Source: Patescibacteria group bacterium
GTDB taxonomy: Bacteria > Patescibacteriota > Minisyncoccia > Phycocordibacterales > Phycocordibacteraceae
Direction: 5' to 3'
Length of the DNA stretch: 64,000 bases
Assembly (NCBI GenBank): GCA_040384725.1
Contig: JAZKIS010000004.1
Span: 1,256-65,255, forward strand
Shown here piece after piece: positions 1 through 64,000 of the stretch. The notes under the pieces are model-generated. The model saw nothing but the letters and a program-made list of their open reading frames with translations. It was not told where the DNA came from and searched no databases. How positions within the stretch are numbered: the stretch's first letter is position 1; each line of letters starts with the position of its first letter. A program made the position numbers and the translations under genes.

Positions 1-81
1 CCAGGGGCGGGACTCGAACCCGCACGACATTGCTGTCTGAGGTGTTTAAGACCTCTATGTCTACCATTCCATCACCCTGGC
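1..81 (-). tRNA. tRNA-Leu (anticodon UAA), 3' end cut by window edge
   Basis: Reverse complement folds as a class II tRNA: acceptor gccaggg, anticodon stem gaggt/acctc with loop cTTAAac, long variable arm, T-arm gcggg-ttcgagt-cccgc. The last acceptor nucleotide lies beyond position 1. Confidence 0.7.
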
Positions 82-208
82 GTATGTTGGAGTATACCTT
101 GGAGGCCCAGACGGAAATCGCATCCGTGCATAGCGGGTTTGCAATCCGCCGTGTTTCTACTTCACCACTGGGCCGTACCGCAATACTAGCGCGCAAGCGA
201 CGCTTTTG

Positions 209-562
209 CTACGTAGGCTCTTCTTCGTCCGCGGGGACTATGAGGCCGCGCGTCGCGTCCTCGAATGCCTGGCGAGCGCGCTCGCCCTTGTCGATCTCGA
301 ACCAGATGAAAGGAAGGCGAGCGAACCGGGTGGTCTTCTTCAGCTCATTCCGGAACAGATCCTTATGCCGCATTAAGAAGTCGATGGCGTTGCCTTCCTG
401 AGCCTCCGGATACACGCTCACATAGATGGTCGCGTTCTTGCGATCCTTCGAGAAGGTAGCGCGCATAGGCGTGATTAAGGTACCGCGACCCGCCTCACGG
501 GCGATGTAGCGTCCGATGTTCTCTAGGAGTATTGAAACTGCTCGTTCGTCTCGTGCGCTCAT
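209..562 (-). CDS. rbfA: ribosome-binding factor A
   Basis: 117 aa, RbfA-like sequence; lies immediately downstream of infB on the same strand, the conserved infB-rbfA arrangement. Confidence 0.8.
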   Translation of the reverse strand: MSARDERAVSILLENIGRYIAREAGRGTLITPMRATFSKDRKNATIYVSVYPEAQEGNAIDFLMRHKDLFRNELKKTTRFARLPFIWFEIDKGERARQAFEDATRGLIVPADEEEPT

Positions 563-563
563 A

Positions 564-2048
564 TTATTTTGTTTCGGTCATACGGAACGCGATAAGGGTG
601 TCTCCGGCTACGGTCTCGTGCTTGCTCTCGATCTGAAGGCCGAACTCGCCCTCGACCTTTATCTCGTTCACGTCCGCACGGGCAACCTGGAGGTTCGTGA
701 GCTTTGCGTTCCCGATGTGGAGTCCGCGACGATCGATCTTCACCTGATCGCCTACTGAAAGAACGCCGGAGTTCCAGCGCGCGCCGAGCACCTGCTTCAC
801 GCCCGCGGTGCTGAAGGCCTTCAGTATCTTCGCCTCGCCGAGGATCTCCTCGACGGTGATGCGCGGTGCGCGCTCAGTAACTAACTCCTCGATGCGCTCC
901 TTGAGGTTGTAGATGATCGAGAAGGTATCGATGGAGACATGCATGCGCTCTGCTGAGTCGCGCGCGGCAGAGTCAGTGCCGACGTTGAAGGCGATCACGT
1001 AGCCGTTACCGGCGGCGGCGGCTTTCACGTCGTTCTCAGAGACCGCGCCGATGCCTTCCATGACGATCTTTATGGTCACGCGATCGTGCTCGATCTTCGC
1101 GAGCTCATGCTTAATAGCGAGGATGCTGCCCGTCACGTCCGCCTTCAGGATAAGAGGGAGGAGCGTCTTCCCGTCGGCTTCCGGACGCTCCTGGGTATGC
1201 GCGGGATTCGCTTCAACGCCCTCGAGCGCGAGCTTCTCCGCGTCCTTCTTGTTCGTGGTCGTAAAGAAGGGCGTTCCAGCAGGTGGAAGGCTCGTCCATC
1301 CGCTGATGCGGATCGGCTGGGAGGGGAGCGCCTTGTCGATGCGTCCGCCCTTGAAATCCTCGATGAAGCGCACCGGCGCGAGTGCCGCTCCTGCGATTGC
1401 GAACGAGCCGACCGGAAGCGTCCCGTTCTTCATGATGAGCGTGGCGGAGAGTCCGCGCTTCGGATCCTGGGAGGACTCGAGCACGAATCCTTCTGCCGGA
1501 GCCTCAGGGTCGGCCGTAAGCTCGGCTAGGTCTGCGGTTAGGAGAACGAGATCAAGGAGCTCCGGAATACCCTCGCCTGATTTTGAGGAGACGCCCGTGA
1601 AAGGAATCGACCCTCCGAGACCCTCGAGGTAGATACCGCTCTCGAGCGCGGAGATACGAGCCTTCTCAATGTCAGCGCCTGCCTTGTCGATCTTCGTGAA
1701 CGCGACCACGAACGGGGTATTTGCCTCGGTGATGGCCTGGAACGCCTCGAGTGTCTGCGGCTTTACGCCTTCTTCAGCGGCGATAACGAGGATCGCGATG
1801 TCAGCGGCTGCGGCGCCGCGTGCACGGAGCGCACGGAACGCCTCGTGGCCCGGTGTATCAAGGAAGGTGATGCGGCGGCTCGTCCCTTCGTGCTCATGCT
1901 CCGCTTCGTAGGCGGATACGTGCTGCGTGATACCGCCCGCCTCGCCCGCAGTTACGTTCGCCTTACGGATATAGTCCAGCAAGGAAGACTTGCCGTGATC
2001 AATGTGTCCCATGACGGCCACGATCGGTGGTCGGGTGCTCGATGCCAT
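564..2048 (-). CDS. infB: translation initiation factor IF-2, short form lacking N-terminal extension
   Basis: 494 aa; G1 motif [15 protein letters not shown] and the DTPGHEAF switch; GTPase domain followed by beta-barrel and C-terminal domains typical of IF-2. Confidence 0.9.
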
Positions 2049-2128
2049 AATGGTCCTGATTATCTCATAAAATAAGGCTTTTACAACTCCCTACCTGTTT
2101 CTATCGTGGATGGGCGTACAATACGTGC

Positions 2129-3304
2129 ATGCATAGGAAGCGCGTCTATCTCGATTGGGCAGCCGCAGCACCCGTATCTCCTCGGGTGAATCGTAGCTAT
2201 AGAAAGACCGCTAACGTGTTCGGGAACCCTTCGTCGCCTCACGCAGAGGGTCGACAAGCCAACGTGCTCCTCACGGATGCGCGCGTGCGCATCGCACGGC
2301 TTGCGGGCGTGAAGCAGGACGCCGTTATCTTCACCGGAGGCGCAACCGAAGCGAATGCTATCGCTATCGAGGGGCAGATTCGCGTGCTCAAAAAGAAAGG
2401 GGCGCGGCCGGAAGCACTGCACGTGCTCTATCTCCCGAGTGCGCATGCCTCAACGAGAGGCTGTATAGCCGGACTGGAAAAGGAGGGCGTCCAGGTGGAA
2501 CCTCTGATCGTCTTCGGAGGCATGATCGATCTCGCGGCCCTTAAAGGCCAGATTCGCCCTGAGACGGTGCTCGTAGCACTCGAAGCAGTATGCGGGGAGA
2601 CAGGCGCGCGCTTCGATACGCGCGGGGTACGCCAGGTGCTCGATCACGCGCGGAAGGAGGGCGGGACAAGGATCCGCATGCATGCGGACGCGAGTCAGCT
2701 GCCGCTCGTAGAATCGTTCGAGCTCACGCGTATCGCGTCCGACACCCTTACGCTCGATGCACAGAAAGTAGGCGGAGTGCGCGGGATAGGCGTCGTGCTC
2801 GCTCCAAGGCAGGTCTCGATCGAACCGTTGATGCAGGGAGGAGGGCAGGAGCGGGGGCTGCGCCCGGGCACGGAATCTAGCGGGCTCGCGAGCGCGTTCG
2901 CGTGCGCGCTCGAAGAGGCGCATGAGACCCATGCATCGTTCGCACTAAAGGCTCGGGTCCAGAGAGACCGTCTCGTAGAGCGTCTTACCGCTGCTATCGC
3001 CGCAGTAGAGGTAAACGGCGGAAAGAACACGGTGCCCCACATTCTCAATGTGTCGCTTCTCGGGAGGGACACCGACTATGTCGCGGCACTTCTTGATGAG
3101 GCAGGGTTTGCGATCTCGACCCGAAGCGCGTGCGCAACCGATGAGGAAGGCTCGGTTGCCGTGCGTGCATATAGCAATGATCCTGAGAGAGCGTCGTCGA
3201 CGCTGCGCGTATCCTGGGGTCCAACGACCACGGAGCGGGAGCTCGACCGCTTCACTGACGCCCTTGTCCGTGCAGTTCGATTCGTAGACACGAACACGGT
3301 ATAA
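2129..3304 (+). CDS. class V aminotransferase / cysteine desulfurase (NifS/IscS-like)
   Basis: 391 aa; N-terminal YLDWAAAAP...FGNPSSPHAEGRQA...IFTGGATEANA pattern typical of cysteine desulfurases. Confidence 0.75.
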   Translation: MHRKRVYLDWAAAAPVSPRVNRSYRKTANVFGNPSSPHAEGRQANVLLTDARVRIARLAGVKQDAVIFTGGATEANAIAIEGQIRVLKKKGARPEALHVLYLPSAHASTRGCIAGLEKEGVQVEPLIVFGGMIDLAALKGQIRPETVLVALEAVCGETGARFDTRGVRQVLDHARKEGGTRIRMHADASQLPLVESFELTRIASDTLTLDAQKVGGVRGIGVVLAPRQVSIEPLMQGGGQERGLRPGTESSGLASAFACALEEAHETHASFALKARVQRDRLVERLTAAIAAVEVNGGKNTVPHILNVSLLGRDTDYVAALLDEAGFAISTRSACATDEEGSVAVRAYSNDPERASSTLRVSWGPTTTERELDRFTDALVRAVRFVDTNTV

Positions 3305-3313
3305 TTTCCCTAT

Positions 3314-4066
3314 ATGAACATCGAGGACCTCACCAAGACGCAGCTTCTTCTTCTCACGATCCTGGTTAACTTCGTGACGGCCATCGCGACGGCCGTTATG
3401 ACGGTGTCCTTGCTCGATCAGGCGCCCCCGACGGTTACGCAGACCGTGAACCGTATCGTTGAGCGCACGGTTGAGACCGCGGCCCAGGCGCCGCTCCCGA
3501 CGATACCTGGCATCGCGGCGCCCGCGAAGGAAACGATCGTGATCCGTGACGAGGACCTCCTCTCTGCCGCTATCCGTGCGGACGCCGGACGCCGCGTCAT
3601 GATCCATAAGGGAGCGACTACCACCCCGGTCCTCGCTATCGGTACGTACCTTCCGGACAAGCGCGCCGTTGTGACCGCGTCGGGTGCCGCACTCCCGAAG
3701 GAAGCCACCATCGTGTTCGCGAACGGCGCGACCGCCGAGGCATCGCTCTCACGCGCAGGCGCTACCCTTACGATCTTCGGATTCTCCGATACCGCAGCGC
3801 TTCCTGCCGCTACGACGCCTGACCTGGTTGCCGCCGCAAGCCTCAACCAGGGCCAGACGCTCGTGTCGCTCACGCGCGAGCTCGCCGCGGTATCGGGCAT
3901 CATTTCTATCGTCGACGAGACGGGTATCCGCGCGAACGTAACCGGCGTGCCGCCCGGTGCCGCCGCGGTTAACATCTCAGGGGACATCATAGGCATCGCG
4001 ACCTCGGTTCCCGGCGTCTTCGCCCCTGCAGACCGTATCAACACGCTCCTCTCTGAGGCGCCGTAA
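3314..4066 (+). CDS. membrane-anchored hypothetical protein with a degenerate trypsin-like (DegP-like) C-terminal region
   Basis: N-terminal TM helix; C-terminal PPGAAAVNISGDIIGIATSV aligns with the DegP GNSGGALVNLNGELIGINTAI motif, but the catalytic Ser is replaced. Confidence 0.5.
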   Translation: MNIEDLTKTQLLLLTILVNFVTAIATAVMTVSLLDQAPPTVTQTVNRIVERTVETAAQAPLPTIPGIAAPAKETIVIRDEDLLSAAIRADAGRRVMIHKGATTTPVLAIGTYLPDKRAVVTASGAALPKEATIVFANGATAEASLSRAGATLTIFGFSDTAALPAATTPDLVAAASLNQGQTLVSLTRELAAVSGIISIVDETGIRANVTGVPPGAAAVNISGDIIGIATSVPGVFAPADRINTLLSEAP

Positions 4067-4114
4067 TCAGGTGCATTCTGGTTCGTCATTATTAGTGTAA
4101 GACTCTATCCCCCT

Positions 4115-6799
4115 ATGCCCCCCTTCAAGAATTTCACCGCAAAGGCTAAGGAAGCCATCAGGAAAGCGCACGAGCTCGCCATTGAGCGTGGACAGAACCA
4201 CGTGAGTTCCTTGCATCTCCTTACGGCCCTCATACATCAGGAGGAGAGTCTCGTCTTCTCCGTGCTCGATCGCATGGACGTCGACACTATGATGTTCGCG
4301 GACACGCTTCTCGAGACGCTTGAGATCCCGGAGACGTCGTCGACGTTGTCACCATCCTACAACCTCTACCTCACGCCCGACCTCGCGCAGGCGCTCGAGG
4401 CGGTAGACAAGGTCGCGGCCCGCATGGGCGACGCGTTCGTCGGTACCGAGCACCTGTTCGTAACGGTGCTCGAGCACCCGGGGCCAGCTGCGGAGATTCT
4501 CACGCGCTTCCGCATCGATTCCGATACCGTGCTCCAGCTTCTTAAGGACCTCAAGTCCGCAAAAGACGGGGAAGTGAAGGAACCGAAGAAGTTCCGCGCG
4601 CTCGCGAAGTACACGCGCAACCTCACGAAGATGGCTGCAGAGAATGCGCTCGATCCCGTTATCGGCCGCGATCAGGAGATCGGACGTGTCGTGCAGATCC
4701 TTTCGCGCCGAACGAAGAACAACCCGGTCCTTATCGGCGAGCCAGGAACAGGCAAGACAACCATCGCAGAGGGACTCGCGACGCGTATCGCCACCGGCGA
4801 CGTGCCGGAGTCACTCAAGGGCAAGGAACTCCTTTCGTTGGATCTCGGCCTCATGATCGCAGGAACGAAGTATCGAGGCGAGTTCGAGGAGCGCATGAAG
4901 GCGGTCATGAAGGAAGTGGAGAAGTCTGACGGGAAGGTAATCCTCTTCGTCGACGAGCTCCATACCATCGTTGGCGCGGGTGCCGCTGAAGGCGCGCTCG
5001 ACGCATCGAACATGCTGAAGCCTGCGCTCTCGCGCGGCGAGATCCGCATGATCGGCGCAACCACTATAAAGGAATACCAGCAGCACATCGAGAAGGACGG
5101 CGCGCTTACGCGTCGCTTCCAGCCAGTGTATGTCGAGGAGCCGTCGATCGAGGACGCCACGGCGATCCTTCGCGGGCTTCGCGATAAGTACGAGCTCTTC
5201 CATGGGGTGCGCATAACGGACGGCGCGGTGGTCTCAGCGGTGGAGCTCTCGAGCCGCTACATTACGGATCGCTACCTTCCGGACAAGGCTGTCGACCTTA
5301 TTGACGAGGCCGCGTCAGGCTTGCGCATCGCGCTTGAGAACAAGCCGCCGGCGCTCGAAGAGACCGACCGAAAGATCCGCAGGCTCGAGATAGAGCGCGA
5401 GGCTCTCAAGAAGGATGAGGAAGGAGACCATGCCAAAGACATGAAGGTGCGTCTTGCGGCGATTGATACGGAGATCGCTGACCTTCGGGAGAAGACTGCC
5501 GAGCTCGAGCTCAAGTGGAAGAACGAGAAGGAGGTGCTCGAGTCGATCCGTACGCTCAAGACCGAGCTCGATAAGGCAAGGGTCGAGGCGGATAACGCGG
5601 AAGCCATGGCAGACCTCGGCACCGCAGCAGAGATCCGTTACGGACGCATGCCAGCCCTCCAGAAGGAGCTCGATACGAAGACGAAGCGCCTGAAGACGCT
5701 CCAGAAATCACGCCGCATCCTCCATGAGGAGGTAACAGAGGCGGAGATCGCAGGCGTCGTCGCTCGCTGGACCGGTATCCCGGTAGCGAAGATGCTCGAA
5801 GAGGAAGCAGCGAAGCTCGCACGTATGGAAGAGGCGCTCACAGGAGCCGTTATCGGCCAGAACAGCGCAGTTTCGATAATCACGAACGCCGTGAAGCGCT
5901 CACGGGTGGGCATCAGTGACCCGAACCGCCCTATCGGCTCGTTCCTCTTCCTTGGGCCGACCGGCGTCGGAAAGACGGAGCTCTCGCGCAGGCTCGCCGA
6001 GTTCATGTTCAACGACAAGGAGTCCTTGGTGCGTGTCGACATGTCCGAGTTCATGGAGAAGCATTCGATCGCGAAATTGATCGGTGCGCCTCCAGGTTAT
6101 GTTGGCTACGAGGAGGCAGGGTCCCTCACTGAGCGGATCCGCCATCGACCTTATGCGGTAATCCTCTTCGATGAGATCGAGAAGGCGCACAGCGAGGTGT
6201 TCAATATTCTCTTGCAGGTCCTTGATTCAGGACACCTTACCGACGGGAAGGGCAGGAAGGTGAACTTCAAGAACACCATCATCGTCCTCACGTCGAATAT
6301 CGGCGCCGAGTTCATGGATCGCGCAGCGAACATCGGCTTTGCCCCCGGAGACGGCTCTGCATCCGCCGAGGCGGCACAGATGAAAGAGAAGGTCATGGGC
6401 GCGCTCAAGGATCACTTCCGTCCTGAGTTCCTCAACCGTCTCGACGACATCGTCATGTTCGACTCGCTCTCGAAGGAGGCGCTCATGGATATCGTCGAGG
6501 TGCAGGTCGCGGAGATCGTGGAGCGCCTCTCTAACAAGCGCATCACCCTCACGATCACCCCTGAGGTCCGTGCCTGGCTCGCCGAGAAGGGATATAACCC
6601 GCAGTACGGCGCGCGGCCCTTGAAGCGTGCCGTCCAGGACCATATCCTTACGCCGATCGCCACCCTCATGGTTGGCCAGGGCGTTATGGAGGGCGGAACC
6701 GTGAACGTAACCCTTAAGAGCGGAGAGCCGCACTTCGAAGCGAAGAAGGTGGCAGGGCGTCCGAGGCCTCGAGCCAAGGCCGTTGCGCAGGCGAGCTAG
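4115..6799 (+). CDS. clpB: ATP-dependent chaperone ClpB
   Basis: 894 aa; Clp N-domain; two AAA+ modules (GEPGTGKT and GPTGVGKTE Walker A) separated by a coiled-coil middle domain. Confidence 0.92.
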
Positions 6800-6821
6800 G
6801 GCTGGTATAGTCCTCCTATCT

Positions 6822-6974
6822 ATGTCACAGGATCGTCTCATACTACTGCGCTCTGCTTCCGGGCACGTTCGCCGTACGCGCAAGAACAAGAAGAAGGTAG
6901 AGCGTAAGATCGAGCTCAAGAAGTTCGATCCGAACACCCGCACCCGCGAGATCTACAAGGAAGTTAAGAAATAA
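6822..6974 (+). CDS. rpmG: 50S ribosomal protein L33
   Basis: 50 aa: MSQDRLILLRSASGHVRRTRKNKKKVERKIELKKFDPNTRTREIYKEVKK, matching the L33 pattern (SAGTGHFYTTTKNKR...LELKKFDP...KE.K). The six-frame ORF starts earlier at 6783; TATAGT sits 10 nt upstream of the ATG at 6822. Confidence 0.8.
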   Translation: MSQDRLILLRSASGHVRRTRKNKKKVERKIELKKFDPNTRTREIYKEVKK

Positions 6975-6979
6975 GAGAA

Positions 6980-7010
6980 AGCCGCCCGAAAGGGCGGTTT
7001 CTCGTTTTCG
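6980..7010 (+). terminator. rho-independent terminator after rpmG
   Basis: Hairpin ccgccc-gaaa-gggcgg followed by tttctcgttttcg. Confidence 0.7.
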
Positions 7011-7035
7011 TATTGAAATTGCTTCTGGGGAAATG

Positions 7036-7062
7036 GAAAAACCGTCCGGAGACGGTTTTTCC
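7036..7062. terminator. second hairpin with A-run/T-run, bidirectional terminator-like
   Basis: aaaaaccgtc cgga gacggttttt is palindromic, with an A-tract 5' and a T-tract 3'. Confidence 0.5.
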
Positions 7063-7212
7063 AGTACGTTCGCGAGCCTGCCGACCGGGGCCTGCGAACT
7101 TGCGAACGTTCAAGTAATTTATACTAAGTGGTTTTTGCTGTCAATACCCCAAAGGCCCGTTGTGCATAATGCGTGACTGACGATGCCTTGAGGATAATAA
7201 GCGTGCTATATC

Positions 7213-7241
7213 TTGACTTTTCTCGCTAAAATTGCTTATAT
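7213..7241 (+). promoter_or_regulatory. sigma70-type promoter (TTGACT-17-TTATAT)
   Basis: TTGACT at 7213-7218, 17-nt spacer, TTATAT at 7236-7241; lies upstream of the ORF starting at 7280. Confidence 0.55.
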
Positions 7242-7279
7242 CGAAACAGAACAACCCTGTTCTCTATGAGGTAGACATA

Positions 7280-7753
7280 ATGGCTAGAACTGCAGTCGCC
7301 ACCCTCGACAACGCTGTCCCAACTCCGATCGTGGAAACAGGGCAGGCATACGGACTGACCGCACCGGAAACGGAACGGATCGTCGTCCTGATGCGGGATC
7401 ACCAAACGAACCTTCCGGCTATCCGCTCGATGCTCGAGACCGGCTTGTCGATTCTCGAGGTCGAGCAAGTCCTCGACACTCGCACGCGAGTGCAGGCGGA
7501 GCTGGAAGGACAGTCGGTCAGCCTGAAACAGATCATTCGTTTCCAGGAAGACTTTCCGAGCATGCCACTCCAGTCCGATGTGCTGGTCCAGACCCTGCTG
7601 AACATCCATGATCGATTCCAGACCAACTATCTCGATCAGATGCTGAAGCAGCTCATGGTCCTGCATGCACGTCATCCGGATGCGCTGCCTGAAACCCTGG
7701 CCGATATTCTGGCCGGAGAATCGGATCTCGATTTCAATCAAGCTGAAGAGTAG
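7280..7753 (+). CDS. hypothetical protein
   Basis: ORF in an AT-richer region; start taken at MARTAV (TAGACATA directly upstream). No recognisable domain. Confidence 0.5.
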   Translation: MARTAVATLDNAVPTPIVETGQAYGLTAPETERIVVLMRDHQTNLPAIRSMLETGLSILEVEQVLDTRTRVQAELEGQSVSLKQIIRFQEDFPSMPLQSDVLVQTLLNIHDRFQTNYLDQMLKQLMVLHARHPDALPETLADILAGESDLDFNQAEE

Positions 7754-7761
7754 GAGTAAGA

Positions 7762-8586
7762 ATGGCCGATCCAAATCCGTTTGAAGTGCTTGGCCTCGCT
7801 CCTGACGCTTTGCGCGGAAGGAGCGAGGAAAAGATCCGCGCGCTCGTAAAGCTCTTCGGGCGCTCGTTGTCGCAGGTCGAGCATCCTGACGTCGAAGGCG
7901 GGGATATGGCACGCTTCAAAACCGTACAAGCGGCGTTGAGCGAGCTCGAAGACCCGGAGAGGTTCAAGAAGCACAAGGATGCGTACCTTGAGCCGCGAAA
8001 GACGAAGCTCGAAAAGCTCTCCTCTGACCTGCAGTCTGCAACAGCTGTCGCACGGAGGACCAAGAGGCAGCGCGAGGAATACCAGAAGGCGATAGCAGGA
8101 GCCCTATCTCGTCCTCACATACGAGACCTTAGCGGCTTCCAGCTTACGCTTCACGATACCCTCGAGTACGAACGCCAGTACGAACGCCACATGTCGAGAA
8201 CCCAGATGGCCGCACTCTTCTCGAAGCTGACCTTCAAGGCTGACGGTTCTGTCACCCATGAGCGTCAACGAAGAGAGGTGAACGTACTCAGGACTCCTCT
8301 CGGCTGCATTCCGAAGCAGTCGCTTACCGTGCGCGGGGGGATACTCGGCTTGCTGAACAGCTGCCAACCCTCCCTCGACACGGCACGGATCTCAGGTAAG
8401 AGCCGTTCCGGCCCCGTTCCGGGCACGCGCAAAATTCCTTGGGTCTATGCGGAGCCTATCCTGAAAAGACTGACGCCTCAGATAGTTCCTGATTCGTTTC
8501 TCTTCTCTGCGGTACGCGACGACGAAGACATCAAACTTTATTTTGAAGGGTTTCTCTTCAAAATCGATCCCATCAGTCCTTCGTGA
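7762..8586 (+). CDS. J-domain (DnaJ-like) protein
   Basis: N-terminal NPFEVLGLAPDA...LVKLFGRSLSQVEHPDVEGGD carries the J-domain signature and HPD motif. AGGAG Shine-Dalgarno 7 nt upstream. Confidence 0.6.
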   Translation: MADPNPFEVLGLAPDALRGRSEEKIRALVKLFGRSLSQVEHPDVEGGDMARFKTVQAALSELEDPERFKKHKDAYLEPRKTKLEKLSSDLQSATAVARRTKRQREEYQKAIAGALSRPHIRDLSGFQLTLHDTLEYERQYERHMSRTQMAALFSKLTFKADGSVTHERQRREVNVLRTPLGCIPKQSLTVRGGILGLLNSCQPSLDTARISGKSRSGPVPGTRKIPWVYAEPILKRLTPQIVPDSFLFSAVRDDEDIKLYFEGFLFKIDPISPS

Positions 8587-8789
8587 CTGGTGGGGTTTCT
8601 TTTATGCAGATAGTAGCGGGCCCACTGCAAATAGAATGGAACACCATTGAGCAAACTATCCTGCATTGGGAGCATGTATCTCCTGTCTATAACACCATCT
8701 TTAAGAAATGAAGGTCTCCCGATTTGCACAGACGTATGGTTCTCAGGTACTTAGGAGAAATAATTAGCCTCAGGAGTATACTGAGCACT

Positions 8790-9614
8790 ATGAGACAAGG
8801 ATTCCCTAGCATGCCGCTATCAAGTTCATCTGAACCTAAAAAAGGTGCAGAAGGCACAGCAAACCTTGAAGAGAACGAATCCTTGCTATTCTTCGAACGT
8901 CTTGCAAATCCTCGTATCAGGACGCAACTTCTAGACCTTCTTTATAAGGGGGAAGAAATGGCAGCAGGACAGGACTATACAGAGATCCTTGAAGAAGACG
9001 GTGAGAATGTGCAGTTCGTGGATAAGCTATATGTTCCTAAGTCCAGACAACAAGTAGCAGAGGAGCTAGAACAGCGCATCAGAGTGGTGGAAGGCTATAC
9101 GCCCATCGAGTTCTCCGACAAGATGCCTACTGCTGAAAGTATGACAGTCGGGGAATGGAAAATATACGGAAAGCTTCTGACCGTAAAGCAAAAGAGTATC
9201 GCAGAAGCGCATGAGAAGGGACATGTCATACGCCCGTTCGATGAACGATTCCCATTCTTCAACGAATACTTTCAGAGCGGGTTCGATCTGAGTGTATCGG
9301 TCTTTACAGACGAGGAGATTGAAGAGCTGAGAAAGCAGGGAGACAATGGTCCCGAAATACCCACCGAACACATCATAGAAGGCGGGATGCTGTATCTCTT
9401 TTCAGCTATGGAGATTGCCGAGCGCATGGCCCAGCTCAAGAACTATTTTGGCATGAAAGGAGACGAGCAATTAACCGCTGAGCAGTTGGCTCATGCTAGA
9501 GCACACTACGTAGAAGATACCGGCCTCGACAACAATATGACCTCGTTCTTCAAGGCTATTACACCTCAAACAGAAAAGAGATTTCTAGAACTGATTAATA
9601 CGTCGGGGATATAG
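8790..9614 (+). CDS. hypothetical protein
   Basis: 275 aa acidic protein; start chosen at MRQGFPS (TATACT 8 nt upstream). No recognised domain. Confidence 0.5.
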   Translation: MRQGFPSMPLSSSSEPKKGAEGTANLEENESLLFFERLANPRIRTQLLDLLYKGEEMAAGQDYTEILEEDGENVQFVDKLYVPKSRQQVAEELEQRIRVVEGYTPIEFSDKMPTAESMTVGEWKIYGKLLTVKQKSIAEAHEKGHVIRPFDERFPFFNEYFQSGFDLSVSVFTDEEIEELRKQGDNGPEIPTEHIIEGGMLYLFSAMEIAERMAQLKNYFGMKGDEQLTAEQLAHARAHYVEDTGLDNNMTSFFKAITPQTEKRFLELINTSGI

Positions 9615-9627
9615 AAATGAAGCAAAT

Positions 9628-9654
9628 TTGACATACAATACTATATTGTAGAAT
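9628..9654 (+). promoter_or_regulatory. sigma70-type promoter (TTGACA-15-TAGAAT, with TG extension)
   Basis: TTGACA at 9628, TAGAAT at 9649, in an AT-rich intergenic stretch upstream of ORF 9688. Confidence 0.5.
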
Positions 9655-9687
9655 AATACATTCAGAACTTTCAATGGAGATACTTCT

Positions 9688-9972
9688 ATGGCCCGTGGCC
9701 CGCAACAGCACAACCGTCGGAACGAGTGGTTGCATTTCTTCGCAGGATCGCCTCAGCGACTCGCGTGGACGGCAGTGGGGCTGTTCGTGGTCTTTGCCAT
9801 GTTCTTCCCGATCTCAGCTTCAATCGTCCTTAACAATGTCCTGACGGCATTCGTTAACTCCTTCGGACCGTCTGCCGGACCCCTGCTCGCGATCGCTATC
9901 TCGGTCTGGGCCATCTGGTACGTCATGATTCGGCCGTTCAGGGCGAAGAAGAAAAAGAAGTCCGATCACTGA
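9688..9972 (+). CDS. small integral membrane protein
   Basis: 94 aa with two hydrophobic helices and a KKKKK C-terminal tail. Confidence 0.5.
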   Translation: MARGPQQHNRRNEWLHFFAGSPQRLAWTAVGLFVVFAMFFPISASIVLNNVLTAFVNSFGPSAGPLLAIAISVWAIWYVMIRPFRAKKKKKSDH

Positions 9973-9990
9973 TTCTCGCTGCTCGTTCGC

Positions 9991-10022
9991 AAGCCCCGCA
10001 CACTGATGCGGGGCTTTTGAAT
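9991..10022 (+). terminator. rho-independent terminator
   Basis: aagccccgca cactga tgcggggctt followed by ttga. Confidence 0.6.
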
Positions 10023-10173
10023 ATGGAACGCTCAAATTGTTTCGGATTTCCTGACGAATCAGTAGATACTGAATCCCAGTTGGCGGGCTCTGACGGAGGA
10101 TTTTAGAACTATCGATTGGGCAGGAGAATATCCGTTTTCTGAGACTGTGTTACATGAGCTTGAGAAGTTGTTT

Positions 10174-10221
10174 GCATAAAAGAAAGCCGCCCGGAGGAGC
10201 GGCGAAGGTACTCCTCCGGGC
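10174..10221 (-). terminator. terminator for minus-strand gene 10237-11217 (palindromic, possibly bidirectional)
   Basis: 11-bp stem gcccggaggag / ctcctccgggc; the minus strand reads the hairpin followed by ctttcttttat. Confidence 0.65.
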
Positions 10222-10236
10222 TCATCCGAGCGGTTT

Positions 10237-11217
10237 TTAGATTACGGATACGTTTTTGTCGGAGGTGAACTTTTCTTTGCCACCTTCTTTCCACCCTGCG
10301 ATGGCCGACAGCGTGAGTTCGCGGAGTTGCGGCAAGGTGCCGCCACAGCCGAGAACGTACATGCTCTTCGATTCGGGTCGAAGTTGAAAGCTGACCCAGC
10401 AGACATTGTTTTGGAGCATCACCCGGTCATAGCCACACATCTCAGCGGCCATCACACGCGTAGGTCCGAATTGTCCGGACGCACCGCGATACTCACCTGC
10501 GTCAAGAATGTCCTTCATTCCCGCGAAATAGACCTCGCGCTGGAAAAAGTTGCAAAGCTCACCGAGGTGGCCGCTCAGGACGTTGATGTCGTAGTTCCGC
10601 TCGAGGGCGGCAGTTATCAGTGTGTGACTGTCCAGGTAGAGGTTGTCGAACAAGTTCGCCTCTTCCTGGAGCTTTTTAAAGCCTTGGCTTGGTTCGCTGT
10701 ACACGATAATTCGCATCTCGCGGCTCTGCAGTGCTCCGAAGGGCTGCATTGAGTCGCGAGTAGGTTCATGCCACGTTTCGACAGTCACCCATGCGAGGTA
10801 CTTGGTCTTGTCGAAGTGGGGCTGAGAAAGCATCTCGCCGTTTTGGACGCCCCACAACACTGCATAGGCATAGGGTGGTTTGCTGCTTCGTTCCTCATCA
10901 CGACCTTTCGGCCAGTCGAGACGTTTCAGCACCACACCTGCCTTATCGAGGGCGAAGAGATATTCACCCCGCTTGCCCGCCAGGCCTTTGTGTCGGCCTT
11001 TTGTGGCGAGCATGCAGGCATTATCGATGAGACCCAGATTGTCCGCCTTGCGGTAGAGCAGGTCGCCGTCCGCTTTCTCGAAAGTGATGACGAGGTCGTC
11101 CACCTTCTTCAAGTTCTGATTCCCTTGAGCAATAGGCTCGAAGGGTAAGTCCAAAATATGGTAAAGGAAGGGATATCGGGCAAGCAGCTCAGTGTTCTTT
11201 CGTGCGTTGACACGCAT
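10237..11217 (-). CDS. hypothetical protein (possible metallophosphoesterase-like, unresolved)
   Basis: 326 aa; AGGAG Shine-Dalgarno 7 nt upstream of the ATG; no confident domain call. Confidence 0.5.
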   Translation of the reverse strand: MRVNARKNTELLARYPFLYHILDLPFEPIAQGNQNLKKVDDLVITFEKADGDLLYRKADNLGLIDNACMLATKGRHKGLAGKRGEYLFALDKAGVVLKRLDWPKGRDEERSSKPPYAYAVLWGVQNGEMLSQPHFDKTKYLAWVTVETWHEPTRDSMQPFGALQSREMRIIVYSEPSQGFKKLQEEANLFDNLYLDSHTLITAALERNYDINVLSGHLGELCNFFQREVYFAGMKDILDAGEYRGASGQFGPTRVMAAEMCGYDRVMLQNNVCWVSFQLRPESKSMYVLGCGGTLPQLRELTLSAIAGWKEGGKEKFTSDKNVSVI

Positions 11218-11319
11218 TGGTTGCTCCTACGTTCCGTAGTGAAAAGAACTGGCGTTCCGCCAGCACTGGACGAATGTCCGGAATCAAAATACAACGTTAT
11301 CTAACAAACGTCAATGATG

Positions 11320-11390
11320 CGGGCCCACTAGGAATCGAACCTAGGACGTCGGTTTTGGAGACCGAAGTTATACCATTTAACTATGGACCC
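11320..11390 (-). tRNA. tRNA-Trp (anticodon CCA)
   Basis: Reverse complement gggtcca-ta-gtta-aatggta-taac-t-tcggt-cTCCAaa-accga-cgtc-ctagg-ttcgatt-cctag-tgggccc-g is a 71-nt cloverleaf. Confidence 0.85.
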
Positions 11391-11468
11391 GGTATTGCTC
11401 ACGATACCAGATACACGGGTAGGGGAAAAGAAGCGGGGATTAGAGCGCGCACGGGATACAATCACTCT

Positions 11469-12455
11469 ATGAAAAGGCTCTGGGCCCCGCTGCTCCTTCT
11501 GCTCGTATTTTGCGTGCCACTGGTTGCGAGCGCGCAATCGAACCTCCCGCTTTTTGATCCTGACTGGCAGCTCGTGCCCGATGCGCACAAGATAGATCCA
11601 GTGAACTGTCCTGAAGGATATCCGCTTGGATTCGGGGGTGTTTTGCAGCTCGTGCAGAACGGCATGAACGCGGCGATATCGTTCGGCGTTATTATCTTCG
11701 TTCTCGTTATCGCGGGGGCCGGCATCCTGTGGATACTTACGCCGACGAACCCCGAGAATCACTCGCAGGCAAAGAAGATCCTTACGAACGCCGTTATCGG
11801 CCTCCTGATCATCCTGTCGGCGTGGCTCATCGTTGACTTCGTCATGAAGCTTCTCTATAACCCGAACGCGAATAACATGGGTCCCTGGAATCAAATTCTG
11901 ACGGGAGGAGATCTCTGCATTAAGCCGATGGAGAATCTCCAGCCTCTCTTCAGCGGCAGCATCCTGGCTGTCCCGGGCGCGTCCAGCGCATCATATGATC
12001 CGCGGTATACGACGAGTGGTTCATGCTCGCCTGCGAGCGTCCAGCAGGCAGGGCAGAGCGTAACCATAACCGTGAAGGAGGCGCGATTCCTGGCGTGCAT
12101 CGCACGGCCTGAAAGCCGGTGCGGTGGCGACCTCACGAACTACAACTGGGGCAGGGGCTCGAGCGCGTACGGACCGTTCATGATCCTGCTCGATGGAAAT
12201 GCGCGGTATTTCGAGAACGAGGCATGCAGGGTGGCAGCGAACGTTTCAGGACGCCTCAACTGCCAGGACGGATTCAGGAACGGAAACCCCATCCCAGGAA
12301 GTGACATCGCGCGACGCTGCATGCAGGCTGCGTCGAACCTCGCATGCAGCACTGCCGCCGCTACCGCGCTCGTGCGACAGTCCGGAGCAACGCCATGGAC
12401 CGGGAACAACGACAGCAAGCCGGCGCATATGCGTTGCGCGCTGGAGCTCAGGTAG
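11469..12455 (+). CDS. VirB2/TrbC-like pilin module fused to lytic transglycosylase-like domain
   Basis: Signal peptide plus two TM helices (AISFGVIIFVLVIAGAGILWIL; AVIGLLIILSAWLIVDFVM); C-terminal IARPESRCGG...SAYGPFMIL resembles the SLT ES...GLMQI motifs. Paralog of ORF 13062-13979. Confidence 0.6.
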   Translation: MKRLWAPLLLLLVFCVPLVASAQSNLPLFDPDWQLVPDAHKIDPVNCPEGYPLGFGGVLQLVQNGMNAAISFGVIIFVLVIAGAGILWILTPTNPENHSQAKKILTNAVIGLLIILSAWLIVDFVMKLLYNPNANNMGPWNQILTGGDLCIKPMENLQPLFSGSILAVPGASSASYDPRYTTSGSCSPASVQQAGQSVTITVKEARFLACIARPESRCGGDLTNYNWGRGSSAYGPFMILLDGNARYFENEACRVAANVSGRLNCQDGFRNGNPIPGSDIARRCMQAASNLACSTAAATALVRQSGATPWTGNNDSKPAHMRCALELR

Positions 12456-12477
12456 AGGCTATACTTATCTTGAACCC

Positions 12478-13059
12478 ATGAAAAATTCCACTCTTTGGAT
12501 CGCCGGCTCGATACTTCTTGTCCTCACCGTGGCGGTTATCATCGGCGCGTACCTCTTCCTTTCGCAAGTTCGCGAGCCAGCGCCTTCAGAGCAAGCGCCC
12601 GGCGGAATCTATTTCCCTACGAGTGGCGGTGTCTCAGGAGGAAGTTCGGAGACGGGTACCCGCTCGCTCGCGCTCGCTACGGGAAAGCAGATCGTGGTGA
12701 AGGATTTCCTTGCGAACGGCATAACGTATAAGGACCTGGCGAACGCGGGTTCCTATTTCCTTGCAGGAAAGCTCGAGTACTGTCTCGAGGACGGCACCTG
12801 TCCCGACACGAACACACCGAACTTCAGCATCCTGTATCTCGAAGCGGACCAGAGCTTCTCGGTGAGTCTGAACGAGGAGCCGTTAAAGGACTCGCGCGTG
12901 GCAGCTGAACGCTATCTCATGGCGGCGCTCGGCATAGATGAAAAGGATATGTGCGATCTCATGTACGCACTCGGGACGACGGTGTCCGTGAACGAGGCAT
13001 ATGGATCGATCACTAACCTCGGCTTCAGCTTCTGCGAAGGTGCGATACCGCTCCCGTAA
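12478..13059 (+). CDS. membrane-anchored hypothetical protein
   Basis: 193 aa with an N-terminal TM anchor and an extracytoplasmic Cys-containing domain; lies between the two paralogs. Confidence 0.5.
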   Translation: MKNSTLWIAGSILLVLTVAVIIGAYLFLSQVREPAPSEQAPGGIYFPTSGGVSGGSSETGTRSLALATGKQIVVKDFLANGITYKDLANAGSYFLAGKLEYCLEDGTCPDTNTPNFSILYLEADQSFSVSLNEEPLKDSRVAAERYLMAALGIDEKDMCDLMYALGTTVSVNEAYGSITNLGFSFCEGAIPLP

Positions 13060-13061
13060 CC

Positions 13062-13979
13062 ATGAGAGCGATATTCCCATTCGTCCTCGCGCTCATCCTG
13101 CTCCTGCCACTCTCTGCAGATGCGCAGTTCGGCCCCATCGTGCCCGAGGTGTGCCGCACCTGTGCGTGCGGGTTCGGCGGCGTACTCGCTATCGTGCAGA
13201 ACGTGGTGAATTTCATGATCAGCATCTCGATCATATTCGCGACCATCATCATGGTGTGGGCCGGCGGCTTATACATACTCTCTGCAGCCAATCCGGAGAG
13301 CCGCAGCACCGCGAACAAGATGCTTCTCAACGCGGTTATCGGTATTCTGATCGTGCTCTCCGCATGGCTCATCGTCGACTTCGTCATGAAGACGCTCTAC
13401 AACAACGGCAGCGAGTTCGGTCCCTGGAATTCGATCCTGCTCGGCGGTGTGGGGGATAGCTGCGTCGTTGCGAAGCCAACTTCACCCCTCTTTAGCGGCA
13501 ACATTATCGCTGTTCCTGGACAGGGCAGCGGAGCGGGCGTCGGGGGCGACGTTGTTACGAGCGCTTCCGCGAGCCATCAGGCAGGCGCTGCAAAGCTTTC
13601 AGCAGCAGGCATAAGCATTTCTTCGTCAGGCAACTGTGCGGACAAGAGGAACGCGCGATGTACGTCGCTTGACGGTATGAAAGAGAATACGGTTGACCAG
13701 GCCATTGCAGTGAAGCAAGCCTGCGGATGCAGTGTCGTGGTTACCGGCGGGACAGAGACCGGGCACGCAGGTGGACCTACGAGCCATAGCGCTGGCTACA
13801 AGATAGACCTCGGGGTAAACACACAGCTAGACGCGTATATCCGAAGCCTCACCCCGTCCGGCGCACGAGGCTCTGATTCTCGATATAAGGATCGCTGCGG
13901 AAACGAGTATGTACGTGAGACGAGCCCCAATCACTGGGACATAACCGTAAGCGCTGGCGTCTGCAGCCCGCCTAAGTAG
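13062..13979 (+). CDS. VirB2/TrbC-like pilin module fused to peptidase M15-like domain
   Basis: N-terminal ~170 aa paralogous to ORF 11469 (GFGGVL.IVQN...NAVIG.LI.LSAWLIVDFVMK.LYN...GPWN.IL.GG...LFSG.I.AVPG). C-terminal GGPTSHSAGYKIDL fits the M15 GG...SxHxxGxAxD motif, and NHWDI fits the EPWH-like motif. Confidence 0.55.
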   Translation: MRAIFPFVLALILLLPLSADAQFGPIVPEVCRTCACGFGGVLAIVQNVVNFMISISIIFATIIMVWAGGLYILSAANPESRSTANKMLLNAVIGILIVLSAWLIVDFVMKTLYNNGSEFGPWNSILLGGVGDSCVVAKPTSPLFSGNIIAVPGQGSGAGVGGDVVTSASASHQAGAAKLSAAGISISSSGNCADKRNARCTSLDGMKENTVDQAIAVKQACGCSVVVTGGTETGHAGGPTSHSAGYKIDLGVNTQLDAYIRSLTPSGARGSDSRYKDRCGNEYVRETSPNHWDITVSAGVCSPPK

Positions 13980-14808
13980 CAAGCTTCCTCAGCCACGCCT
14001 TCTGGTGCCTGGCGTAGTGCCACACCTTCGTGGAAAGGGAATCGAGGAGCGTGTCTTCGCTCCGTTCGTCACGAAGGAACTCGCCAACGATTCTGTACTC
14101 GAGACCGAGCTCGTTCAAGCGCGCATCTCCGACGTATTTGCGTACGCGACGTACTTCTTCGATGAGGCCGTTCTCGAGTGCCGTTGCCAGCCGCGTTCTG
14201 ATGCGGGATCGCAGCTCGTCGCGCTCTGGATTAAGGATGATCCACTCGACCGGGACCCTCGCTTCCGTTACATCGCGCTCCGGCACGTTGCCATGCGTCT
14301 CGATTATCTCAAGTGCACGCACAAGCCGGCGCTTGTTCATCGGATCAATACGTTCTGCCCGGCGCGGATCGCGAGTACGAATCTCTTCCATGAGGGATTC
14401 GGCGCTGCGCTTCTCGAGGTCTTCTCGCAGTATCGCGTTCGGCTCCGTTTCCTTAGGCAAGCCATAGAGAAGCGCGTCGAAGTAGAAATGGGTGCCACCT
14501 GCAAGGATAGGGCGCTTGCCGCGGCCGCGTATGTCTCCAATAAGACGCTCGGCGTCCTTCACGAAGTCACCCGCGCTATAGGTTTCCTTCGGGTCTCGTA
14601 TGTCGATGAGGTGGTGCGGGATACCGTCCATCTCTTCAAGAGAAGTCTTTTCCGTACCGATATCGAGCATTCGGTATACCTGCCTCGAATCAACCGAGAT
14701 AACCTCGCCATCGAGTTCCTTCGCAAGTGCCACGGCACGCGCAGACTTGCCCGAGGCGGTCGGGCCGGCGATGCATAGTATGGGGGAAGGGTCGTCCACG
14801 TGGCTCAC
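13972..14808 (-). CDS. miaA: tRNA dimethylallyltransferase
   Basis: ILCIAGPTASGKSARAVALA...ISVDSRQVYR.LDIGTEK is the typical MiaA P-loop and substrate motif. Confidence 0.88.
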   Translation of the reverse strand: MSHVDDPSPILCIAGPTASGKSARAVALAKELDGEVISVDSRQVYRMLDIGTEKTSLEEMDGIPHHLIDIRDPKETYSAGDFVKDAERLIGDIRGRGKRPILAGGTHFYFDALLYGLPKETEPNAILREDLEKRSAESLMEEIRTRDPRRAERIDPMNKRRLVRALEIIETHGNVPERDVTEARVPVEWIILNPERDELRSRIRTRLATALENGLIEEVRRVRKYVGDARLNELGLEYRIVGEFLRDERSEDTLLDSLSTKVWHYARHQKAWLRKLAT

Positions 14809-14852
14809 TGTGGCCAGAATGGTATCATGCCTCTACGTAACGATACAGGACT

Positions 14853-15515
14853 ATGAATAAGGAACAGAAGAGCAATTATTGCGGCGAGTGCGGAGACTTC
14901 CACGATCCGTTCAACGAGTACCGCTCGAGCGTGCGTGTCGGCGAGACGGTACCGGACTATGAGTTCGAGACCTTCTATAAGGGTGACGTGAAGTCCATGA
15001 AGTTCTCGGACTTCCGGGGGAAGTGGCTCGTGGTCATGTTCTATCCGGCAGACTTCACGTTCGTGTGTCCGACCGAGCTCGAGGAGATGGCATCGTACTA
15101 CCCCAAGCTTCAGAGCATTAACGCTGAGGTTGTCTCGTTCTCAACCGACACCGTCTTCGTGCATAAGGCGTGGCATGACACCTCTGACGCCATCAAGAAG
15201 ATAACCTTCCCGATGGGCGCAGACCCGACCGGCAAGATCGCGGACGCGTTCGGCGTGCTCATCGAAGGCGGCGACCTCCCGCTCGTTCCGGATGAGGGTC
15301 TCGCGCTCCGCGGCACCTTTATCATCGATCCCACCGGCACGCTCCGTGCTATGGAGGTGAACGATAACAGCATCGGCCGCGCGGCGAAGGAGACGTACCG
15401 AAAGCTTCAGGCCGCGCAGTACGTGGAAAGCCATGCGGGCCAGGTGTGTCCTGCGTCCTGGGAGCCAGGAGACGATACCCTGGAGCCAGGGATGGATCTC
15501 GTCGGGAAGATATAG
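14853..15515 (+). CDS. peroxiredoxin (AhpC/TSA family) with CxxC-containing N-terminal extension
   Basis: FYPADFTFVCPTELEEMA peroxidatic Cys motif; 220 aa. Confidence 0.85.
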   Translation: MNKEQKSNYCGECGDFHDPFNEYRSSVRVGETVPDYEFETFYKGDVKSMKFSDFRGKWLVVMFYPADFTFVCPTELEEMASYYPKLQSINAEVVSFSTDTVFVHKAWHDTSDAIKKITFPMGADPTGKIADAFGVLIEGGDLPLVPDEGLALRGTFIIDPTGTLRAMEVNDNSIGRAAKETYRKLQAAQYVESHAGQVCPASWEPGDDTLEPGMDLVGKI

Positions 15516-15527
15516 GGATATAAACAT

Positions 15528-15560
15528 TCGTGCCCGGCTGAGAAATCAGCCGGGCACGTT
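15528..15560. terminator. palindromic terminator hairpin
   Basis: cgtgcccggctga gaaa tcagccgggcacg followed by tttctattc on the plus strand. Confidence 0.65.
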
Positions 15561-15722
15561 TCTATTCTGCAGACACGCAAGCCATTGCCCTGCGGGTTAC
15601 GACCGAGGCCCTGAGCCTCTGGTCGAAGCGCTTCGGGCAGGTGGGTTTTTGCGAGCGTTTCCGCTTACGGGTGACCCTGCGGAATTCTTTCTGCAGCGAA
15701 TCGAAAAAGACCTTGATGATCA
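15561..15722 (-). CDS. unannotated small basic protein (53 aa)
   Basis: My translation: MIIKVFFDSLQKEFRRVTRKRKRSQKPTCPKRFDQRLRASVVTRRAMACVSAE. GGAGG Shine-Dalgarno 5 nt upstream of the ATG; absent from the six-frame track because it is shorter than 60 aa. Confidence 0.4.
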
Positions 15723-15784
15723 TGCGCCCTCCTGTTGATCGCGGGCGATAATATCATGCGATCTTCATATAGGAAATAGAGTTG

Positions 15785-15867
15785 TGCCGGGGGAGGGACT
15801 CGAACCCTCGACCTTTGCAGGAGCGGGTTTTGAATCCGCCGCGTATACCAAACTCCGCCACCCCGGC
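15785..15867 (-). tRNA. tRNA-Leu (anticodon CAA)
   Basis: Class II tRNA: acceptor gccgggg, D-arm gcgg-agtttggtata-cgc, anticodon loop ttCAAaa, long variable arm, T-arm gaggg-ttcgagt-ccctc. One A-C mismatch closes the anticodon stem. Confidence 0.75.
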
Positions 15868-16009
15868 ATGCCGGAACATCTGAGAGCGTACCCTCAAGAT
15901 GCCCGAACGACGCTCCGTAGAGCCTGTGCACCAACGTATCGGTACGAAGAGTATCGTACTTCACAGCTCGCGGTCCTGCAAAGCGAAGTAGCGATGATAC
16001 AATGCACTC

Positions 16010-17026
16010 ATGTTTGGGACTAAGCCACCGGAAGCGGAATCATTCGCGCAGCCTACCAAGTACGACTCGGTGTACTGGGTGGAGGTGAGCCGTATCGAGC
16101 CGAATCCGTATCAGCCTCGCATCGAATTCGACGAGGAACGCTTGAAGGCGCTCGCTGAATCTATCCGACAGTACGGCGTGCTCCAGCCGCTCGTGGTGAC
16201 GCGTAACGAGGTCGAGAAGGCGGGAGGCGGCCTCCAGGCGTCGTACCAGCTCATCGCTGGAGAGCGTCGCCTGCGCGCGTCGAAGCTCATCGGCCTTCGC
16301 GAAGTACCCGTCGTTATCCGTGCAGGCGAGCAGTCTGACAAGATGAAGCTTGAGCTCGCTATCATCGAGAATCTCCAGCGCGAAGACTTGAACGCGATAG
16401 ACCGTGCAAAGGCGTTAGCACAGCTCGCTGAGACGTTCGCTATCTCGCACTCGGAGATCGGCGCGAAGATCGGGCGCTCCCGCGAGTATGTCTCGAACTC
16501 GATCCGCCTCCTCATGCTTCCTGAGGCGATCCAGATGGCGGTCGTCGGGAAAGAGTTGTCCGAGGGACATGCGCGCGCGCTCTTGATGCTGAACGACAAG
16601 CCGCAGGAACGCGATACGCTCTTCAAGGAGATAGTCCTCAAAAAGACGTCGGTGCGCATGGTGGAGCAGATGGCCCGACGCCTCGCGCAGGATAAGATCA
16701 GGAAGCACGACAAGACGCCGGAAATGATGGCGCTCGAGAAATCCCTCACAGAGACACTCGGTACGCGCGTGCTCATCGAGAGCCGTCCGCAAGGAGGACG
16801 CCTTCTCATCGAGTTCTTCTCTCCCGAAGACCTCTCGCACATTGCGGCGATTCTTGCGACACAGGAAGAGGTGGTTACGCAGGAGGCTGATCAGCCCGCA
16901 GCAGAGGCGACAGAGCCTGAAGTTGCTGCGAACACGACGCAGCTTCCGCCTCTCGAGACTCCCGTACCGCCTCCGGCACCGGTTATCGAAGAAGACCTCT
17001 ACTCGGTCCGCAACTTTACGGTCTAG
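16010..17026 (+). CDS. parB: chromosome partitioning protein ParB/Spo0J
   Basis: ParB box GERRLRASKL.G...PVVIR and an HTH region; 338 aa. Confidence 0.88.
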   Translation: MFGTKPPEAESFAQPTKYDSVYWVEVSRIEPNPYQPRIEFDEERLKALAESIRQYGVLQPLVVTRNEVEKAGGGLQASYQLIAGERRLRASKLIGLREVPVVIRAGEQSDKMKLELAIIENLQREDLNAIDRAKALAQLAETFAISHSEIGAKIGRSREYVSNSIRLLMLPEAIQMAVVGKELSEGHARALLMLNDKPQERDTLFKEIVLKKTSVRMVEQMARRLAQDKIRKHDKTPEMMALEKSLTETLGTRVLIESRPQGGRLLIEFFSPEDLSHIAAILATQEEVVTQEADQPAAEATEPEVAANTTQLPPLETPVPPPAPVIEEDLYSVRNFTV

Positions 17027-18619
17027 CTACTTCACTTTCTTTCCGCGCTTGTCTTTCTTCGGCTTCGCGCTCTCTGGGTGAGGACGTGCGCGGTCTCCTG
17101 CGTCGAGCGTTGCGCGTATGTGGCGCCTCGCCATGCTCGTGCGCGCATAATCCATCCACTTCGCCGTTGGGTGCGCAGACTTCGATTTGAGTACTTCGAT
17201 GATGTCCCCGTTCCTGAGCTTCGTATCAAAGGAGACGAGCTTTCCGTTCACTTTCGCGCCTTGCATGTGGTCTCCGAGGTCGCTGTGTATCGCATAGGCG
17301 AAATCGATCGGCGTCGATTCGGTGGGAAGGTCTATAACGTCGCCTACGGGCGTGAATACGAAGATGCGGTGCGAGAAGAAATCGCTCTTCAATCCTTCGA
17401 CGAACTCGTCCGACTCAACCTCAGAGTGCGCTTCCTTGAGGTCCGTGAGCCAGCGGGGCACATCGCCCGCGGCGAGCGCGGCCTTCTGGTTCGCGGCTAC
17501 GGGGCGCTTCAGGTTAAGAAGAGCCGGGACGAGATCCTTGATCCATGGGAAGGAAAGCCTCTGGAACGCATTTTTGTTCGCGCCCTTCGCGAGCGACTTG
17601 TAGGACATATGCGAGGCGATGCCGAACTGGGCGCGTTGGTGCATGTCCTTGGTGCGCACCTGCATCTCAACGATGCCCGCGTCACCCGTTACAACGGTCG
17701 TATGGAGGGACTGGTAGCCGTTGGGCTTCGGGAAGGATATGTAATCCTTGAACTCGCCCGGGAGCGGCTTCCAGAGGGCGTGTATAACGCCGAGCGCGGT
17801 ATAGCAGTCGTCGACTGTGGGAACGAGCACGCGAAGCGCCGCAATATCGTGGATGCGCGTTATGTCGTCGCCCTTGCGCTTCAGCTTCTGATGCAGGCTC
17901 CAGAGGCCTTTCGTGCGGATAGAGGTCGAGAAATCCTTCACGTCCTTGCGCGCGAGCGCATGGCGGAGATCCTTCTGAACGCGCGCAAGCCCTGCCTCCG
18001 TCTCCTTGTTCTTCAATTTTCGTACCTCAACCGCGTGCTGGTACGCGTCAGGGTCTATGGCAGGGAACGCGAGGTCCTCGAGTTCTTTCTTCAAGGATCC
18101 CATACCGAGACGGTCTGCGATCGGTGCGAATATCTCGAGCGTTTCGAGCGCGATTCTTTTCCGCTTCTCCTCGGGTACGTGCTCGAGAGTCGTCATGTTG
18201 TGGTACCGGTCGGCGAGCTTGATGATGAGCACGCGCACGTCAGCGGACGTCGCAACAAGAAGCCGTCTCAAGGACTCTGCATGGCGCTCGCCGCCCTGGT
18301 ACTTGTGCTTGCCGAGCTTGGTTACGCCGTCGACGAGGAACAGGACCTCGGATCCGAGTTCCTGCTCTATCTCTTCCGGGGTTGTCCCGACGTCTTCTAT
18401 GGCGTCATGCAGGAGCGCTGCGGCAACGGTCGGCGCGTCCATGCCGAGCTCCGCGAGATGCTTTGCAACCGCGGACGGGTGTATGAAATAAGGTTCGCCC
18501 GAGTAGCGGGTATGGTCCTTGTGGGCGTTCTGACCGAATGCGTACGCCTTCTCGATAAGCGCCTCGTCCTCAGGAGTGAGGACGCTCATCTGGGCGAGTA
18601 TCTCCTTAACGGTAGTCAC
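17027..18619 (-). CDS. rel: RelA/SpoT-family (p)ppGpp synthetase/hydrolase
   Basis: HD domain (HPSAVAKHL...LLHDAIED), synthetase domain (RIHDIAALRVLV) and TGS-like C-terminus; apparent GTG start with AGTATCC 8 nt upstream. Confidence 0.88.
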   Translation of the reverse strand: MTTVKEILAQMSVLTPEDEALIEKAYAFGQNAHKDHTRYSGEPYFIHPSAVAKHLAELGMDAPTVAAALLHDAIEDVGTTPEEIEQELGSEVLFLVDGVTKLGKHKYQGGERHAESLRRLLVATSADVRVLIIKLADRYHNMTTLEHVPEEKRKRIALETLEIFAPIADRLGMGSLKKELEDLAFPAIDPDAYQHAVEVRKLKNKETEAGLARVQKDLRHALARKDVKDFSTSIRTKGLWSLHQKLKRKGDDITRIHDIAALRVLVPTVDDCYTALGVIHALWKPLPGEFKDYISFPKPNGYQSLHTTVVTGDAGIVEMQVRTKDMHQRAQFGIASHMSYKSLAKGANKNAFQRLSFPWIKDLVPALLNLKRPVAANQKAALAAGDVPRWLTDLKEAHSEVESDEFVEGLKSDFFSHRIFVFTPVGDVIDLPTESTPIDFAYAIHSDLGDHMQGAKVNGKLVSFDTKLRNGDIIEVLKSKSAHPTAKWMDYARTSMARRHIRATLDAGDRARPHPESAKPKKDKRGKKVK

Positions 18620-18655
18620 CGCATAAGGATACTGCCGTAACGGGGATGCGGCAAA

Positions 18656-21043
18656 CTATTTGAGGTATTCGGCAGCTTCAAGCGGCGTGAGCGCATCTGC
18701 GTCCTGGCTCTCAGGTAGATAGATTCGTCGGAGACCTTTCTTAAGAAAGAGACCGGCCTTTGATTTGTAGAGCGTCAACGTCTTTCCGGTCTTAGGGTGC
18801 TTGCCGATCTCACGTACCAGGTCGACGCCCTTCGGCGGACGCTTCGGTTCGGCAAGGATCTCGATCGCGCGATCGAGCGTGACCGTGTACGGCTCATCCG
18901 CGCCCTTGAGCGAACGGAACTCGCCATCGTGCCCGATGTAGGGACCGAACCTGCCGACGTTCGCGATAACCGGCTTCCCAGTCCCAGGGTGGTTGCCCAG
19001 GTCGCGCGGAAGGGAAAGGAAGTGAAGTGCATCAGCAAGCGTCACTGAAGAGAGGTCCGTTCCTGGTGGGATGCTCGCGCGCTTCAATGCCTTCTTCGGA
19101 CGTCCGCGTACCTTCTTAGGCTTGCCTGCCTTTGTAAGCTCAACCGGAGCTTCGACCTCAGGAAGCTCCATCTCGACATACGGTCCGTATCGTCCGGTCT
19201 TCACGAATATAGGAGCACCTGTTACAGGATCCGTTCCGATAGGCTCGTCGCCCTTGAGCTCTAATCCGTCTTCCTGTCGTGCGCCTTCGCACTCCGGATA
19301 GCGCGTACAGCTCATGAACACGCCGCCGCGTCCGAGCTTGAACTCCATCGCAGCGCCGCACAAGGGGCACGGGAACTCTTCTGGTACTGGGCCGAGCGAG
19401 GTAGCTTTCGGAAGCTTGTCTTTCGACGCAACCGCCTTTGAGAATGGTCCGTAGAAGTCGGTAAGGGTCGCTTCGTATCCGCGCTCGCCGCGCGCGATCT
19501 CGTCGAGCTCGTCCTCCATCTCGGCGGTGAACGAGTCAGAGATGTATTCCGCGAAATGCTCCTCGAGCCATCCTGACACAACCATGCCGGTTGCCGTCGG
19601 TGTGAGGGTGCGTCCGGTCTTCTCGACGTAGCCGCGGTCCTGGATCGTCTTCATGATGCTCGCGTAGGTCGAAGGCCTGCCGATGCCGCGCTTCTCGAGC
19701 TCCTTAACGAGCCCTGCCTCGGTATAGCGGTTGGGCGGTTCGGTCTGCTTCTCGAGAGACCCGAGAGAGATAAGTGTAAGCGGTTCTCCTTCGCTGAGTT
19801 TCGGCAACTCAACGTCCTCGCCGCGTGCGCGCGTATCGCACGCGAGCCATCCGGGGAACACGACGCGCGATCCGTTTCCTGAGAAGAGCGGGATATCGGC
19901 ATCCGCCTTTGCCTTTACGCTCGTACGGAGCATCTGTGCAGGCTTCATCTGGCTCGCGAGCGCGCGAGTGCGGATCAGTGCGTAGAGATTCTGCTCGTCT
20001 CCGGTCGCGCCGGCTGTAACGCGCGTTGGATCGGTTGGGCGCACCGCTTCGTGCGCTTCCTGCGCGTTCTTGCTCTTGGTCTTATACACATGCATCTCGG
20101 CATAGTCTTTCCCGAATTCTTTCTCGACGGTCTGAACCAGGACGGCAATCGCGTCCTTTGAGAGATTCACGGAGTCCGTACGCATATAGGTTATGTGTCC
20201 AGCCTCGTAGAGCTTCTGTGCGGCACGCATCGCGCGGCTCGGGGAGAGACCGAGACGTGTCGAGCCTGCCTGCTGCAGGGTGGATGTCGTGAACGGAGGG
20301 CGTGGCTGGCGCTCTTCGGCGCGTTCCTTCACTTCAGCGACCGTCCAGGATGCCGTGCGACCGAGCGTAACGATACGCTCCGCTTCTTCAGCGGTCTTCG
20401 GTTCCTCGACGCAGCTCGCCGGGAACTCCGCCTTCGCCTGCTTGGTGTCAGCCTTGAATACTGCATCAAGCGTGAAGTAGGTCTCAGGAATGAACGCCTT
20501 GATCTCGCGCTCGCGCTCGGCAAGGATCCGGAGGGCAGGGGACTGCACGCGGCCTGCGGACAATCCGTACCGTACCTTTTTCCAGATGAGTCCCGAGAGG
20601 TCGTATCCTACGAGACGGTCGAGCACGCGCCGTGCTTCCTGTGCACGACGTAGATGTTCATCGATTGCACGCGGGTGCCGGAGTGCCTCTTCTACCGCTG
20701 CCTTGGTGATCTCATGGAAGACGACGCGCTGCGGCTTCTTGAGGCCCACCGCCTCCTTCACGTGCCAGGCGATCGCCTCGCCTTCGCGGTCCGGGTCAGT
20801 TGCGAGGAACACCTCGTCAGCGCGTGCTGCCGCTTTCTGTATCTTCTCGATAACCTCGCGCTTGTCAGGGGATATAACGTAGCGGGGAACGAAGCCGTCC
20901 TCGATGTCGACCGCGTCCTTATTGCTCTTCGGCAGGTCGCGGACGTGGCCTACGGACGCAAGCACCTCGTAGTCCTTTCCGAGGTACTGCTGGATGGTGC
21001 GCGCCTTCGCGGGCGACTCTACGATGAGAAGTCTCTTTGCCAT
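18656..21043 (-). CDS. topA: DNA topoisomerase I
   Basis: 795 aa; Toprim N-terminus (LLIVESPAKARTI), catalytic Tyr region (HITYMRTDS), C-terminal zinc ribbons and a Lys-rich tail. Confidence 0.92.
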   Translation of the reverse strand: MAKRLLIVESPAKARTIQQYLGKDYEVLASVGHVRDLPKSNKDAVDIEDGFVPRYVISPDKREVIEKIQKAAARADEVFLATDPDREGEAIAWHVKEAVGLKKPQRVVFHEITKAAVEEALRHPRAIDEHLRRAQEARRVLDRLVGYDLSGLIWKKVRYGLSAGRVQSPALRILAEREREIKAFIPETYFTLDAVFKADTKQAKAEFPASCVEEPKTAEEAERIVTLGRTASWTVAEVKERAEERQPRPPFTTSTLQQAGSTRLGLSPSRAMRAAQKLYEAGHITYMRTDSVNLSKDAIAVLVQTVEKEFGKDYAEMHVYKTKSKNAQEAHEAVRPTDPTRVTAGATGDEQNLYALIRTRALASQMKPAQMLRTSVKAKADADIPLFSGNGSRVVFPGWLACDTRARGEDVELPKLSEGEPLTLISLGSLEKQTEPPNRYTEAGLVKELEKRGIGRPSTYASIMKTIQDRGYVEKTGRTLTPTATGMVVSGWLEEHFAEYISDSFTAEMEDELDEIARGERGYEATLTDFYGPFSKAVASKDKLPKATSLGPVPEEFPCPLCGAAMEFKLGRGGVFMSCTRYPECEGARQEDGLELKGDEPIGTDPVTGAPIFVKTGRYGPYVEMELPEVEAPVELTKAGKPKKVRGRPKKALKRASIPPGTDLSSVTLADALHFLSLPRDLGNHPGTGKPVIANVGRFGPYIGHDGEFRSLKGADEPYTVTLDRAIEILAEPKRPPKGVDLVREIGKHPKTGKTLTLYKSKAGLFLKKGLRRIYLPESQDADALTPLEAAEYLK

Positions 21044-21080
21044 GTGTATCTCAACACATACCGCGCATACCTATATATGG

Positions 21081-21899
21081 TCAAGCGCGGGGTATGCGTG
21101 AAACTCGTGCAGCAAGCTCTACGAAAACAGGATTATGATCGGAACCATAGCGCTCATACACCACAGAAGCGGCTGCAATCTCGAGGGATTCAGACACTAG
21201 TATGTGGTCAAGCTGGCATCGAGTAGTTTGGTGCGTGCAGAGGCCTCTCAAGGGGTTCTGCAGACCTATATGGGCGAAGAACCGCTCAGCCCATATACGT
21301 TCCCTCCATGGCATCAGCGTATCAAGGACGGTCGCTCCGAAGAACCATGCAGGAAGCGCTACGCGATACGTATCAAAGATATTAAAGTCGCCAGCCATGA
21401 TGGCGGGCCTGGTCTGATCGTACTTCGCGCGTACCGAATCAAGCTCAATCCGTCGAGCAGCTGGACTATGGATGGTGAGGTGGAGCGAGTAAACCTGGGT
21501 AGGTCCGATGTCGGGAATATCGATCCAGGCGAGGAGGTGGCGCCTGTTTCCGGTACTCCTGGTCCAGCGCCAGATGCGAAGGAAGCGTAACAGGTTCGTT
21601 GCAATGCGCTCGCGTAGAATTGGACGCAGGAACCAGTTCGGTACTTCGATCTCTTCGTGCGATTCGATCGGATAGCGGGACAGGATAACGGACAAGGTCT
21701 GGTGGGGTGCTCCGTCTTTCCGCGCATAGGTATATTCGACCGCGCTTGCCAGCTCATACGGCAAGCTTCGCAATTGCGCCATAAACTCTCCGGGCACTTC
21801 CTGAAGGCAAAGGATGTCGAAATCCAAAGCGCGCAAGAACGCGAACGCTTCGTCGAGACGCTTGTTCTCAAAAAGAATGTTCCAGGAATAGATCCTCAT
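21081..21899 (-). CDS. endonuclease/exonuclease/phosphatase (EEP) family protein
   Basis: MRIYSWNILFEN...DFDILCLQEV is the EEP signature; overlaps the dprA stop by 4 nt. Confidence 0.75.
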   Translation of the reverse strand: MRIYSWNILFENKRLDEAFAFLRALDFDILCLQEVPGEFMAQLRSLPYELASAVEYTYARKDGAPHQTLSVILSRYPIESHEEIEVPNWFLRPILRERIATNLLRFLRIWRWTRSTGNRRHLLAWIDIPDIGPTQVYSLHLTIHSPAARRIELDSVRAKYDQTRPAIMAGDFNIFDTYRVALPAWFFGATVLDTLMPWRERIWAERFFAHIGLQNPLRGLCTHQTTRCQLDHILVSESLEIAAASVVYERYGSDHNPVFVELAARVSRIPRA

Positions 21900-22579
21900 A
21901 CCCCTCCTGTTAAAGGATCAAAACCGAGCGTCTCAAGGATATCTTCGGAACTCGTTATGAGTTCCGCGCCAAGCCTGATGAACATATGCGGCCCTTCGCT
22001 GTTGGTGTCGTCGATGCGGTGCGGTACGCACATGAGGTCGCGACTGTACTCGCTCGCAAGGCGCGCGGTTATGAGCGTTCCGGAGCGCTCTCCTGCTTCG
22101 ATAACCAGGACCGCATCAGCCATGCCAACCATGATGCGATTCCTTGAAGGGAAGTACTGCGGGCGCGCGGTCGTGTCTGGCTCGTGTTCCGAGAGGAGCG
22201 CGCCGCCCGCGAGCAGGATCTCCTTCGCGAGTCCGAGATTTGTCTGCGGCGCTATGGCCTTGTCACTGAGTCCGGACCCTGGAATAGCGATGGTATGGAG
22301 TCCCGCGGCTAGCGCTGCACGATGCGCACAAGCATCAGTGCCTAACGCGAGTCCTGAGACTATTGCTATAGGGTACCCTGAGAGGCCCTGGATAAGTTTC
22401 TCGCATGCCGCTTCGCCGTACGGGGTGAGGGCACGCGAGCCGACTACCACGAGCTTCTTCGTATCCTTCGGTGGGAGCGTTCCGCGCAGCCATAGCGCTT
22501 GTGGAGGCTGCGGTATCTCATTGAGTGCGCCGATACCCTCACTCGCGTATGCGCCCTGCACGATAGTGCGGATATCCAT
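21896..22579 (-). CDS. dprA: DNA processing protein DprA (Rossmann domain only)
   Basis: VVVGSRALTPYGEAACEKL...IAIVSGLALGTDACAHRAALAAGLHTIAIPGSGL. Start taken at MDIRTIV, which has TATATAT just upstream; the six-frame ORF extends to 22705. Confidence 0.8.
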   Translation of the reverse strand: MDIRTIVQGAYASEGIGALNEIPQPPQALWLRGTLPPKDTKKLVVVGSRALTPYGEAACEKLIQGLSGYPIAIVSGLALGTDACAHRAALAAGLHTIAIPGSGLSDKAIAPQTNLGLAKEILLAGGALLSEHEPDTTARPQYFPSRNRIMVGMADAVLVIEAGERSGTLITARLASEYSRDLMCVPHRIDDTNSEGPHMFIRLGAELITSSEDILETLGFDPLTGGV

Positions 22580-22907
22580 ATATATAAGTATGCGGCATGC
22601 GTGCAAAGGGAAAGGGGTCGTGACGGTATAACCGGCACGACCCCTTCGATCATCGCCCGTCGCGTGGGAACACGCTCCGTCCGGCAGACTGGCGCTGATA
22701 GTCAAGAATTCTCCCTTTCTCTTCGGGAGACAGCGCCCGAAAGCTCGCTGCTGCTTGACTCAAGACCTGATCGAACTCAGGATCCTGGTTCCGCGAAAGC
22801 ATCATTCTCCTGCGTGGCATCGAGTACCCTTTCCTCTCCCAACGTCTAAGTCAAAGATACCATGCCATCCCTTTTCGGTAGGGGGATACTGCCGTATAGT
22901 GCTAGGA

Positions 22908-24176
22908 ATGCTCGATATCCATTTCATCCGGGAGAACGCGGACGTGATTAAGATGGGTGCTGCTAAGAAGCACATCGCTATTGATATCGACCGTCTCCTT
23001 GCGGTTGACGACGAGCGTAAGTCGCTCCGCCAGCAACTCGACAGCAAGCGTGCGGAACAGAATCACGCGAGTCGCACTATCGCGCTCTCAAGCGGCGAAG
23101 AGAAAGAGAAGCTACTCGAGGCGATGCGCTTCGTAAAGGAAGGGATGCAGGAACTTGATGAGAAGCATAAGGCCGTGATGGAGGAGTGGCAGAAGCTCAT
23201 GCTCATGGTTCCGAACATTCCGGACATGACCGTGCCGGAAGGAGAGAGCGATGCGGATAACCAGGAAGTGAAGAAATGGGGAGAACCGAAGGAATTCTCC
23301 TTCGCGCCCAAAGATCATGTTGAGCTCATGACGAAGGCCGGCATGGCTGATTTCGAACGCGGTACGAAAGTCGCGGGATTCCGCGGATACTTCCTAAAAG
23401 GAGACGGCGTGCTTCTTTCGAACGCTGTCTGGCAGCTCGCGCTGAAGCACTTCGCCGCGAAAGGTCTCGAGCCGATGATCGTGCCGTCCTTGGTGCGTCG
23501 CGAAGCGTTCATGGGAACCGGGTACCTGCCGCAGGGGGAGGAGGATCTGTATAAGACGCAGGATGGCGAGTTCCTCGCAGGCACCGCAGAGGTCGCGACG
23601 ATGGGGTACTACATGGATGAGACCCTCGATAAGAACATACTTCCGGCGAAGTTCCTTTCCTTCTCGCCCTGCTTCAGGCGCGAGGCGGGCGCGCACGGGA
23701 AGGATGTCCGCGGTCTCATACGCGTGCACGAGTTCTATAAGTGGGAGCAGGTCGTGCTGTGCGAAGCCTCGCACGAGGAATCCGTGAAGATGCACGAATG
23801 GCTGAACCGCAACACCGAGGAGTTCATCGAGCTTCTCAACATCCCGTATCACACCGTGGTCAACTGCGGAGGAGACCTCGGACTCGGCCAGGTGAAGAAG
23901 TACGACATCGAGCTCTGGGTGCCGGGCGAAGGGAAGTACCGCGAGATCAGCTCCGCTTCCTATTTCCATGATTTCCAGACACGGCGCCTCAACATCCGCT
24001 ATCGCGCGGAAGACGGCACGATGAAGTTCCCGCACTCCTTGAACTCGACCGCAATCCCGACGCCGCGTATCCTCGTCTCTATCATTGAGAACTATCAGCA
24101 GGAAGACGGAACGATCCGTGTTCCTGAAGCACTCGTCCCGTATGTCGGCAAAGAAATCCTGGGACATCGCGCCTAA
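22908..24176 (+). CDS. serS: seryl-tRNA synthetase
   Basis: N-terminal coiled coil and class II core (FRREAGAHGKDVRGLIRVHEF, GLGQVKKYDIELWVPG); start at MLDIHFIREN with TATAGT 10 nt upstream. Confidence 0.9.
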   Translation: MLDIHFIRENADVIKMGAAKKHIAIDIDRLLAVDDERKSLRQQLDSKRAEQNHASRTIALSSGEEKEKLLEAMRFVKEGMQELDEKHKAVMEEWQKLMLMVPNIPDMTVPEGESDADNQEVKKWGEPKEFSFAPKDHVELMTKAGMADFERGTKVAGFRGYFLKGDGVLLSNAVWQLALKHFAAKGLEPMIVPSLVRREAFMGTGYLPQGEEDLYKTQDGEFLAGTAEVATMGYYMDETLDKNILPAKFLSFSPCFRREAGAHGKDVRGLIRVHEFYKWEQVVLCEASHEESVKMHEWLNRNTEEFIELLNIPYHTVVNCGGDLGLGQVKKYDIELWVPGEGKYREISSASYFHDFQTRRLNIRYRAEDGTMKFPHSLNSTAIPTPRILVSIIENYQQEDGTIRVPEALVPYVGKEILGHRA

Positions 24177-24234
24177 GGCGCGCGCAAGGCAACCGGAACC
24201 CGCGAAGACACAATCTTCGCGGCCGGCGCGTTCT

Positions 24235-25149
24235 ATGGATATGCACGCGCGTCCGCGCGTAGCTGTTCCCGTCCAGGCATCGGTACCGGTATCGAAAAGG
24301 AACGTGGCGATTCCGCGGGCAAAGAAGCAGCGCGCTGAATCGCGCGAGCCCTTGAAGAAGCGTCGTAAGAAGACTCAGAAAGCGTTCTTCATTGTCGTAG
24401 GAGTACTGATCCTGATCCTTATTGCAGCGTTCTTCTATATCGCCTGGCTCCCTGCGTTCCGTATTGCGAGCGTAACGGCTACGGGTCCGCATGCCGAAGA
24501 GGCAAAACAGCTTGCGCAGCGCACGCTCGAGGGAACGCATGCATTCGTGCTGCCGCGCAATTCGCTGTTCTTTATCCCGGAGAACGACGTGCGTGCACGT
24601 ATCCTTGCCGAGTATCCCGATGTCGAGGCGGTATCGATTTCAGCTTCGGGCCTTACGCAGCTTTCCATAACAACCTTGCCACGCGCAGAAGCATTCGTAT
24701 GGTGCGGCGCATCTCCTGAGCTTGCTGAGAGTCAGTGCTACAGCGCGAACGCAGAAGGGCTGATCTTCGCGCCGGTTCCGCTTGAGGTTTCTTCTACTTC
24801 CGAAGCGCTCCGCATATTCTCAGCCGTAGAAGGCAGGGGGGGCGCAACTCCTGTTACTGCGCGCATTAGCTACGCGTCTCGCATACCGGAAGCGCTCCGG
24901 TTCATCAAGGCCATACAGACGCTCGGGGCGGATGTCGTATCGGTCTCCTTCCGTGCGGACGAGGCGGATCTCTATACCGAGGCTGGGACCCGCATCACCT
25001 ACGTCCTCGGGCGCGAACAAGAGGCGGCGGGTATCGCAGCGAGCGTGTTCCCGCAGCTTTCTTTGAATGATGGCTCAGTTTCCTACGTTGATCTACGGTT
25101 CTCCGGGAAAGCCTATTTCAAGAGAGCGAACGAGGCGCCGAGCGAGTAG
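24235..25149 (+). CDS. FtsQ/DivIB-like cell division protein (POTRA)
   Basis: Basic N-terminus, one TM helix (FFIVVGVLILILIAAFFYIAWL), then a POTRA-like pattern. An alternative start at 24142 would overlap serS. Confidence 0.55.
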   Translation: MDMHARPRVAVPVQASVPVSKRNVAIPRAKKQRAESREPLKKRRKKTQKAFFIVVGVLILILIAAFFYIAWLPAFRIASVTATGPHAEEAKQLAQRTLEGTHAFVLPRNSLFFIPENDVRARILAEYPDVEAVSISASGLTQLSITTLPRAEAFVWCGASPELAESQCYSANAEGLIFAPVPLEVSSTSEALRIFSAVEGRGGATPVTARISYASRIPEALRFIKAIQTLGADVVSVSFRADEADLYTEAGTRITYVLGREQEAAGIAASVFPQLSLNDGSVSYVDLRFSGKAYFKRANEAPSE

Positions 25150-25191
25150 TACAAAAAATGCCGGCGCAGAGGGGTGAGTCTCATGCGCCGG

Positions 25192-25656
25192 TTAGGCTGC
25201 CTTCTTCTGGTCGGGAACGAGTCCGTGCTTCTGAATGAGCCTGCGGTGCAGTCCCATGAAGTTTTTCATACGTCGGTACGTGCTGAGGGAAATCACGGTG
25301 ACTTCCTCATCGCGATCGATCGAGTACAGCTCGGTATCGTCCGTCACCTCAGCATCCGCAGCGAAGAGATAGAGTTCGTAGTAGTGCTTCTGTCTCTTTC
25401 GCTGGCCTTTCCGTTGCTTCATGGCGATGCGCGGGATATGGTCGAGTTCCGTCAGGGAATCCTCCAGGATGCGTACCCTGGTCTCTTCCCGGAGCTCGCG
25501 ACGCGCGGTTTCTATTTGGGAAAGCTCGAATGGCTCTCGCTTGCCTCCTGGCAGATGCCAGGGTCCCCACGTCCCGTCCTTCTTTCGCTTGCGCACCGCG
25601 AGAATGCCTCGCATGCCACGCACGAAGACGACGACAGACCAGTCGAATGTCAGCAT
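25192..25656 (-). CDS. NUDIX hydrolase
   Basis: Nudix box LPGGKREPFELSQIETARRELREETRV. Confidence 0.8.
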   Translation of the reverse strand: MLTFDWSVVVFVRGMRGILAVRKRKKDGTWGPWHLPGGKREPFELSQIETARRELREETRVRILEDSLTELDHIPRIAMKQRKGQRKRQKHYYELYLFAADAEVTDDTELYSIDRDEEVTVISLSTYRRMKNFMGLHRRLIQKHGLVPDQKKAA

Positions 25657-25762
25657 CGCCTTCTCCTCTGGCTGCCGGCGTTCCTGTTTGGAACTTCTAG
25701 CGAAACTTTACTGCAGGCAATCTATATTGTCGAATAAAGCATGGAACGGTAGGATAGCGCGT

Positions 25763-26737
25763 ATGGAATCGTTCTGGACCGGGCTCTCGAAGCCCTTTTT
25801 TGTACTCGCGCCTATGGCGGACGTGACGGACGCTGCGTACCGGAAACTCATAGCAGCTAAAGGGAAGCCGCACGTAACCTGGACGGAGTTCGTCTCTGCC
25901 GACGGCTTGTACTACACCCGCGAGAAGAAGGACATCCCGGACCATGAGAACCCGCTCATGCGGGATCTCCAGTTCACGGACGCCGAGCGCCCTATCGTCG
26001 CGCAGCTCTTCTCCTCGAACCCGGAGACCATGCGCTACGCGGCCAAGCTCTGCAAAGAGCTCGGATTCGACGGCATCGATATAAACATGGGATGCCCTGA
26101 CAAATCCATCGAGAAGCAGGGGTGCGGCGCAGCCATGATAAAGAATCCCGAGAAGGCCAGAGAGATTATCGCTGCCGCGCGCGAAGCGGGACTTCCAGTC
26201 TCCGTGAAGACGCGTATCGGCTACAACACTGAGAATATCGACGAATGGATCGCGATGCTTCTCGGAGAGAATCTCCCTGCGCTCACGGTCCATCTTCGTA
26301 CGCGCAAAGAGATGTCGAACGTTCCGGCGCACTGGGATCTCATGCCTCGCATCGTTGCGCTTCGCGATAGCATTGCGCCTCAGACTCGCCTCATCGGAAA
26401 CGGCGACGTCGTGGACCTCAAGGACGCCGAGAAGAAGGTACGTACGAGCGGCTGCGACGCGGCGATGATCGGGCGCGGCATCTTCGGGAATCCGTGGGTG
26501 TTCGCGGGGCGCGCACTTGAGGATACGACACCCGCTGAGCGGCTCGAGGCTCTCATCGAGTTCGCGCGTGCGTTCGAAGCCATGAAGCCAGCCAAGTCCT
26601 TCCATTTGGTGCGTAAGCACGTAAAGGCGTTCGCCACGGGCTTCGAGGGAGCCGCTGAGCTCCGTGCGAAGCTTATGGACACCTCCTCCGCTTCCGCTAT
26701 GGAGGGCGTGCTCCGCGAGCATGCACTCCTGGTATAA
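25763..26737 (+). CDS. dus: tRNA-dihydrouridine synthase
   Basis: FVLAPMADVTDAAYRKL...DGIDINMGCP is the Dus signature. Start at MESFWTG; the upstream ATG at 25741 is followed by a stop three codons later. Confidence 0.85.
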   Translation: MESFWTGLSKPFFVLAPMADVTDAAYRKLIAAKGKPHVTWTEFVSADGLYYTREKKDIPDHENPLMRDLQFTDAERPIVAQLFSSNPETMRYAAKLCKELGFDGIDINMGCPDKSIEKQGCGAAMIKNPEKAREIIAAAREAGLPVSVKTRIGYNTENIDEWIAMLLGENLPALTVHLRTRKEMSNVPAHWDLMPRIVALRDSIAPQTRLIGNGDVVDLKDAEKKVRTSGCDAAMIGRGIFGNPWVFAGRALEDTTPAERLEALIEFARAFEAMKPAKSFHLVRKHVKAFATGFEGAAELRAKLMDTSSASAMEGVLREHALLV

Positions 26738-26745
26738 TCGGTCTC

Positions 26746-27777
26746 ATGGCACATCAGTCTCTGTATCGCGCATATCGCCCCTCTACCTTCAAGGACGTCA
26801 TCGGCCAAGACCAGGTGGTGACACCACTCGAGGATCAGATTAGAAGCGGGAAGGTAGGACACGCATATCTCTTCGCAGGCTCTCGAGGTCTCGGCAAGAC
26901 TTCTATCGCGCGCATATTCGCGCGGGCGCTCAAGACTGACGAACGGGATATCGTCGAGCTCGATGCGGCGTCGAACAACGGCGTCGACGAAGTACGGGCA
27001 CTGAACGAGAGCGTGCACACGCTCCCGTATAACTCAGAGCGGAAGGTCTACATCCTTGACGAGGCGCACATGCTCTCGAAGAGCGCCTGGAATGCTTTTC
27101 TGAAGACGCTTGAGGAGCCTCCTCCACATGTGGTTATTATCCTTGCGACCACCGAGCTCGAGAAGGTGCCGGAAACCGTCCGCTCCCGCTGCCAGGTATT
27201 CCAGTTCAAGAAGCCGACGCGCACAGGACTCGCGAAGCTCGTACTCGATGTTGCCAAGAAGGAAGGCTACGTGATCGAGCTTGCCGCAGCTGACCTTATC
27301 GGCATGCTCGGTGACGGCTCGTATCGCGACGCGCTCTCCGTGCTCGAGAAGGCGCTCGCATCAAGCTCGGACAAGAAGCTCACGCGCGAGGACGCGGAGA
27401 AAGCGACGGGAGCACCGCGTCATGCGCTCGTACACGGACTCGTGTCTGCGCTTTCAGAAGGGAATGAAGCGAATGCGCTTAGCCTGATCCGCACGGTCTC
27501 AGAGCAGGGCATCGATATGCCGCTCTATCTAGCCCTCGTGCTCGAGTACATACGGCAGGTTCTCCTCCTTCGCCACGCGCCAGAGCTCGTTAAAGAGATT
27601 CAGGAAGAGCTTGGCGAGGATACGTATGCCGAAGCCTCAGGTCTCGCGTCAGCAAAGGAGTCGCGGCTCTCACACGAGACGCTCCGTACGTTCCTTGATG
27701 CGGCAAGCCGTATGCGTTTCTCGCCGGTGCCGTCGCTTCCTCTTGAGCTCGCTGTCCTTGAGCTCGCGCGCGCATAA
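26746..27777 (+). CDS. dnaX: DNA polymerase III subunit gamma/tau (ATPase core only)
   Basis: HAYLFAGSRGLGKTSIARIFA Walker A and the SRCQ box; 343 aa. Confidence 0.88.
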   Translation: MAHQSLYRAYRPSTFKDVIGQDQVVTPLEDQIRSGKVGHAYLFAGSRGLGKTSIARIFARALKTDERDIVELDAASNNGVDEVRALNESVHTLPYNSERKVYILDEAHMLSKSAWNAFLKTLEEPPPHVVIILATTELEKVPETVRSRCQVFQFKKPTRTGLAKLVLDVAKKEGYVIELAAADLIGMLGDGSYRDALSVLEKALASSSDKKLTREDAEKATGAPRHALVHGLVSALSEGNEANALSLIRTVSEQGIDMPLYLALVLEYIRQVLLLRHAPELVKEIQEELGEDTYAEASGLASAKESRLSHETLRTFLDAASRMRFSPVPSLPLELAVLELARA

Positions 27778-28694
27778 TGCTGAAGAACCTAAAACCCGTC
27801 TTCGCCTATCTCCTGCCGGTCCTTGTGGTTGGGCTCGTTGCTCAGGCAGCACTTAAGACGGACGATCTTTCAACCCTCAATCCGTTCTATAAGCCGTGCG
27901 CAGAACCGCTCGCGTACGCCACAGAGAGGTATGACGAGCGCTTCGGCGTCTCTGAAGAAGAGTTCGCTGCAGCCGTAACGGAGGCAGCGGCGCTCTGGAA
28001 CGATGCGGCGGGAACCGAGGTTCTTGCGGTTAGTAGCGAGCCTTCTATAACGGTCGGCATGCTCTATGACGAGCGCCAACGTGCGGTTGAGCTCGGCGAG
28101 ACCATTGGCGGAGAGCAGAGCGCGTATGATTCCATGAAAAGGGAGGTTGAGAAGCTGAACGATAGGTTCGTCTCGCTCCGCACGTCGCATGAAGCGAAGA
28201 CTGCTTCCTTTGAACGGGACGTACGCAAATACGAAGAGGACGTTCAGATGTGGAATGCGCGGGGAGGTGCGCCGCCTGCAGTCTATGAGGAGCTCGAAGC
28301 GAAGAAGCGGGAGCTCGAGCGACGGAAGAAGACGCTCGATGCGGAGGTGGCAACGCTTAATAGCCTTATCGTTTCCATCCAGGAACGTGTCACCGAGCTA
28401 AACCTGCTTGCAAAGCAGACGAACGAGAAGGTGAATACGTATAACAAGACCCTCGGTCACGATTTCGATCAGGGAAACTACGTGGAAGATGAGGCAGGAA
28501 GACGTATAACTATCTTCACGTTCCAGGATCGTTCAGAGCTGAAGCGCGTACTTGCGCATGAGTTCGGGCATGCGCTCGGTATCGGGCACCTAACCGATGC
28601 GGGCGCCATTATGTATTCCTACAACATCGGGAATGAGCTGATCCTCACCCTAGGCGACGTAGCGGCGTTAAAAGAAGTCTGCAAGCTTAAGTAG
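27777..28694 (+). CDS. secreted zinc metalloprotease (metzincin/matrixin-like) with coiled-coil insertion
   Basis: Signal/TM N-terminus; HEFGHALGIGH zinc-binding motif and a downstream Met-turn-like IMYSY; ~150-aa charged coiled-coil insert. Start overlaps the dnaX stop (TAATG). Confidence 0.65.
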   Translation: MLKNLKPVFAYLLPVLVVGLVAQAALKTDDLSTLNPFYKPCAEPLAYATERYDERFGVSEEEFAAAVTEAAALWNDAAGTEVLAVSSEPSITVGMLYDERQRAVELGETIGGEQSAYDSMKREVEKLNDRFVSLRTSHEAKTASFERDVRKYEEDVQMWNARGGAPPAVYEELEAKKRELERRKKTLDAEVATLNSLIVSIQERVTELNLLAKQTNEKVNTYNKTLGHDFDQGNYVEDEAGRRITIFTFQDRSELKRVLAHEFGHALGIGHLTDAGAIMYSYNIGNELILTLGDVAALKEVCKLK

Positions 28695-28740
28695 CTTGCA
28701 GCGGAGGTGTTTTGCAGGCAGGATTAACCGTGTGCGCATT

Positions 28741-28811
28741 GGGAGATCGTCTAATGGTAGGACAGCGGCCTTTGAAGCCGTGAATCTAGGTTCGATCCCT
28801 AGTCTCCCAGC
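28741..28811 (+). tRNA. tRNA-Gln (anticodon UUG)
   Basis: tgggaga-tc-gtct-aatggtag-ggac-a-gcggc-cTTTGaa-gccgt-gaat-ctagg-ttcgatc-cctag-tctccca-g, with U1-A72 and G73 as in bacterial tRNA-Gln. Confidence 0.85.
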
Positions 28812-28823
28812 TATACTGAATAT

Positions 28824-29195
28824 ATGAAGCCAACAAGCGAAAAAACTCTCAAGCGCGTATACGCTATGGTCTTTGCAAAAGTCTATCCGATGTATATCGC
28901 TAAGGCAGAAAAGAAGGGTCGCACCAAAGAAGAGGTTGATGAAGTCATCCGATGGTTAACCGGATACACGCAAAGCAAGCTGAAAGCACAGATTGAGAAG
29001 GAAGTGAACTTTGAGGTTTTCTTCAAGACGGCTCCGAAGCTCAACCCTTCACGTAAACTTATTACTGGCATGATCTGCGGCGTGCGGGTGGAGGATATTG
29101 AGGATCCGATCATGCGTGAGATGCGCTATCTGGACAAGCTTGTCGATGAGCTAGCGAAAGGAAGACCAATGGAGAAGATTAAACGACACGTATAA
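28824..29195 (+). CDS. DUF2200-like protein
   Basis: 123 aa; [29 protein letters not shown] resembles the DUF2200 family; TATACT 6 nt upstream. Confidence 0.55.
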
Positions 29196-29215
29196 TTCCC
29201 CGGTATACTAGATAT

Positions 29216-29428
29216 ATGAAAATATTTGATTTTTTTCGTACTAAAGAAGAAGAGAAACGGGATACCTCGGGAGACTCGACTGGGGGTTTAGTGACGACAA
29301 GCGCAACAATCGATTCAGAAGACCAACAAGGCGTAGACCAGTCAGCTGGTACGGGTTGGTTTGATTCGTTTATGGGAGGGGACGGTAGTGGCGATGGCGG
29401 AGGAGGAGATGGAGGTGGAGCAGGATAA
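29216..29428 (+). CDS. small hypothetical protein with Gly/Asp-rich C-terminus
   Basis: 70 aa; TATACT upstream; low-complexity GGDGSGDGGGGDGGGAG tail. Confidence 0.4.
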   Translation: MKIFDFFRTKEEEKRDTSGDSTGGLVTTSATIDSEDQQGVDQSAGTGWFDSFMGGDGSGDGGGGDGGGAG

Positions 29429-29496
29429 GTTCGTTACTTCGAGCACGGGCGTCCCAGACTGCCGGCAATTAATCTGCATATGGTATTCTCAAAACC

Positions 29497-30168
29497 ATGA
29501 ATCCAGACGAGTTGAGTCACCAGTACGATTCGATTGCTGATAGCTTTGAAAAAGCTATCGAGGAAGGCAATAAGGCGAGTAAGGATGCAATGCGGGCGCG
29601 CCTGCCAGATATGCATGGCAAGAGTGCGTTGGATATTGGCTGTGGAGAAGGAACTGATGCGGCTTTCTACTTAGAGAGCGGCGCTTCGCGCGTTGCCGGC
29701 CTCGACGCCTCAAAGGAGCTACTTGAGAAGGCGAAGCAGAAGCATCCAGGGATAGATTTTCAGTATGGGCTATTCGAGAAGATCCCATTTGGAGACGGGG
29801 AATTCGATTTCGTATTTTCCAAGTATGCTCTCATGACTTCAGCAGAGCTTGAACCTGCGTTCGTTGAAGTCCAGCGAGTGCTGAAGCCAGGCGGAGTATT
29901 CATGTTCGTCGTTACGCACCCCATTCGTCAGTTTTATGAGAAGAGAAAGGAAGGCAAGGATTACTTCAAGAAAGAGATCGTCGATTCAGTATGCTTCGAC
30001 GGGCTCATAACTTTTAGAGAGCCAACACATACACTCAAGGAGTATCTATCTGAGTACATGCTCTCAAACTTCACTCTTGAAGCCTATGAAGAATGTTTCG
30101 ATCCCGCAGCGGAGAAGATTGTCGATACCTACCCGGGATTCGTTCTGCTTAAGTGGCAGAAGCGATAA
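29497..30168 (+). CDS. class I SAM-dependent methyltransferase
   Basis: ALDIGCGEGTDAAFY motif I and the downstream acidic motif. Confidence 0.8.
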   Translation: MNPDELSHQYDSIADSFEKAIEEGNKASKDAMRARLPDMHGKSALDIGCGEGTDAAFYLESGASRVAGLDASKELLEKAKQKHPGIDFQYGLFEKIPFGDGEFDFVFSKYALMTSAELEPAFVEVQRVLKPGGVFMFVVTHPIRQFYEKRKEGKDYFKKEIVDSVCFDGLITFREPTHTLKEYLSEYMLSNFTLEAYEECFDPAAEKIVDTYPGFVLLKWQKR

Positions 30169-30169
30169 A

Positions 30170-30192
30170 TAGAAAGGTTCCAACATCGTCCC
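30170..30192 (+). repeat. 22-nt intergenic repeat copy 1 (TAGAAAGGTTCCAACATCGTCCC)
   Basis: One of three near-identical copies at gene junctions in this islet. Confidence 0.7.
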
Positions 30193-30213
30193 TGACTTCC
30201 GTCATCAAATATT

Positions 30214-30239
30214 AAGCCCCGCGATTGCTCGCGGGGCTT
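30214..30239. terminator. bidirectional terminator between convergent methyltransferase and GNAT genes
   Basis: aagccccgcga ttgc tcgcggggctt forms an 11-bp stem. Confidence 0.65.
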
Positions 30240-30243
30240 GCAG

Positions 30244-30699
30244 TCAGAACCGATAGCGGTAGACATTCGTTTCTCTCAATACAAAGCCGAGCTCCTTATA
30301 CAGTGCGTTGGCCTTGATCCTGTCAGGACTGCTCGTAAGGTTGCAGGCAGAGAGTCCGCGCTCCTGGGCAAGTTCGAGGATCTTGCGCATGAGATCCAAG
30401 CCAAAGCCTTGGCCTCGATACATCTCATCGACTACGACACTCTCGATAAAGCCGATGGTCTTGTTCAGTAGCGGAGCAAGGACCATTGTGGCAGTCCCGA
30501 CCAGCTTCCCGTCCTCGAATGCACCGAGAACGATAACGTTCGGGGATTGAAGAGAAATCTGTACTCGCTCGCTCTTCAAGGGCGCAGTTCCTGGCGAAAG
30601 TTGCGCGAAGAGTCGAGCAAGATCAGGCATTAGGTCAGCAGCCTGAGATGCCGTTATCTGCTTAATACGTTTTGGCATTACCAGCTCCCATGAGGACAT
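30244..30699 (-). CDS. GNAT family N-acetyltransferase
   Basis: RGQGFGLDLMRKILELAQERGLSAC is the acetyl-CoA binding motif A. Confidence 0.8.
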   Translation of the reverse strand: MSSWELVMPKRIKQITASQAADLMPDLARLFAQLSPGTAPLKSERVQISLQSPNVIVLGAFEDGKLVGTATMVLAPLLNKTIGFIESVVVDEMYRGQGFGLDLMRKILELAQERGLSACNLTSSPDRIKANALYKELGFVLRETNVYRYRF

Positions 30700-30739
30700 C
30701 TAGGGGTACGGCATCAGGGGCAACTTGTGGTGTCTAATA

Positions 30740-30762
30740 TAAGAAAGTTCCAACACCGTCCC
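30740..30762 (+). repeat. 22-nt intergenic repeat copy 2 (TAAGAAAGTTCCAACACCGTCCC)
   Basis: Lies in the divergent region between the GNAT and PNPOx-like genes. Confidence 0.7.
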
Positions 30763-30794
30763 AGACCGCCAATTCAGTTTGCTACACTTCGTAT

Positions 30795-31274
30795 ATGGAT
30801 AACGTGCAAGTCGCCAAGAATATAATTCGAGAAACTATATACGCGGTACTCGGCACTGCTTCCTCTGACGGAATGCCATGGATCTCGCCGGTATTTTTCG
30901 CATACGATGACTCATTCAACATATATTGGGTTTCGAACAAAGACTCCCTCCACTCTCAGCTGCTAAGAGAAAATCCAGAAGTAGCAATAACAATCTTTGA
31001 TTCAAGGGCTGTAGAAGGTGAGGGTGATGCTGTTTATATGCGCGCACGCGTAGAAGAGCTTGCAGAAAAAGAAGATATTGAAAACGGAGTTCGTGTCTTC
31101 AATGCTAGGGCCACCGGTGAAGACTTTAAGATAAAGGAAATCTCTGAAGTTATCGGTGAAGGCGTTTGGCGTATTTATAAAGCTACCTCTTATGAGACAA
31201 CGAAGCTCGGGAAGGGGCAGTTTATACATGGCCAGTATGTGGATATGCGTATACCTATCTCACTTGCGGGATAG
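30795..31274 (+). CDS. pyridoxamine 5'-phosphate oxidase-like FMN-binding protein
   Basis: TIYAVLGTASSDGMPWISPVFFAYDDSFNIYWVS is the split-barrel PNPOx-like pattern. Confidence 0.75.
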   Translation: MDNVQVAKNIIRETIYAVLGTASSDGMPWISPVFFAYDDSFNIYWVSNKDSLHSQLLRENPEVAITIFDSRAVEGEGDAVYMRARVEELAEKEDIENGVRVFNARATGEDFKIKEISEVIGEGVWRIYKATSYETTKLGKGQFIHGQYVDMRIPISLAG

Positions 31275-31293
31275 AAAGCTTCCAACATCGTTC
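31272..31293 (+). repeat. 22-nt intergenic repeat copy 3 (TAGAAAGCTTCCAACATCGTTC)
   Basis: Begins with the TAG stop codon of the PNPOx-like gene. Confidence 0.7.
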
Positions 31294-31315
31294 AGGATGC
31301 CAACAAAAATAGAAC

Positions 31316-31678
31316 CTATTGAAGGCTTACCAACGTAAGAACGGCCACTGTTATTGCACCAAATATCGCGAGCGTTTTTAAGAAGTAAGATACTGCTTCG
31401 ACTCGGCTACCCTCAAGAAGTTTAAGTACCGGTTGATAGAAAAATAGAAACGCCATGACCGCTCCAGAAAAGACAAACAGTGAAATAACACCTATCCCGT
31501 CAAGCAAGGTGTCCGGCGTATCGTGACGGAGCGATTCAATAAAATGCATAAACAGCACTACCAGGCCAATGTAGAGAATGGCAGCGAATGCGTTTAGAAA
31601 GGGATGCCACTTCATATGCTTGGTATAACACCGCATATGCATCTTTGGTTGCTTGTCCTCACAAGGACCAGGAGGCAA
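31316..31678 (-). CDS. small integral membrane protein
   Basis: 120 aa with three predicted TM helices. Confidence 0.55.
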   Translation of the reverse strand: MPPGPCEDKQPKMHMRCYTKHMKWHPFLNAFAAILYIGLVVLFMHFIESLRHDTPDTLLDGIGVISLFVFSGAVMAFLFFYQPVLKLLEGSRVEAVSYFLKTLAIFGAITVAVLTLVSLQ

Positions 31679-31697
31679 TAGGGTATAGTTTAAATAT

Positions 31698-32036
31698 ATG
31701 AAATTCTTTGTTACCTACCAAATGGCCCATACAGGCCTCGACGAGTGGATGAAATTGCCAGAAGACGAGCGCAAAGCTCATGAAGTGCAGATGCAGTCCG
31801 ACTGGAATGCGTGGATGGAAGCCCATAAGGCATCTATTACGGAAAGCGCAGGCGTCGGGAAGCCCAAGCGCATCACGGTCTCAGGAGTCGAAGACTCTCG
31901 TAACGACATAATGATGTATTCGTTCGTCGAGGCGGAGTCGCTCGAGGCTGCGGCAGAACTCTTCAAGGACCACCCGCATTTCGGCATCCCTGGCGGATGG
32001 ATCGAGGTTATGTCCGTAAACAAGGCTATTAGTTAG
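31698..32036 (+). CDS. hypothetical protein
   Basis: 112 aa; TATAGT upstream; no confident family assignment. Confidence 0.5.
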   Translation: MKFFVTYQMAHTGLDEWMKLPEDERKAHEVQMQSDWNAWMEAHKASITESAGVGKPKRITVSGVEDSRNDIMMYSFVEAESLEAAAELFKDHPHFGIPGGWIEVMSVNKAIS

Positions 32037-32169
32037 CCAAGAGCGTCGCTTGTTATCGCAAGCCGCCAGCATTATGTGCTGGCGGCTTGCTTGTTGCTCT
32101 GGAAAGACCCTATATTTGTCATTCATATTTTCTATGATATAATCATCCCACTACTCCTAGACATCTCTC

Positions 32170-32652
32170 ATGAACGATTTTAAGAAAAATAGATTCAGCA
32201 AAGACAGTAAGCCGGGCGGCTTCTCTCGTCCGAGCTTCGGCGGCGCATCGCGTCGTCCTCAGGCACGCGCCTTCGGCGAGCAGACCGAGACGTTCAAGAC
32301 GTCCTGCAGCAAGTGCCACGCTGCGTGCGAGGTCCCGTTTCGTCCAAACGGAAAAAAGCCGGTCTTCTGCAAGAACTGCTTCGTCCGTGACGATGTGCGC
32401 CCAACCGGCAACTCATACGAGAAGCGCAGCTACAACACGGAGCGCCCGGCACCGCAGCCTATCCAGCAGGAGGATCCTCGCATAGGCGCTATGCAGAAGG
32501 AGCTCGGCGTCATACATGCGAAGCTCGACGCGCTCATGAAGAGCCTCGAAGGTTCCGCATACGACTCCATCCTAACGGCCTCGAAGGAGCGCGCGGAAAA
32601 GCCTAAGAAAGCGGCTCCTGCAAAGAAGGTGGCCAAGAAAAAGGCAGCGTAA
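32170..32652 (+). CDS. zinc-ribbon (CxxC...CxxC) protein with basic tails
   Basis: CSKCHAACEVPFRPNGKKPVFCKNCF plus a KK-rich C-terminus. Confidence 0.55.
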   Translation: MNDFKKNRFSKDSKPGGFSRPSFGGASRRPQARAFGEQTETFKTSCSKCHAACEVPFRPNGKKPVFCKNCFVRDDVRPTGNSYEKRSYNTERPAPQPIQQEDPRIGAMQKELGVIHAKLDALMKSLEGSAYDSILTASKERAEKPKKAAPAKKVAKKKAA

Positions 32653-32664
32653 GCGAAATAATCA

Positions 32665-32692
32665 AAAAGCGGCACATAGTGCCGCTTTTTGC
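32665..32692 (+). terminator. rho-independent terminator
   Basis: aaaagcggcac ata gtgccgcttttt. Confidence 0.75.
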
Positions 32693-32743
32693 GTATCCCT
32701 GCTTCATCAATTCGATAGACGCATTCCGTACCCTTAGATAGGT

Positions 32744-34012
32744 ATGGCAACACGCGAAGAACTCTGGGACATCGGCATGCGCGCGATACGCGAGCTCGAG
32801 GTTGATCGCGGCCTCCTCGCATCCGGACGAGAGGAGCTCTATGGCTGCGTCTTCGGGCGTGACTCGCTTATAACGAGCCTCCTGCTGCTTCGTGTCTATG
32901 AGAAGACCCAGGATGCGTATCTCCTGGCACTCGTGCGCAAGGTCTTGGTCAATCTCGCGAAACTGCAGGGACGCGAGACGAACATCGAGAGCGGCGAAGA
33001 GCCGGGAAAGATCATTCATGAATTCCGGCCGGACAATCACGAGCGGCTGACGAAGGATCTGGAGCACCCGTGGTATCTCTATCCGGACGGTGTCATGCGC
33101 AACTACGACAGCGTGGACGCGACGCCACTCTTCTTGATTACGATCGAGCGGTATTACCGCCTGAGTAACGACGAGGGCATCCTCGATCTCCTGAAGGGGA
33201 ACGTGAGCGACGCGCTCGCGTGGCTCCTGCAATCGCTCGAGGAGAACCAGGACGGCTTCGTGGGATATCAGGTGCATCCGGAACGCACGTTCGGCGGACT
33301 GCGTGTCCAGAGCTGGATGGATAGCAGCGGGTCGCTCTTCTTTGAGGATCGGGATGAAGAGCCTGCATACTCTATCGCCCCGGTTGAAGTGCAGGCCTAT
33401 GCGTATCGCGCGCTCTCAGTGTGGCATCTCCTGTTGCAGGAAGACGAGCCTGATCTCGCAGAGCTCCTCCTGTCTCGGGCGCGCGATCTGCGCGAGCGTT
33501 TCTATGAGCACTTCATGCTTCCGAACGGTACGCCCGCGTTCGCGCTCGACGGACAGAGCCGCATGCTTCCGTCGGTACGCTCAACTATGGGTCACTGCCT
33601 GTGGATGGGTGCGCGTGACGAAGGAGTGTATTACTCGCTCTTCGCGCCGGAAGACGTTGGGCGAGTTGTCACAAGGCTCATGCAGCCGGACTTGTTCGTA
33701 CCCGAGGCCGGCATACGGACCCTGAGCGAGAAGTCCTCGCACTTCAACGCGAATAGTTATCACAACGGCTCCATATGGCCTCACGATACGGCACTTATCG
33801 CGCTCGGTATGCGTGATGCGGGGTTTGAGAAAGAGGCGAGTGAAGTACGTGACGCGATTCTGAACGCCTATGCGGTCTTCGAAGTCCCGCTTGAGCTCTT
33901 CGTGCATGACGGAGGTCTCAAAGACTATAAAAGCGGCACCGGACAAGGCGCATGCCAGACGCAGGCGTGGAGCGCTGCAGGGCTCCTCGCGATCCTCGCT
34001 GAGGAGTTCTAA
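32744..34012 (+). CDS. glycoside hydrolase, (alpha/alpha)6-barrel, glycogen-debranching (GDE_C)-like
   Basis: ELYGCVFGRDSLIT motif and overall similarity to amylo-alpha-1,6-glucosidase-type proteins. Confidence 0.55.
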   Translation: MATREELWDIGMRAIRELEVDRGLLASGREELYGCVFGRDSLITSLLLLRVYEKTQDAYLLALVRKVLVNLAKLQGRETNIESGEEPGKIIHEFRPDNHERLTKDLEHPWYLYPDGVMRNYDSVDATPLFLITIERYYRLSNDEGILDLLKGNVSDALAWLLQSLEENQDGFVGYQVHPERTFGGLRVQSWMDSSGSLFFEDRDEEPAYSIAPVEVQAYAYRALSVWHLLLQEDEPDLAELLLSRARDLRERFYEHFMLPNGTPAFALDGQSRMLPSVRSTMGHCLWMGARDEGVYYSLFAPEDVGRVVTRLMQPDLFVPEAGIRTLSEKSSHFNANSYHNGSIWPHDTALIALGMRDAGFEKEASEVRDAILNAYAVFEVPLELFVHDGGLKDYKSGTGQGACQTQAWSAAGLLAILAEEF

Positions 34013-34047
34013 TTGTCCTAACGCATAGGTCGGGGTACTGTGGCTCT

Positions 34048-34392
34048 ATGAACGTGCATCATCGCATCAACTACATCGAATTCTCTGCAGAAGACTTGAC
34101 GTCCGTGAAGGATTTCTACGGACTTGTATTCGGCTGGAAGTTTACAGACTACGGTCCTGAGTACGCAGCCTTCACGGACGGGAACCTCGAAGGAGGATTC
34201 GAGAAAGGTGCCGCTCGACCGAAGAATGGCGCCCTGGTTATTCTCTACTCAGAGAATCTTATGGAGACGCTCGCAAAAGTAGAAGAGGCAGGAGGGACCA
34301 TAACGAAGCCCATATTTGATTTCCCTGGAGGGAAGCGTTTCCATTTTATCGATACGGCTGGCAATGAGCTCGCTGTCTGGTCCGATGCCTAA
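34048..34392 (+). CDS. VOC/glyoxalase family protein
   Basis: 114 aa with a glyoxalase-like fold pattern (HRINYIEFSAEDL...GGFEKG). Confidence 0.6.
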   Translation: MNVHHRINYIEFSAEDLTSVKDFYGLVFGWKFTDYGPEYAAFTDGNLEGGFEKGAARPKNGALVILYSENLMETLAKVEEAGGTITKPIFDFPGGKRFHFIDTAGNELAVWSDA

Positions 34393-35632
34393 GAACGCTG
34401 ATACGTACGACGTCATTGTCGTCGGGGGAGGCGCTGCGGGCATGATGGCGGCGGGAGTTGCTGCTGCAAACAGTAAGCGCGTCTTACTCATCGAGAAGAA
34501 TCGGAAGCTCGGAGAGAAGCTTTCTATAACCGGCGGCGGACGTTGTAATATCGCGAATGCGGAAGAAGACGAGCGCAAGCTCCTTTCTAACTTCGGCTCG
34601 GCAAGCAACTTCCTGCACTCGCCGTTCTCTCAGTTTGGCGTTGCCGAGACTTTCAGGTTCTTCGAGTCGATCGGGACACCTACGGTTGTCGAAGCGAGGA
34701 ATCGTGCGTTCCCGTGGTCTAAGAGCGCCCCTGAGGTAACGGCAGCACTTTTCAAGTACGTGAAAGCGCAGGGTGTCGATATTAAGATCGGCCTTCCAGT
34801 TGCGCGGGTGCAGGCACATGGCGGAAAGATAAGTCATGTACTCATGGGCGGTAAGGAGTACACCGCCGACTCCTATATCTTCGCAACGGGCGGCGTCTCG
34901 CATCCGGAGACCGGTTCAACAGGCGACGGGTTCCGCTGGCTCGCTGAGCTCGGCCACTCGGTTGAGAACCCGACGCCCACCATCGTGCCGCTTCGCGTGA
35001 AGGAAGCCTGGAGCAAGTCGCTCGCTGGCATCACGATCAAGGACATGAAGATGACCGTCTTCGTAGACGGGGTTAAGAAGCAGGTACTCAAAGGTGATGT
35101 GCTGCTGACACACTTCGGAATCTCGGGACCGCTCATACTGAACGCTGCCGGAAAGATCGCGGACCTCATGCAGGAAGGAGAAGTAACGGCACACATCGAT
35201 GCGTATCCGCTCAAAGACCTCGGCATACTCGATAAGCACATCGCATCGGTATTCAATGAGAACAAGAACAAGGAGCTGCAGAACGTATTCCGTTCGATCG
35301 CGCCTATGGGCACGAGCGATGCGCTCCTGTCGCTTGTCCCGAACATCGACCGCGACAAGCGCGTGCACAGCGTGACCAAGGAAGAGCGCCGAAGGCTCGC
35401 TGAGCTCCTTAAGGCGCTCCCGCTCACCATTACTGGCCTCATGGGACTCGACCGAGCGGTTGTCGCTGACGGAGGCGTCGCGCTCACCGAGATCGATACG
35501 AAGACCATGCGTTCCAAGGTATGCGAGAATCTCTTCGTTATCGGGGATCTTTTGAACATAAAGCGCCCTACGGGCGGCTACTCCCTGCAGCTCTGCTGGA
35601 CCACCGGGTATGTCGCAGGAAAGAACGCCTAA
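34385..35632 (+). CDS. HI0933/BaiN-like FAD-dependent flavoprotein
   Basis: YDVIVVGGGAAGMMAAG dinucleotide fold; GGGRCNIAN motif. Confidence 0.8.
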   Translation: MPKNADTYDVIVVGGGAAGMMAAGVAAANSKRVLLIEKNRKLGEKLSITGGGRCNIANAEEDERKLLSNFGSASNFLHSPFSQFGVAETFRFFESIGTPTVVEARNRAFPWSKSAPEVTAALFKYVKAQGVDIKIGLPVARVQAHGGKISHVLMGGKEYTADSYIFATGGVSHPETGSTGDGFRWLAELGHSVENPTPTIVPLRVKEAWSKSLAGITIKDMKMTVFVDGVKKQVLKGDVLLTHFGISGPLILNAAGKIADLMQEGEVTAHIDAYPLKDLGILDKHIASVFNENKNKELQNVFRSIAPMGTSDALLSLVPNIDRDKRVHSVTKEERRRLAELLKALPLTITGLMGLDRAVVADGGVALTEIDTKTMRSKVCENLFVIGDLLNIKRPTGGYSLQLCWTTGYVAGKNA

Positions 35633-35641
35633 CATCTATCT

Positions 35642-36190
35642 ATGAAAAAAGTACTACTTATCGTTGTTCTCGCTATCGGAATCCTGGTTGCGCTTTTCTT
35701 CGCGCTTAACGCCTACATCTATAGCGAAAAGCAGGGGGACGGACTCCCGCAAGACTTCAAAGAAGTTACGTTTACGATATCGGGCGAACCGGTCTCGCTT
35801 AAAGACGGAGTTGCACAGGCCCGAACGAATCTCGGGGGAGATGCACTTACAACGATCACCTACTTCGGCAACGAGATAGCGCATGACGTTGATGGGGACG
35901 GTATAGAGGATATGGTGTTCCTCATAACGCAGGAGACCAAAGCAGGGAACGAGTACTTCTATCTTGCCGCCGCCCTTAAGAGAGACGACGGATACGTAGG
36001 CTCTCAGGCAGTCTTGATTGGAGACCGCATTAAGCCGCAATCCACCGACAAGGGCGAGGGACGAAGCGTAATTGTGAACTATGTCGAGGCAGCACGGCCA
36101 GAGACGGGCAGGAGCCTCCATCTGTTGCTCGACGTAGATACTCTTGAGTTCGGCGAGCTCGTCCAGGATTTCGAAGGCGAGAGCCGGTAG
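35642..36190 (+). CDS. secreted hypothetical protein
   Basis: Signal peptide/TM followed by a 160-aa domain. Confidence 0.5.
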   Translation: MKKVLLIVVLAIGILVALFFALNAYIYSEKQGDGLPQDFKEVTFTISGEPVSLKDGVAQARTNLGGDALTTITYFGNEIAHDVDGDGIEDMVFLITQETKAGNEYFYLAAALKRDDGYVGSQAVLIGDRIKPQSTDKGEGRSVIVNYVEAARPETGRSLHLLLDVDTLEFGELVQDFEGESR

Positions 36191-36232
36191 GCGCTTATCA
36201 ATACGACACAAATAGTGTAGGATAGGAAGACT

Positions 36233-37720
36233 ATGGCACCGAATGCCCCCGTAAAGCCGAGCAATGGACCGCAGGAAGCGGTCTTGCGCTTTGAGGATGT
36301 CTCGTTCAATTACGGGCATAACTACCCGATCGTCACGGAAGTGAACTTCTCTTTGAGGAAGGGCATGAAGGTTACGCTCATGGGTCAGAACGGGGCTGGG
36401 AAGTCGACTATCTTCAAGATGATCGAAGGGTCGCTGAAGCCCGAGATCGGGAAGATCCAGATACCGCGCGGACTCACCATCGCGCTCTCGCACCAGGTGA
36501 TCCTGCCGGAAGACCGCGACCTTACGATCCGGGAGTTCTTCGAGAAGCGCTTCGCGGAGAAGGTCTATGACATCGACCCTAAGATCGACGAGGTACTCGA
36601 GGTGGTGAACCTGCATGCGCCGCATGACCGCATCATAAAGACGTTCTCAGGCGGCCAGCAGGCACGTCTCCTCTTAGCGTCCGCTCTTATTCAGGACCCG
36701 GATATCCTGCTGCTCGACGAGCCTACGAACAATCTCGATACCTCGGGCATCGAGCACCTCACGAAGTTTCTTTTGACCTACGAGAAGACCGTGCTCGTTA
36801 TCTCCCACGATGCGGAGTTCTTGAACACGTTCTCGAACGGCGTCTTGTACCTCGACGTGCATACGAAGAAGGTCGAGCAGTACGTCGGCAACTACTACGA
36901 CCTCTTGAATGAGATCTCTGCCCGTATCGAGCGCGAGAACCGCAAGAACGCGCAGCTCGAGAAGAAGATCCAGGACAACAAGGACAAGGCGAACTTCTTC
37001 GCACAGAAGGGAGGCAAGATGCGCGTCGTTGCGAAGAAGATGCGTGACGAGATCGAGGAGATGGAGGAATCCAAGGTGGATGTCCGTAAGGAAGACAAGA
37101 CCATCCGCTCGTTCGTGATCCCTGTCCAGGAAGACGTCATCGGCGAGATCCTCACCATCAACTCTCTTTCCATAATCGACCCGAAGACGCATCAGCCGAA
37201 AGAGAAGAAGGCATCTATCGTTATGAAGAAGAAACAGCATCTTCTCTTGAAGGGTCCGAACGGCATCGGCAAGACCACCTTGCTCGAGTCCATGGCAAAC
37301 GGCACGGCGAAGGGCGCAACTATTGCTAAGCACGTGAAGGTCGGCTACTACCGCCAGGACTTCTCAACGCTGAACTTCGAGCACACGGTACGCGAATCCC
37401 TGCTTCAGGCGATGGATAAGCCGAACGAGGAGCAGATGCGCAAGGTAGCGGCCAGCTTCATCATCACGAGCGACTCCATCGGCAAGAAGATCGGTGCCTT
37501 GTCCGAGGGGCAGAAGGGTCTCGTAGCGTTCGCGCGCTTGGTGCTCATGCAGCCAGGCCTCCTTATCCTCGACGAGCCGACGAACCACATAAACTTCCGC
37601 CATATCCCCGTGATCGCGAAAGCGCTCGACCAGTACGAAGGCGCAATGGTGCTCGTCTCCCACGTGCCTGAGTTCGTCGAAAAGATCCGTATCGACGAGA
37701 CGCTCGACCTCGCGAAATAG
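36233..37720 (+). CDS. ABC-F family ATPase (two ABC cassettes, no TMD)
   Basis: Two Walker A motifs (GQNGAGKST; GPNGIGKTT), two LSGGQ-type signatures, and an inter-domain charged linker. Confidence 0.85.
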   Translation: MAPNAPVKPSNGPQEAVLRFEDVSFNYGHNYPIVTEVNFSLRKGMKVTLMGQNGAGKSTIFKMIEGSLKPEIGKIQIPRGLTIALSHQVILPEDRDLTIREFFEKRFAEKVYDIDPKIDEVLEVVNLHAPHDRIIKTFSGGQQARLLLASALIQDPDILLLDEPTNNLDTSGIEHLTKFLLTYEKTVLVISHDAEFLNTFSNGVLYLDVHTKKVEQYVGNYYDLLNEISARIERENRKNAQLEKKIQDNKDKANFFAQKGGKMRVVAKKMRDEIEEMEESKVDVRKEDKTIRSFVIPVQEDVIGEILTINSLSIIDPKTHQPKEKKASIVMKKKQHLLLKGPNGIGKTTLLESMANGTAKGATIAKHVKVGYYRQDFSTLNFEHTVRESLLQAMDKPNEEQMRKVAASFIITSDSIGKKIGALSEGQKGLVAFARLVLMQPGLLILDEPTNHINFRHIPVIAKALDQYEGAMVLVSHVPEFVEKIRIDETLDLAK

Positions 37721-37728
37721 CATTGCCT

Positions 37729-37766
37729 AAAAGAAAAACCCGCTAGGTCCGAGAGGACCTAGCGGG
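37729..37766 (-). terminator. terminator for minus-strand gene 37778-38599
   Basis: cccgctaggtcc gaga ggacctagcggg with a T-run on the minus strand (plus-strand aaaagaaaaa). Confidence 0.65.
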
Positions 37767-37777
37767 CAGTGCTGCTG

Positions 37778-38599
37778 TTAGGCAGGGGTTTTCTCCCTCA
37801 AGTTTTCAAGCTCGAGACGTTCATGGAAGCTTTCTGCAGCAGACAAAACAGTCCGTACGAGGATGAGGATGCAAGAAGCAGGTTTTCCAAAGTAAGCCGA
37901 CTCCTCCACCGTCTTGAGTGTGCTGCGAGGATGGAACTCTATCTCCTTGCGGGCCATCTCCTCGAGGTGAGGAAGCACGTCCTTAAAGTAATACCATTTC
38001 TGCAGTGACGCCCCCTGAGCAAGCGGACTTTCAATGGGCAGCAGTTCACTCAGCCGACCCATCATATAAATGATATCGAGCGCCTGTATTTTGTGTGCGA
38101 GTGTGGCATCTTTCATTCGGCCTTCCCATAGGCTCCAGCAGAGGTTTCCTCGAAGACGCCGGATAATCTTATCTGCTTCGACCGAATCCCTGAATTCGTT
38201 GATGAAGCCAGTACCGGCTTCATCAGGACGGAAAAACCACAGAGCCTTTTCAAGGATATCAATCCTGACGTGTCGGAAATTATCGTACTGCCAGGTTGAG
38301 ATGTCTCTCTCAAGGAGGCGCGCTATTACTTGGCGCGCCTTACCCGCAAGTGCCGCGCTCCGGGGGTCGGATACACGCCTCGCGTCGGCAACCTCCATGA
38401 GATATACCAGCTTCTTGTCCGCACCTTCTTGCCAGGGAAGATCGATGCACGCACCCAGTCTCCCCACCGCACCAGGAATATCAGGCGCGTCTTCAACTTG
38501 CTGCTTCCAGAAGTCGAACGTCCACTCGGAGACAGGCTGCGCAAGCATGTCCGGGTCTTCAGTCTTGGTCGACATGACCGTATCCTTTCGATATGCCAC
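37778..38599 (-). CDS. hypothetical protein
   Basis: 273 aa with balanced composition, in contrast to the Ser/Arg-rich antisense ORF. Confidence 0.55.
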   Translation of the reverse strand: MAYRKDTVMSTKTEDPDMLAQPVSEWTFDFWKQQVEDAPDIPGAVGRLGACIDLPWQEGADKKLVYLMEVADARRVSDPRSAALAGKARQVIARLLERDISTWQYDNFRHVRIDILEKALWFFRPDEAGTGFINEFRDSVEADKIIRRLRGNLCWSLWEGRMKDATLAHKIQALDIIYMMGRLSELLPIESPLAQGASLQKWYYFKDVLPHLEEMARKEIEFHPRSTLKTVEESAYFGKPASCILILVRTVLSAAESFHERLELENLREKTPA

Positions 38600-38739
38600 G
38601 AAGGGCTTCAGATGTGAAGGGACAGTATCCCGTGGAGACTATACGCCTATAGGTAATGAACGTCGAATCCTGTCCGTGAAGCGCCCTAGATGACATTGTC
38701 TAATCGCACGAAATACAGCAGCAGGATACACTACTGATA

Positions 38740-38991
38740 ATGCAAGACGCTTGGCACATCTACATCCTCCGATGTGCCGACGATACGCTCTATACCGGCG
38801 TCACGACCGATCTCGTGCGACGCGTTCTTGAGCATAACGAATCCTTGAAGGGAGCGAAGTACACCCGGGTACGCAGGCCCGTATCGCTCGCGTATTCTGA
38901 GTCGTTTGAAACCCGTAGTGCTGCATGCGTACGGGAAGCGGCGATAAAGAAACTATCGCGCGACGAGAAATCGAAGCTCATAGAAGGGTAG
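38740..38991 (+). CDS. GIY-YIG nuclease family protein (YhbQ/UPF0213-like)
   Basis: WHIYILRCADDTLYTGVTTDLVRRVLEHN...GAKYTR is a strong match to the UPF0213 pattern. Confidence 0.7.
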   Translation: MQDAWHIYILRCADDTLYTGVTTDLVRRVLEHNESLKGAKYTRVRRPVSLAYSESFETRSAACVREAAIKKLSRDEKSKLIEG

Positions 38992-39058
38992 TGCGCATCC
39001 CCACTTGCGCTCTGCGGGAAGGGGCTACAATAGCTAGGTTACCCATTTACGTATCCCT

Positions 39059-39484
39059 ATGCAGAAATTTATGACGTGCTCTTACATGGACGGATGGCGC
39101 AACTATGCGCCGACCGTACTACGCCTCGCGACCGGTATCATCTTCGCGCTTCATGGCTGGCAGAAGCTCGAGGGCGGCCTTCCGGGTGTCGCAGGCTTCG
39201 TCGGAAGCCTCGGCTTCCCGATGCCAGAGCTCTTCGCGGTACTTCTTATCGCGGCTGAGCTCGGTGGCGGTATCCTTCTCATCCTCGGCCTCCTTACGCG
39301 CTGGGCTGCGAAGGCGCTCGTCGTGGTATCTCTCGTTGCGCTCTTCCTTGTGCATCTTCCGAACGGCTTCTACATGGCGACGGGCGGATACGAGTACATC
39401 CTTCTTCTTCTCGCAGCTAGCGTCTCGCTCATGCTCACGGGCGGAGGCAAGTGGTCCCTCGACCGCATGCTCTGGAAGAAGTAG
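39059..39484 (+). CDS. DoxX family membrane protein
   Basis: 141 aa with four TM helices and an LRLATGIIFALHGWQKL N-terminus. Confidence 0.7.
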   Translation: MQKFMTCSYMDGWRNYAPTVLRLATGIIFALHGWQKLEGGLPGVAGFVGSLGFPMPELFAVLLIAAELGGGILLILGLLTRWAAKALVVVSLVALFLVHLPNGFYMATGGYEYILLLLAASVSLMLTGGGKWSLDRMLWKK

Positions 39485-39657
39485 TCACGCGTGCATTAGT
39501 ACTGACAAGGACCTGTCTCGGCGGGTCCTTCGTCATAAGGGCTTCACGATTCAGTTCGTAGTATGAGCGGATGAATATACGTCGCCTCGTTCTCATGTTC
39601 GTACTTCGTGCTCTCTGGAACATTGCACGGAAACGGATCGCACGATGATAGATCTCT

Positions 39658-40278
39658 ATGGTCCGGACAATTCTGCTAGTGCTTATTCTTATGCTCGTAC
39701 TCGGAGTAGCTGTCTTCATGCCTAAAGGTAGGGAACAGCTTCAGTCATGCGCTGACAAGGCGCCTAATATCCTCGCATTCGGGGACAGTCTCGTAAGTGG
39801 GTACGGGGTCCCGGAAGGAGATGATGCGGTGTCCGCGCTCTCGTTGAAGCTCGGTGTTCCGGTGGCTAACTTCGGAGTGAGCGGCGACACTTCAGCGGAA
39901 GCGCTCAAGCGTATCAATACGATACTCGAGCGACAGCCAGACATTGTCATCGTTCTTCTTGGAGGGAACGATGCACTGCAACAGCTGCCCGTCGCCGAGA
40001 CGGAGAGGAATATCTCAGAAATCCTGAAGAAGCTACAGCAGGCAGGGATACGGCCGGTACTCGGAGGGGTTCTTGGCGGATTCCCAACTGACCCCTACGC
40101 GTCTATGTTTGCGCGGCTTGCGAGCGAGCATGAGGTGTCGCTCGTACCGAACGTCCTGTCAGGCCTCATCGGCACCAATGAGTATATGAGCGACCCGATC
40201 CATCCGAACACGAGCGGATACGCGCGAATAGCCGATAAGCTGTATCCAAAAGTTCAGGAAGCCTGTCTCGAGCTTTAG
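39658..40278 (+). CDS. SGNH/GDSL hydrolase (TesA-like)
   Basis: FGDSLVSGYG block I, GGNDA block III, and a C-terminal DPIHP region. Confidence 0.8.
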   Translation: MVRTILLVLILMLVLGVAVFMPKGREQLQSCADKAPNILAFGDSLVSGYGVPEGDDAVSALSLKLGVPVANFGVSGDTSAEALKRINTILERQPDIVIVLLGGNDALQQLPVAETERNISEILKKLQQAGIRPVLGGVLGGFPTDPYASMFARLASEHEVSLVPNVLSGLIGTNEYMSDPIHPNTSGYARIADKLYPKVQEACLEL

Positions 40279-40293
40279 GGCTATACTCATCAC

Positions 40294-40605
40294 ATGGCAT
40301 CAGCATTCACAGAAGCGATATATGTGCTCGCTCGGAAGATCCCGAAAGGGAAGGTTGCGACCTACGGGCAGCTCGCCTTGCTCGCCGGAAGTCCCGGCGC
40401 CGCTCGCGCGGTGGGAAGCGCGATGCGATGTAACCCTGACATTCCAAAGACGCCCTGCCACAGGGTCGTTGCTTCCGACGGTTCCTTAACCGGCTACAGC
40501 GCCGGGCAAGGTATCAGCACGAAACGGAAGATGCTCATAGACGAAGGTGTCTCCTTCAGGGGAACGAAAGTGGATTTGAAAGCGTCGCTGTGGAAGGGAG
40601 TCTAG
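40294..40605 (+). CDS. MGMT-family protein (methylated-DNA-protein-cysteine methyltransferase DNA-binding/active-site domain)
   Basis: PCHRVV active-site motif; 103 aa single domain. Confidence 0.65.
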   Translation: MASAFTEAIYVLARKIPKGKVATYGQLALLAGSPGAARAVGSAMRCNPDIPKTPCHRVVASDGSLTGYSAGQGISTKRKMLIDEGVSFRGTKVDLKASLWKGV

Positions 40606-41357
40606 GCGAGTCCTAGGTCAGCGAGGAACTTAGCGAGCTCCTTGCCTTCGATCACGCGGTATCCGCCGATCTTCGTGGACCCCATCTTGATGCCCATGAT
40701 GCTCGTGCGCTGCAATGACTTCACCTCGTTGAAGAGCGCTACCACCATGCGGCGGATCTGGTGCGTCTTGCCTTCCGTAAGTGTTACGCGGAAGCGGTCG
40801 GCGCCGAGGATCTCAACCTTCGCGGGCTTCGTCTCGTATCCCTCGATGTTCACGCCTGCTTCCATCTTCTCCTTGAACGAGGTGCGGAGCGGCTGCTTGG
40901 TGCGAACGTCGTACGTCTTCTCGTGAGCGTACTTCGGATTAAGGAGCCTATCGGTTACGCGGCCGTCGTTCGTAAGGATGAGGAGCCCGCTCGAGGCCTT
41001 GTCGAGCCTGCCGACTGGGAACAGTGAAAGGCGCTTCAGGTCGCTCGGGAGCGTATCGAGTACGTTCTCGGTATCGGTTGCCTCGCGGTGCGTGTCCATG
41101 CCCGCAGGCTTGTTGAAGGCGATATAGGCATAGGCCTTCGGGCGCGCCTGTCCGCGCACTTCAACTACGTCGGTCTCCTTCACTTTGTCGCCGAGCGCTG
41201 CCAAGGACCCGTTTATATAGACTTTCTTCTTCTCGACGAGCACGTCAGCGTCACGCCTCGTTGCGAAGCCTTTCATGGCGAGGTACTTGTTCACGCGCAT
41301 CGGGAACACGTTCTCAACGGGTGCTTCGGGCATTGCCTTTCGTTCGGGCCTTTTCAT
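40602..41357 (-). CDS. pseudouridine synthase (RsuA/RluB family) with S4 domain
   Basis: S4 domain (MRVNKYLAMKGFATRRDAD) and catalytic GRLDKASSGLLILTNDG. Start taken at MKRPERK; the six-frame ORF extends to 41423. Confidence 0.8.
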   Translation of the reverse strand: MKRPERKAMPEAPVENVFPMRVNKYLAMKGFATRRDADVLVEKKKVYINGSLAALGDKVKETDVVEVRGQARPKAYAYIAFNKPAGMDTHREATDTENVLDTLPSDLKRLSLFPVGRLDKASSGLLILTNDGRVTDRLLNPKYAHEKTYDVRTKQPLRTSFKEKMEAGVNIEGYETKPAKVEILGADRFRVTLTEGKTHQIRRMVVALFNEVKSLQRTSIMGIKMGSTKIGGYRVIEGKELAKFLADLGLA

Positions 41358-41400
41358 ATACGTACAGTAGCGCGTTCGGGGTGATTGGTATACTTCCTGC

Positions 41401-41631
41401 ATGGAAACAGTCACCCCTGGCATCTATTACCACTTCAAGCATCCTGAGCAGCTCTACGAGGTGCTCGGCATCGCACTTCATACGGAGACCGAGGAAGATA
41501 TGGTTGTCTACAAGCCACTGTATGTGGGTGCGATCGCAGAACTGTTCGTCCGGCCGCTCTCCATGTTCCTCGAGGACGTCGACAAGCCGGAGCTCGGCTA
41601 TAAAGGTCCTCGGTTCGTCCGGGTCCTCTAG
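41401..41631 (+). CDS. DUF1653-like small protein
   Basis: GIYYHFKHPEQLYEVLGIALHTETEEDMVVYKPLY...RPLSMFLE pattern; TATACT 8 nt upstream. Confidence 0.55.
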   Translation: METVTPGIYYHFKHPEQLYEVLGIALHTETEEDMVVYKPLYVGAIAELFVRPLSMFLEDVDKPELGYKGPRFVRVL

Positions 41632-41676
41632 TTCCTATACACAGCTACACTTGCGCTTCACTATAGGCGGGCTACC

Positions 41677-41970
41677 ATGGGCGAACGGATGGATGACTTT
41701 CTCAAGATGGATATCTTCTTCGGCGTGACCACAGTCGCGGTCGTTGTCGTATCCGTTCTCTTGGTGATGGTGCTCATCCGGCTCCTCAGGATCCTGAAGA
41801 CGGTAGACGAAGTATCGGAGATCGTACAGGAGGAAGCTGCGGAGATCCGGGACGACATCCGGGAGGTACGCGCACAGGTGAAGCGAGAGACCGTGAAGGC
41901 GGGGCAGTTGCTCGGGCTTCTCGGGGGATTCGTGAAGCCGAAGGCGCGTCGCAAGAAGTCATCATCATAA
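41677..41970 (+). CDS. small membrane protein with coiled-coil tail
   Basis: 97 aa with one TM helix followed by a charged helical region. Confidence 0.5.
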   Translation: MGERMDDFLKMDIFFGVTTVAVVVVSVLLVMVLIRLLRILKTVDEVSEIVQEEAAEIRDDIREVRAQVKRETVKAGQLLGLLGGFVKPKARRKKSSS

Positions 41971-41991
41971 TCATTTTGTAATTCAAGACTT

Positions 41992-42471
41992 ATGGCAACT
42001 AAGAAGACAGCGAAGAAGGCTCCGGCCAAGAAGAGCGGAAAGAAAATGTCGAACCTTCAGAAGGCGGAGATCGGCGCAGGTGTGCTTGCAGCCGTTGCGG
42101 CAGCCGGCGCCGCTAGCTACTACTTCTACGGTGCGAAGGACGCATCAAAGCATCGCAATGCAACCAAGAGGTGGGCGAAGGGCCTCAAGAACGATGTCGT
42201 CCGTGAGGCGAAGAAGCTCAAGGACATCGATGAGAAGGCGATGGCCGTTATCGTTGATCAGGCGGCGAAGGCATACAAGGGCCTCGACGACGTCACGCCG
42301 GGCGACCTCCGTGCTGCGGTCTCTGAGTTGAAGGGCAACTGGGAGAGCGTTAAGAAGGAATTGAAGCGCACTGTTAAGAAGGTTGCTCCGAAGAAGACCG
42401 CAAAGAAAGCGGCTCCGAAGAAGGTAGCTAAGAAGACCGTTAAGAAAGCAGCGAAGAAGTCGTCTCGCTAG
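41992..42471 (+). CDS. lysine-rich histone H1-like protein with central hydrophobic segment
   Basis: N-terminal tail KKTAKKAPAKKSGKK and C-terminal tail KKVAPKKTAKKAAPKKVAKKTVKKAAKK, with a central IGAGVLAAVAAAGAASYYF segment. Confidence 0.6.
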   Translation: MATKKTAKKAPAKKSGKKMSNLQKAEIGAGVLAAVAAAGAASYYFYGAKDASKHRNATKRWAKGLKNDVVREAKKLKDIDEKAMAVIVDQAAKAYKGLDDVTPGDLRAAVSELKGNWESVKKELKRTVKKVAPKKTAKKAAPKKVAKKTVKKAAKKSSR

Positions 42472-42478
42472 CTAAGAC

Positions 42479-42520
42479 AAAGAAAACCCCGCGACCCTAG
42501 GGTCGCGGGGTTTTCTCTTT
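42479..42520. terminator. bidirectional rho-independent terminator
   Basis: aaagaaaa ccccgcgaccc tag ggtcgcgggg ttttctcttt. Confidence 0.75.
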
Positions 42521-42673
42521 CTCCATGAACACCTCATCTAACGCTCATCACACATCTATTAGAGTGGCCTGATGCCTAGCTCTATGCGAATATTGGAAGA
42601 CCGCCGCCCCACCTCCTGTCGCATAGCCCTAAAAGCCCTTGCTAAGAGTGGTCCCGGCGGTACGTCATACTTT

Positions 42674-43177
42674 ATGGACCAGGAAGAAACGAAAGCCTAT
42701 TTCCTCCAGATATACGATACCTATGCGGACGATATCTACCGTTTCTGCTACCTCAAGGTTAGCAACCGGGAGCTCGCCCAGGATCTGTCTCAGGAGGTCT
42801 TCACCCGCTTCTGGCAGGCCCTGCGGGAGGGTACCGTCATGCGAAGCGAGCGAGCGCTCCTCTATACCATGGCGCGGAACCTTGTTATCGACTGGTACCG
42901 GAAGAAGAAGGAATCCTCGCTCGACGTACTGACCGAGCAAGGCCTCGAGTTCGGCGGAGACGGAGCAGACGATGTGACGCGCGATGCTGAGATGGGCGAG
43001 GCCCTACGGATGGTGAGCAAGCTTGATGTGGCATCAAGAGACGTGCTCATCCTCAGATTCGTCGACGGCCTCTCGCCGAAGGAGATAGCGCTTCTCTCGG
43101 GAGAGTCAGCGAATGCCGTCTCTGTCCGCCTGAACCGCGCCATGAAGAAGATGCGTACCCTTATGCATACCGATTGA
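42674..43177 (+). CDS. ECF-type sigma-70 family RNA polymerase sigma factor
   Basis: Region 2 (DDIYRFCYLKVSNRELAQDLSQEVFTRFW) and region 4 HTH (LSPKEIALLSGESANAVSVRLNRAMKKM). Start at MDQEET; the six-frame ORF starts earlier. Confidence 0.8.
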   Translation: MDQEETKAYFLQIYDTYADDIYRFCYLKVSNRELAQDLSQEVFTRFWQALREGTVMRSERALLYTMARNLVIDWYRKKKESSLDVLTEQGLEFGGDGADDVTRDAEMGEALRMVSKLDVASRDVLILRFVDGLSPKEIALLSGESANAVSVRLNRAMKKMRTLMHTD

Positions 43178-43191
43178 TCTAGAGAAGAACC

Positions 43192-44166
43192 ATGACCACA
43201 CGAAATCCTATTACCATACTCAAGTCGCTGAGGAACCTAACTCTCGGAAGCGACGTCAAGAAGCGCATGCGCGCTGATATTTCTGCATACGCTGATCTCC
43301 ACTCGCTCACGGATCTCGTGAAGCGCTTGCCGGTGCGTTCCCCGTTCTCATTCGCTTCGTTCATGGTACCTGCGCGCAGCCTCTACGCCGGCGCGCTTAC
43401 GCTCGTACTCATGGTTGCGGGAGGCACGCAGGCAAGCCTCGCTTCTGAAGGTTCGGTCCCAGGAGACATCCTGTACCCGCTCAAGGTAGCGGTTAGCGAG
43501 CCGCTCGCATTCGTGTTCACGCCGTCGACCGAAGGAAGGGCGAGCCTCGCTGCAGAATTCGCATCCCGCAGGGTAGACGAGGCGGCAGCGCTCTCGTCTG
43601 TAGGCAAGCTCGACGAGCAGACGGCTCAGGACTTGGCTACCCGATTTGATGCGCATGTCGACGTGCTGGCGAAAGAGACGGACACGCTTGAGGCGAAGGG
43701 CGAGATCGCTACGTCGCTTGCGGTGCGTACCGACCTCGAGCAGAAGCTCTCAGCACGCGTTGAGGAATTCGCTGTCGATGCGGTTGCCGAAGAGAACGTG
43801 CTCGTCGCAACCTCGATGGCCGTAGAGGAATCCACCGCAGACCGCTTCACCACGCGCGTCTTCGAGAAATCAAAGACGCTCGCAACGACTCGCGAACGGC
43901 TCGAGACAGCACTCGCGCTCGATGTCGAGGCAGAGCTCAAGGAGGGAGTGAACCTTGCTACTATCCGGTCAGGGGAGGCTGTGCAGGGAGAGAGCGCGTC
44001 CGCAGGAATCTTCTTTGCTAAGGTCGGGTCAGGTGAGGTCGACAATCTCGCGGCAACGACTACTGCCACGACGACCGCTTCAACGACCGACGAGAAGCTT
44101 CTTGAGAATAGCGAGCCTAGCGACTCAGCGGCATCACGTTTCTTCGCGCCATTCTTGAAGCGATAG
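43192..44166 (+). CDS. putative anti-sigma factor / membrane protein downstream of ECF sigma
   Basis: One TM helix after an ~80-aa cytoplasmic N-terminus; extracytoplasmic helical region; assignment rests on gene position. Confidence 0.45.
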   Translation: MTTRNPITILKSLRNLTLGSDVKKRMRADISAYADLHSLTDLVKRLPVRSPFSFASFMVPARSLYAGALTLVLMVAGGTQASLASEGSVPGDILYPLKVAVSEPLAFVFTPSTEGRASLAAEFASRRVDEAAALSSVGKLDEQTAQDLATRFDAHVDVLAKETDTLEAKGEIATSLAVRTDLEQKLSARVEEFAVDAVAEENVLVATSMAVEESTADRFTTRVFEKSKTLATTRERLETALALDVEAELKEGVNLATIRSGEAVQGESASAGIFFAKVGSGEVDNLAATTTATTTASTTDEKLLENSEPSDSAASRFFAPFLKR

Positions 44167-44205
44167 TTCATCATTCCGATAGGTGCATTTCGCTAGACTG
44201 TACCC

Positions 44206-44628
44206 ATGGGAACACTATTCAAACTCATAGCCTGCCTCATCGTTGTCGGGGGTATATGGGTGTGGGCGAACGGCAAGTCCGTTACGGATGAGGTCGAAGC
44301 GCGTACCGAGCCGGTACAGCTCTCTGCGTCGGCGATTCTCGCTACCGAGACAGAAGGAGCTTTCGACAAGGAAGGCACCATCGTCTTCGATGTCACGGAG
44401 GGCCAGAACGGCACTCCCTATATCCTCTATACGGACTATAACGACCAAGGAAAGCCGTCGGTGCGCACGAAGCGGCTCGTGTTCGCCAACCGCGATGCCT
44501 GTGCCGAAGTGAACCTTCCGTGCGCGACGAACCAGCCCGGTATACCGGTCTATGCCGATCAGAACGTGCGCGTCGTAGGGACCGTCAAGGACGAGCTCGT
44601 GCAGGTCAGCGAAGTCTATGTCATATAG
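44206..44628 (+). CDS. secreted hypothetical protein
   Basis: Signal anchor; 140 aa. Confidence 0.5.
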   Translation: MGTLFKLIACLIVVGGIWVWANGKSVTDEVEARTEPVQLSASAILATETEGAFDKEGTIVFDVTEGQNGTPYILYTDYNDQGKPSVRTKRLVFANRDACAEVNLPCATNQPGIPVYADQNVRVVGTVKDELVQVSEVYVI

Positions 44629-44652
44629 GCCGGTTCGCCGTATACTCTTCCT

Positions 44653-45330
44653 ATGAATCGCCTCACCTTCGTTCTTTTTCTCATAGGCATAATCGCCATA
44701 GGCGGCGGTACCGCTTGGTATCTGGTTGATACCCGGAACGAAGCGTTCGGTCCTCCTACGGTCGCGACAAGCACGCCGCAGATCGAGGAAGGCGTTGCTA
44801 TCTATTCGAACGGCCCGTACGGATTCACGATCTTCTATCCAGAGGATGCGGAGGTTTCGTATACCTTTGACGCTGACTATCATCTCGGTACAAGCTGGCG
44901 CGCGAACGCGCTTCCGGACGCTGACGGAACCCCTATCGTCTCTATCGCTCCATATAGAACCGAGAGCACGGATTCGTACCCACGGTACTTCAACGCGATG
45001 GTGCGTATCGGCGCATCGATAGATGCGACTGAGCTTGCGCGCTGCGAAGTCGCTGCCGCTGAGCAAGGAGAAACGGCACTGCCAGACATGGTTATTGGCT
45101 CAACGACCTGGAAAGTGTTCGCGTTTGAGAGTGCCGGTATGATGCAGTACGCGAAGGGCGTATCCTACCGGACCCTGCATGAAGGACGCTGCATCGCGCT
45201 TGAGAAGGTGCGCACCGGATCGAGCTATCGGGAGGACGCGCCGAGCGAGAAGGACATCCCTGAAGAGATGCTTTCCGGAGAATACGAAGCGCTCGCGAGT
45301 ATCATCGAGAGCTTCTCGTTTGCGCGGTAA
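44653..45330 (+). CDS. secreted hypothetical protein
   Basis: Signal anchor; 225 aa; TATACT 8 nt upstream. Confidence 0.5.
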   Translation: MNRLTFVLFLIGIIAIGGGTAWYLVDTRNEAFGPPTVATSTPQIEEGVAIYSNGPYGFTIFYPEDAEVSYTFDADYHLGTSWRANALPDADGTPIVSIAPYRTESTDSYPRYFNAMVRIGASIDATELARCEVAAAEQGETALPDMVIGSTTWKVFAFESAGMMQYAKGVSYRTLHEGRCIALEKVRTGSSYREDAPSEKDIPEEMLSGEYEALASIIESFSFAR

Positions 45331-45407
45331 GCGCTATTCACCTCCAGTAATGAAGGCTTCATAAAAGGGGAGTATGCTTAGAGCATTAGCTAGTTATCCT
45401 TTCTGCC

Positions 45408-45740
45408 ATGTCTTTACTTCATTGGATCGTAACCGCGCTCGCTATCGGCATCGCCGCCTACCTCATACCAGGGATCGAGGTAACGCTCGTGGGCGCACTC
45501 GTGCTCGCAGTCGTGCTCGGCATCATCAACGTGTTCCTGAAGCCGATCATCAATCTGCTCACCTTGCCGCTCAATATCCTGACGCTCGGGCTCTTCTCGC
45601 TCGTTATAAACGCGCTCCTCATCATGCTTGCGGGCATGCTGGTCCCGGGATTCACGGTCGACGGGTTCTGGCCGGCGTTCTTCTTCGGCATCGTCGTAGC
45701 GCTCGTGTCGGCGCTCTTCGGAGCGATGACGAAGCGATAG
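45408..45740 (+). CDS. phage-holin-4-like / DUF360 family membrane protein
   Basis: 110 aa with four TM helices; LIPGIEVT...GIINVFLKPIINLLTLPLNILTLGLFSLVINALLIMLAGMLVPGF matches the DUF360 pattern. Confidence 0.65.
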   Translation: MSLLHWIVTALAIGIAAYLIPGIEVTLVGALVLAVVLGIINVFLKPIINLLTLPLNILTLGLFSLVINALLIMLAGMLVPGFTVDGFWPAFFFGIVVALVSALFGAMTKR

Positions 45741-45756
45741 GAAGCAGCATTCGCCA

Positions 45757-45788
45757 GAAAAGCCCGTCATATGACGGGCTTTTCTATT
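45757..45788 (+). terminator. rho-independent terminator
   Basis: agcccgtcat atgacgggct (perfect palindrome) followed by tttctatt. Confidence 0.7.
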
Positions 45789-45850
45789 AATGCTATAGTC
45801 CGCCCGGAATAGTCACGAGACAGCGATGTCTCTTACAGAAAGGAATTGCC

Positions 45851-46738
45851 ATGAGCGTTCGGCTCATCGAAGGGTTGCCGCACCTGTATCGCGGAAAAGG
45901 AAAGGATCTGTACGACATTCCAGGTCGTCCCGATTCCATACTGCAGGTCTGCCGGAACACGCTCAGCACGCACAACGTCGTGCATGCCACGGAAGTCGAA
46001 GGCAAGGGCGCGCTCATTACGGCACTGACCCTGTTCATGCACTTCTCGGTACTCGACGGTATTCCCAACCACATCGAGGAATTCGGCCGAGATATCTACC
46101 TCGTACTGCCGGAAGGCGACTACGAGCCTGACCTGCATCATCGTGCATTGGTCGTGAAGCGTGCCCGGACGCCGGATACGGAGTTCATCTTCCGTTCGCA
46201 CCTTGCGGGCTCGCTCGCGCGGGCGCTGAAGGAAGAAGGGACCGATCCCTATAATCTGGGCCTCAGCCGGCACCTGCCGCTGATGTTCCGGTTTCCTCAG
46301 CCCCTCTTCACGCCGACGGAGAAGTCGAAGGACGACCGGCCGCTTCCGGCGAGCGTCGTGTGCGAGCGCTATCCCATCGAAACCAGTCTCGCGCTCAAGG
46401 CGTTCCGTCAGGCGCAGCAGTACCTGTATCGTCGCGGCCTCGCGCTTATCGACGCGAAGTTCGAACTGGTTGATGGCATGCTCATCGACGACTGGCTGAA
46501 TGGCGACTGTTCGCGCATCGCGAGGCTGTCCGATATCCACGAAGGCGAGGAGCCCCCGTTCCTCGACAAGGAGATCTTCCGACAGATTGCCATACGCAAC
46601 TGGAATGGCGGCAAGAAGGTTCCGCTCACTTTCACCGATCGTGAGATCAAGCAGGGGCTGGGCGGCTACCACGAAGCCTTCAGTCTCATCACGGGCATGA
46701 CCCTGCGGGAATTCCAGAAGTTCTATCTCGACGTCTGA
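45851..46738 (+). CDS. purC: phosphoribosylaminoimidazole-succinocarboxamide synthase (SAICAR synthetase)-like
   Basis: LYRGKGKDLYDI, GKGALITALTLFMHF...GIPNH, FRSHLAGSLARAL and LIDAKFEL blocks align with PurC. Confidence 0.65.
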   Translation: MSVRLIEGLPHLYRGKGKDLYDIPGRPDSILQVCRNTLSTHNVVHATEVEGKGALITALTLFMHFSVLDGIPNHIEEFGRDIYLVLPEGDYEPDLHHRALVVKRARTPDTEFIFRSHLAGSLARALKEEGTDPYNLGLSRHLPLMFRFPQPLFTPTEKSKDDRPLPASVVCERYPIETSLALKAFRQAQQYLYRRGLALIDAKFELVDGMLIDDWLNGDCSRIARLSDIHEGEEPPFLDKEIFRQIAIRNWNGGKKVPLTFTDREIKQGLGGYHEAFSLITGMTLREFQKFYLDV

Positions 46739-46836
46739 TTCAAAAGCAACGTTACGGCGCATCCTCACGGGTGCGCCGCTCTTTTATCCTCTTCGAGAAT
46801 CTCTGATGGAGGATCAATGCACTATACTTACCTGTA

Positions 46837-49572
46837 ATGGAGGGACCGATACTACCCATAACCTCGCCCGAGGACGAGCTCGCGTATCTTCGCGAGCAGA
46901 TCGTGCGCAAAGAAGCCGAGCTTGCGACCTACAAGCGCGACATGCCGCGCGAGGACATCGCGCATGAGCGTATCCTGCATCACCGCATGAGCGGCCCAGA
47001 AACGCTGCTCGCGTCAGAATTCAGGATGTCTGAGCGTGACGCGGCAAAGCATGCAGACATGCTCGCGCTGAATCTCGATCCGGAACAGAACGACGAGACG
47101 ATCGCAGAGCTCCGGAATGTCATGGAGGAGAAGGGTATCCACAACGTGTTCACGATCCTCGGAAAGCTGAACAATGCGCACCTGGAAGATGATTTCCATC
47201 GCTTCCTCGTGCAGTACCTCGTTGTTGGCATGCAACCCAAAGGACTCGCGGAGAACCAGCCGGAATGGAAGGCGCTCCGGATGACCCTGTACGAGATCGC
47301 GCTCCCTGAGGCCAATACTGAAGAGTCGCGCGGCAAATCCCTCAAGGAACTCATCTCGTCCATGGAGCAGTTCTATTCCGGCTTGCTCGCGGTTGAGCAC
47401 GCGGGACGCGGCGAGCCTGCCTACATGACGCTCGAGCTCGCGGTCCCGGTGGATGCGCCGCATCTGATGTTCTACGCCTCGGTACCAAACACGCGCCGGG
47501 ACCTCTTCGAGAACCAGCTCCTTGCTATCTTCCCGAATGCGCAGGTGAGCGTACAGTCGAACGACTACAACGTGTTCGTTGAGGACGGCGAATCGCTCGC
47601 GTCCGTCGCTGAGTTCAAGGATAAGGCGATGCTCCCCTTGAAGGACTATCAGGACTTCGATTACGATCCCCTTAACTCCCTTCTGAACGCGTTCGCGAAA
47701 GTAGCGCCCGAGAACGAAGGAGCAGCCCTCCAGATCGTGTTTAAGCCGGAAGGAAGTCATTACGTCGATCACTACCGACGCATCATTCACGCGCTTCGCC
47801 AAGGAGAGCACCGTTCGCGAGCATTCAACCTGCCCGAGACGTTCGCCGGGGATCTCGCGCGCGAGGCCGCAGGGCTCTTCTTTTCGAGCAAGAAGCAGTC
47901 GCAGACCGAACCGGTCGATGAGAAAGCGGTCGAGATGGTCGAGAAGAAGATCGGCGCGCCGATCGTCTCGACCAATATCAGGCTCACGGTTTCGTCACAG
48001 GCTCACGATCGCGCCCATCAGATACTCACCGAGCTCGAATCCGCGTTCAATCAGTTCGATAACACCACCGGAAACCGTATCAACTTCCGGAGACCGAACA
48101 AGGGCTCCTTGAAGCAGCTTCTCCGGGATTTCTCGTTCCGTTTGTATCGCGCTTCGACCAATCTCCCGCTCTCGCTTCGCGAGCTCACGACCCTCTACCA
48201 TTTTCCGCCGCAGGGCATAGAGTCCTCGCCGCAGCTTAAGCAATCGCGCGCAGCGAGCGCAGCCGCACCGATCGGCCTTCCGCGAGAGGGTCTCATGCTC
48301 GGTGTGAACGAGTTCCGCGGCACGAAGACCGAGGTCCGTCTCTCTGATGCGGATCGCTTGCGCCATCTCTATGTCATCGGACAGACGGGCGCGGGTAAGT
48401 CCGGTCTCTTGCGGACCCTGATCGACCAAGACATCAAGGAAGGGAAAGGCGTCTGCTTCATCGATCCTCACGGGAACGATATCCTCGACGTGCTGGCTAC
48501 CGTCCCCCCTGAGCGCTACGAGGACGTCATCTATTTCGATCCTGCCAATATCGATCGCCCGTTCGGACTCAACATGCTCGAGTACGACCCGAAGCGCCCG
48601 GAGCAGAAGACGTTCATCGTGAATGAGATGCTCGCCATCTTCCGACAGCTGTATGGCGACGTGCCGGAGTCCATGGGCCCGATGTTCGAGCAGTACTTTA
48701 GGAACGCGACGCAGCTCGTCATGGAAGACCCGGCATCGGGCTCAACCATGATGGATATCGGCCGGGTCATGTCGAACGCTGACTTCAGGAACCTGAAGCT
48801 GGCACGGAGCAATAACCCTATCGTGAATCAGTTTTGGTCTGAGATCGCGACGAAGGCTGAAGGCGAGGCGAGCCTCCAGAGCATCGTGCCGTACATCACG
48901 AACAAGTTCGATGAGTTCACCACGAGCGATTTCATGCGGCCGATCATCGGGCAGCAGGAAAGCTCCTTCAATTTCAGGGAAGTCATCGACAATAAGAAGA
49001 TCCTCCTGGTCAATCTCTCGAAAGGACGCCTCGGAGAGCGCAATGCGAATCTCCTCGGTCTTATCATCGTGGGCAAGCTCTTCATGGCGGCGCTCTCGCG
49101 AGCGGACGATCCGCGCGGGAACTTCCCGCCGTTCTACCTCTATATCGACGAGTTCCAGAACATCACCACCTCTTCGATCCCTGGCATTCTCTCCGAAGCC
49201 CGCAAATACAAGCTTTCCCTCACTATCGCGCACCAGTACCTCGCGCAGATCGACGAGAAGATCAGGGATGCGGTCTTCGGCAACGTCGGGTCTATGGCGG
49301 TCTTCCGTGTCGGACAGGAGGACGGAGAGTTCTTCGGGAAGCTCTTCGAGCCTACCTTCAAGGCGAGCGACTTTACGAACATCGAGAACCGGAATGCCTA
49401 TGTCCGCATGCTCGCGAACGGCGTGCCCCAGAAGCCGTTCAGCATGAAGACCTTGAATCTGTCTGAAGGAACCCTCGCTCAGGTGGATGACCTTCGTGAA
49501 TTGTCGTATCTCACGTACGGCAGGGACCGTGCTACTGTTGAAGCATCTATTAGAGCGCGCTATCTTTCTTAA
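46837..49572 (+). CDS. VirD4/TraG/TraD-family (type IV coupling protein-like) P-loop ATPase with ~450-aa N-terminal extension
   Basis: Walker A GQTGAGKSG; Walker B FYLYIDEFQNI; the TIAHQYLAQI...FGNVGSMAVFRVG block is typical of T4CP. No N-terminal TM helices. Confidence 0.6.
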   Translation: MEGPILPITSPEDELAYLREQIVRKEAELATYKRDMPREDIAHERILHHRMSGPETLLASEFRMSERDAAKHADMLALNLDPEQNDETIAELRNVMEEKGIHNVFTILGKLNNAHLEDDFHRFLVQYLVVGMQPKGLAENQPEWKALRMTLYEIALPEANTEESRGKSLKELISSMEQFYSGLLAVEHAGRGEPAYMTLELAVPVDAPHLMFYASVPNTRRDLFENQLLAIFPNAQVSVQSNDYNVFVEDGESLASVAEFKDKAMLPLKDYQDFDYDPLNSLLNAFAKVAPENEGAALQIVFKPEGSHYVDHYRRIIHALRQGEHRSRAFNLPETFAGDLAREAAGLFFSSKKQSQTEPVDEKAVEMVEKKIGAPIVSTNIRLTVSSQAHDRAHQILTELESAFNQFDNTTGNRINFRRPNKGSLKQLLRDFSFRLYRASTNLPLSLRELTTLYHFPPQGIESSPQLKQSRAASAAAPIGLPREGLMLGVNEFRGTKTEVRLSDADRLRHLYVIGQTGAGKSGLLRTLIDQDIKEGKGVCFIDPHGNDILDVLATVPPERYEDVIYFDPANIDRPFGLNMLEYDPKRPEQKTFIVNEMLAIFRQLYGDVPESMGPMFEQYFRNATQLVMEDPASGSTMMDIGRVMSNADFRNLKLARSNNPIVNQFWSEIATKAEGEASLQSIVPYITNKFDEFTTSDFMRPIIGQQESSFNFREVIDNKKILLVNLSKGRLGERNANLLGLIIVGKLFMAALSRADDPRGNFPPFYLYIDEFQNITTSSIPGILSEARKYKLSLTIAHQYLAQIDEKIRDAVFGNVGSMAVFRVGQEDGEFFGKLFEPTFKASDFTNIENRNAYVRMLANGVPQKPFSMKTLNLSEGTLAQVDDLRELSYLTYGRDRATVEASIRARYLS

Positions 49573-49582
49573 TACACAGCGT

Positions 49583-52120
49583 ATGGCAAAAAAACCACTC
49601 GAAGGACCGCCGTATACCGAAGACTCCGATGAGCAGGAAGTAGAGCGTGGCGGGCAGTATGCCGCGATACTGGCTCGCGCCGATCGCCATCTTGAGGATC
49701 CTGCAGACAGTACACCGATGGAACGCACCGAACTTGAAGACGGTGCCTCGGTGCGGGTGGCACCAGGAGCTAAGAAGCCCTCGGAGAAAGATCGTCGAAA
49801 GAAACGTACGCACGGTGCAAAAGCAGCTGCTCCGAAAGAAGAGCCGCGCTATGGCGTACCTGCCGTAACAGATGGGATAACGGAAACGAGGAAGGAACGG
49901 CATGATGCGCTGCGAGAGGCGCTCGCGAAAAGCCAAGAGCAGGATGATGCCGCGCCACAGACCGTAATCCCAATGCCAGATCAGAGCGCAGAGGAGCATC
50001 TGCGTGACGTGAGGAGCCGCCTTGATGCGAGGAAATCCCCTGGAGAGGAGATTCGCGTGCAGATTGAGGCGGTCGAGAAGCTCAAGTATGAGAAGCTTCA
50101 GGAATTTCATAAGAACCGGTCCGCACTTGGCCGTATGGCAGAGCAGTACACCGGTGAGATGCTGCCAAAGGAGATAAAGATGCTCATGACGACCTCGGAA
50201 GAATTGCGCGGCGCTTACCTCAAGGCAACCATCGGCTCGGTTGAGGAGCGCAGGGCTGCGCGCGGGCGAGACGAGAACAAGAATGAGGCCGTACGAGAGC
50301 GGTATCAGCGCCGCTACGAGTTCGAACGCCGCATGATCATCGAACCAGAGGAAAAGGCGATCCAGGCGCGCATGGAAGGTCTCGGCTCTCGAGAAAAGAA
50401 GGCGCTCGATACCCTCTATGAAAAATATAAAGAATTGCCGGCACCGGCTCGCATCGTGGCCATGTCCGGGCTCATGCTCGCAGGAGGCGCTGCGATCGGC
50501 GCGGGCCTCGGTACGGGTATCGGGCTAACGGCGCTCGCCATCGGCGGCATGTCTGCTGCAGCGCGTATTACCTCCTTGTACCAGAAGAATAAGATCGTAA
50601 AGTCAGGGCTCCAGCATGCGGCCGTTGTCACGGGCCTCGGAGGCCTTCTCGGATTAGCGTTTGAGCACGCGGTGCGAATGGGGCACAAGATGAGCGGCAC
50701 CGAACGGAAAGCCCAGGAGACGCTTGCGCGAGGCGTTAAGACCGATGGCGACAAGACACTCAACCTCGGCAATCTTAATATCTTTAGCAAGCTCCTTGCG
50801 GACCGGAAGAAAGCTAAGGCGGCAAAGGAAAGGATCGACCTTCAGGCACGATGGGCCCGATCCGTGGGATCGGTCGGCGTGGGTCTTGCGGCCGGGTTCG
50901 GTATGTCCGAAGTGTTCAACGGAAATGACGTAGAACAGACTTCAGGAAACGGAGATGTCGCGCCAGAGAATATAGGCGCTGGACCTAACACCGCTGAAAG
51001 CGCTGCGCCTGCGCATGATGCACCCCCATCTGCTGCTCCAGCAGCACCCGCTGAAGCTCCGAACGAGGCGCCTATAGAAGTAAAAGCTGAGCCGATCGTT
51101 GCCACTATCGACGCGGGCGAGGGCTTCAACAAGCTCTTCCTTGATCTTCGCGATTCAGTGGATACGAAGCTTCACGGCATGCAGGACGTATCTTCCTCGT
51201 CGCCGGTTATGGAGTACCTATCCAAGACTTCGCCAACCGAGCTTTCAGAACGAATCGGTGCATTCGATCCTGAAACAGGCGAGAGCATGATTATGCAGCC
51301 CGGAGACAAACTCTTCTTGGACGATAAGGGAGATCTCTGGTTCCAGAAGGAAGGAGGCGAAGCGAAGCTCCTCATGGAGAATGATGCCGCAGCACCCGGC
51401 GGGTTCAAGGTGCACGATCTCGCGGACATTAAGGTTCCTGAAGCTTCAATACCAGTCTCTACTCAGAGCCCAGAAGCAAGAGTAGAATCAAGTCCAGCAG
51501 TTGCAGCTACTGAAGCTCCTCTGGAATCTGTAGCAACTACAGAAACCCCATATGTCTCTGAAGGCAGTGCATCGGTAGAGCATGCTCCCGGTCCGATCGC
51601 TAGTGAACCAGTTATAGATCGTGTTCCCGAATCTAGCTCTCAAGATGCTGAAGGCTTAATTCCAAGAGCGAGCCTCGGCAGCATGCCTGTGAACGTGGAT
51701 GCTCAGGCTCCAGTAGGCACCCTTAAGACCCAAAGCTTGGAATCCTGGACAGAGGATGCCATCGAAGCCGAAACTCACTCATTCTCGAATATCTATGATG
51801 TTGAGATAAATCCTTCAGAGCCGGCGGGATACGAATGGAAGGTTCCGGGCTCGAATCTAACCTACACAGTTGCGTTTGGAGAAAATGCTGCTGCAACCGA
51901 GCGGTGGGCGCTTCGCGAGCTTGAGCTGCGTCCTGAAGCAAGCGTGTTGATAAATTACACCGATACCAACCCAACGACAGGCGCCATTGAAACGAATGTT
52001 GGAGCCTGGGTGACAGGTGAAGACGGGAAGCCAGAATTCGTGCGAGAGCTAGTGAATCCGCAGAATGGTCTTAGGCTCGGTGCGGCAAATCCACAAGACT
52101 TTATCCGCAAGCTTCCTTAA
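49583..52120 (+). CDS. large membrane protein with coiled-coil N-terminus and Ala/Pro/Glu-rich low-complexity region
   Basis: 845 aa with a Gly/Ala-rich TM hairpin (IVAMSGLMLAGGAAIGAGLGTGIGLTALAIGGMSAAARI), a further TM helix, and an APAHDAPPSAAPAAPAEAPNEAP tract. Confidence 0.55.
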   Translation: MAKKPLEGPPYTEDSDEQEVERGGQYAAILARADRHLEDPADSTPMERTELEDGASVRVAPGAKKPSEKDRRKKRTHGAKAAAPKEEPRYGVPAVTDGITETRKERHDALREALAKSQEQDDAAPQTVIPMPDQSAEEHLRDVRSRLDARKSPGEEIRVQIEAVEKLKYEKLQEFHKNRSALGRMAEQYTGEMLPKEIKMLMTTSEELRGAYLKATIGSVEERRAARGRDENKNEAVRERYQRRYEFERRMIIEPEEKAIQARMEGLGSREKKALDTLYEKYKELPAPARIVAMSGLMLAGGAAIGAGLGTGIGLTALAIGGMSAAARITSLYQKNKIVKSGLQHAAVVTGLGGLLGLAFEHAVRMGHKMSGTERKAQETLARGVKTDGDKTLNLGNLNIFSKLLADRKKAKAAKERIDLQARWARSVGSVGVGLAAGFGMSEVFNGNDVEQTSGNGDVAPENIGAGPNTAESAAPAHDAPPSAAPAAPAEAPNEAPIEVKAEPIVATIDAGEGFNKLFLDLRDSVDTKLHGMQDVSSSSPVMEYLSKTSPTELSERIGAFDPETGESMIMQPGDKLFLDDKGDLWFQKEGGEAKLLMENDAAAPGGFKVHDLADIKVPEASIPVSTQSPEARVESSPAVAATEAPLESVATTETPYVSEGSASVEHAPGPIASEPVIDRVPESSSQDAEGLIPRASLGSMPVNVDAQAPVGTLKTQSLESWTEDAIEAETHSFSNIYDVEINPSEPAGYEWKVPGSNLTYTVAFGENAAATERWALRELELRPEASVLINYTDTNPTTGAIETNVGAWVTGEDGKPEFVRELVNPQNGLRLGAANPQDFIRKLP

Positions 52121-52131
52121 GAGTACCCTGT

Positions 52132-52434
52132 ATGAATGATACAAATTTTAGTCGAGTGCTGAATGCGCTTCAAATCGGCGAACTTTCTCCCCAAGAGCAG
52201 GAGGCTCTACTGCTCGACCTAAATTCTCTAATCTTTCGCGGAACGATGGTACGTCTGATTGAGCGCATGGATGAGAAAACGAAAGACGATTTCATCCAGC
52301 TTGTTGAGAGTGCCGCGGACGAGAGTGCCTTAGAGGCTTTCCTCAAAGAGCGTATACCAGATACGGATGCTTCGGTTGCTGAAACAGTGCAGGAAATCAG
52401 TGATGATATACTTGCGGTTACCGGCACTAAATAA
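52132..52434 (+). CDS. small acidic hypothetical protein
   Basis: 100 aa ORF immediately after the large protein. Confidence 0.45.
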   Translation: MNDTNFSRVLNALQIGELSPQEQEALLLDLNSLIFRGTMVRLIERMDEKTKDDFIQLVESAADESALEAFLKERIPDTDASVAETVQEISDDILAVTGTK

Positions 52435-52443
52435 AGAATAGCT

Positions 52444-52962
52444 ATGAATGTCACTGGAACTGGAATCGCTGTAGCGCTCGCTGTCGTAGTGGCGCTTGGC
52501 TTCCTTGCTCTTGGAACTCCGATGCTCACCTCCCTTGGAGGACCTGCTATGGACCAGTCTATGGCCGTCGGAACTACTACAAATCAAACTGCTTCAACAA
52601 CATCTATGGATCTCTCTCTGGCTCCTGGCGAGCCGCTTCCAACCGAACTCATGATTAACGACATTGTTGTCGGCACGGGCGCGGAAGCGACCCCTGGCTC
52701 AACCGTTACGGTTAACTACACCGGTGCGCTTCCGGACGGAACCGTCTTCGACAGTTCCGTCGGACGCGGCCCCTTCACTTTCGGTCTCGGCGCCGGACAG
52801 GTTATCCGCGGATGGGATGAAGGAGTGGCTGGTATGAAGGTTGGTGGCAAGCGCCGTCTCGTTATCCCGGCTGATAAGGCGTATGGGAATCAGGCAGTAG
52901 GCGGCATCATTCCGGCGAATGCAACGCTTCTGTTTGAGGTAGAACTCTTGGGTGTTCAATAA
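52444..52962 (+). CDS. FKBP-type peptidyl-prolyl cis-trans isomerase, membrane-anchored/secreted
   Basis: [21 protein letters not shown]...[20 protein letters not shown] is the FKBP domain; N-terminal TM helix. Confidence 0.85.
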
Positions 52963-52981
52963 ACTTTCGTTCTAAGTATAG

Positions 52982-53015
52982 AAAAACGCCCGGAACCTGG
53001 TTCCGGGCGTTTTCC
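52982..53015. terminator. bidirectional terminator between convergent genes
   Basis: gaaaaa cgcccggaacc t ggttccgggcg ttttc. Confidence 0.75.
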
Positions 53016-53034
53016 ATCTAGGTAGTAGAGATCG

Positions 53035-53838
53035 CTATCGGCGAGTGATGCCGTTCCGGATGGGATCGGTGATCGTCTCGTCGAGCGAGAGGCTCGGGAT
53101 GCTCGCCGGGTTGGCGAGCGCCGGGTACAGGCCCGCGCAGGTCGGGAAGGTCCGCTCGAGGAAGATGCGTTCGCTTCGTCCCCACAGCAGGTTCGCCCGG
53201 ATCGAGAGGCGGTTGAAGAGCACCGAAAGCATGTTCGCTTCGCGGCTCAGCTCCTGGGCGTATTGGTCGCCCCGGCGCCGCACCTCGTTCGAGCCTGCGC
53301 CCGTGACGATCATGATGCCATGCTCGAGCATCTGTTCCGGATTCCGGATGGCTTGCACCAGGCCGAGAAGGGCCTGGAGAAAGTTCGCGGCGCCGCCGAC
53401 GCGTCCCGACCGGCGGATGTGCTCGGACAGGTTGATATCGTAGCGCTGGAACAGGCTCAGGTACATGGGATCGAGTTGGACGATCAGGCCCATGATCTGG
53501 ACCAGCTCGTTGATGTCTTCACCCACGATGGTGCAGCCGTCCTCGGACGCGTCGGCGTATTCCTGGTAGAGCGCGATGCTCTCCGGGGTGTCGCCGTACG
53601 CAGCCTTCCAGTCGTCGAGCGAGGTCGTGCGAAGCACGCCCCGAACGTTGTAGGCCTGCAGCGGAAGCGGCTGGCCGACGCCGGGCAGAGGGCTCGACAT
53701 GTCGACGAGGATCTGCGGCGGCGGTGTCCGGGCTTGACGATCAGAGGATGAGCTCGGAACGACTTGGGCGACGGCGGAACCGGCGCCCATGAGGAGCGCG
53801 ATGGAGGCCACCGCACCCAGGATGTTGGTCTTGGTCAT
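53035..53838 (-). CDS. secreted hypothetical protein
   Basis: Signal peptide (ILGAVASIALLMGAGSAVA); 267 aa; no domain call. Confidence 0.5.
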   Translation of the reverse strand: MTKTNILGAVASIALLMGAGSAVAQVVPSSSSDRQARTPPPQILVDMSSPLPGVGQPLPLQAYNVRGVLRTTSLDDWKAAYGDTPESIALYQEYADASEDGCTIVGEDINELVQIMGLIVQLDPMYLSLFQRYDINLSEHIRRSGRVGGAANFLQALLGLVQAIRNPEQMLEHGIMIVTGAGSNEVRRRGDQYAQELSREANMLSVLFNRLSIRANLLWGRSERIFLERTFPTCAGLYPALANPASIPSLSLDETITDPIRNGITRR

Positions 53839-53995
53839 GGTGATGACCTCCTTGTTGTGAGTTCTTTCTACCTAAATGGATTGTAAAGAACTCGGTTTGA
53901 ACTGGGAACATTATAGAGGTCTCTTGACACCTTGTCAAGCACCTCCAGGCACGTACTTGCTTGCCTAAACGACGAATGACTCGTACGGTACTTAG

Positions 53996-55210
53996 ATGAG
54001 ACCAATTTCTTTCTCCACGGTAGCGAAGGAAGGGAATGCCCGAGCCGGCACCCTTTCAACGCCGCATGGCGATATCCAGACGCCTGCATTCATACCTGTC
54101 GGTACAAAAGCTGGGGTCAAAGGAGTGCTCCCTGATCAGCTGAAGGTGCTCGGCGCCCAGGCTGTCCTTGCGAACACGTACCATCTTTACCTGCAGCCGG
54201 GTGAAGGGGTTGTGAAGGGCGCAGGAGGACTCGGGACGTTCATGGGGTACGACGGACCTACGATGACCGATTCGGGAGGGTTCCAGGTGTTCTCCTTAGG
54301 TGCTGCATTTGGCCGCACCATAACGAAGATCGCGAAAGGCGAAGAGAACGAACGCGATCAAGGTGTCGCGGTGTTCGATGAGGACGTGCAGACCCAGCAC
54401 GGACAGCTCGCCGTCATCGACGAGGAGGGTGTCACCTTCACCTCACATCATGACGGCTCTCTTCATCGCTTTACACCCGAGCGCTCCATAGAGATCCAGC
54501 ATGCGCTCGGCGCAGATATGTTCTTCGCGTTCGATGAGTGCACGTCGCCAACCGAGCCATATGAGTATCAGAGGGAAGCGATGCAAAGGACTCATAAATG
54601 GGCAGAGCGGTCCTTGAAAGCGCATCGCCAGAATATTGAAGCGAATAGGACACAAGGAATCTTCGGCATCATCCAGGGAGGCAGGTTCGAAGATTTGCGC
54701 GAAGAGAGCGCCAAGGAGATCGCGTCCATGGACTTCGACGGTTTCGGAATCGGCGGCTCATTCAGCAAGGAGGACATGATGGGTGCGCTCCAGGCTGCCG
54801 TGAAGCATCTACCGGAGGATAAGCCACGACACTTCCTCGGGATAGGCGAACCGGGAGATCTCCTCTTAGGTATTCAGGAAGGTATGGACACCTTTGATTG
54901 TGTGGCAGCAACGAGACTCGGGCGTCACGGCACTATCTATACAAAGCGAGGCCCGATCCATATGAAGAAGGAACAATACCTCTCTGAGTACGGACCGCTT
55001 GATCCAGAGACGAGCGTTCCAGGGACAGAGACCTTCTCTCGTGCGTATCTCTCCCATCTGATCCGCGCGAACGAGATATCCGGGCAGGTTATCGCGTCTA
55101 TGCATAATCTCGGGTTCATTTTGCAGCTCGTTGATGGGGTGCGTGAAGCGATTCTTGAAGGGAAGTTTGAAACGTATAAGGATGCTTTTCTTAGGGAATA
55201 CTATACGTAA
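53996..55210 (+). CDS. tgt: queuine tRNA-ribosyltransferase
   Basis: TPHGDIQTPAFIPVGT, ANTYHLYLQPG and the C-terminal Zn site are the Tgt signature. Confidence 0.9.
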   Translation: MRPISFSTVAKEGNARAGTLSTPHGDIQTPAFIPVGTKAGVKGVLPDQLKVLGAQAVLANTYHLYLQPGEGVVKGAGGLGTFMGYDGPTMTDSGGFQVFSLGAAFGRTITKIAKGEENERDQGVAVFDEDVQTQHGQLAVIDEEGVTFTSHHDGSLHRFTPERSIEIQHALGADMFFAFDECTSPTEPYEYQREAMQRTHKWAERSLKAHRQNIEANRTQGIFGIIQGGRFEDLREESAKEIASMDFDGFGIGGSFSKEDMMGALQAAVKHLPEDKPRHFLGIGEPGDLLLGIQEGMDTFDCVAATRLGRHGTIYTKRGPIHMKKEQYLSEYGPLDPETSVPGTETFSRAYLSHLIRANEISGQVIASMHNLGFILQLVDGVREAILEGKFETYKDAFLREYYT

Positions 55211-55215
55211 TGCTA

Positions 55216-55244
55216 TTGACAAACACAGTGTTATAGTGTATTCT
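55216..55244 (+). promoter_or_regulatory. sigma70-type promoter (TTGACA-17-TATTCT)
   Basis: TTGACA at 55216, 17-nt spacer, TATTCT at 55239; the downstream gene at 55304 has an AGGAGG Shine-Dalgarno. Confidence 0.5.
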
Positions 55245-55303
55245 ATTTAAGAACCTGTACCTGGCTAATTTAGCCGAACAACTGCCCAGGAGGGGCTTTA
55301 TAG

Positions 55304-55615
55304 ATGAAAAAAACGCTTTTGATCGCTACTGTGCTCGCCTTGGGAGTGTCCGCATGCGCGAACCGTGAGACCATCCCGACGAAAACGGATGCGGAGATGG
55401 AGGTCGAAGACTTCAACGCATTCTACGAACGCTCGATGCGCCACACGATGACACACCTCATCATCCTTCGTGACTCGCACACGGGTGAGGAAAGGGCTCG
55501 AGTGGAGAGAACGATCTCCAGAACGTGTGTGCGATACGTCGAACTCGGCATGATGGAGTCGGTCAACGACCCCACCGATATCTTCGTGAAGAACTGCCCG
55601 ACATCTGCCGGCTAG
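55304..55615 (+). CDS. small lipoprotein
   Basis: MKKTLLIATVLALGVSAC lipobox; 103 aa. Confidence 0.6.
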   Translation: MKKTLLIATVLALGVSACANRETIPTKTDAEMEVEDFNAFYERSMRHTMTHLIILRDSHTGEERARVERTISRTCVRYVELGMMESVNDPTDIFVKNCPTSAG

Positions 55616-55712
55616 CCACCGCAGCGACTACCAAAAGCAAGGCCGCCCCAGCGTACAGTTCGGGGCGGCTCTTCTTTTATATTTCATACACGAAGCGTAC
55701 ACTGGCTCTACT

Positions 55713-57773
55713 ATGGCAACGTTCAAGATGCACTCCCCGTTCCCGCCTGCTGGCGACCAGCCAAAGGCTATCGAGAAGCTCACCGAGGGCGTAGAGAAGG
55801 GCATGCGGCACCAGACACTTCTTGGTGTTACGGGTTCCGGCAAGACCTATACAATCGCGAACGTCATCCAGAACGTAGGGAAGCCGACGCTAGTTATGGC
55901 ACACAACAAGACGCTCGCCGCACAGCTCGCGCAGGAATATCGGGAGTTCTTTCCCGAGAATGCGGTGCATTACTTCGTTTCCTATTACGACTACTACCAG
56001 CCGGAGGCGTATATCGCGCACTCAGATACCTATATTGAGAAGGAGGCGCAGATTAATGCAGAGATAGACCGACTTCGTCATGCCGCGACCCAGGCGCTCC
56101 TTACCCGAAAGGACGTGATTATCGTTGCCTCGGTATCCGCCATCTATGGTCTCGGTTCCCCGGAGAACTATGAGAAGCGGCACGTAAAGCTTTTGGTTAA
56201 TGGGGAGGAGAATCGTGCAGCGCTCATTCGGAAACTCGTTGGCATCTACTTCGAACGTACGAACGCGGACCTCGAGCCAGGGAAGATTCGTGCCGTAGGG
56301 AATGCGATAGAGCTCATGCCAACCAACGAGCGCGTGGTCTACAGGATTCTATTTGATGGGGAGGTTGTCTCACGCATCGAGTGCCTCGATCCGGTCTCTC
56401 GGGCACTTACGGGAACTCCTGATTCCCTATTCGTCTTCCCTGCCAAGCACTTCGTTACGGATGAGGACGGAAGGAACCGAGCAATTGAGAGTATCAAGCT
56501 TGAACTCGACGAGAGGCTTGAGGTATTCAAACGCGAAGAGAAGGTGCTCGAGTATGAGCGCCTAAAGCGTCGCACGTTACATGACTTGGCACTTATCCGT
56601 GAGATTGGCTATACGTCCGGTATCGAGAATTATTCGCGCCACTTCGACGGACGGGCTCCCGGGGAAGCGGCACACACACTGCTTTCCTATTTCCCGCACA
56701 CCAAAGACGGGAAGCCAGACTTCCTCACGGTTATCGACGAGTCGCACGTAACCGTTACGCAGGTGGGCGGCATGTTCGCGGGAGATCGCAGTCGCAAGCA
56801 AATGCTCGTTGAGCATGGCTTCCGCCTTCCGTCGGCTTTCGATAACCGCCCCTTGAAGTTCGACGAGTTTGAAGAGCGCATCGGCCAGACCATCTATACC
56901 TCGGCGACCCCCGGAAAGTATGAGATCGAGCACAGCGTGCCGCCCGACGGACAGGTTGCAGAACAGATCATCCGTCCGACAGGTCTGGTTGATCCCGAGC
57001 TCACTGTCAAGTCGATCGTTGAGAGCGGAGACTATAAGGGACAGGTAGCGGATTTCATCGAGGAGGCAGAGATCGTTATCAAGCGTGGCGGACGTGCCTT
57101 AGCCACCACCCTAACCAAGCAGATGGCCGAGGACCTCTCCGAGTTCCTAAAGGAGCGCGGCATGAAAGCCGAGTACCTGCACTCGGACGTGAAGACCATA
57201 GACCGCATCGATATCCTTACGGCGTTCCGCAAGGGAACCTTTGATGTGCTGGTTGGCGTAAACCTTCTTCGCGAGGGTCTCGACCTTCCGGAAGTCGAGC
57301 TCGTGGGTATCCTTGATGCAGACAAGGAGGGATTCCTCCGTTCCGAGACGTCGCTCATCCAGACTATTGGACGCGCGGCGCGCAACGTACTCGGTACGGT
57401 TATTCTCTATGCCGACGTCATGACCGGCTCCATGGAGCGGGCTATCGGCGAGACGAATCGCCGACGTGCCATACAGGTCGCGCACAATGAGAAGCATGGC
57501 ATCACGCCTATAACGATCAAGAAGGAGATCCGTGATATCGCGGAGAGCATGCGTACCGAGCATCAGAAGACGGTGGTCGGGCTTCTTGAGCTCGATGCGA
57601 AGCTCTACGAGGAGGATCCGACCGCATTCATGAAGCAGAAGCGCCTCCAGATGAGCGAGGCGGTCGAAGCGCTCGATTTCGAGACTGCTGCCATTCTTAG
57701 AGACGAGATTTATGCGCTCGAAGGCAGAGATGTGAAAGAGAAGAAGCCTGCTACTAAGAAGCGTCGCCGCTAG
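55713..57773 (+). CDS. uvrB: excinuclease ABC subunit B
   Basis: 686 aa; helicase motifs (GVTGSGKT, DESH), beta-hairpin region and a C-terminal UvrC-interaction coiled coil. Confidence 0.92.
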   Translation: MATFKMHSPFPPAGDQPKAIEKLTEGVEKGMRHQTLLGVTGSGKTYTIANVIQNVGKPTLVMAHNKTLAAQLAQEYREFFPENAVHYFVSYYDYYQPEAYIAHSDTYIEKEAQINAEIDRLRHAATQALLTRKDVIIVASVSAIYGLGSPENYEKRHVKLLVNGEENRAALIRKLVGIYFERTNADLEPGKIRAVGNAIELMPTNERVVYRILFDGEVVSRIECLDPVSRALTGTPDSLFVFPAKHFVTDEDGRNRAIESIKLELDERLEVFKREEKVLEYERLKRRTLHDLALIREIGYTSGIENYSRHFDGRAPGEAAHTLLSYFPHTKDGKPDFLTVIDESHVTVTQVGGMFAGDRSRKQMLVEHGFRLPSAFDNRPLKFDEFEERIGQTIYTSATPGKYEIEHSVPPDGQVAEQIIRPTGLVDPELTVKSIVESGDYKGQVADFIEEAEIVIKRGGRALATTLTKQMAEDLSEFLKERGMKAEYLHSDVKTIDRIDILTAFRKGTFDVLVGVNLLREGLDLPEVELVGILDADKEGFLRSETSLIQTIGRAARNVLGTVILYADVMTGSMERAIGETNRRRAIQVAHNEKHGITPITIKKEIRDIAESMRTEHQKTVVGLLELDAKLYEEDPTAFMKQKRLQMSEAVEALDFETAAILRDEIYALEGRDVKEKKPATKKRRR

Positions 57774-57790
57774 CGTGCTACGATTTACCC

Positions 57791-58876
57791 ATGTCGATTA
57801 AGCAGTTCATTGCCGCGATTCTCTCGGGAGTATTCGCGGTTTCGCTTGCCTGCATCGGCGTAGCGGCGCTCTTCCTCGAGGATACTATCGGTCCGCTCCT
57901 GGTCGGTATCGAAGAGAATCAGGCGCTTGCGACGCTTGTTCTCGAGACGTCACTGACGTCGTTCTTCCTCGTTATCCTCCTCGTCTCTCTTTTGTTCTAT
58001 GCGCTTGGCAAGTACATAGCGCTCCCGATACGCATGGTAACTAACGCCATGCAGTCCTTCGCGAAGACCGGAGAGAAGCCGGGCCCGCTTACGCTCGGCT
58101 GGGCGCCGCGCGAGGTGCGAAGCCTCGCTGAAGAGTTCACTAAATTTACCCAGAGCGTGGACGAGGTCCATAAGCACGATACGGAGATATCGCGCGTGAA
58201 GTCCGACTTCATCTCAACCGCAGCGCATCAGCTCCGTACGCCCCTCACCGGCATTCGCTGGGCTCTCGAAGCGCTCCAGATGGAGCAGCTTACCGAGAGC
58301 CAGAAATCGCTCGTTGCGAGCGCCGTAGAGAAGAGCCATCAGCTCGTGGCGGTTGTCGGCACACTGCTTGATATCTCGAGCATCGAATCAGGAAAGTATA
58401 AGTACGACCTCAAGCATACAGAGCTTGATCAGATTGTCGGGGACGTAACGCGCGATTTCGAGCCGCTCGCTGTTACATCGAGCGTGTCGCTCTTGTTTGA
58501 GAAGAGCGGAAAGGAGAGCGCGAAGGTTTCTGTTGACCGGGAGCGCATACGCTGGGTGCTCAACAATCTTATCGAGAACGCGATTCGCTACACGCCGGCA
58601 GGCGGATCGGTTCGTGTCACTACCGAGCTCGCGCCAGGCCGTGCGTATGTGAAGGTCCGCGATACGGGCATTGGCATCGCCCAAGAGGACAAAGGGAACA
58701 TCTTTGAGCGTTTCTATCGGGCTCCGAATGCCATAGTTAAGGAGAACGGCGGTAACGGACTCGGGCTCTATATTGCGCGTACTATCGCTACCGATCACGG
58801 GGGAGACCTTAATTTCGAGACCAATCAGGGCGGTCCCGGGACCACCTTCACCCTCTCCTTGCCCCTTGCAGGGTAG
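57791..58876 (+). CDS. sensor histidine kinase
   Basis: Two TM helices; HisKA H-box (STAAHQLRTPL) and HATPase (N, G1, G2 boxes). Confidence 0.85.
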   Translation: MSIKQFIAAILSGVFAVSLACIGVAALFLEDTIGPLLVGIEENQALATLVLETSLTSFFLVILLVSLLFYALGKYIALPIRMVTNAMQSFAKTGEKPGPLTLGWAPREVRSLAEEFTKFTQSVDEVHKHDTEISRVKSDFISTAAHQLRTPLTGIRWALEALQMEQLTESQKSLVASAVEKSHQLVAVVGTLLDISSIESGKYKYDLKHTELDQIVGDVTRDFEPLAVTSSVSLLFEKSGKESAKVSVDRERIRWVLNNLIENAIRYTPAGGSVRVTTELAPGRAYVKVRDTGIGIAQEDKGNIFERFYRAPNAIVKENGGNGLGLYIARTIATDHGGDLNFETNQGGPGTTFTLSLPLAG

Positions 58877-58902
58877 ATGAAGACGGGTGATATACTTTCC
58901 GC

Positions 58903-59280
58903 ATGTCTGACACCAAATTCATCCTCGTCGTCGAGGACGACCCAATCCTTAAGAACCTGCTCGGCCACACCTTAGCCGGGAAATATCAGACGCTGTATGC
59001 GTCAGATGGGAACGAGGCGCTCGCGCTTCTCGAGGCGAATAAGCCGGTGCTCGTGCTTCTCGATCTCATGCTCCCGACCATGGACGGGTTTGCGGTGCTG
59101 CAGTCCATTCGCGCCCGCACTGACGAGCTCAAGACGGTGCCGATTATCGTCGTCTCGAACCTGGGCGCCCAGGCGGATATCGAGAAGGCGAAGACGCTCG
59201 GCGCCAACGACTACCTCATCAAGGCCGAGGTAGCGGTAGAGGAGATCGTCGCGAAGATCGAAGGGATGCTCGCCGCGTAG
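58903..59280 (+). CDS. single-domain response regulator (REC only)
   Basis: 125 aa; ILVVEDD...[10 protein letters not shown]...SNLG...K receiver motifs. Confidence 0.85.
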
Positions 59281-59354
59281 GCTTCATCGTTCCTTCCTCC
59301 TTTGTGCTATATTCATAGGGTACCTGCCCCGTCACGGGCAGGGCATTTACGTAC

Positions 59355-62018
59355 ATGGCCAAGGCAAAGAAGCACGAACAGCACATCGGCGAGGACTGGA
59401 TCCGCGTGAAGGGTGCGCGTACCCATAACCTGAAGAACCTCTCCACCGAGTTTCCGCGGGGAGCGATGACGGTGGTTACCGGTCTCTCAGGCTCCGGAAA
59501 GTCTTCGTTCGCGTTCGATACCATATTCGCCGAAGGGCAGCGCCGCTACGTGGAGTCCCTTTCCGCGTACGCCCGCCAGTTCTTGAACCAGATGCAGAAG
59601 CCGGACGTGGATGAGATCACGGGCCTCGCGCCGGCAATTTCCATAGACCAGAAGTCCCGTTCGAATAACCCGCGCTCAACCGTCGCGACCGTTACGGAGA
59701 TCTACGATTATCTGCGCGTGCTGTATGCCCGTGCCGGCCAGCCGTACTGCGTGCATCACGACGTACCGATCGAGAAGCTCTCGAAGGAGGAGATGATCCG
59801 CATGGTGCAGGGCAACATCAAGAAGCGGTCTGACGCGCGCACGAAGGAAGAGGTTATGGGCGTCGCGGTCGATAAGACGGCGATCACGGTCTACGCACCG
59901 GTTGTGGTCGGCCGCAAGGGCGAGTACTACCAGCTCCTCTACGATCTCCTCGGCAAGGGATATGAGAAGGTGCTCATCGACGGCCAGCCGCACGCGCTTC
60001 GCGAGAAAGTGGTGCTCGACCGTAACAAGCGGCACGATATCGACGCCATCGTCGACTCGATCTACGTCTCCGAGTTCGATCGGAACCCGGACGCCGCTCG
60101 TGAGCGCCTCTCAGAGGCCCTAGAACTGGCTCTCAAGGAGAGCGACGGCCTGGTTAAGCTCAAGCATGCCGACGGCTCCCTGGAGACGCTCTCAGCCCGG
60201 TTTATCTGTCCGGTGGACGGGATGTCGTTCCCGGAAGTCGAGCCACGACTCTTCTCGTTCAACAGCCCGTACGGCGCCTGCTCGAACTGTAACGGTCTCG
60301 GTACCAAATCTCTGTTCTCTGACGAGAAGTGCCCGGTCTGCGAAGGAAAGCGACTTCGTCCTGAGTCTCTTCGCGTCTATCTTTCAACAAAGAAGAAGAT
60401 GGCATCGAATCCGGACGAGCTCACGGACGTCGGTACCAACATCGTCGACTTCGTGGGCATGTCGATCCGGGAAGCGAAGGAATTCATGGATACGCTCGTG
60501 CTTTCTGAGATGAAGGCAGAGATCGCGTACCCGATACTCCGCGAGATCACCGCGCGTCTCGATTTCATGCTGAACGTGGGCCTCGACTACCTCACGCTTA
60601 ATCGCTCTGCCGCAACACTCTCGGGCGGCGAGGCGCAGCGTATTCGCCTCGCAAGCCAGCTCGGTACAGGACTCGTAGGAGCGCTCTACGTGCTCGACGA
60701 GCCGACGATCGGCCTCCACCAACGCGACAATGACCGCCTCATAAAGACGCTTTTGAAATTGAAGGAGCTCGGCAATACGATTCTCGTGGTTGAGCACGAC
60801 GAGGATACGATCTACGCATCCGATTACATCCTCGACATCGGTCCGGGTGCTGGGGTGCATGGCGGCACCATCGTTGCCGAAGGATGGCTCGACGACTTGC
60901 TAACTGCTCCGAAGAACGAGAGCGGCTCGTCGACGCTTTCATACCTACGTGAGGAGACTCGGATCGAGCTGCCTGAGGCGCGTCGTTCTGGCGAGAAGGG
61001 ATCGATCAAGATAAAGGGAGCGACGCTCCATAACATCAAGAATCAGAACGTCGAGGTGCCGCTCGGGAAGCTCGTCTGTATCACGGGCGTCTCAGGTTCC
61101 GGAAAGTCTACGTTCCTCTACGACATCCTTCACAAGAACGTCGCTGCGCGCTTCAGCCGCAAACAAGCGGAAGTCGAGCATGCGGCGAGCATCACGGGTA
61201 CCGAGTATCTCGGCCGTGTCGTGCTTATCGACCAGTCCGCTATCGGGCGCACTCCGCGCTCGAACCCGGCTACGTATACCGGTGCGTTCACGCATATCCG
61301 CGATCTGTTCGCGGCATCGAGCGAAGCGCGTGCACGCGGCTGGAAGCCGGGACGATTCTCGTTCAACGTTGCGGGCGGACGCTGCGAGGCCTGCCAAGGC
61401 AACGGCATGATCGCGGTTGAGATGCATTTCCTACCAACGGTGTATGTTACGTGCGACGTGTGCAACGGAACGCGCTACATGAAGGAGACGCTCGAGGTTA
61501 CGTATCGCGGGAAGAATATCTACGACGTGCTCCAGATGACCATTGAGGAAGCGGAGGCCTTCTTCAAGGACATTCCTTCTATCAATGATCGCCTCGAGAC
61601 GCTTAACTCTACGGGTCTCCAGTACCTCACGCTCGGCCAGAGCGCGACGACACTGTCTGGCGGCGAAGCGCAGCGCGTGAAGATATCGAGCGAGCTCTAT
61701 CGTCCTATCACGATGAAGACACTGTATCTTCTCGACGAGCCCACCGTGGGACTCCATTACGAGGACGTCAGGAAGCTTATCGATATCCTCCAGGAACTGG
61801 TGCGTCGTGGGAACACGGTCGTGGTTATCGAGCATAACCTCGATGTGATCAAGTCTGCGGACCATATCATCGACTTCGGTCCTGAAGGCGGCACGGGTGG
61901 CGGCAAGATAATCGCGAAGGGAACGCCCGAGGAGGTCGCGGAGGTAGAAGGTTCGCACACGGGCGAGTACCTCGCGAAACTTCTGAAGAAGCACAAGAAA
62001 CCGGTAAAGAAGGGATAG
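59355..62018 (+). CDS. uvrA: excinuclease ABC subunit A
   Basis: 887 aa; two ABC modules (GLSGSGKSS; GVSGSGKST), zinc fingers and LSGGE signatures. Confidence 0.92.
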
Positions 62019-62068
62019 GCGAGCGTGCTAGTCTTAGACTTTAGAGCACAATTCTTTGGGAGGGTAAC

Positions 62069-62404
62069 GTGCGCCAGACGATTACACGGTACGAATTCGA
62101 CCTACTCGATTGCGTGTACATTCAGGCTTGCGAACGTCATCGCGCCAGGCTACTCGAAACGATCCGAGGCTATTTCTTCGAGAATCGTGAGCACGGCTTC
62201 GGTGACTGGAAACCTGAATCAAACGATGAGGAGCTGTTCCTCTACGCGTATGCGAAATATACGCTGTCGTCAGCTTCGGCACCGCTGACTATTGCGCGTG
62301 CACGTGACGATTGGGAGATGTGGAAGTATCGCCGCAAGATCCCGGACTACCTCTGTTCCTACTATCGCAATGCCCTGTGGCAACGAATCGAGATCGCTGC
62401 CTAG
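62069..62404 (+). CDS. hypothetical protein embedded in uvr cluster
   Basis: 111 aa; GTG start with GGGAGG Shine-Dalgarno 5 nt upstream; Trp/Tyr-rich with no known domain. Confidence 0.5.
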   Translation: MRQTITRYEFDLLDCVYIQACERHRARLLETIRGYFFENREHGFGDWKPESNDEELFLYAYAKYTLSSASAPLTIARARDDWEMWKYRRKIPDYLCSYYRNALWQRIEIAA

Positions 62405-62407
62405 ATC

Positions 62408-62431
62408 AGGCCCGCTTCGGCGGGCCTTTTC
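62408..62431 (+). terminator. rho-independent terminator
   Basis: ggcccgc ttcg gcgggcc tttt. Confidence 0.65.
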
Positions 62432-62462
62432 CAATAGCTAGGTTAGCCGGTAGGATAGCGCT

Positions 62463-63719
62463 ATGGAACGAGCAGATCTCACACGGTTCGAGCTCCCGGA
62501 TTGCCCGGGCGTCTATCTCTTTACGCAAGGGAAGGGTCGCTCGAAGAAGATTCTCTATATTGGGAAAGCAACGTCGCTCCGCGATAGGGTGCGTTCGTAT
62601 TTTGATATCGAACTCATTGCGACGCGTGGTCCCCGCATTGTGGACATGGTTACGAAGGCGGATAGCGTCTCGTACGAAGCGACACCGACGGTGCTTGAGG
62701 CACTGGTGCGCGAGGCAGCACTCATCCGCGAGCACCTGCCTCCCGCGAACTCTATGGGCAAGGACGATAAGACCTTCCTGTATGCCGTCATTACGGACGA
62801 GGAGATACCGCGCGTCCTTGCCGTGCGTGGTGCTGAGCTCGACATGAAAGCCAAGAAGGTGATCATGACGGGCCTCAAGCTCAAGGCGATACACGGCCCG
62901 TTTCCCTCAGGGTATCAGCTTCGCGAAGGGTTGAAGCTCATACGGCGTATCTTCCCTTTCTATGACACCCAGAAGCCAGTTGGCGAAGGGAATAAGCACC
63001 TACAGGCGAAGGTAGAGTTCAATCGACAAATCGGGCATTACCCGAAGGACATGACCCGTTCTGCGTACATGCGCTCGATCAGAAACGTCTCCTTGTTCCT
63101 CTCCGGACGCGTGAAGGCGCTCCGTGCGCAGCTCATGCGCGATATGAAGGCATTCGCCAAGGAAGAGCGTTTCGAGGAAGCAGGACAAGCGCGCAAGCAG
63201 CTGTTCGCGCTCGACCACATCCAAGACGTAGCTCTTATCAAAGAAGACCGAGGAGACGATCAGGGTCCGCGCATCGAAGCGTATGACACGGCGCATATCT
63301 CAGGAACGAATGCGATCGGCGTTATGACGGTTGTAGAGAACGGTATGCCCGTTAAGAAGGACTACCGGACCTTCAAGATCCAGGGCCGAGGCGGGAAGTC
63401 CTTGAACGACGATATCGCCTCTCTGAAAGAGATCCTCTCTCGCAGGCTCGGGCACCCGGAGTGGCCGCTACCGAAAGCGTTCGTGGTTGATGGGGGAAAG
63501 ACCCATAAGAAAGCCGCAGAAGACGTGCTGAAGGAAGTGGGTATAGGGCTCCCGGTGGTTGCGGTTGTGAAAGACGAGAAGCATCGGCCGCGCGAGGTGC
63601 TCGGCGGGCTCCGAGCAGGAGTGTCTGACGCTGATGCCGTACTCGTGAACAGCGAGGCGCATCGCTTTGCCCTTTCGAACCATAGGAAAGCACGTACGCG
63701 GGCGATGCGTAAAATCTAA
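62463..63719 (+). CDS. uvrC: excinuclease ABC subunit C (short form lacking C-terminal HhH)
   Basis: GIY-YIG N-terminus (PGVYLF...KILYIGKATSLRDRV), UvrBC-like middle region and RNase H-like endonuclease domain (AYDTAHISGT); 418 aa. Confidence 0.85.
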   Translation: MERADLTRFELPDCPGVYLFTQGKGRSKKILYIGKATSLRDRVRSYFDIELIATRGPRIVDMVTKADSVSYEATPTVLEALVREAALIREHLPPANSMGKDDKTFLYAVITDEEIPRVLAVRGAELDMKAKKVIMTGLKLKAIHGPFPSGYQLREGLKLIRRIFPFYDTQKPVGEGNKHLQAKVEFNRQIGHYPKDMTRSAYMRSIRNVSLFLSGRVKALRAQLMRDMKAFAKEERFEEAGQARKQLFALDHIQDVALIKEDRGDDQGPRIEAYDTAHISGTNAIGVMTVVENGMPVKKDYRTFKIQGRGGKSLNDDIASLKEILSRRLGHPEWPLPKAFVVDGGKTHKKAAEDVLKEVGIGLPVVAVVKDEKHRPREVLGGLRAGVSDADAVLVNSEAHRFALSNHRKARTRAMRKI

Positions 63720-63755
63720 CGCTCTCCCGTATCGGTGCTGGTATACTCATGCTAT

Positions 63756-64000
63756 ATGAGAGGCACCGTTGTCGGCGTATTGCGGGGAGGTCCGTCAAAA
63801 GAGCACGAAGTCTCGCTCAAGACGGGTCATGCGATCATCACGAACCTGCCTGAGGATCGGTATACCACCCGTGATATCTACATAGACAAGGAAGGAGCGT
63901 GGCACGAGCGCGGACGTCCTACGACGCCTGACCGTGTGCTGCCTTCTGTTGATGCGGTTGTTATCGGTCTGCACGGGGAATACGGAGAGGACGGGGAAGT
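63756..64000 (+). CDS. ddl: D-alanine--D-alanine ligase, N-terminal part (runs off window)
   Basis: VVGVLRGGPSKEHEVSLKTGHAI...VVIGLHGEYGEDG is the Ddl N-domain pattern; TATACT 10 nt upstream. Confidence 0.75.
   Translation, partial: MRGTVVGVLRGGPSKEHEVSLKTGHAIITNLPEDRYTTRDIYIDKEGAWHERGRPTTPDRVLPSVDAVVIGLHGEYGEDGE

Follow-up and report, generated by a model that had tools for sequence, protein, structure and literature searches.

Pilin-like membrane modules fused to putative cell-wall hydrolase domains in a conserved three-gene operon of Patescibacteria

What is a cell-wall hydrolase doing on the end of a type IV secretion pilin? Two neighbouring genes in a 64,000-nucleotide stretch of Patescibacteria DNA (the window) raise this question. 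[quoted passage not shown] A pilus made of T4SS_pilin proteins has so far been observed in no CPR bacterium (PMC12857230), and in a survey VirB1 was undetectable in most CPR genomes with VirB2 homologues (PMC12102498). The first-pass annotation of the window had described two ORFs, adjacent to tRNA-Trp, that join a common pilin-like module to two different hydrolase domains. Both ORFs were located at the positions it gave, next to the tRNA gene and with the small protein that it had placed between them:

11319–11390, minus strand: tRNA-Trp(CCA)
11469–12455, plus strand: gene 1 (W1), ORF of 328 aa with an ATG start and a TAG stop; T4SS_pilin-like module and lysozyme-like domain
12478–13059, plus strand: gene 2 (MID), ORF of 193 aa; a single N-terminal helix makes it a bitopic membrane protein
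13062–13979, plus strand: gene 3 (W2), ORF of 305 aa; T4SS_pilin-like module and putative LAS-type (M15-like) peptidase domain

The region 11469–13979 is a three-gene operon, tightly packed with intergenic gaps of 22 and 2 nt. Scanning the locus for promoters and terminators gave signal no better than in shuffled sequences. A convergent miaA-like gene (13972–14808) overlaps the 3′ end of W2. The neighbours in the window are housekeeping genes, encoding ClpB, MiaA, peroxiredoxin, ParB, RelA/SpoT, and TopA.

W1 and W2 share a stretch of 120 aa (W1 residues 54–169, W2 residues 37–152) with 58% identity (BLASTP, E = 1e-37), beyond which BLASTP revealed no similarity between the two proteins. Signal peptides and helices were called from 19-residue Kyte-Doolittle hydropathy windows, which placed two transmembrane helices after a signal peptide in each protein; the common N-terminal module described earlier is thus confirmed, and the motifs quoted for it are found in both translations. 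The module comprises the following features:

11469–11534, plus strand: W1 signal peptide, residues 1–22, ending in VASA before Q; hydrophobic window 4–22, mean Kyte-Doolittle 2.37
11682–11846, plus strand: W1 transmembrane hairpin, helices at about residues 72–90 and 108–126; hydropathy peaks 2.82 and 2.55
11943–11978, plus strand: W1 junction motif PLFSGSILAVPG, residues 159–170, followed by a Gly/Ser linker; kept in W2
13062–13124, plus strand: W2 signal peptide, residues 1–21, ending in SADA before Q; hydrophobic window 3–21
13203–13376, plus strand: W2 transmembrane hairpin, helices at about residues 48–66 and 87–105; hydropathy peaks 2.32 and 2.61; matched by T4SS_pilin
13485–13520, plus strand: W2 junction motif PLFSGNIIAVPG, residues 142–153; recombination/domain-swap boundary

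The cleavage site of the W1 signal peptide is predicted from the A-x-A pattern. The W1 helices are connected by a short loop containing NPE..KK, and this hairpin is the part of W1 that T4SS_pilin matches. The positive-inside loop and the precedent of VirB2 suggest an N-out/C-out topology. The Pfam family T4SS_pilin (PF18895, gathering threshold 26.6 bits) matched both W1 (38.1 bits, residues 69–125) and W2 (33.1 bits, residues 44–108), and the scores of ten orthologues ranged from 32.7 to 47 bits. For TrbC/VirB2 (PF04956, cut-off 27.9 bits), W1 scored below the cut-off (11.5 bits, E = 0.37) and W2 gave no match; one orthologue (L005) passed it with 30.5 bits and the others scored 14.7–26.1 bits. 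The NCBIfam model NF045849 (pilin-like conjugal transfer protein) also matched the N-module weakly. The proposed likeness to VirB2/TrbC thus stands on PF18895 for W1 and W2 and on PF04956 for an orthologue. With VirB2/TrbC and with the PF18895 pilins of Southlakia and Nanosynbacter, W1 and W2 have in common the signal peptide, the two helices, and the short basic loop. They differ by an additional conserved stalk (GPWN...C...PLFSGxIxAVPG, ~45 aa) and by the catalytic domain (~140–160 aa) that comes after it, whereas the described CPR pilins are ~130 aa long.

The junction motif marks the end of the module common to W1 and W2. It could be read as a processing site, at which a pro-pilin would be cut into a mature short pilin and a soluble hydrolase set free outside the cell. 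In the RP4 and Ti systems, TrbC/VirB2 pilins are established to lose a C-terminal extension as they mature, the motif is kept in paralogues and orthologues with a Gly/Ser-rich linker next to it, and no separate short pilin gene was found within the 64 kb window. Against this, the motif may be a mere structural stalk, no protease candidate was identified, and a related locus described below (L064) carries the fusion together with a separate short pilin; we consider this processing very improbable.

The C-terminal domain of W1 matched no family in Pfam (E ≤ 1) or NCBIfam.

12018–12452, plus strand: W1 lysozyme-like catalytic domain, residues ~184–328; candidate catalytic Glu215 at 12111–12113

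Among 30 members of the W1-type tail family, 14 matched the Pfam family SLT_3 (PF18896; best E = 9e-10) and 7 matched SLT (PF01464), and the family profile matched PDB lysozymes over the Glu region (E = 4.5e-6). In W1 itself, the motifs ARPES (209–216) and SSAYGPFMILL (231–241) reproduce the helix-end E-S glutamate and the subsequent G-x-F/M-Q-I hairpin of the lysozyme-like fold, although W1 has Met where the GxFQI motif has an almost invariant Gln. The second Asp of C-type lysozymes (GH22, PF00062; Asp52/53) is Ala in W1 (S-S-A-Y-G versus S-T-D-Y-G), and this position is not conserved across the W1 family. The absence of this second catalytic residue favours the single-Glu chemistry of GH23 or lytic transglycosylases; as a lysozyme-like domain with one catalytic Glu, W1 is probably a cleaver of glycan strands, either a lytic transglycosylase or a g-type muramidase. 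The lysozyme/SLT-like assignment made earlier is hence borne out at the level of fold and motif, with no Pfam match for W1 itself.

The assignment of the W2 C-terminal domain is supported more weakly.

13569–13976, plus strand: W2 LAS (Hedgehog/DD-peptidase-like) domain; candidate metal-binding or catalytic residues His235, His242, Asp249, Glu286, and His291

Pfam, NCBIfam, and Foldseek gave no match to this domain, and neither did sequence searches of PDB and Pfam with W2 and its 31-member family. The domain carries the motifs TGGTETGH (228–235), SHSAGYKID (241–249), and ETSPNHWD (286–293), and S-H-x2-G-x3-D and E...H-W-D are invariant in the W2-type family. The two LAS motifs are in register with those of genuine VanY (PF02557) tails (hhalign, P = 0.003). 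W2 shares the H-x2-G-x3-D and E-x(2-4)-H motifs with VanX/VanY (MEROPS M15), MepA (M74), and the Hedgehog N-domain; it differs from LAS metallopeptidases in having no sequence-model match and in its additional invariant TGGTExGH and conserved Cys pairs. The motif register thus retains the M15-like reading of the first-pass annotation as a tentative one, whereas Foldseek and the sequence HMMs returned nothing for it. We regard W2 as a candidate LAS-fold (Hedgehog/DD-peptidase, M15-like) zinc peptidase, which may cut peptide stems or cross-links. Its positional orthologues include true VanY domains (53.5 bits).

The W2-type domain constitutes a family of its own, an uncurated LAS family to which small secreted actinobacterial proteins also belong. 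It occurs behind WXG100 (type VII secretion) and in small secreted Streptomyces proteins, some of them with PG_binding_1, which indicates that other secretion systems use it as a secreted module. Hypothetical proteins of Streptomyces plasmids match the W2 C-terminal domain alone, and an origin of the locus from a plasmid or ICE was rejected.

The protein MID contains a helix at residues 6–24 and an external domain with 2 conserved Cys residues, in agreement with the membrane anchor proposed for it. Its conserved membership of the unit had been missed: a MID homologue sits between the two fusion genes in ~45 loci. MID matched nothing in Pfam, NCBIfam, or PDB, and its 71 relatives, all of them CPR or unnamed, likewise form an uncurated family.

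The gene order gene 1–MID–gene 3 beside miaA recurs in ~43–45 of 60 Patescibacteria loci. This cassette is single-copy, chromosomal, vertically inherited, and syntenic by miaA in ~45 species-level genomes, with the convergent miaA located 3′ of gene 3 in at least 40 loci. The architecture, which had been called unusual, stands out only against model T4SSs, being widespread and conserved among Patescibacteria. A phage origin, as a holin–endolysin or SAR-endolysin-like lysis cassette, was rejected, since none of 50,697 phage records matched W1 in a tblastn search and the cassette is chromosomal and conserved by vertical descent.

In 145 of the 150 best relatives of the N-module, the module is followed by a tail of 60 aa or more. 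These tails comprise lysozyme-like (46), W2-type LAS (16), VanY (9), and CHAP-like (9) groups, SLT groups, and a further mixed group of 57 members with LAS-like and Cys-His peptidase motifs. A heterogeneous cluster, tail A, is a single-linkage mix of at least 3 types told apart by motifs alone, and hhalign gave no signal between it and the VanY, LAS, CHAP, or lysozyme tails. Most of the classifiable tails are wall hydrolases, and because of this the N-module was not taken for a generic signal anchor, an idea that was rejected.

The two fusion genes differ in the constancy of their tails. Orthologues of gene 1 occur in 45 of the 60 related loci, with a lysozyme-like tail every time, whereas the position of gene 3 is occupied among relatives by six peptidase tail classes, exchanged at a fixed junction. 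That the peptidase domain is polymorphic had escaped the first-pass annotation. At N-module identities of at least 65%, locus pairs with differing gene 3 tail classes (74) outnumber same-class pairs (18). Between the window and one relative (L006), the N-modules are 88–90% identical and the tails unrelated, with a sharp junction after PLFSGxIxAVPG; W2 and the L006 gene 3 are 88% identical for residues 1–158 and unrelated thereafter. At the DNA level, homology of the window to another locus (L003) stops at 13525 and restarts at 13973.

This exchange of peptidases among close relatives would be expected if the pilin modules were minor or tip subunits of a T4SS pilus, or exported effectors, that attack the wall of the bacterium on which the epibiont feeds, with the peptidase exchanged to fit the peptides in the peptidoglycan of different hosts. 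The constancy of gene 1 agrees with this reading, its glycan substrate being chemically invariant across bacteria, as do the use of the W2-type domain behind WXG100 and in small secreted Streptomyces proteins and the finding that a cultured CPR bacterium depends on its T4SS and pilin array for epibiotic growth (PMC10633639). Like polymorphic toxin systems, the cassette joins C-terminal enzymes of six interchangeable classes, across a sharp junction, to a conserved N-module that resembles a delivery region. Unlike them, it is single-copy, with no orphan tails seen; its tails, where classifiable, are wall hydrolases and not an assortment of toxins; and the variable tail has no co-varying immunity gene, with miaA downstream and the conserved MID upstream. 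Moreover, a globular domain of 150 aa per subunit fits poorly with VirB2-type helical packing, and therefore only sub-stoichiometric incorporation would be feasible. We rate attack on the host wall as unlikely, while keeping it as the tentative alternative. Its most elaborate form is an enzyme-bearing "drilling" VirB2-type pilus, in which a glycan-cutting subunit and a host-matched, interchangeable peptidase would open the host wall for secretion; we regard it as distinctly doubtful. If it were true, the frequent peptidase swaps would be a record of host switching.

The association with type IV secretion comes from three other CPR loci, in which the pilin–lysozyme gene and MID lie at the 3′ end of a VirB4 operon. 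In L063 and L064, where these operons are close to dnaA, the genes run TrbL_3/VirB6, x, PrgI, TraC-like, VirB4, x, x, a ~900-aa protein, pilin–lysozyme, and MID (x, other genes). The third locus, L002, starts just upstream of PrgI and has the same order from PrgI on. After MID, L002 has an extra pilin–LAS gene and L064 a short pilin. In the window, no VirB4, PrgI, or TraC-like gene turned up when the T4SS proteins of L002 were used as tblastn queries, and a phmmer search with one distant VirB4 sequence detected no VirB4 within 10 kb of the cassette here or in ~45 relatives. A VirD4/T4CP-like ATPase is encoded in the window at 46837–49572. The proposed T4SS link therefore holds by synteny in L002, L063, and L064 and is absent from the present window; with the cassette lying by miaA and no VirB4 detected, the link in the present lineage is one of homology only.

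The location by miaA could instead mean that the two enzymes are housekeeping autolysins, serving core wall remodelling or cell separation on an anchor of pilin descent that has no present tie to type IV secretion. Single-copy, vertical, syntenic inheritance in ~45 genomes with no VirB4 detected within 10 kb is consistent with such a role, as are the housekeeping genes surrounding the cassette and the absence of another obvious wall hydrolase among the window ORFs scanned. Frequent replacement of the peptidase class between close relatives would be unexpected if the target were the wall of the producing cell, which changes slowly; the pair of pilin–lysozyme gene and MID lies inside the VirB4 operons of the three other loci; and the anchor keeps a full, above-threshold T4SS_pilin signature and has not decayed to a generic helix. 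We consider the autolysin role improbable.

We therefore favour, at slightly better than even confidence, the reading that the three-gene operon is the wall-cutting module of a CPR T4SS, held by VirB2-like hairpins. In this model, Sec signal peptides would export both enzymes, and the N-out/C-out hairpin of the VirB2/T4SS_pilin type would keep each at the outer face of the membrane, so that the disulfide-rich catalytic domains would sit in the wall. The pilin-handling platform of the T4SS (VirB4/VirB6/VirB3) would recognise the hairpin by a presumed docking, and this recognition would restrict wall cutting to the secretion site. Gene 1 would cut glycan strands, and gene 3 peptide stems or cross-links, both activities being predicted from the residues described above. 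MID, always alongside gene 1, presumably acts as a partner protein, serving as a scaffold or as a regulator/inhibitor. The wall that is cut may be the cell's own or that of the host.

Such a task is that of VirB1 in diderms and of the membrane-anchored PrgK (pCF10) and TraG (pIP501) in Gram-positive systems. These and the CPR cassette have in common a T4SS-associated lysozyme-like/SLT cleaver paired with a peptidase, located beside VirB4 in the CPR relatives and not in the present genome. PrgK and TraG carry both activities on one polypeptide, whereas W1 and W2 are separate proteins; an N-terminal helix anchors PrgK and TraG in the membrane (PMC12102498), whereas the anchor of the cassette is a pilin-type hairpin; and the peptidase here is LAS, VanY, or another class, not always CHAP. 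The VirB1/TrsG/CD419 profiles of the CPR survey evidently miss the pilin–hydrolases as VirB1, which were entered as VirB2 through PF18895. Hydrolases hidden within such hits would explain the missing VirB1 in CPR genomes.

A precedent comes from the cultured CPR bacterium Southlakia epibionticum, in whose essential T4SS locus lysozyme-like/Cys-peptidase and Hedgehog/DD-peptidase proteins adjoin VirB4 (PMC10633639 supplements). SEML1_0006 and SEML1_0007 of strain ML1 present the same pair of folds beside VirB4, and both are essential for epibiotic growth. They are large (643 and 1113 aa), and no T4SS_pilin is assigned to them in the Pfam, structural-match, or ECOD columns of the table; the Southlakia pilins are six small genes separate from its hydrolases.

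A large conserved subfamily of CPR "pilins" would thus be carriers of peptidoglycan hydrolases, many "VirB2" hits of surveys would be reclassified, and the cassette would provide a concrete model for how CPR cells breach a wall, be it their own or that of the host. The exchange of peptidase domains at one fixed junction amounts to a natural experiment on substrate specificity, and the domain may also serve as a host-range marker. Our literature search found no paper describing a pilin–hydrolase fusion. The pilins of the preprint "A Novel Pilus System in CPR" are Ig-fold donor-strand proteins, unrelated to the T4SS_pilin fusions.

The two open reading frames that the first-pass annotation read as paralogous pilin-like proteins fused to different cell-wall hydrolases are present at the positions it gave, and every motif that it quoted was found in them. 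We designate the first protein W1 (pilin-like module with a lysozyme-like tail), the second W2 (pilin-like module with a tail that is probably M15-like and of the Hedgehog/DD-peptidase-type LAS fold), and the membrane protein encoded between them MID. The features of the region are as follows.

11319–11390, minus strand: tRNA-Trp(CCA)
11469–12455: W1 ORF, 328 aa
12478–13059: MID ORF, 193 aa
13062–13979: W2 ORF, 305 aa

The gaps between the 3 genes are 22 and 2 nt, and the 3' ends of W2 and a convergent miaA-like gene overlap. Hydropathy analysis revealed one hydrophobic helix in MID, at the N-terminus. The public gene call for W1 (locus L001 1192–2373, corresponding to ~11274–12455 of the window) has an upstream start, is 393 aa long and overlaps the tRNA-Trp gene; a start at the ATG at 11469, with the signal peptide directly after it, is more plausible.

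BLASTP comparison between W1 and W2 revealed 58% identity across 120 residues (W1 54–169, W2 37–152; E 1e-37) and no similarity past residue 169 of W1 or 152 of W2. Each protein has a signal-peptide-like start and two strongly hydrophobic 19-residue windows with a short loop containing basic residues between them, which confirms the proposed shared N-terminal module (N-module) of a signal peptide and two hydrophobic helices. The proposed pilin-like character of this module was also borne out: the Pfam T4SS_pilin model PF18895 matched W1 with 38.1 bits and W2 with 33.1 bits (gathering score 26.6), and the TrbC/VirB2 model PF04956 (cut-off 27.9 bits), which gave only E 0.37 on W1, reached up to 30.5 bits on orthologous modules of related genomes. 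Below threshold, the N-module also matched the NCBIfam model NF045849, which describes a pilin-like protein for conjugal transfer in mycoplasma ICEs. That the proteins are pro-pilins whose C-terminal domain is cut off at the module–tail junction is very improbable.

When all 1.84 billion cluster representatives were scanned with HMMER, 4800 relatives of the N-module were found at E ≤ 1e-3, of which 372 reached E ≤ 1e-10. In 145 of the best 150, the module is followed by a tail of 60 aa or more; most of these proteins are 300–450 aa long, with the module at residues ~1–170. The proteins P0079, P0098, P0190, P0191, and P0196 (~580–1150 aa) have 7–11 separate pilin-module matches each and are thus tandem "poly-pilin" proteins. 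The tails include VanY domains (P0051, 52.9 bits; P0057, 43 bits) and an SLT domain (P0084, 58 bits); among the remaining tails, CHAP/NlpC models matched weakly, and a heterogeneous group has LAS-like (SCHYGG..AVDF..HLHV; CH..GTCVD..HFSVY) or Cys-His peptidase motifs. Every tail that could be assigned to a class is a peptidoglycan hydrolase, and a role of the N-module as a generic anchor was therefore ruled out.

Word-indexed search found only two close homologues of the W1 tail, the family of which makes up 46 of the 145 tails on the best N-module relatives. Alignment of 30 of the 46 members revealed an invariant Glu (Glu215 in W1), followed by a near-invariant Ser and a G-x-F-Q-I hairpin motif. 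The family profile matched C-type lysozymes of the PDB in the catalytic region (E 4.5e-6), and 14 of the 30 members matched SLT_3 (PF18896) and 7 matched SLT (PF01464), in agreement with the earlier assignment of this tail as lysozyme-like or SLT-like. The W1 tail itself matched neither these nor any other Pfam model. In W1, Ala takes the place of the second catalytic Asp of C-type lysozymes, and this position is not conserved in the family; a single-Glu, GH23-like chemistry would therefore be the better guess. Within W1 residues 231–241 (window 12159–12191), GPFMIL stands for the family GPFQIL; this replacement of the near-invariant Gln by Met is common to W1 and its two nearest homologues.

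The tail of W2 matched no sequence model and no PDB sequence, and Foldseek returned nothing significant. It has 47 homologues, several of which are fused to T4SS_pilin. TGGTExGH, S-H-x2-G-x3-D, and E...H-W-D are invariant motifs. In hhalign comparison with genuine VanY tails of sister proteins, S-H-x2-G-x3-D and E...H-W-D were in register (P 0.003). Of the M15-like assignment in the first-pass annotation, the resemblance stands, with modest fold evidence, and the tail is likely LAS-fold and M15-like; membership of a curated M15 family was not accepted. The W2-type LAS domain is an uncurated family. Many of the homologues are small Streptomyces proteins of ~160 aa without the pilin module. The domain (P0008–P0044, homologues of W2 153–305) also occurs in small Nocardioides proteins of ~160 aa and on Streptomyces megaplasmids. 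Some of the small actinobacterial proteins include PG_binding_1, and in P0009 the domain lies behind WXG100 (type VII secretion).

Searching one genome for each GTDB species yielded 60 loci of relatives, which were analysed by ORF calling and custom HMMs. All were labelled Patescibacteria, Paceibacterota, Parcubacteria, Saccharibacteria, or uncultured bacterium except L032, which carries the label of a Bacillota MAG. A cassette of a module–lysozyme-like gene, a MID homologue, a module–peptidase gene, and convergent miaA was found in ~43–45 of the 60 loci. The gene 1 tail is lysozyme-like in every case, and the gene 3 tails fall into 6 classes: W2-type (13), SCHYGG-type (10), VanY (10), CH..GTCVD-type (7), CHAP-like (2), and NlpC-like (1). 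Among locus pairs with gene 3 modules at least 65% identical, 74 differ in tail class and 18 share it. W2 and gene 3 of locus L006 are 88% identical over residues 1–158 and unrelated thereafter, and DNA homology between the window and the syntenic locus L003 breaks off at 13525, immediately after the codons for PLFSGxIxAVPG, and restarts at 13973 in miaA. The gene 3 peptidase is therefore subject to domain replacement at a fixed junction. A polymorphic peptidase beside an invariant glycosidase speaks for an enzyme-bearing pilus or exported effectors directed against a host wall, which we nevertheless consider unlikely. Linkage of the cassette to miaA, distant from VirB4 in this lineage, would suit housekeeping autolysins with a pilin-derived anchor, an account that we regard as improbable.

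In 3 more distant CPR loci (L002, L063, and L064), the pilin-lysozyme gene and MID close a type IV secretion system (T4SS) operon. The order in L063 and L064, where the operon lies near dnaA, is TrbL_3/VirB6, x, PrgI, TraC-like, VirB4, x, x, a ~900-aa protein, pilin-lysozyme, and MID; L002 starts just upstream of PrgI and has the same order from there on. In L002 the gene behind MID encodes a pilin-LAS protein, in L064 a short pilin. After MID or the short pilin, L063 (10551–11687) and L064 (11059–12204) encode a conserved protein of ~380 aa with a membrane anchor. Its sequence is repetitive, possibly beta-propeller-like, and matches no Pfam model; it may be another constituent of the T4SS operon in CPR.

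A survey of 3035 Patescibacteria genomes (PMC12102498) called "VirB2" via PF18895, reported VirB1 missing from most VirB2-bearing genomes and suggested that other glycosidases might take that role; pilin-hydrolase fusions are unmentioned in its text and tables. In cultured Southlakia epibionticum, the T4SS locus is essential; a lysozyme-like/Cys-peptidase protein and a Hedgehog/DD-peptidase-domain protein are encoded beside VirB4, and the locus also has six separate small pilins (PMC10633639 and supplements). According to a 2025 review, their pilins make the CPR systems unique among monoderm T4SSs (PMC12857230). Full-text literature searches found no paper describing the fusion; Pfam has PF18895 and PF18896 as neighbouring accessions and thereby catalogues the architecture implicitly.

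The best-supported reading, to which we give slightly better than even chances, is that the operon 11469–13979 is the wall-cutting module of a CPR T4SS. Two extracytoplasmic hydrolases would cut glycan strands (W1) and peptide stems (W2), each held by a VirB2-type hairpin through which it would dock to the pilin-handling platform, with MID as their putative partner; the operon would be functionally analogous to VirB1 or PrgK/TraG. Against this reading, neither catalytic domain has a threshold-level sequence match, and the window has no VirB4, a VirD4-like ATPase (46837–49572) being its only T4SS-related gene besides the cassette. The first-pass observation of the pair and its interpretation as a wall-acting system linked to a T4SS-like pilus hold overall: the cassette is real, conserved, and interpretable, and is a variant of VirB2-like pilins and T4SS wall hydrolases rather than a separate category.

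The VirD4/T4CP-like ATPase (911 aa) matches DUF87 (31.5 bits) and the NCBIfam CD1115-family VirD4-like model (E 5e-9) and has the Walker A motif GQTGAGKSG. It is followed by an overlapping gene (both within 46837–52120), which encodes an 877-aa protein with a hydrophobic Gly/Ala-rich centre and a low-complexity Ala/Pro-rich tail, without family match.

A ~4.2-kb stretch (7149–11318; lower GC, ~0.50–0.53 vs ~0.58–0.60) abuts the 3' end of tRNA-Trp and is missing from the 83%-identical syntenic locus L003. Its only contents are orphan ORFs without Pfam or NCBIfam match.

7232–7753: orphan ORF
7762–8586: orphan ORF
8724–9614: orphan ORF
9688–9972: orphan ORF
10237–11217, minus strand: orphan ORF

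A 21-nt imperfect copy of the tRNA-Trp 3' end lies at 8616–8636, and no recognisable integrase was found in 7149–11318. The stretch has the appearance of one or two integrated elements. A 27-nt element with the GC-rich hairpin GCCGCCC-GAAA-GGGCGG occurs twice, with 85% identity between the copies, just outside the island (6971–6997) and within it (10176–10202); both copies look like terminators. At 42572–44166, a gene for an ECF-type sigma factor (Sigma70_r2/r4) precedes one for a DUF5667 membrane protein, and the two are a probable sigma/anti-sigma pair. Downstream (44206–45330) lie genes for several small orphan proteins, secreted or anchored.

Follow-up and report, generated by a model that had tools for sequence, protein, structure and literature searches.

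We consider it likely that the AT-rich islet following a tRNA-Gln gene in the analyzed stretch of Patescibacteria DNA (64,000 nucleotides, referred to here as the window) is an array, anchored at that gene, of four or five small gene cassettes that arose by site-specific recombination. The tRNA-Gln(UUG) gene occupies positions 28740-28811 of the forward strand (ARAGORN; Rfam tRNA, 63.8 bits), and its 3' end, GGTTCGATCCCTAGTCTCCCAGC (28789-28811, +), forms a putative attB-like anchor of the array. Calculated in 1-kb windows, the GC content was 0.57-0.60 upstream (about 0.58 before the tRNA gene), 0.46-0.50 at 28.5-32.0 kb and 0.55-0.59 beyond; GC3 was also lower, at 0.34-0.65 in the islet genes versus mostly 0.65-0.80 in the long ORFs around the islet. 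The initial annotation of this DNA had described both the compositional shift right after tRNA-Gln and a set of small genes, and both descriptions held. Our Pfam search supported the DUF2200, class-I SAM methyltransferase, GNAT and PNPOx-like assignments, and returned zero matches for a Gly-rich 70-aa ORF, a 120-aa membrane ORF and a 112-aa ORF.

One 22-nt repeat had also been reported at three gene junctions. These copies were mapped to 30171-30192, 30741-30762 and 31273-31294, all on the forward strand, and a fourth, divergent copy was found at 29427-29468. The three matches compare with 0.00 expected from 100 shuffles of the window, in which a combined pattern and profile search revealed no further copy outside the islet. 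The repeat proved to be a decayed version of a site of about 35 nt, cAGAAAGGTTCCAACATCGTCCCAGACTGCCAGCAA.

Cassette 1 (28812-29468, +) contains the DUF2200 gene (28824-29195; Pfam E value, 1.6e-53) and the Gly-rich ORF (29216-29428). It ends in the divergent site S2 (29427-29468, +), AAGTTC-(18-nt insert)-GTCCCAGACTGCCGGCAA, which was assigned to the repeat family by a repeat search, alignment and nhmmer (16.3 bits; E value, 0.0017), overlaps the Gly-rich ORF at its stop codon and lies just upstream of the methyltransferase gene. Cassette 1 may represent two cassettes whose inner junction (about 29193-29205, TAATTCCCCGG) has decayed; in other arrays, two ORFs were present in 20 of the 202 inter-site intervals among the loci listed. 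A repeat search paired 24 nt at 28805-28828 with 29197-29220 (83% identity); much of this repeat is the leaderless start context TATACT-N-ATG, which is present at core genes too. Cassette 2 (29469-30205, +) carries the class-I SAM methyltransferase gene (29497-30168; Pfam Methyltransf_11/25), whose ATG is leaderless and which has a -10 element of its own, TGgTATTCT; the cassette ends in site S3 (AGAAAGGTTCCAACATCGTCCCTGACTTCCGTCAT, 30171-30205, +; 33.7 bits). Class-I methyltransferases were among the most frequent cargo of other arrays. Cassette 3 (30206-30776, -) carries the GNAT acetyltransferase gene (30244-30699; Pfam Acetyltransf_1) and a terminator hairpin at 30214-30239 (terminator scan), and ends in site S4 (30741-30776, +; 27.8 bits). 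The PNPOx-like flavoprotein gene of cassette 4 (30777-31305, +; gene at 30795-31274; Pfam PNPOx_N) has a TGcTACACT -10 element and a leaderless ATG, and its stop codon overlaps site S5 (AGAAAGCTTCCAACATCGTTCAGGATGCCAACA, 31273-31305, +), the most decayed copy at 17.0 bits. Homologues of this gene in other genomes had no flanking sites.

The islet was originally drawn as an array up to 32160; the array proper appears to stop at 31305. Because the two remaining ORFs, a membrane ORF (31316-31678, -; 70% protein identity to L102 6485-6784) and the 112-aa ORF (31698-32036, +; DNA match to L102), also stand beside the array of the relative L102, whose DNA matches span both of them (31316-32036), they behave as a conserved right flank and are treated here as such rather than as cassettes. 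In L260, L269 and L102, their homologues directly follow the last site.

Site-bearing loci in other genomes were gathered by exact site match, which makes sites elsewhere look better preserved, and arrays more regular, than they are. Among the matches listed, there were 344 sites in 138 Patescibacteria loci, 76 of which had more than one site. The median spacing was 566 bp (202 inter-site intervals among the loci listed), and 137 of these intervals contained exactly one ORF (median length, 143 aa) under a naive longest-ORF rule. All 344 sites were arranged as direct repeats within their locus, and mixed orientation occurred in 0 of the 76 multi-site loci (both among the matches listed); the ORFs themselves ran with the array in 118 cases and against it in 74 of 192 (39%). 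Sites among the matches listed came from groundwater, sediment and other metagenomes, and the variable arrays that they mark occur in many Parcubacteria, some of them beside a serine-recombinase element. We rejected a MITE or REP-type repeat on the basis of the single orientation per locus, the lack of inverted arms, the confinement to arrays and the absence of copies elsewhere in the 64 kb.

Alternatively, the repeat could serve the host as a general signal for gene expression (promoter, operator, terminator or RNA-processing site), and the small genes could be ordinary chromosomal ones. In line with this, forward genes begin 20-30 nt past the site, and 36 of 308 sites in other genomes are fused to a conserved, promoter-like module of about 30 nt with a TGTCTAGACA palindrome. 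However, the orientation of the sites tracked the tRNA and the array and never the gene, the genes of the uniformly oriented multi-site loci pointing both ways; the distance from the site to the next -10 element was variable (4-14 nt); the 64 kb held no other copy, though leaderless promoters are common there; and indels in related loci terminated at sites (L224/L250 and L225/L228; see below). Neither inverted arms nor a hairpin (repeat search and folding) nor an Rfam family was found for the site. An expression signal is thus a very unlikely explanation. The initial annotation had itself proposed that a general element should recur at unrelated positions within a constant gene order; we found the repeat only in same-orientation arrays beside tRNA genes, with 0 copies elsewhere in the window, and gene order varied among relatives. 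One possible reading of the module fused to some sites is TTGGAA-18-TGgTAsGTT, an outward promoter for the neighbouring opposite-strand gene.

The arrays began 160-1500 bp 3' of a same-strand tRNA gene, mostly tRNA-Gln. Among the loci listed, tRNA-site pairs within 1.5 kb comprised Gln(UUG) (13), Gln(CUG) (9) and Pro (5), and tRNA-Gln headed the arrays of L053, L065, L112, L155 and others. The site consists of an invariant 5' part, GGTTCCAACATCGTCCCA, and a 3' part, GACTGCCAGCAA, that resembles the tRNA-Gln acceptor end; its 3' half aligned with the tRNA-Gln 3' end as GTCCC-AGACTGCCAGC against ATCCCTAGTCTCCCAGC, except that 7 nt in the T-loop region are replaced. The earlier remark that no obvious direct repeat of this tRNA end was seen by eye was therefore misleading, since the 3' half of the repeat is a diverged mimic of it; in this modified form, the 3' segment of the tRNA does recur as a direct repeat at the distal end of the unit. 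Genuine tRNA-Gln 3' fragments were found at the start of the tRNA-Pro arrays (L010 and L090) and also in L188 and L305, and the site tails covaried with the tRNA of their locus (permutation p about 0.02). Across genera, the 5' half of the site was nearly invariant and the sequence to its right barely conserved. The four sites in the window scored 33.7, 27.8, 17.0 and 16.3 bits versus a median of 36 for the listed sites elsewhere, and none of them kept CAGC, which was kept by 75% of the sites elsewhere among the matches listed.

The content of orthologous loci was hypervariable. At the syntenic HolB-tRNA-Gln locus, relatives carried different cassettes, a serine-recombinase element (L306) or nearly nothing (L259, with tRNA-Gln, one site and then an HI0933-like gene). 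The order Dus-HolB-tRNA-Gln was kept in L065, L053 and L112 (61-74% protein identity), and these relatives had no cassette in common with the window; the sole match was a weak one (30%) to a methyltransferase in a different array, L010. The arrays of L010 and L090 differed between flanks of 80% nucleotide identity. Two observations point to the movement of single cassettes. L225 contains, directly after a site, an additional 876-nt one-gene cassette with one site copy that is absent from L228, the crossover being placeable only to somewhere inside the shared site; and one cassette occurs site-to-site in two arrays (L010 2900-3527 and L115 7108-7740, 88% identity). Speaking against the cassette model, the ends of HSPs coincided with sites in only 27% of cases versus 8% at random. 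The initial suggestion that the tRNA gene borders a cassette array or an integrative islet in decay was borne out in both halves by the site family, the syntenic variability and the degenerate copies.

A crossover was pinned for one recombinase element. The flanks of L224, which is empty, and L250, which carries a 7.6-kb recombinase element, are 100% identical, and comparison of attB (..CCCGGCAGCA|AATAAAATCG) with attR (..GGTTCGGATTTTAACCAAAAGAGACAGCA|AATAAAATCG) located the crossover within CAGCA, at the 3' terminus of tRNA-Gln, the tRNA being unchanged; the site arm of this element differs in sequence from the canonical cassette site. As in SCC-like arrays, DNA in this pair thus joined a conserved gene at its 3' end without disrupting it, and the sites supply the direct att repeats at the junctions. 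Such elements raise the possibility that the islet is the debris of repeated tRNA-targeting islands or prophages, similar to tycheposons, each deleted to one cargo gene and an att scar, without mobility of single cassettes. In favour of this, recombinase-Rep elements of 7-9 kb insert at this very tRNA end, where a tRNA-like att repeat stays behind, and the sites in the window are decayed. Random deletion, however, would not be expected to produce the regularity of the 202 intervals (median 566 bp, usually one intact ORF with its own promoter), and the precise one-gene indel of L225/L228, the cassette shared by two arrays and the nearly invariant 5' half of the site, which suggests that the site is still under selection, also make this origin unlikely.

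The window contains no recombinase within its 64 kb (tblastn), and a crude test detected no H-x-L-R-H motif in its ORFs. The sole recurrent recombinase in related loci was a large serine recombinase with Resolvase, Recombinase and Zn_ribbon_recom domains, always antiparallel to the array. It is encoded in L188, L250, L305, L306 and L308, where it adjoins tRNA-Gln or its 3' fragment, and belongs to a family of more than 2600 members at E <= 1e-40. This recombinase was present in only 5 of the 138 site-bearing loci listed, and three of the five (L175, L176 and L194) had no clear tRNA junction. The recombinase elements (7-9 kb) also carry a rolling-circle Rep gene and often defence genes. Phage_integrase was outside the 25 most frequent Pfam families in each of two batches that together covered 219 ORFs (260-620 aa) from the 138 loci, a test that one or two copies could escape, and no integrase family was among the 25 most frequent Pfam families of 150 cassette ORFs.

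The sites could be genuine and yet be acted on by a different, unlinked recombinase (e.g., a host Xer-type tyrosine recombinase), the serine elements merely sharing the tRNA-Gln target. Most arrays have no recombinase nearby, a missing second half-site is atypical of serine integrases, and the att arm of L250 differs from the canonical site. Against this, a canonical site (41 bits) closes the L188 element, and an array of at least 13 sites directly adjoins the L305 element. In L275, a viral-contig relative of the recombinase, the intermediate site GGTTCGAACATCGTCTAAGTCTCCCAGCA follows shortly after the stop codon, and no other recombinase recurred in the top-25 Pfam lists; we regard an unlinked enzyme as rather improbable. 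Large serine recombinases normally read two half-sites, and the barely conserved right side of the site is unusual for such an enzyme. The recombinase appears to read mainly one half-site, namely the tRNA end and its mimic, a property that matters to recombinase biology and perhaps to the design of genome-engineering tools.

Under the cassette model, each cassette would bring one gene (in some cases two), signals of its own for expression and a terminal site of about 35 nt. New DNA would always enter at the tRNA-proximal end, at the extreme 3' terminus of the tRNA, by a crossover in CAGCA that leaves the tRNA intact, and each entry would displace older cassettes outward; recombination between two sites would cause precise cassette loss. 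The enzyme is most likely the large serine recombinase of the 7-9 kb Rep-bearing element, which takes the tRNA-proximal slot in some genomes and would serve recombinase-less cassettes in trans. Observed directly were the layout of the arrays, the variability at a syntenic locus, one exact cassette indel, one mapped crossover of a recombinase element and the linkage of recombinase and site. We infer that this recombinase mobilises the small cassettes; the L225/L228 indel and the cassette shared by L010 and L115 fit mobilisation in trans, and a search for a free circular cassette found none. The array in the window is probably frozen, because its sites are mutated, the CAGC core is lost and no recombinase lies within the 64 kb.

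Patescibacteria (CPR) have tiny genomes, and their acquisition of accessory genes is poorly understood. We tentatively propose, at somewhat less than even confidence, that Parcubacteria and related Patescibacteria possess a dedicated gene-capture platform, a serine-recombinase analogue of the integron, in which the tRNA-Gln 3' end is the landing site, single-gene cassettes are tagged by its mimic, a minority of them carry a portable outward promoter module, and a Rep-bearing driver acts in trans. If so, the platform would rank among the main routes by which these ultra-small genomes gain genes, the widespread tRNA-Gln-anchored arrays would offer a concrete, testable mechanism of gene flux in Patescibacteria, and a second, independently evolved integron-like design, based on a serine recombinase, would exist. 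We found no published description of such a cassette system. The message of the window itself is modest: it holds a decayed member of the system with ordinary small-enzyme cargo, whose gene junctions are explained by the repeat.

In scale, the integron is functionally the nearest known system: it likewise has a fixed chromosomal platform, many single-gene cassettes with a terminal site abutting the stop codon, content that is hypervariable between relatives, and small enzymes and unknowns as cargo. A classical integron remnant (CALIN), that is, an attC cluster without integrase made by the tyrosine recombinase IntI, would fit the short cassettes, the unrelated small enzymes (GNAT, methyltransferase and others), the stop codons abutting the site and the lack of an adjacent integrase. 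However, attC sites are imperfect inverted repeats (R''-L''...L'-R') of 57-141 nt that act as single-stranded hairpins, whereas the sites here are about 35 nt long, conserved in sequence and non-palindromic; DNA folding of three window sites (both strands) and the consensus gave 0 to -3.9 kcal/mol, with z-scores of -1.0 to +1.3, confirming that they are not attC-like. In addition, the anchor is a tRNA end rather than attI, the cassettes have their own promoters rather than Pc, 39% of the genes are on the opposite strand, and the recurrent candidate is a serine recombinase, Phage_integrase being outside the top-25 lists described above. An integron remnant is thus exceedingly improbable, and we rejected the integron assignment on the basis of the unfolded, short site and of the scanned ORFs of related loci, in which no IntI-type integrase was seen.

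The tycheposons and tRNA islands of Prochlorococcus integrate at tRNA genes, push older elements outward and leave partial tRNA repeats, and a minority of tycheposons use large serine recombinases (10.1101/2020.12.28.424599). The arrays described here resemble them in site-specific integration at tRNA genes, presumed outward displacement, and tRNA-like repeats with cargo. They differ in that the repeats are a diverged, strongly conserved mimic rather than true partial tRNAs, and the units are regular, recombinase-less single genes rather than integrase-bearing units of several kb, mostly with tyrosine enzymes. Each or most units of a tycheposon carry their own integrase, usually a tyrosine recombinase; here, 137 of 202 intervals contained a single ORF, and the top 25 Pfam families of 150 cassette ORFs included no integrase.

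In the staphylococcal cassette chromosome (SCC/SCCmec), recombinase-less cassettes flanked by att sites are moved in trans by one recombinase-bearing cassette (10.1101/2023.03.17.533233). SCC/SCCmec (CcrAB/CcrC) and the recombinase-bearing loci related to the window have in common that a large serine recombinase inserts DNA next to a conserved housekeeping gene, at its 3' end, and that the units stand in tandem between short direct att repeats; the relatedness of Ccr to the recombinase here was judged at the level of Pfam domains. The anchor is rlmH there and the tRNA-Gln terminus here, and the cassettes measure several kb to tens of kb there, in contrast to a median of 566 bp, usually with one gene, here. 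Arrays of at least 13 units, a site of about 35 nt that mimics the tRNA 3' end, and Patescibacteria hosts further set the present arrays apart. In both systems, the elements that bear the recombinase often carry defence genes.

The GC content falls from about 0.58 before the tRNA-Gln(UUG) gene (28740-28811, + strand; ARAGORN and Rfam) to 0.46-0.50 directly after it and stays low until approximately 32.0 kb; the GC3 of the islet genes is 0.34-0.65, compared with mostly 0.65-0.80 for the surrounding long ORFs. Pfam identified DUF2200 (28824-29195), a class-I SAM methyltransferase (29497-30168), GNAT (30244-30699, minus strand), and a PNPOx-like protein (30795-31274), and assigned no family to the Gly-rich 70-aa ORF, the 120-aa membrane ORF, or the 112-aa ORF of the islet. 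The 22-nt repeat starts at 30171, 30741, and 31273, always on the + strand, whereas no match is expected in shuffled sequence and none was found in the remainder of the 64 kb; a fourth, divergent copy lies at 29427-29468. The AT-rich islet of small genes with a threefold repeat described in the initial annotation was therefore borne out by composition, Pfam, and the repeat counts against shuffles. Its proposed extent (28741-32160) was too long for the array itself, which ends at 31305, since homologues of the membrane ORF (31316-31678) lie directly past the last site in the related loci L260, L269, and L102, and the 112-aa ORF is also present in L102; these two ORFs behave as flank. Rfam reported nothing over threshold apart from the tRNA. 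The TATACT..ATATATG repeats at 28805, 29197, and 31691 were rejected as recombination sites, because they are largely a generic leaderless promoter and start context that also occurs in core genes. A coding role for the repeat (IERFQHRP on the + strand, MLEPFY on the minus strand) was discarded because the ORF is not consistent between copies.

The 22-nt repeat is a decayed form of a longer site of approximately 35 nt that closes each cassette. A first pattern scan of genome contigs (one genome per species, 596 Gb) used 17 specified bases, which was too short, and the matches listed were mostly due to chance; the true family was separated from these by longer flanking similarity. Among the matches listed, its hosts were Patescibacteria MAGs, including Parcubacteria C7867-007 and -008, UBA6241, Kaiserbacteria, Paceibacterota, and others, or generically labelled MAGs, the one exception being L103, a weak copy from a MAG with a Gammaproteobacteria label. 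The site consensus is cAGAAAGGTTCCAACATCGTCCCAGACTGCCAGCAA, of which the GGTTCCAACATCGTCCCA part is almost invariant and the rest more variable. A metagenome scan with a 21-mer of the site gave at least 120 loci, and a profile search of 138 site-bearing loci found 344 sites. More than one site was present in 76 of these loci, a set gathered by exact site match and thus favouring well-preserved arrays, and the sites were never in mixed orientation. The median spacing between sites was 566 bp; with naive ORF calling, 137 of 202 inter-site intervals held exactly one ORF (median 143 aa), and 118 cassette ORFs ran with the array and 74 against it. The invariant 18-mer GGTTCCAACATCGTCCCA also matched viral contigs (34 matches, L121-L154), which were rejected as true sites, all lying in one high-GC phage gene family in which the complementary strand of the 18-mer is translated as WDDVGT and the similarity covers approximately 25 nt including flanks. 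The translation carries a GYPCQ motif, which we take to be typical of C5 cytosine methyltransferases. This is probably one coincidental family match counted 34 times, although the length of the match is odd. Homologues of the window PNPOx gene on five other contigs were not flanked by sites. In L313 and L314 (GC 0.42), PNPOx homologues lie inside array-like runs of small genes (NUDIX, DUF2200, HIT, VF530, and unknowns) without the canonical site, and these runs may use another site variant.

Dus, HolB, and tRNA-Gln lie upstream of arrays in L065 (UBA6241), L053 (C7867-008), and L112, with 61-74% protein identity to the window, and HolB was upstream of the array in all eight loci containing it. 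No cassette is common to the window and the compared arrays, save a methyltransferase that weakly (30%) matches one in a different array, L010. The flanks of L010 and L090 share 80% nucleotide identity and their arrays are completely different, and L259 is nearly empty, with HolB, tRNA-Gln, one site, and then an HI0933-like gene. Gene content thus differs between relatives, the opposite of the shared gene order that the initial annotation had named as evidence against a mobile islet. That annotation had also offered a general promoter or terminator element as the alternative reading of the repeat; however, the orientation of the sites follows the array and not the genes, their spacing to promoters varies, and the repeat is confined to the islet within the 64 kb. 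A MITE or REP element was likewise rejected, since the sites have no inverted ends and are not dispersed. Upstream, HolB and tRNA-Gln are separated in the window by a matrixin-like (Peptidase_M10) gene (27777-28694) that is missing there in L065, L053, and L112.

Arrays start 160-1500 bp 3' of a tRNA on the same strand, and the tRNA-site pairs within 1.5 kb comprised Gln(UUG) in 13 cases, Gln(CUG) in 9, and Pro in 5. Two arrays beside tRNA-Pro carry a genuine tRNA-Gln 3' fragment, GGTTCGATCCCTAGTCTCCCAGCAA, 7-10 nt past tRNA-Pro, so the landing site can be copied to other tRNA loci. They are second arrays of their genomes (L010, 4870-4905; L090, 2705-2741), located after tRNA-Pro(UGG) and headed by this fragment. 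Elsewhere, single sites were seen after tRNA-Ala, -Val, -Leu, and -Arg. In its 3' half, the site can be aligned with the 3' end of tRNA-Gln (GTCCC-AGACTGCCAGC versus ATCCCTAGTCTCCCAGC), the first site of L163 contains the acceptor sequence of the local tRNA, and, over 17 loci, site tails resemble the tRNA-Gln of their own locus more closely than the tRNA-Gln found at the others (permutation p of approximately 0.02). By these three observations, the site mimics the 3' end of tRNA-Gln in diverged form, with CAACATC in place of the T-loop part.

Several comparisons pointed to movement. L225 contains an 876-nt segment directly past a site that is lacking in L228; it consists of one opposite-strand 275-aa ORF and one site copy, and its flanks are 92-95% identical. 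One cassette was found from site to site in two arrays (L010, 2900-3527; L115, 7108-7740) with 88% identity. Downstream of tRNA-Gln(CUG), L224 and L250 are 100% identical apart from a 7.6-kb insertion in L250. The attB of this pair (..CCCGGCAGCA|AATAAAATCG) and the attL (..CCCGGCAGCA|GTATACTATA) and attR (..AAAAAAGGTTCGGATTTTAACCAAAAGAGACAGCA|AATAAAATCG) of L250 place the crossover, in this one pair, in CAGCA at the extreme end of the tRNA, which is left intact; the element arm there differs from the canonical site and has the GGTTC...CAGCA layout of the cassette site. An indel between L187 and L238 has no site at its ends and is apparently an unrelated event, and no free circular cassette (a contig with terminal overlap) was found among the fetched loci.

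Clustering of all ORFs from the site-bearing loci, together with Pfam analysis of 219 of them in the range of 260-620 aa, revealed a single recurring recombinase, a large serine recombinase with Resolvase, Recombinase, and zinc-ribbon domains, which is always antiparallel to the array. In L188, it follows tRNA-Gln and a tRNA-Gln 3' fragment; the element also holds rolling-circle Rep and HTH genes and closes 6.9 kb on with a canonical 41-bit site, beyond which the array continues. L305 encodes a recombinase 69% identical to that of L188, together with Rep; the pair abuts a tRNA-Gln 3' fragment, and 13 or more sites come after it. The recombinase abuts tRNA-Gln beside HolB in L306, with synteny as in the window, and tRNA-Gln(CUG) in L308, where a 29-bit site lies at the far end of the element. 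Viral relatives (at most 35% identity) were mostly not beside tRNA-Gln, and a site-like sequence was found only in the viral contig L275, where the intermediate site GGTTCGAACATCGTCTAAGTCTCCCAGCA lies just beyond the recombinase stop codon. Rightward of the sites there is little sequence conservation, an unusual situation for serine integrases. The large serine recombinase is the candidate enzyme for the small cassettes on the basis of adjacency and a common site layout. Its elements often hold restriction-modification, TIR, or Mrr-type defence genes. The recombinase/Rep elements at tRNA-Gln in L306 (300-9500), L308 (1-11500), and L250 (4800-13100) carry CfrBI-type and BsaWI-type restriction-modification, C5 methylase, ThsB-TIR, Mrr-NTPase, DpnI, and zeta toxin genes, and their Rep is of the REP_ORF2-G2P/pSAM2 RepSA type.

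Integrons are the nearest look-alike in the scale and regularity of the arrays. However, the sites do not fold (z-scores of -1.0 to +1.3) and Phage_integrase does not rank with the commonest Pfam families around the arrays; on these grounds, an integron or CALIN was rejected. The closest analogue of the proposed mechanism is the SCC system of staphylococci, in which the 3' end of rlmH is the integration point of Ccr serine recombinases and att-flanked cassettes without a recombinase are moved in trans (10.1101/2023.03.17.533233). Tycheposon islands share tRNA anchoring and the outward push of older insertions (10.1101/2020.12.28.424599). The present arrays differ from these systems in their landing site at the tRNA-Gln terminus, their Patescibacteria hosts, their conserved, unstructured tRNA-mimic site, and their cassettes of one gene each, which may lie on either strand and brings its own promoter. 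We found no description of this system in literature on integrons, serine recombinases, and cassette arrays in Patescibacteria, although an earlier one is possible, as subscription journals were mostly outside the coverage.

The window sites scored 33.7, 27.8, 17.0, and 16.3 bits (median at other loci, 36), and none retains the CAGC core present in 75% of other sites (the window versions being CGGCA, CGTCA, CAATTCA, and CAACA). No recombinase was found within the 64-kb window. The window cargo matches that of small cassettes elsewhere (NUDIX, methyltransferase, SDR, HAD, histidine-phosphatase, GNAT, and many unknowns), and the array most plausibly represents a fossil with its genes still intact. 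In an independent Logan assembly of the same organism (SRR26324625), contigs L001 and L002 split exactly at tRNA-Gln (28740-28811); either a routine repeat-induced break at the tRNA or a population that is heterogeneous where the array begins could account for this. Two more low-GC stretches (0.46-0.50) with low-GC3 ORFs, at 8500-10000 and 51500-52500, have no site copy and no tRNA directly beside them; tRNA-Trp (11319-11390) lies approximately 1 kb from the first.

Forward cassette genes are preceded by a -10 element of their own (TGnTAyACT), begin at a leaderless ATG a few nucleotides past the site, and have a stop codon adjoining the following site; genes on the opposite strand have a terminal hairpin, located after a site. 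Leaderless starts are also common among the window core genes, so the cassettes use host-type expression signals. Many core genes start 5-8 nt past a TAnAnT box without a Shine-Dalgarno sequence (for example, at 26731-26748, 3300-3316, 40280-40296, and 58889-58905); of the 59 long ORFs, about 10 appear leaderless and about 10 are preceded by a Shine-Dalgarno-like sequence. A conserved module of approximately 30 nt, CT(A/G)GACAGAACnTAsCATATGTTGCAG, is joined to the left side of 36 of 308 sites (for example, L053 6412-6478, L010 4254-4331, and L100 2252-2322); the window lacks an intact one (compare 30700-30741). It includes the palindrome TGTCTAGACA and mostly precedes the Shine-Dalgarno sequence and ATG of an opposite-strand gene. 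From its sequence, the CTAGACAGAAC..TGTTGCAG module is interpretable as an outward promoter of the form TTGGAA-18-TGgTAsGTT, with its putative -35 element inside the invariant site core. In the same region, ATGTTG and CAACAT form a short dyad around AGAAAGG.

Follow-up and report, generated by a model that had tools for sequence, protein, structure and literature searches.

By its sequence, the 911-aa protein described here belongs to the DUF8128 subfamily of the T4CP (VirD4/TraG/TraD) superfamily; it is encoded on the chromosome and inherited vertically. We propose, with moderate confidence, that this ATPase acts as a membrane-associated coupling complex serving a non-conjugative patescibacterial T4SS. 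The ultra-small Patescibacteria, which live attached to host cells, account for a large part of bacterial diversity, and no T4SS before theirs had been shown to be essential to its own carrier. The DUF8128 ATPase offers a concrete candidate for the missing motor that can be put to the test, and the Paceibacteria add two candidate partners or cargo.

The gene module and its surroundings

The source sequence is a Paceibacteria (Patescibacteria) contig, of which one stretch of 64 kb, here called the window, was analysed. ORF calling on the window indicated that all three ORFs of the module are real. The features, with the evidence for them in brackets, are as follows.

46755..46778, + strand: terminator-like hairpin between purC and the ATPase gene, 10-bp stem with 8 G-C pairs, then a T-run
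46837..49572, + strand: 911-aa DUF8128 / coupling-protein-like ATPase, long form without TM helix (ORF call, Pfam)
46837..47271, + strand: N-terminal helical extension, residues 1-145 (hhalign, AF2 helices, homologue start points)
47254..48282, + strand: predicted alpha/beta DUF8128 domain, residues 140-482 (AF2 model, PDB fold search)
48274..49572, + strand: T4CP-type P-loop domain carrying an all-alpha insertion, residues 480-911 (Pfam, profiles, Foldseek, tblastn)
48379-48402, + strand: Walker A of the ATPase, residues 515-522
49147-49152, + strand: Walker B D771/E772 of the ATPase
49583..52120, + strand: 845-aa fast-evolving membrane protein (ORF call, deposited protein P0121, composition)
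50447-50677, + strand: Gly/Ala-rich hydrophobic cluster of the 845-aa protein, residues 289-365
50873-50938, + strand: third hydrophobic segment of the 845-aa protein, residues 431-452
~50990-51097, + strand: Ala/Pro/Glu tract of the 845-aa protein, ~residues 470-505
52132..52434, + strand: 100-aa acidic helical DUF5663 protein (Pfam, neighbourhood of related loci)
52444..52962, + strand: FKBP-type prolyl isomerase of 172 aa, hydrophobic at its N-terminus (ORF call, synteny)

For the second gene the mechanical ORF begins at 49487 and would encode 877 aa; the start used here, giving 845 aa, agrees with the deposited P0121. The gaps between successive genes are 10 nt (ATPase to 845-aa protein), 11 nt (845-aa protein to DUF5663) and 9 nt (DUF5663 to FKBP). 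The hairpin at 46755-46778 likely marks the start of a separate transcription unit, and none as strong was found inside the run of ATPase, 845-aa and DUF5663 genes. The FKBP-type isomerase gene is probably co-transcribed with the module; its membership is nevertheless uncertain because the gene also belongs to the general local synteny.

GC content is uniform over the window and the ATPase gene sits amid conserved housekeeping synteny. Together with the strong purifying selection described below, this bears out the view, taken in a sequence-only reading of the region, that the locus is not an ordinary conjugation remnant. Also in line with that reading, Pfam scans of the main ORFs in the 64-kb window revealed no VirB4, VirB6, VirB8-11 or relaxase; NurA and integrase were likewise not found in the window. 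A suggested link to DNA uptake through dprA is unsupported, as dprA lies 24 kb from the ATPase gene across housekeeping genes. The supposed pilin-like hydrolases are two VirB2-type T4SS_pilin proteins, and at 33 kb from the ATPase they fit a T4SS context rather than DNA uptake.

Architecture and family of the ATPase

By Pfam, PDB profile, predicted fold and tblastn, the C-terminal half of the protein is coupling-protein-like. As had been read from the sequence, it carries VirD4/TraG-type motifs, namely Walker A (GQTGAGKS), Walker B (LYIDEF) and the AHQYLAQ...FGNVG block. Walker A and B do not vary in the family, and D771 and E772 are the same throughout 40 diverse homologues. The catalytic motifs thus appear intact, and ring assembly and ATP hydrolysis are predicted. 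Of the HMMs named as a check, TraG-D_C matched the window protein itself (23.9 bits vs a cutoff of 22), and TrwB_AAD_bind matched the relative at locus L058 (35.8 vs 20.5), where TraG-D_C is above threshold too. When a profile of the 40 homologues was compared with the PDB, DotL (4.5e-6) and TrwB (5.3e-6) came ahead of HerA-type helicases (0.0085-0.026), which supports the assignment to T4CPs rather than to HerA/FtsK. In a Foldseek search, the AF2 model of the full-length protein (pLDDT 86.6) matched TrwB with a TM of 0.69 and an rmsd of 4.3 over ~436 columns, and superposition of the predicted structure on TrwB-deltaN70 spans ~436 of 426-437 residues. The all-alpha insertion is modelled as six helices across residues 590-695, flanked by strands 564-567 and 722-726. 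A tblastn search retrieved plasmid genes, with annotations as T4SS DNA-binding or TraM-recognition proteins, at E 2e-61.

The N-terminal half had been described as some 450 aa of unknown fold without the usual TM helices. The latter part of this description holds: the 911-aa protein has no TM-level hydrophobic stretch, and its only mild one, 735-757, falls within the P-loop core. The former can be refined into a ~145-aa helical domain and a ~340-aa domain resembling, in the model, the VirB4 N-terminal domain; the ~340-aa domain is also common to Firmicutes plasmid coupling proteins. Residues 1-145 are helical in the AF2 model and lineage-specific, and many homologues begin near residue 145. 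Residues 86-138 correspond by homology (hhalign 96.7%, E 3.2e-10) to a separate ~140-aa protein, whose gene is located just upstream of short-form ATPases. A single N-terminal TM helix is present in these short forms, which come from Moranbacteria-like, WWE3 and Saccharibacteria loci. In this Paceibacteria lineage that helix has given way to a fused helical domain, elsewhere the product of the separate ~140-aa gene.

Residues 140-482, modelled separately (pLDDT 91.9, pTM 0.90), apparently adopt a fold akin to that of the VirB4 N-terminal domain. At E<1e-3 the PDB matches of this model were 14 TrwK/VirB4 chains only (E 3e-7 to 2e-4), with TM values of just 0.36-0.45 for a predicted model and with target coordinates not given by the search; full-length TrwK aligned with the ATPase model across ~900 columns in Foldseek. 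Sequence profiles lend this similarity no support, the hhalign probability of the family against the Bacillus AAA_10 VirB4 being 1.9%. From sequence and models, the core of the subfamily would consist of one TM helix, the VirB4-NTD-like alpha/beta DUF8128 domain and a T4CP nucleotide-binding domain with an all-alpha insertion.

The ATPase, earlier called an orphan, belongs to the Patescibacteria-wide DUF8128 family, which is itself already known as a Pfam entry. Deposited P0001, with 100% identity and coverage to the window ORF, carries precomputed matches to PF26449.1 (DUF8128) and DUF87, and PF26449.1 is precomputed in all 120 homologues among the matches listed; in the best 120 homologues identity is 69% or more. 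Clustered at 50% identity, the family has 5,287 representatives at E<=1e-30. More than 600 genomic matches were obtained, of which the best 80 are all from Patescibacteria, and the family HMM finds a single copy in the window. The dN of the ATPase is 0.05, comparable to that of TGT and UvrB, and points to strong purifying selection; since dS is saturated (>1) and dN/dS unreliable, rates were compared by dN alone.

The saccharibacterial member P0407 matches the family at E 5e-161; its gene is preceded by YifB and two small genes and followed by gyrB-gyrA, a layout which equals that of SEML1_0138-0146 in the cultivated Southlakia. SEML1_0142 is thus the probable Saccharibacteria orthologue of the ATPase, by synteny, length and domain layout rather than by its sequence. 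Like P0407 it has an unassigned region of ~310 aa followed by a P-loop domain (381-800). It differs from the window protein in having a TM helix and, at the C-terminus, a long tail of low complexity, and no relationship could be detected between the small genes upstream of it and those of Paceibacteria. SEML1_0142 was scored ES at all three time points in Tn-seq and flagged as core and Patescibacteria-enriched (PMC10633639 Table S1). Our literature search found no paper on DUF8128 or SEML1_0142. Wang et al. 2023 recognised no coupling protein in the Southlakia T4SS, and a 2025 survey (PMC12102498) gives the t4cp homologue of the Southlakia strain as dispensable. Both statements need revisiting, as our results point to DUF8128 as a different, phylum-wide and strongly conserved coupling-protein-like family whose probable Southlakia orthologue is essential, yet undiscussed.

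Partner proteins, T4SS context and possible functions

As described from the sequence, the ATPase gene is followed by one for an 845-aa protein with a Gly/Ala-rich hydrophobic region and an Ala/Pro/Glu tract, and then by one for a small acidic protein. The 845-aa protein opens with a charged part of ~288 aa. Its Gly/Ala-rich stretch of 37 residues (291-327) bears no charge, the hydrophobic segments at 343-365 and 431-452 are weaker, and there are a K/R-rich loop and an acidic C-terminal part of 393 aa. Its hydrophobic cluster contains small-xxx-small motifs, typical of oligomerising helices, and is, with its juxtamembrane flanks, conserved at 78-88% identity vs 33-51% for the N-terminus. No Pfam domain was found in it or in 10 homologues. 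A direct search with this protein returned 3 database homologues only, and homology of the large membrane proteins across lineages is demonstrable solely via profile-profile chains (hhalign 99.8%, 96.9%, 93.6% and 91%). The 100-aa protein is helical with a net charge of -12. It scores 20.6 bits (E 6.6e-4) against PF18908 (DUF5663), under the gathering score of 23.7; however, 17 of its 17 aligned homologues match DUF5663 (best E 3.5e-7), and relatives have precomputed hits. The DUF5663 profile gave nothing significant against PDB sequences. By dN, the 845-aa protein (0.23-0.37) and DUF5663 (0.15-0.26) evolve 3-7x faster than the ATPase.

A DUF5663 gene adjoins the ATPase in 19 loci, and in all but one of them it directly follows the gene of a large protein with a central Gly-rich hydrophobic cluster; over the related loci as a whole, it comes directly after the large membrane protein in 19 of 20 cases. 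The order here is ATPase, large protein, DUF5663, whereas in L058, L063, L068, L059 and L060 it is large protein, DUF5663, 140-aa protein, ATPase. Because the trio recurs in a distant Paceibacteria lineage in this permuted order, its linkage is best read as functional, as had been supposed. The two neighbours are absent beside the ATPase in Nomurabacteria-like long-form loci and undetectable beside it in WWE3 (the lineage of protein P0219) and Saccharibacteria loci, where homology between the Paceibacteria partners and the small upstream or large downstream genes was undetectable; thus the two neighbours are not universal partners. TM-bearing short forms have them as well, so their role is not just that of a substitute anchor.

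Genomes of relatives are scored as VirB4-positive in Tables S1 and S3 of the 2025 survey (PMC12102498), and they generally encode no relaxase. In GCA_000991405.1 the same tables place VirB3, VirB4 and VirB2 at genes 683-688, and gene 596 (t4cp1) is, by positional estimate, the DUF8128 gene. A minimal stand-alone machine, as the sequence-only reading had proposed, is therefore not the default, since the relatives carry a VirB4/VirB3/VirB2 system elsewhere, generally with no relaxase. According to the survey (PMC12102498), the phylum has few relaxases (109 in 3,035 genomes), and unlinked T4CP homologues in Patescibacteria are already described there.

In the explanation we favour, an ATP-driven ring of the ATPase would sit at the cytoplasmic face of the membrane, where it would be held and/or regulated by the co-transcribed Gly-zipper-like 845-aa protein and the acidic DUF5663 protein. 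Similar arrangements are those of DotL and DotM/IcmSW, of Cag-beta and CagZ, and of the TM-less TraJ and TraI of pIP501. The role of the complex would be to recruit substrates and pass them to a chromosomal relaxase-less T4SS elsewhere in the genome, used for host-cell interaction and not for plasmid transfer. Membrane docking, cooperation with the T4SS and the nature of the substrate are what we infer; the VirB4 system elsewhere is shown for relatives only. Against this explanation stand the lack of a T4SS gene adjacent to the ATPase and the counts in the survey (PMC12102498), with 148 of 5,713 T4CP homologues near virB4 and more genomes with T4CP homologues (2,918) than with VirB4 (2,417). 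The partners are not universal and also accompany TM-bearing short forms, the VirB4-NTD fold comes from a predicted model with low TM values, and the identity of SEML1_0142 was derived from synteny, length and domain layout.

The same counts allow a T4SS-independent role. The ATPase, the Gly-zipper protein and a DUF5663 adaptor might form their own minimal envelope-spanning motor that moves DNA, protein or another macromolecule in or out across a single membrane without VirB4, VirB6 or VirB8. We regard this as possible but rather unlikely. The ATPase is unlinked to virB4 nearly everywhere, it has a conserved membrane partner of its own in two deep Paceibacteria lineages, and the small-xxx-small motifs of that partner would suit such a motor, as would the finding that SEML1_0142 is essential and the canonical TrwB-type homologue, SEML1_0293, dispensable. 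The Walker region also matches the archaeal DNA-import ATPases CedB and CedD, but far below cutoff and in the P-loop only. Moreover, the partner is undetectable in the Nomurabacteria-like, WWE3 and Saccharibacteria loci, the closest non-CPR relative belongs to a full conjugative T4SS gene set, and MAG incompleteness can account for VirB4-less genomes. Doubtful, too, is a reading of the 845-aa protein as an effector or adhesin that is secreted or translocated, inserts into membranes and is recognised by the ATPase, with DUF5663 as its small, acidic chaperone for secretion. Rapid evolution of both proteins, the scarcity of homologues and a small acidic helical protein nearly always directly downstream of the large one (the classic chaperone-effector layout) agree with it, and one DUF5663 member has a weak, not significant match to IcmW (E 0.0078). 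However, conservation is highest in the hydrophobic cluster and its flanks, as fits a resident membrane protein, and internal TM segments are unusual in T4SS cargo.

That the ATPase is a second, divergent VirB4-type motor, e.g. for VirB2-like pili, with TM-bearing forms like a VirB3-VirB4 fusion, we consider very unlikely. The full-length and N-domain models do match TrwK/VirB4 best, short forms have a TM helix ahead of the N-domain, and the window encodes T4SS_pilin proteins; but no Pfam match to CagE_TrbE_VirB, AAA_10 or P-loop_TraG was found in the window ATPase, its P-loop domain matches T4CP families by sequence, and the Bacillus plasmid homologue (see below), itself beside a relaxase, coexists with a separate AAA_10 VirB4 to which the family is hardly related by hhalign. 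Least credible is a decaying integrated conjugative element or a HerA/FtsK-type translocase for DNA repair or segregation; both readings are largely refuted. DUF87, the HerA central domain, gives the best single Pfam E-value, yet it covers just residues 499-546 around Walker A, and HerA (4d2i) is among the fold matches, though behind the T4CPs. FtsK_SpoIIIE scored 15.4 bits against a cutoff of 24, NCBIfam HerA models reached E 0.04-0.08, and the window ATPase has no full-length match to HerA (HAS-barrel and RecA core) or FtsK (4TM, alpha, beta, gamma). A true FtsK with 4TM, alpha and gamma domains is encoded separately, a few genes from the ATPase, in WWE3 loci. Neither the missing NurA, integrase and relaxase nor the uniform GC, conserved synteny and strong conservation suit a remnant. 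A bolder combination, which we hold to be improbable, would make the DUF8128 ATPase the missing essential coupling motor, forming with its fast-evolving lineage-specific partners (845-aa protein and DUF5663) a device through which these epibionts of reduced genome exchange macromolecules with their hosts, without VirB4 or only loosely with it; the VirB4-like N-domain would then also make the ATPase a living VirB4/VirD4 intermediate.

Comparison with known systems

TrwB (R388), VirD4, TraD/TraG, DotL and Cag-beta share with the window ATPase the P-loop domain with its all-alpha insertion, as well as RH-x-Walker A, DPxGD, the Walker B DE and the TraG-D_C block. Unlike them, the window ATPase has a ~340-aa DUF8128 domain between the membrane-anchor position and the ATPase domain, has no TM helices, scores far under every curated NCBIfam cutoff and lies near neither a relaxase nor an adjacent T4SS; unlike plasmid-borne T4CPs, its family is chromosomal, phylum-wide and probably essential. 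VirB4 (TrwK of R388; PDB 7o42, 8rtd) is similar, as far as the model of the window protein goes, in having an alpha/beta N-domain followed by an FtsK/HerA-superfamily ATPase. However, the C-domain of the window protein is nearer to T4CPs and lacks VirB4 signatures, and its gene is unlinked to VirB3, VirB6 and VirB8.

Coupling complexes with accessory subunits include Legionella DotL-DotM-DotN-IcmS/W-LvgA, H. pylori Cag-beta/CagZ and pIP501 TraJ/TraI; TM-less TraJ, with TraI, is a precedent for coupling proteins brought to the membrane by a partner. The likeness of the DotL, Cag-beta and TraJ complexes is one of architecture only (coupling ATPase, membrane partner, small acidic helical protein), as neither the 845-aa protein nor DUF5663 has a detectable sequence relationship to their accessory proteins.

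A relative that shares both domains is an 885-aa 'DUF87 domain-containing protein' of B. subtilis plasmid NZ_CP154917.1 (hhalign 100%, E 1.5e-50, 648 columns), also without a strong TM segment; akin to it are fragments in Priestia pFDU301A and Pontibacillus. It differs in its ~23-28% identity and in lacking the N-terminal helical extension and the two partners. Its gene adjoins a Replic_Relax relaxase, with TcpC and the separate AAA_10 VirB4, in a complete conjugation module, whereas the window gene does not lie in one. Since Firmicutes conjugative plasmids carry the two-domain core beside a relaxase, the patescibacterial family most likely goes back to a coupling protein of conjugation in monoderms. 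An N-domain of apparent VirB4 type in coupling proteins, including these Firmicutes plasmid ones, bears on the divergence of VirB4 and VirD4.

The three-gene cluster and its surroundings

The sequence-only reading had described three consecutive ORFs, and their coordinates and lengths were confirmed. The features of the window considered here are the following.

11217-12455 (+), T4SS_pilin (VirB2-type, PF18895) protein, 412 aa, E 2.4e-9
13062-13979 (+), T4SS_pilin (VirB2-type, PF18895) protein, 305 aa, E 5.9e-8
42572-44166 (+), ECF-type sigma factor, then a DUF5667 protein
45851-46738 (+), purC (SAICAR synthase), Pfam E 2.2e-27
46755-46778, strong terminator-like hairpin preceding the ATPase/large protein/DUF5663 cluster
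46837-49572 (+), ATPase, 911 aa (from ORF calling)
49583-52120 (+), large membrane protein, 845 aa, start as in the deposited protein P0121
52132-52434 (+), small acidic protein, 100 aa, net charge -12, DUF5663-like
52444-52962 (+), FKBP prolyl isomerase with a hydrophobic N-terminus, starting 9 nt past the DUF5663 gene
53035-53838 (-), protein of 267 aa, N-terminus signal-like, no Pfam match, position conserved in relatives

The genes of the cluster are separated by gaps of 9-11 nt, no hairpin as strong as that at 46755-46778 lies within it, and the GC content of the locus is even. In line with the earlier reading, Pfam scans of the main ORFs of the 64 kb found no VirB4, VirB6, VirB8-11 or relaxase; the scans showed housekeeping genes, with IF2, ClpB, ParB, RelA/SpoT, TopA, DprA, SerRS, DnaX, TGT and UvrABC among them. 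The FKBP gene keeps its position after DUF5663 in about ten loci. Its product is probably membrane-anchored or exported, given the hydrophobic N-terminus, and might act as a foldase on whatever part of the large protein is exported, or its position could be mere synteny.

Several other features of the window were also recorded. The two proteins formerly taken for pilin-like hydrolases at 11.4-14 kb turned out to be VirB2-type pilins; arrays of such pilins are known from patescibacterial T4SS loci, and no VirB4 is found near these two genes. The window purC has no BLAST similarity to the purC in the same position in the close relatives L094 and L095, where the flanking genes are 92-99% identical to those of the window, as though a purC of another type had been substituted in place. 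Directly past tRNA-Gln (28740-28811), the region 28740-32000 has a GC content of 0.48-0.51 versus about 0.58 elsewhere. A methyltransferase and a PNPOx-like protein are among its products; the region is possibly a small genomic island, and no integrase was seen among the scanned ORFs. A second lower-GC stretch (0.50-0.52) lies at 7000-10000, and its minus-strand ORFs 7762-8586, 8724-9614 and 10237-11217 have no Pfam match. The 267-aa gene is preceded by a promoter-like site (53938-53910) with the perfect TTGACA-17-TATAAT consensus (12/12). Several relatives have also kept the ECF sigma/DUF5667 pair upstream of the ATPase region, the DUF5667 protein being a possible anti-sigma partner.

Domain architecture and distribution of the ATPase

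The C-terminal half of the ATPase is coupling-protein-like, as first proposed. Walker A (GQTGAGKS, 515-522), Walker B (LYIDEF, with D771/E772) and the AHQYLAQ...FGNVG block are present, TraG-D_C exceeds its Pfam gathering score, and the DUF87 match is confined to the Walker A region. With a profile of 40 diverse members, DotL and TrwB (both about 5e-6) outrank HerA-type proteins (0.0085-0.026). The AF2 model (pLDDT 86.6) superposes on TrwB with a TM score of 0.69 and an rmsd of 4.3 A, over nearly all of its soluble domain and including the inserted all-alpha domain. Among NCBIfam models every match was far under cutoff, the top ones being TraD and VirD4-like models and the lesser ones CedD (CedB for a relative). 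A tblastn search of plasmids returned 405 records (best 34% identity, E 2e-61), annotated as T4SS DNA-binding, TraM-recognition or DUF87 proteins.

Outside the CPR, the ATPase domain has its closest match (35% identity, E 1.3e-74 by hhalign) in a free-standing domain of 395 aa without the N-terminal region, encoded at 7995-9182 of locus L090 among a recombinase and transposases on the non-mobilizable Sulfitobacter plasmid NZ_CP081110.1.

The N-terminal part, previously regarded as about 450 aa of unknown fold, was resolved into two modules. Residues 140-482 form the DUF8128 domain (pLDDT 91.9, pTM 0.90), for which the only PDB folds at E<1e-3 are 14 chains of TrwK, the VirB4 of R388 (E 3e-7 to 2e-4, TM 0.36-0.45); the next fold family is chlorite dismutase (1.5e-3, TM 0.2). 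For the full-length model, the alignment to TrwK extends across about 900 columns. Sequence profiles gave no support for a VirB4-like N-domain, and the structural match comes without target coordinates; from a predicted model and these modest TM scores we assign, with moderate confidence, a fold like that of the VirB4 N-terminal domain. The first 145 residues form a helical extension. Its residues 86-138 align (hhalign probability 96.7%, E 3.2e-10) with the C-terminal portion of a protein of about 140 aa encoded immediately upstream of short-form ATPases, so the extension and the separate gene are related by fusion or fission.

No TM-grade hydrophobic segment was found in the 911-aa protein, in line with the reported lack of N-terminal TM helices. 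The short forms carry one clear TM helix directly ahead of the DUF8128 domain; the family core is therefore TM helix, DUF8128 and T4CP ATPase, and in the window lineage a fused soluble domain took the place of the helix.

The ATPase had been called an orphan. It is not, because homologues recur across Patescibacteria. An identical protein is deposited from a 66.5-kb Patescibacteria MAG contig, and the best 120 database homologues (69-100% identity, full length) all contain PF26449 (DUF8128). An exhaustive HMMER search gave 5,287 cluster representatives (50% identity) at E<=1e-30, many of them forms of about 800 aa whose alignment begins at about query residue 145, and some family members are giants of 1,400-2,000 aa. 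At least 600 genomic matches were found (one genome per species), and the best 80 loci are from Patescibacteria only: Kaiser-, Nomura-, Zambryski-, Taylor-, Adler-, Moran-, Falkow- and Uhrbacteria, and others. With members also in WWE3 and Saccharibacteria, the family is phylum-wide.

In the giants P0180, P0183, P0188, P0196 and P0199-P0201 the DUF8128-ATPase core is N-terminal and is followed by about 600-1,200 extra residues. In the WWE3-like loci L087 (2951-5245) and L088 (818-3088), a canonical FtsK (4TM, alpha, SpoIIIE and gamma domains) is encoded 4-5 genes upstream of the DUF8128 ATPase, with an HTH_25/RodZ-like gene and a YtxH gene between them.

Candidate partner proteins and their linkage to the ATPase

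The large protein consists of a charged N-terminal part of about 288 aa, a K/R-rich loop, an Ala/Pro/Glu tract and an acidic C-terminal 393 aa. Its Gly/Ala-rich hydrophobic region, noticed earlier along with the tract and the small acidic neighbour, is a 37-residue uncharged stretch (291-327), with weaker hydrophobic segments at 343-365 and 431-452.

Close relatives are syntenic (sigma factor, DUF5667, holin-like, purC, ATPase, large protein, DUF5663, FKBP, TGT, UvrB), which by itself proves little for linkage of the three genes. An HMM of the small protein placed DUF5663 beside the ATPase in 19 loci. In all of these except L061, the gene immediately ahead of it encodes a protein of 580-1,260 aa that has a Gly-rich hydrophobic cluster at its centre. 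A Moranbacteria-like lineage, whose ATPase is about 44% identical, has the genes in the order large protein, DUF5663, 140-aa protein, ATPase, versus ATPase (with the 140-aa domain fused), large protein, DUF5663 in the window. Profile-profile matches join the large proteins across lineages (99.8%, E 2.5e-30; 96.9%, E 1.5e-10; 93.6%; 91%). The suggestion that the three genes belong together is thus borne out, and since the module was held together through rearrangement, a shared function can be argued. The module is not universal: in Nomurabacteria-like genomes both partners are absent beside the long ATPase, whose neighbours are housekeeping genes (secY, adk ... ndk), and the neighbours of the WWE3 and Saccharibacteria ATPases are not detectably related to the Paceibacteria partners.

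Compared with two relatives, and with dS saturated, the ATPase has a dN of 0.05, comparable to TGT and UvrB; the values are 0.23-0.37 for the large protein and 0.15-0.26 for DUF5663, the latter two exceeding every other neighbour. Conservation within the large protein is highest in the hydrophobic cluster and the juxtamembrane segments that flank it (78-88%) and lowest in the N-terminal 120 aa and the Ala/Pro/Glu linker. One of 17 aligned DUF5663 proteins weakly matches Pfam IcmW (E 0.0078, not significant). IcmW is a Legionella coupling-protein adaptor, and the match, though non-significant, is suggestive of an adaptor role for DUF5663.

Possible function and relation to known systems

The reading that we consider most likely, at somewhat better than even odds, is that a coupling-type ATPase ring would sit at the membrane, docked or regulated there by the large membrane protein and its small acidic companion, and would feed a relaxase-less T4SS encoded elsewhere in the genome. 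The docking role of the large protein is weakened because TM-bearing short forms retain it and because TM-less Nomurabacteria forms lack it nearby. A translocase independent of any T4SS seems rather unlikely to us. VirB4 occurs in 2,417 of 3,035 Patescibacteria genomes, those of the window organism's close relatives included; of 5,713 VirD4-type T4CP homologues in 2,918 genomes only 148 lie near virB4, and only 109 relaxases were found (Quinonero-Coronel et al. 2025, PMC12102498). In Nomurabacteria GW2011_GWD2_36_14, VirB3, VirB4 and VirB2 are genes 683-688 and the T4CP matches lie elsewhere, and the same survey suggested exaptation of patescibacterial T4CPs as a possibility (PMC12102498).

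The large and small proteins could instead be a cargo and its chaperone, a reading that their high dN would suit and that is unlikely in our estimate. A second, VirB4-like motor would accord with the TrwK-like fold of DUF8128; with a C-terminal half ranking nearest DotL and TrwB, we regard it as improbable. A remnant, or an enzyme of the HerA/FtsK type, is very improbable. The suggested connection with dprA and DNA uptake is unsupported: dprA is 24 kb distant, surrounded by unrelated genes, and competence in Southlakia is ComEC-dependent and not essential (PMC12857230).

The Southlakia T4SS is essential and said to be without recognisable coupling and relaxase proteins (Wang et al. 2023, PMC10633639). 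In Table S1 of that study SEML1_0142, listed as a "TraM recognition domain-containing protein" of 1,019 aa (P-loop 381-800), is core, Patescibacteria-enriched and essential at all three time points; SEML1_0141 (139 aa), just upstream, has zero insertions and is scored essential, and the TrwB-type SEML1_0293 is non-essential. The text of PMC10633639 does not discuss SEML1_0141 or SEML1_0142. The Saccharibacteria DUF8128 member P0407 scores E 5e-161 against the family profile and has an N-terminal TM helix. The locus noted for the probable orthologue is the following feature.

L096 8001-10985, probable Saccharibacteria orthologue of the ATPase

Around P0407 the genes run YifB(-), two small genes, ATPase, gyrB, gyrA, an arrangement that SEML1_0138-0146 share. 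On this synteny, rather than on its own sequence, SEML1_0142 is very probably a DUF8128 orthologue. The survey remarked that the strain's t4cp is dispensable (PMC12102498); this is probably SEML1_0293, a gene other than SEML1_0142.

The observations of the sequence-only reading were confirmed, and its interpretation was partly supported. The ATPase is a T4CP variant of a family registered in databases and one survey and uncharacterised so far. New here are its domain dissection, the replacement of a TM helix by a fusion, a partner module in permuted order, a probable connection to an essential Southlakia gene and an architecture shared with Firmicutes plasmid coupling proteins. On the B. subtilis plasmid NZ_CP154917.1, an 885-aa "DUF87" protein is encoded directly upstream of a Replic_Relax relaxase, followed by TcpC and a separate AAA_10 VirB4. 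The family profile matches the 885-aa protein over 648 columns and both domains (probability 100%, E 1.5e-50) and does not match the VirB4 of this plasmid (probability 1.9%). Priestia and Pontibacillus fragments also match, the latter near a pilin-like conjugal gene. By this two-domain match the family groups with the coupling proteins of monoderm conjugation, in agreement with the published derivation of the patescibacterial T4SS from monoderm conjugation machinery (PMC12102498): the DUF8128-type and ATPase domains are both common to the Bacillus plasmid coupling protein and the Patescibacteria family.
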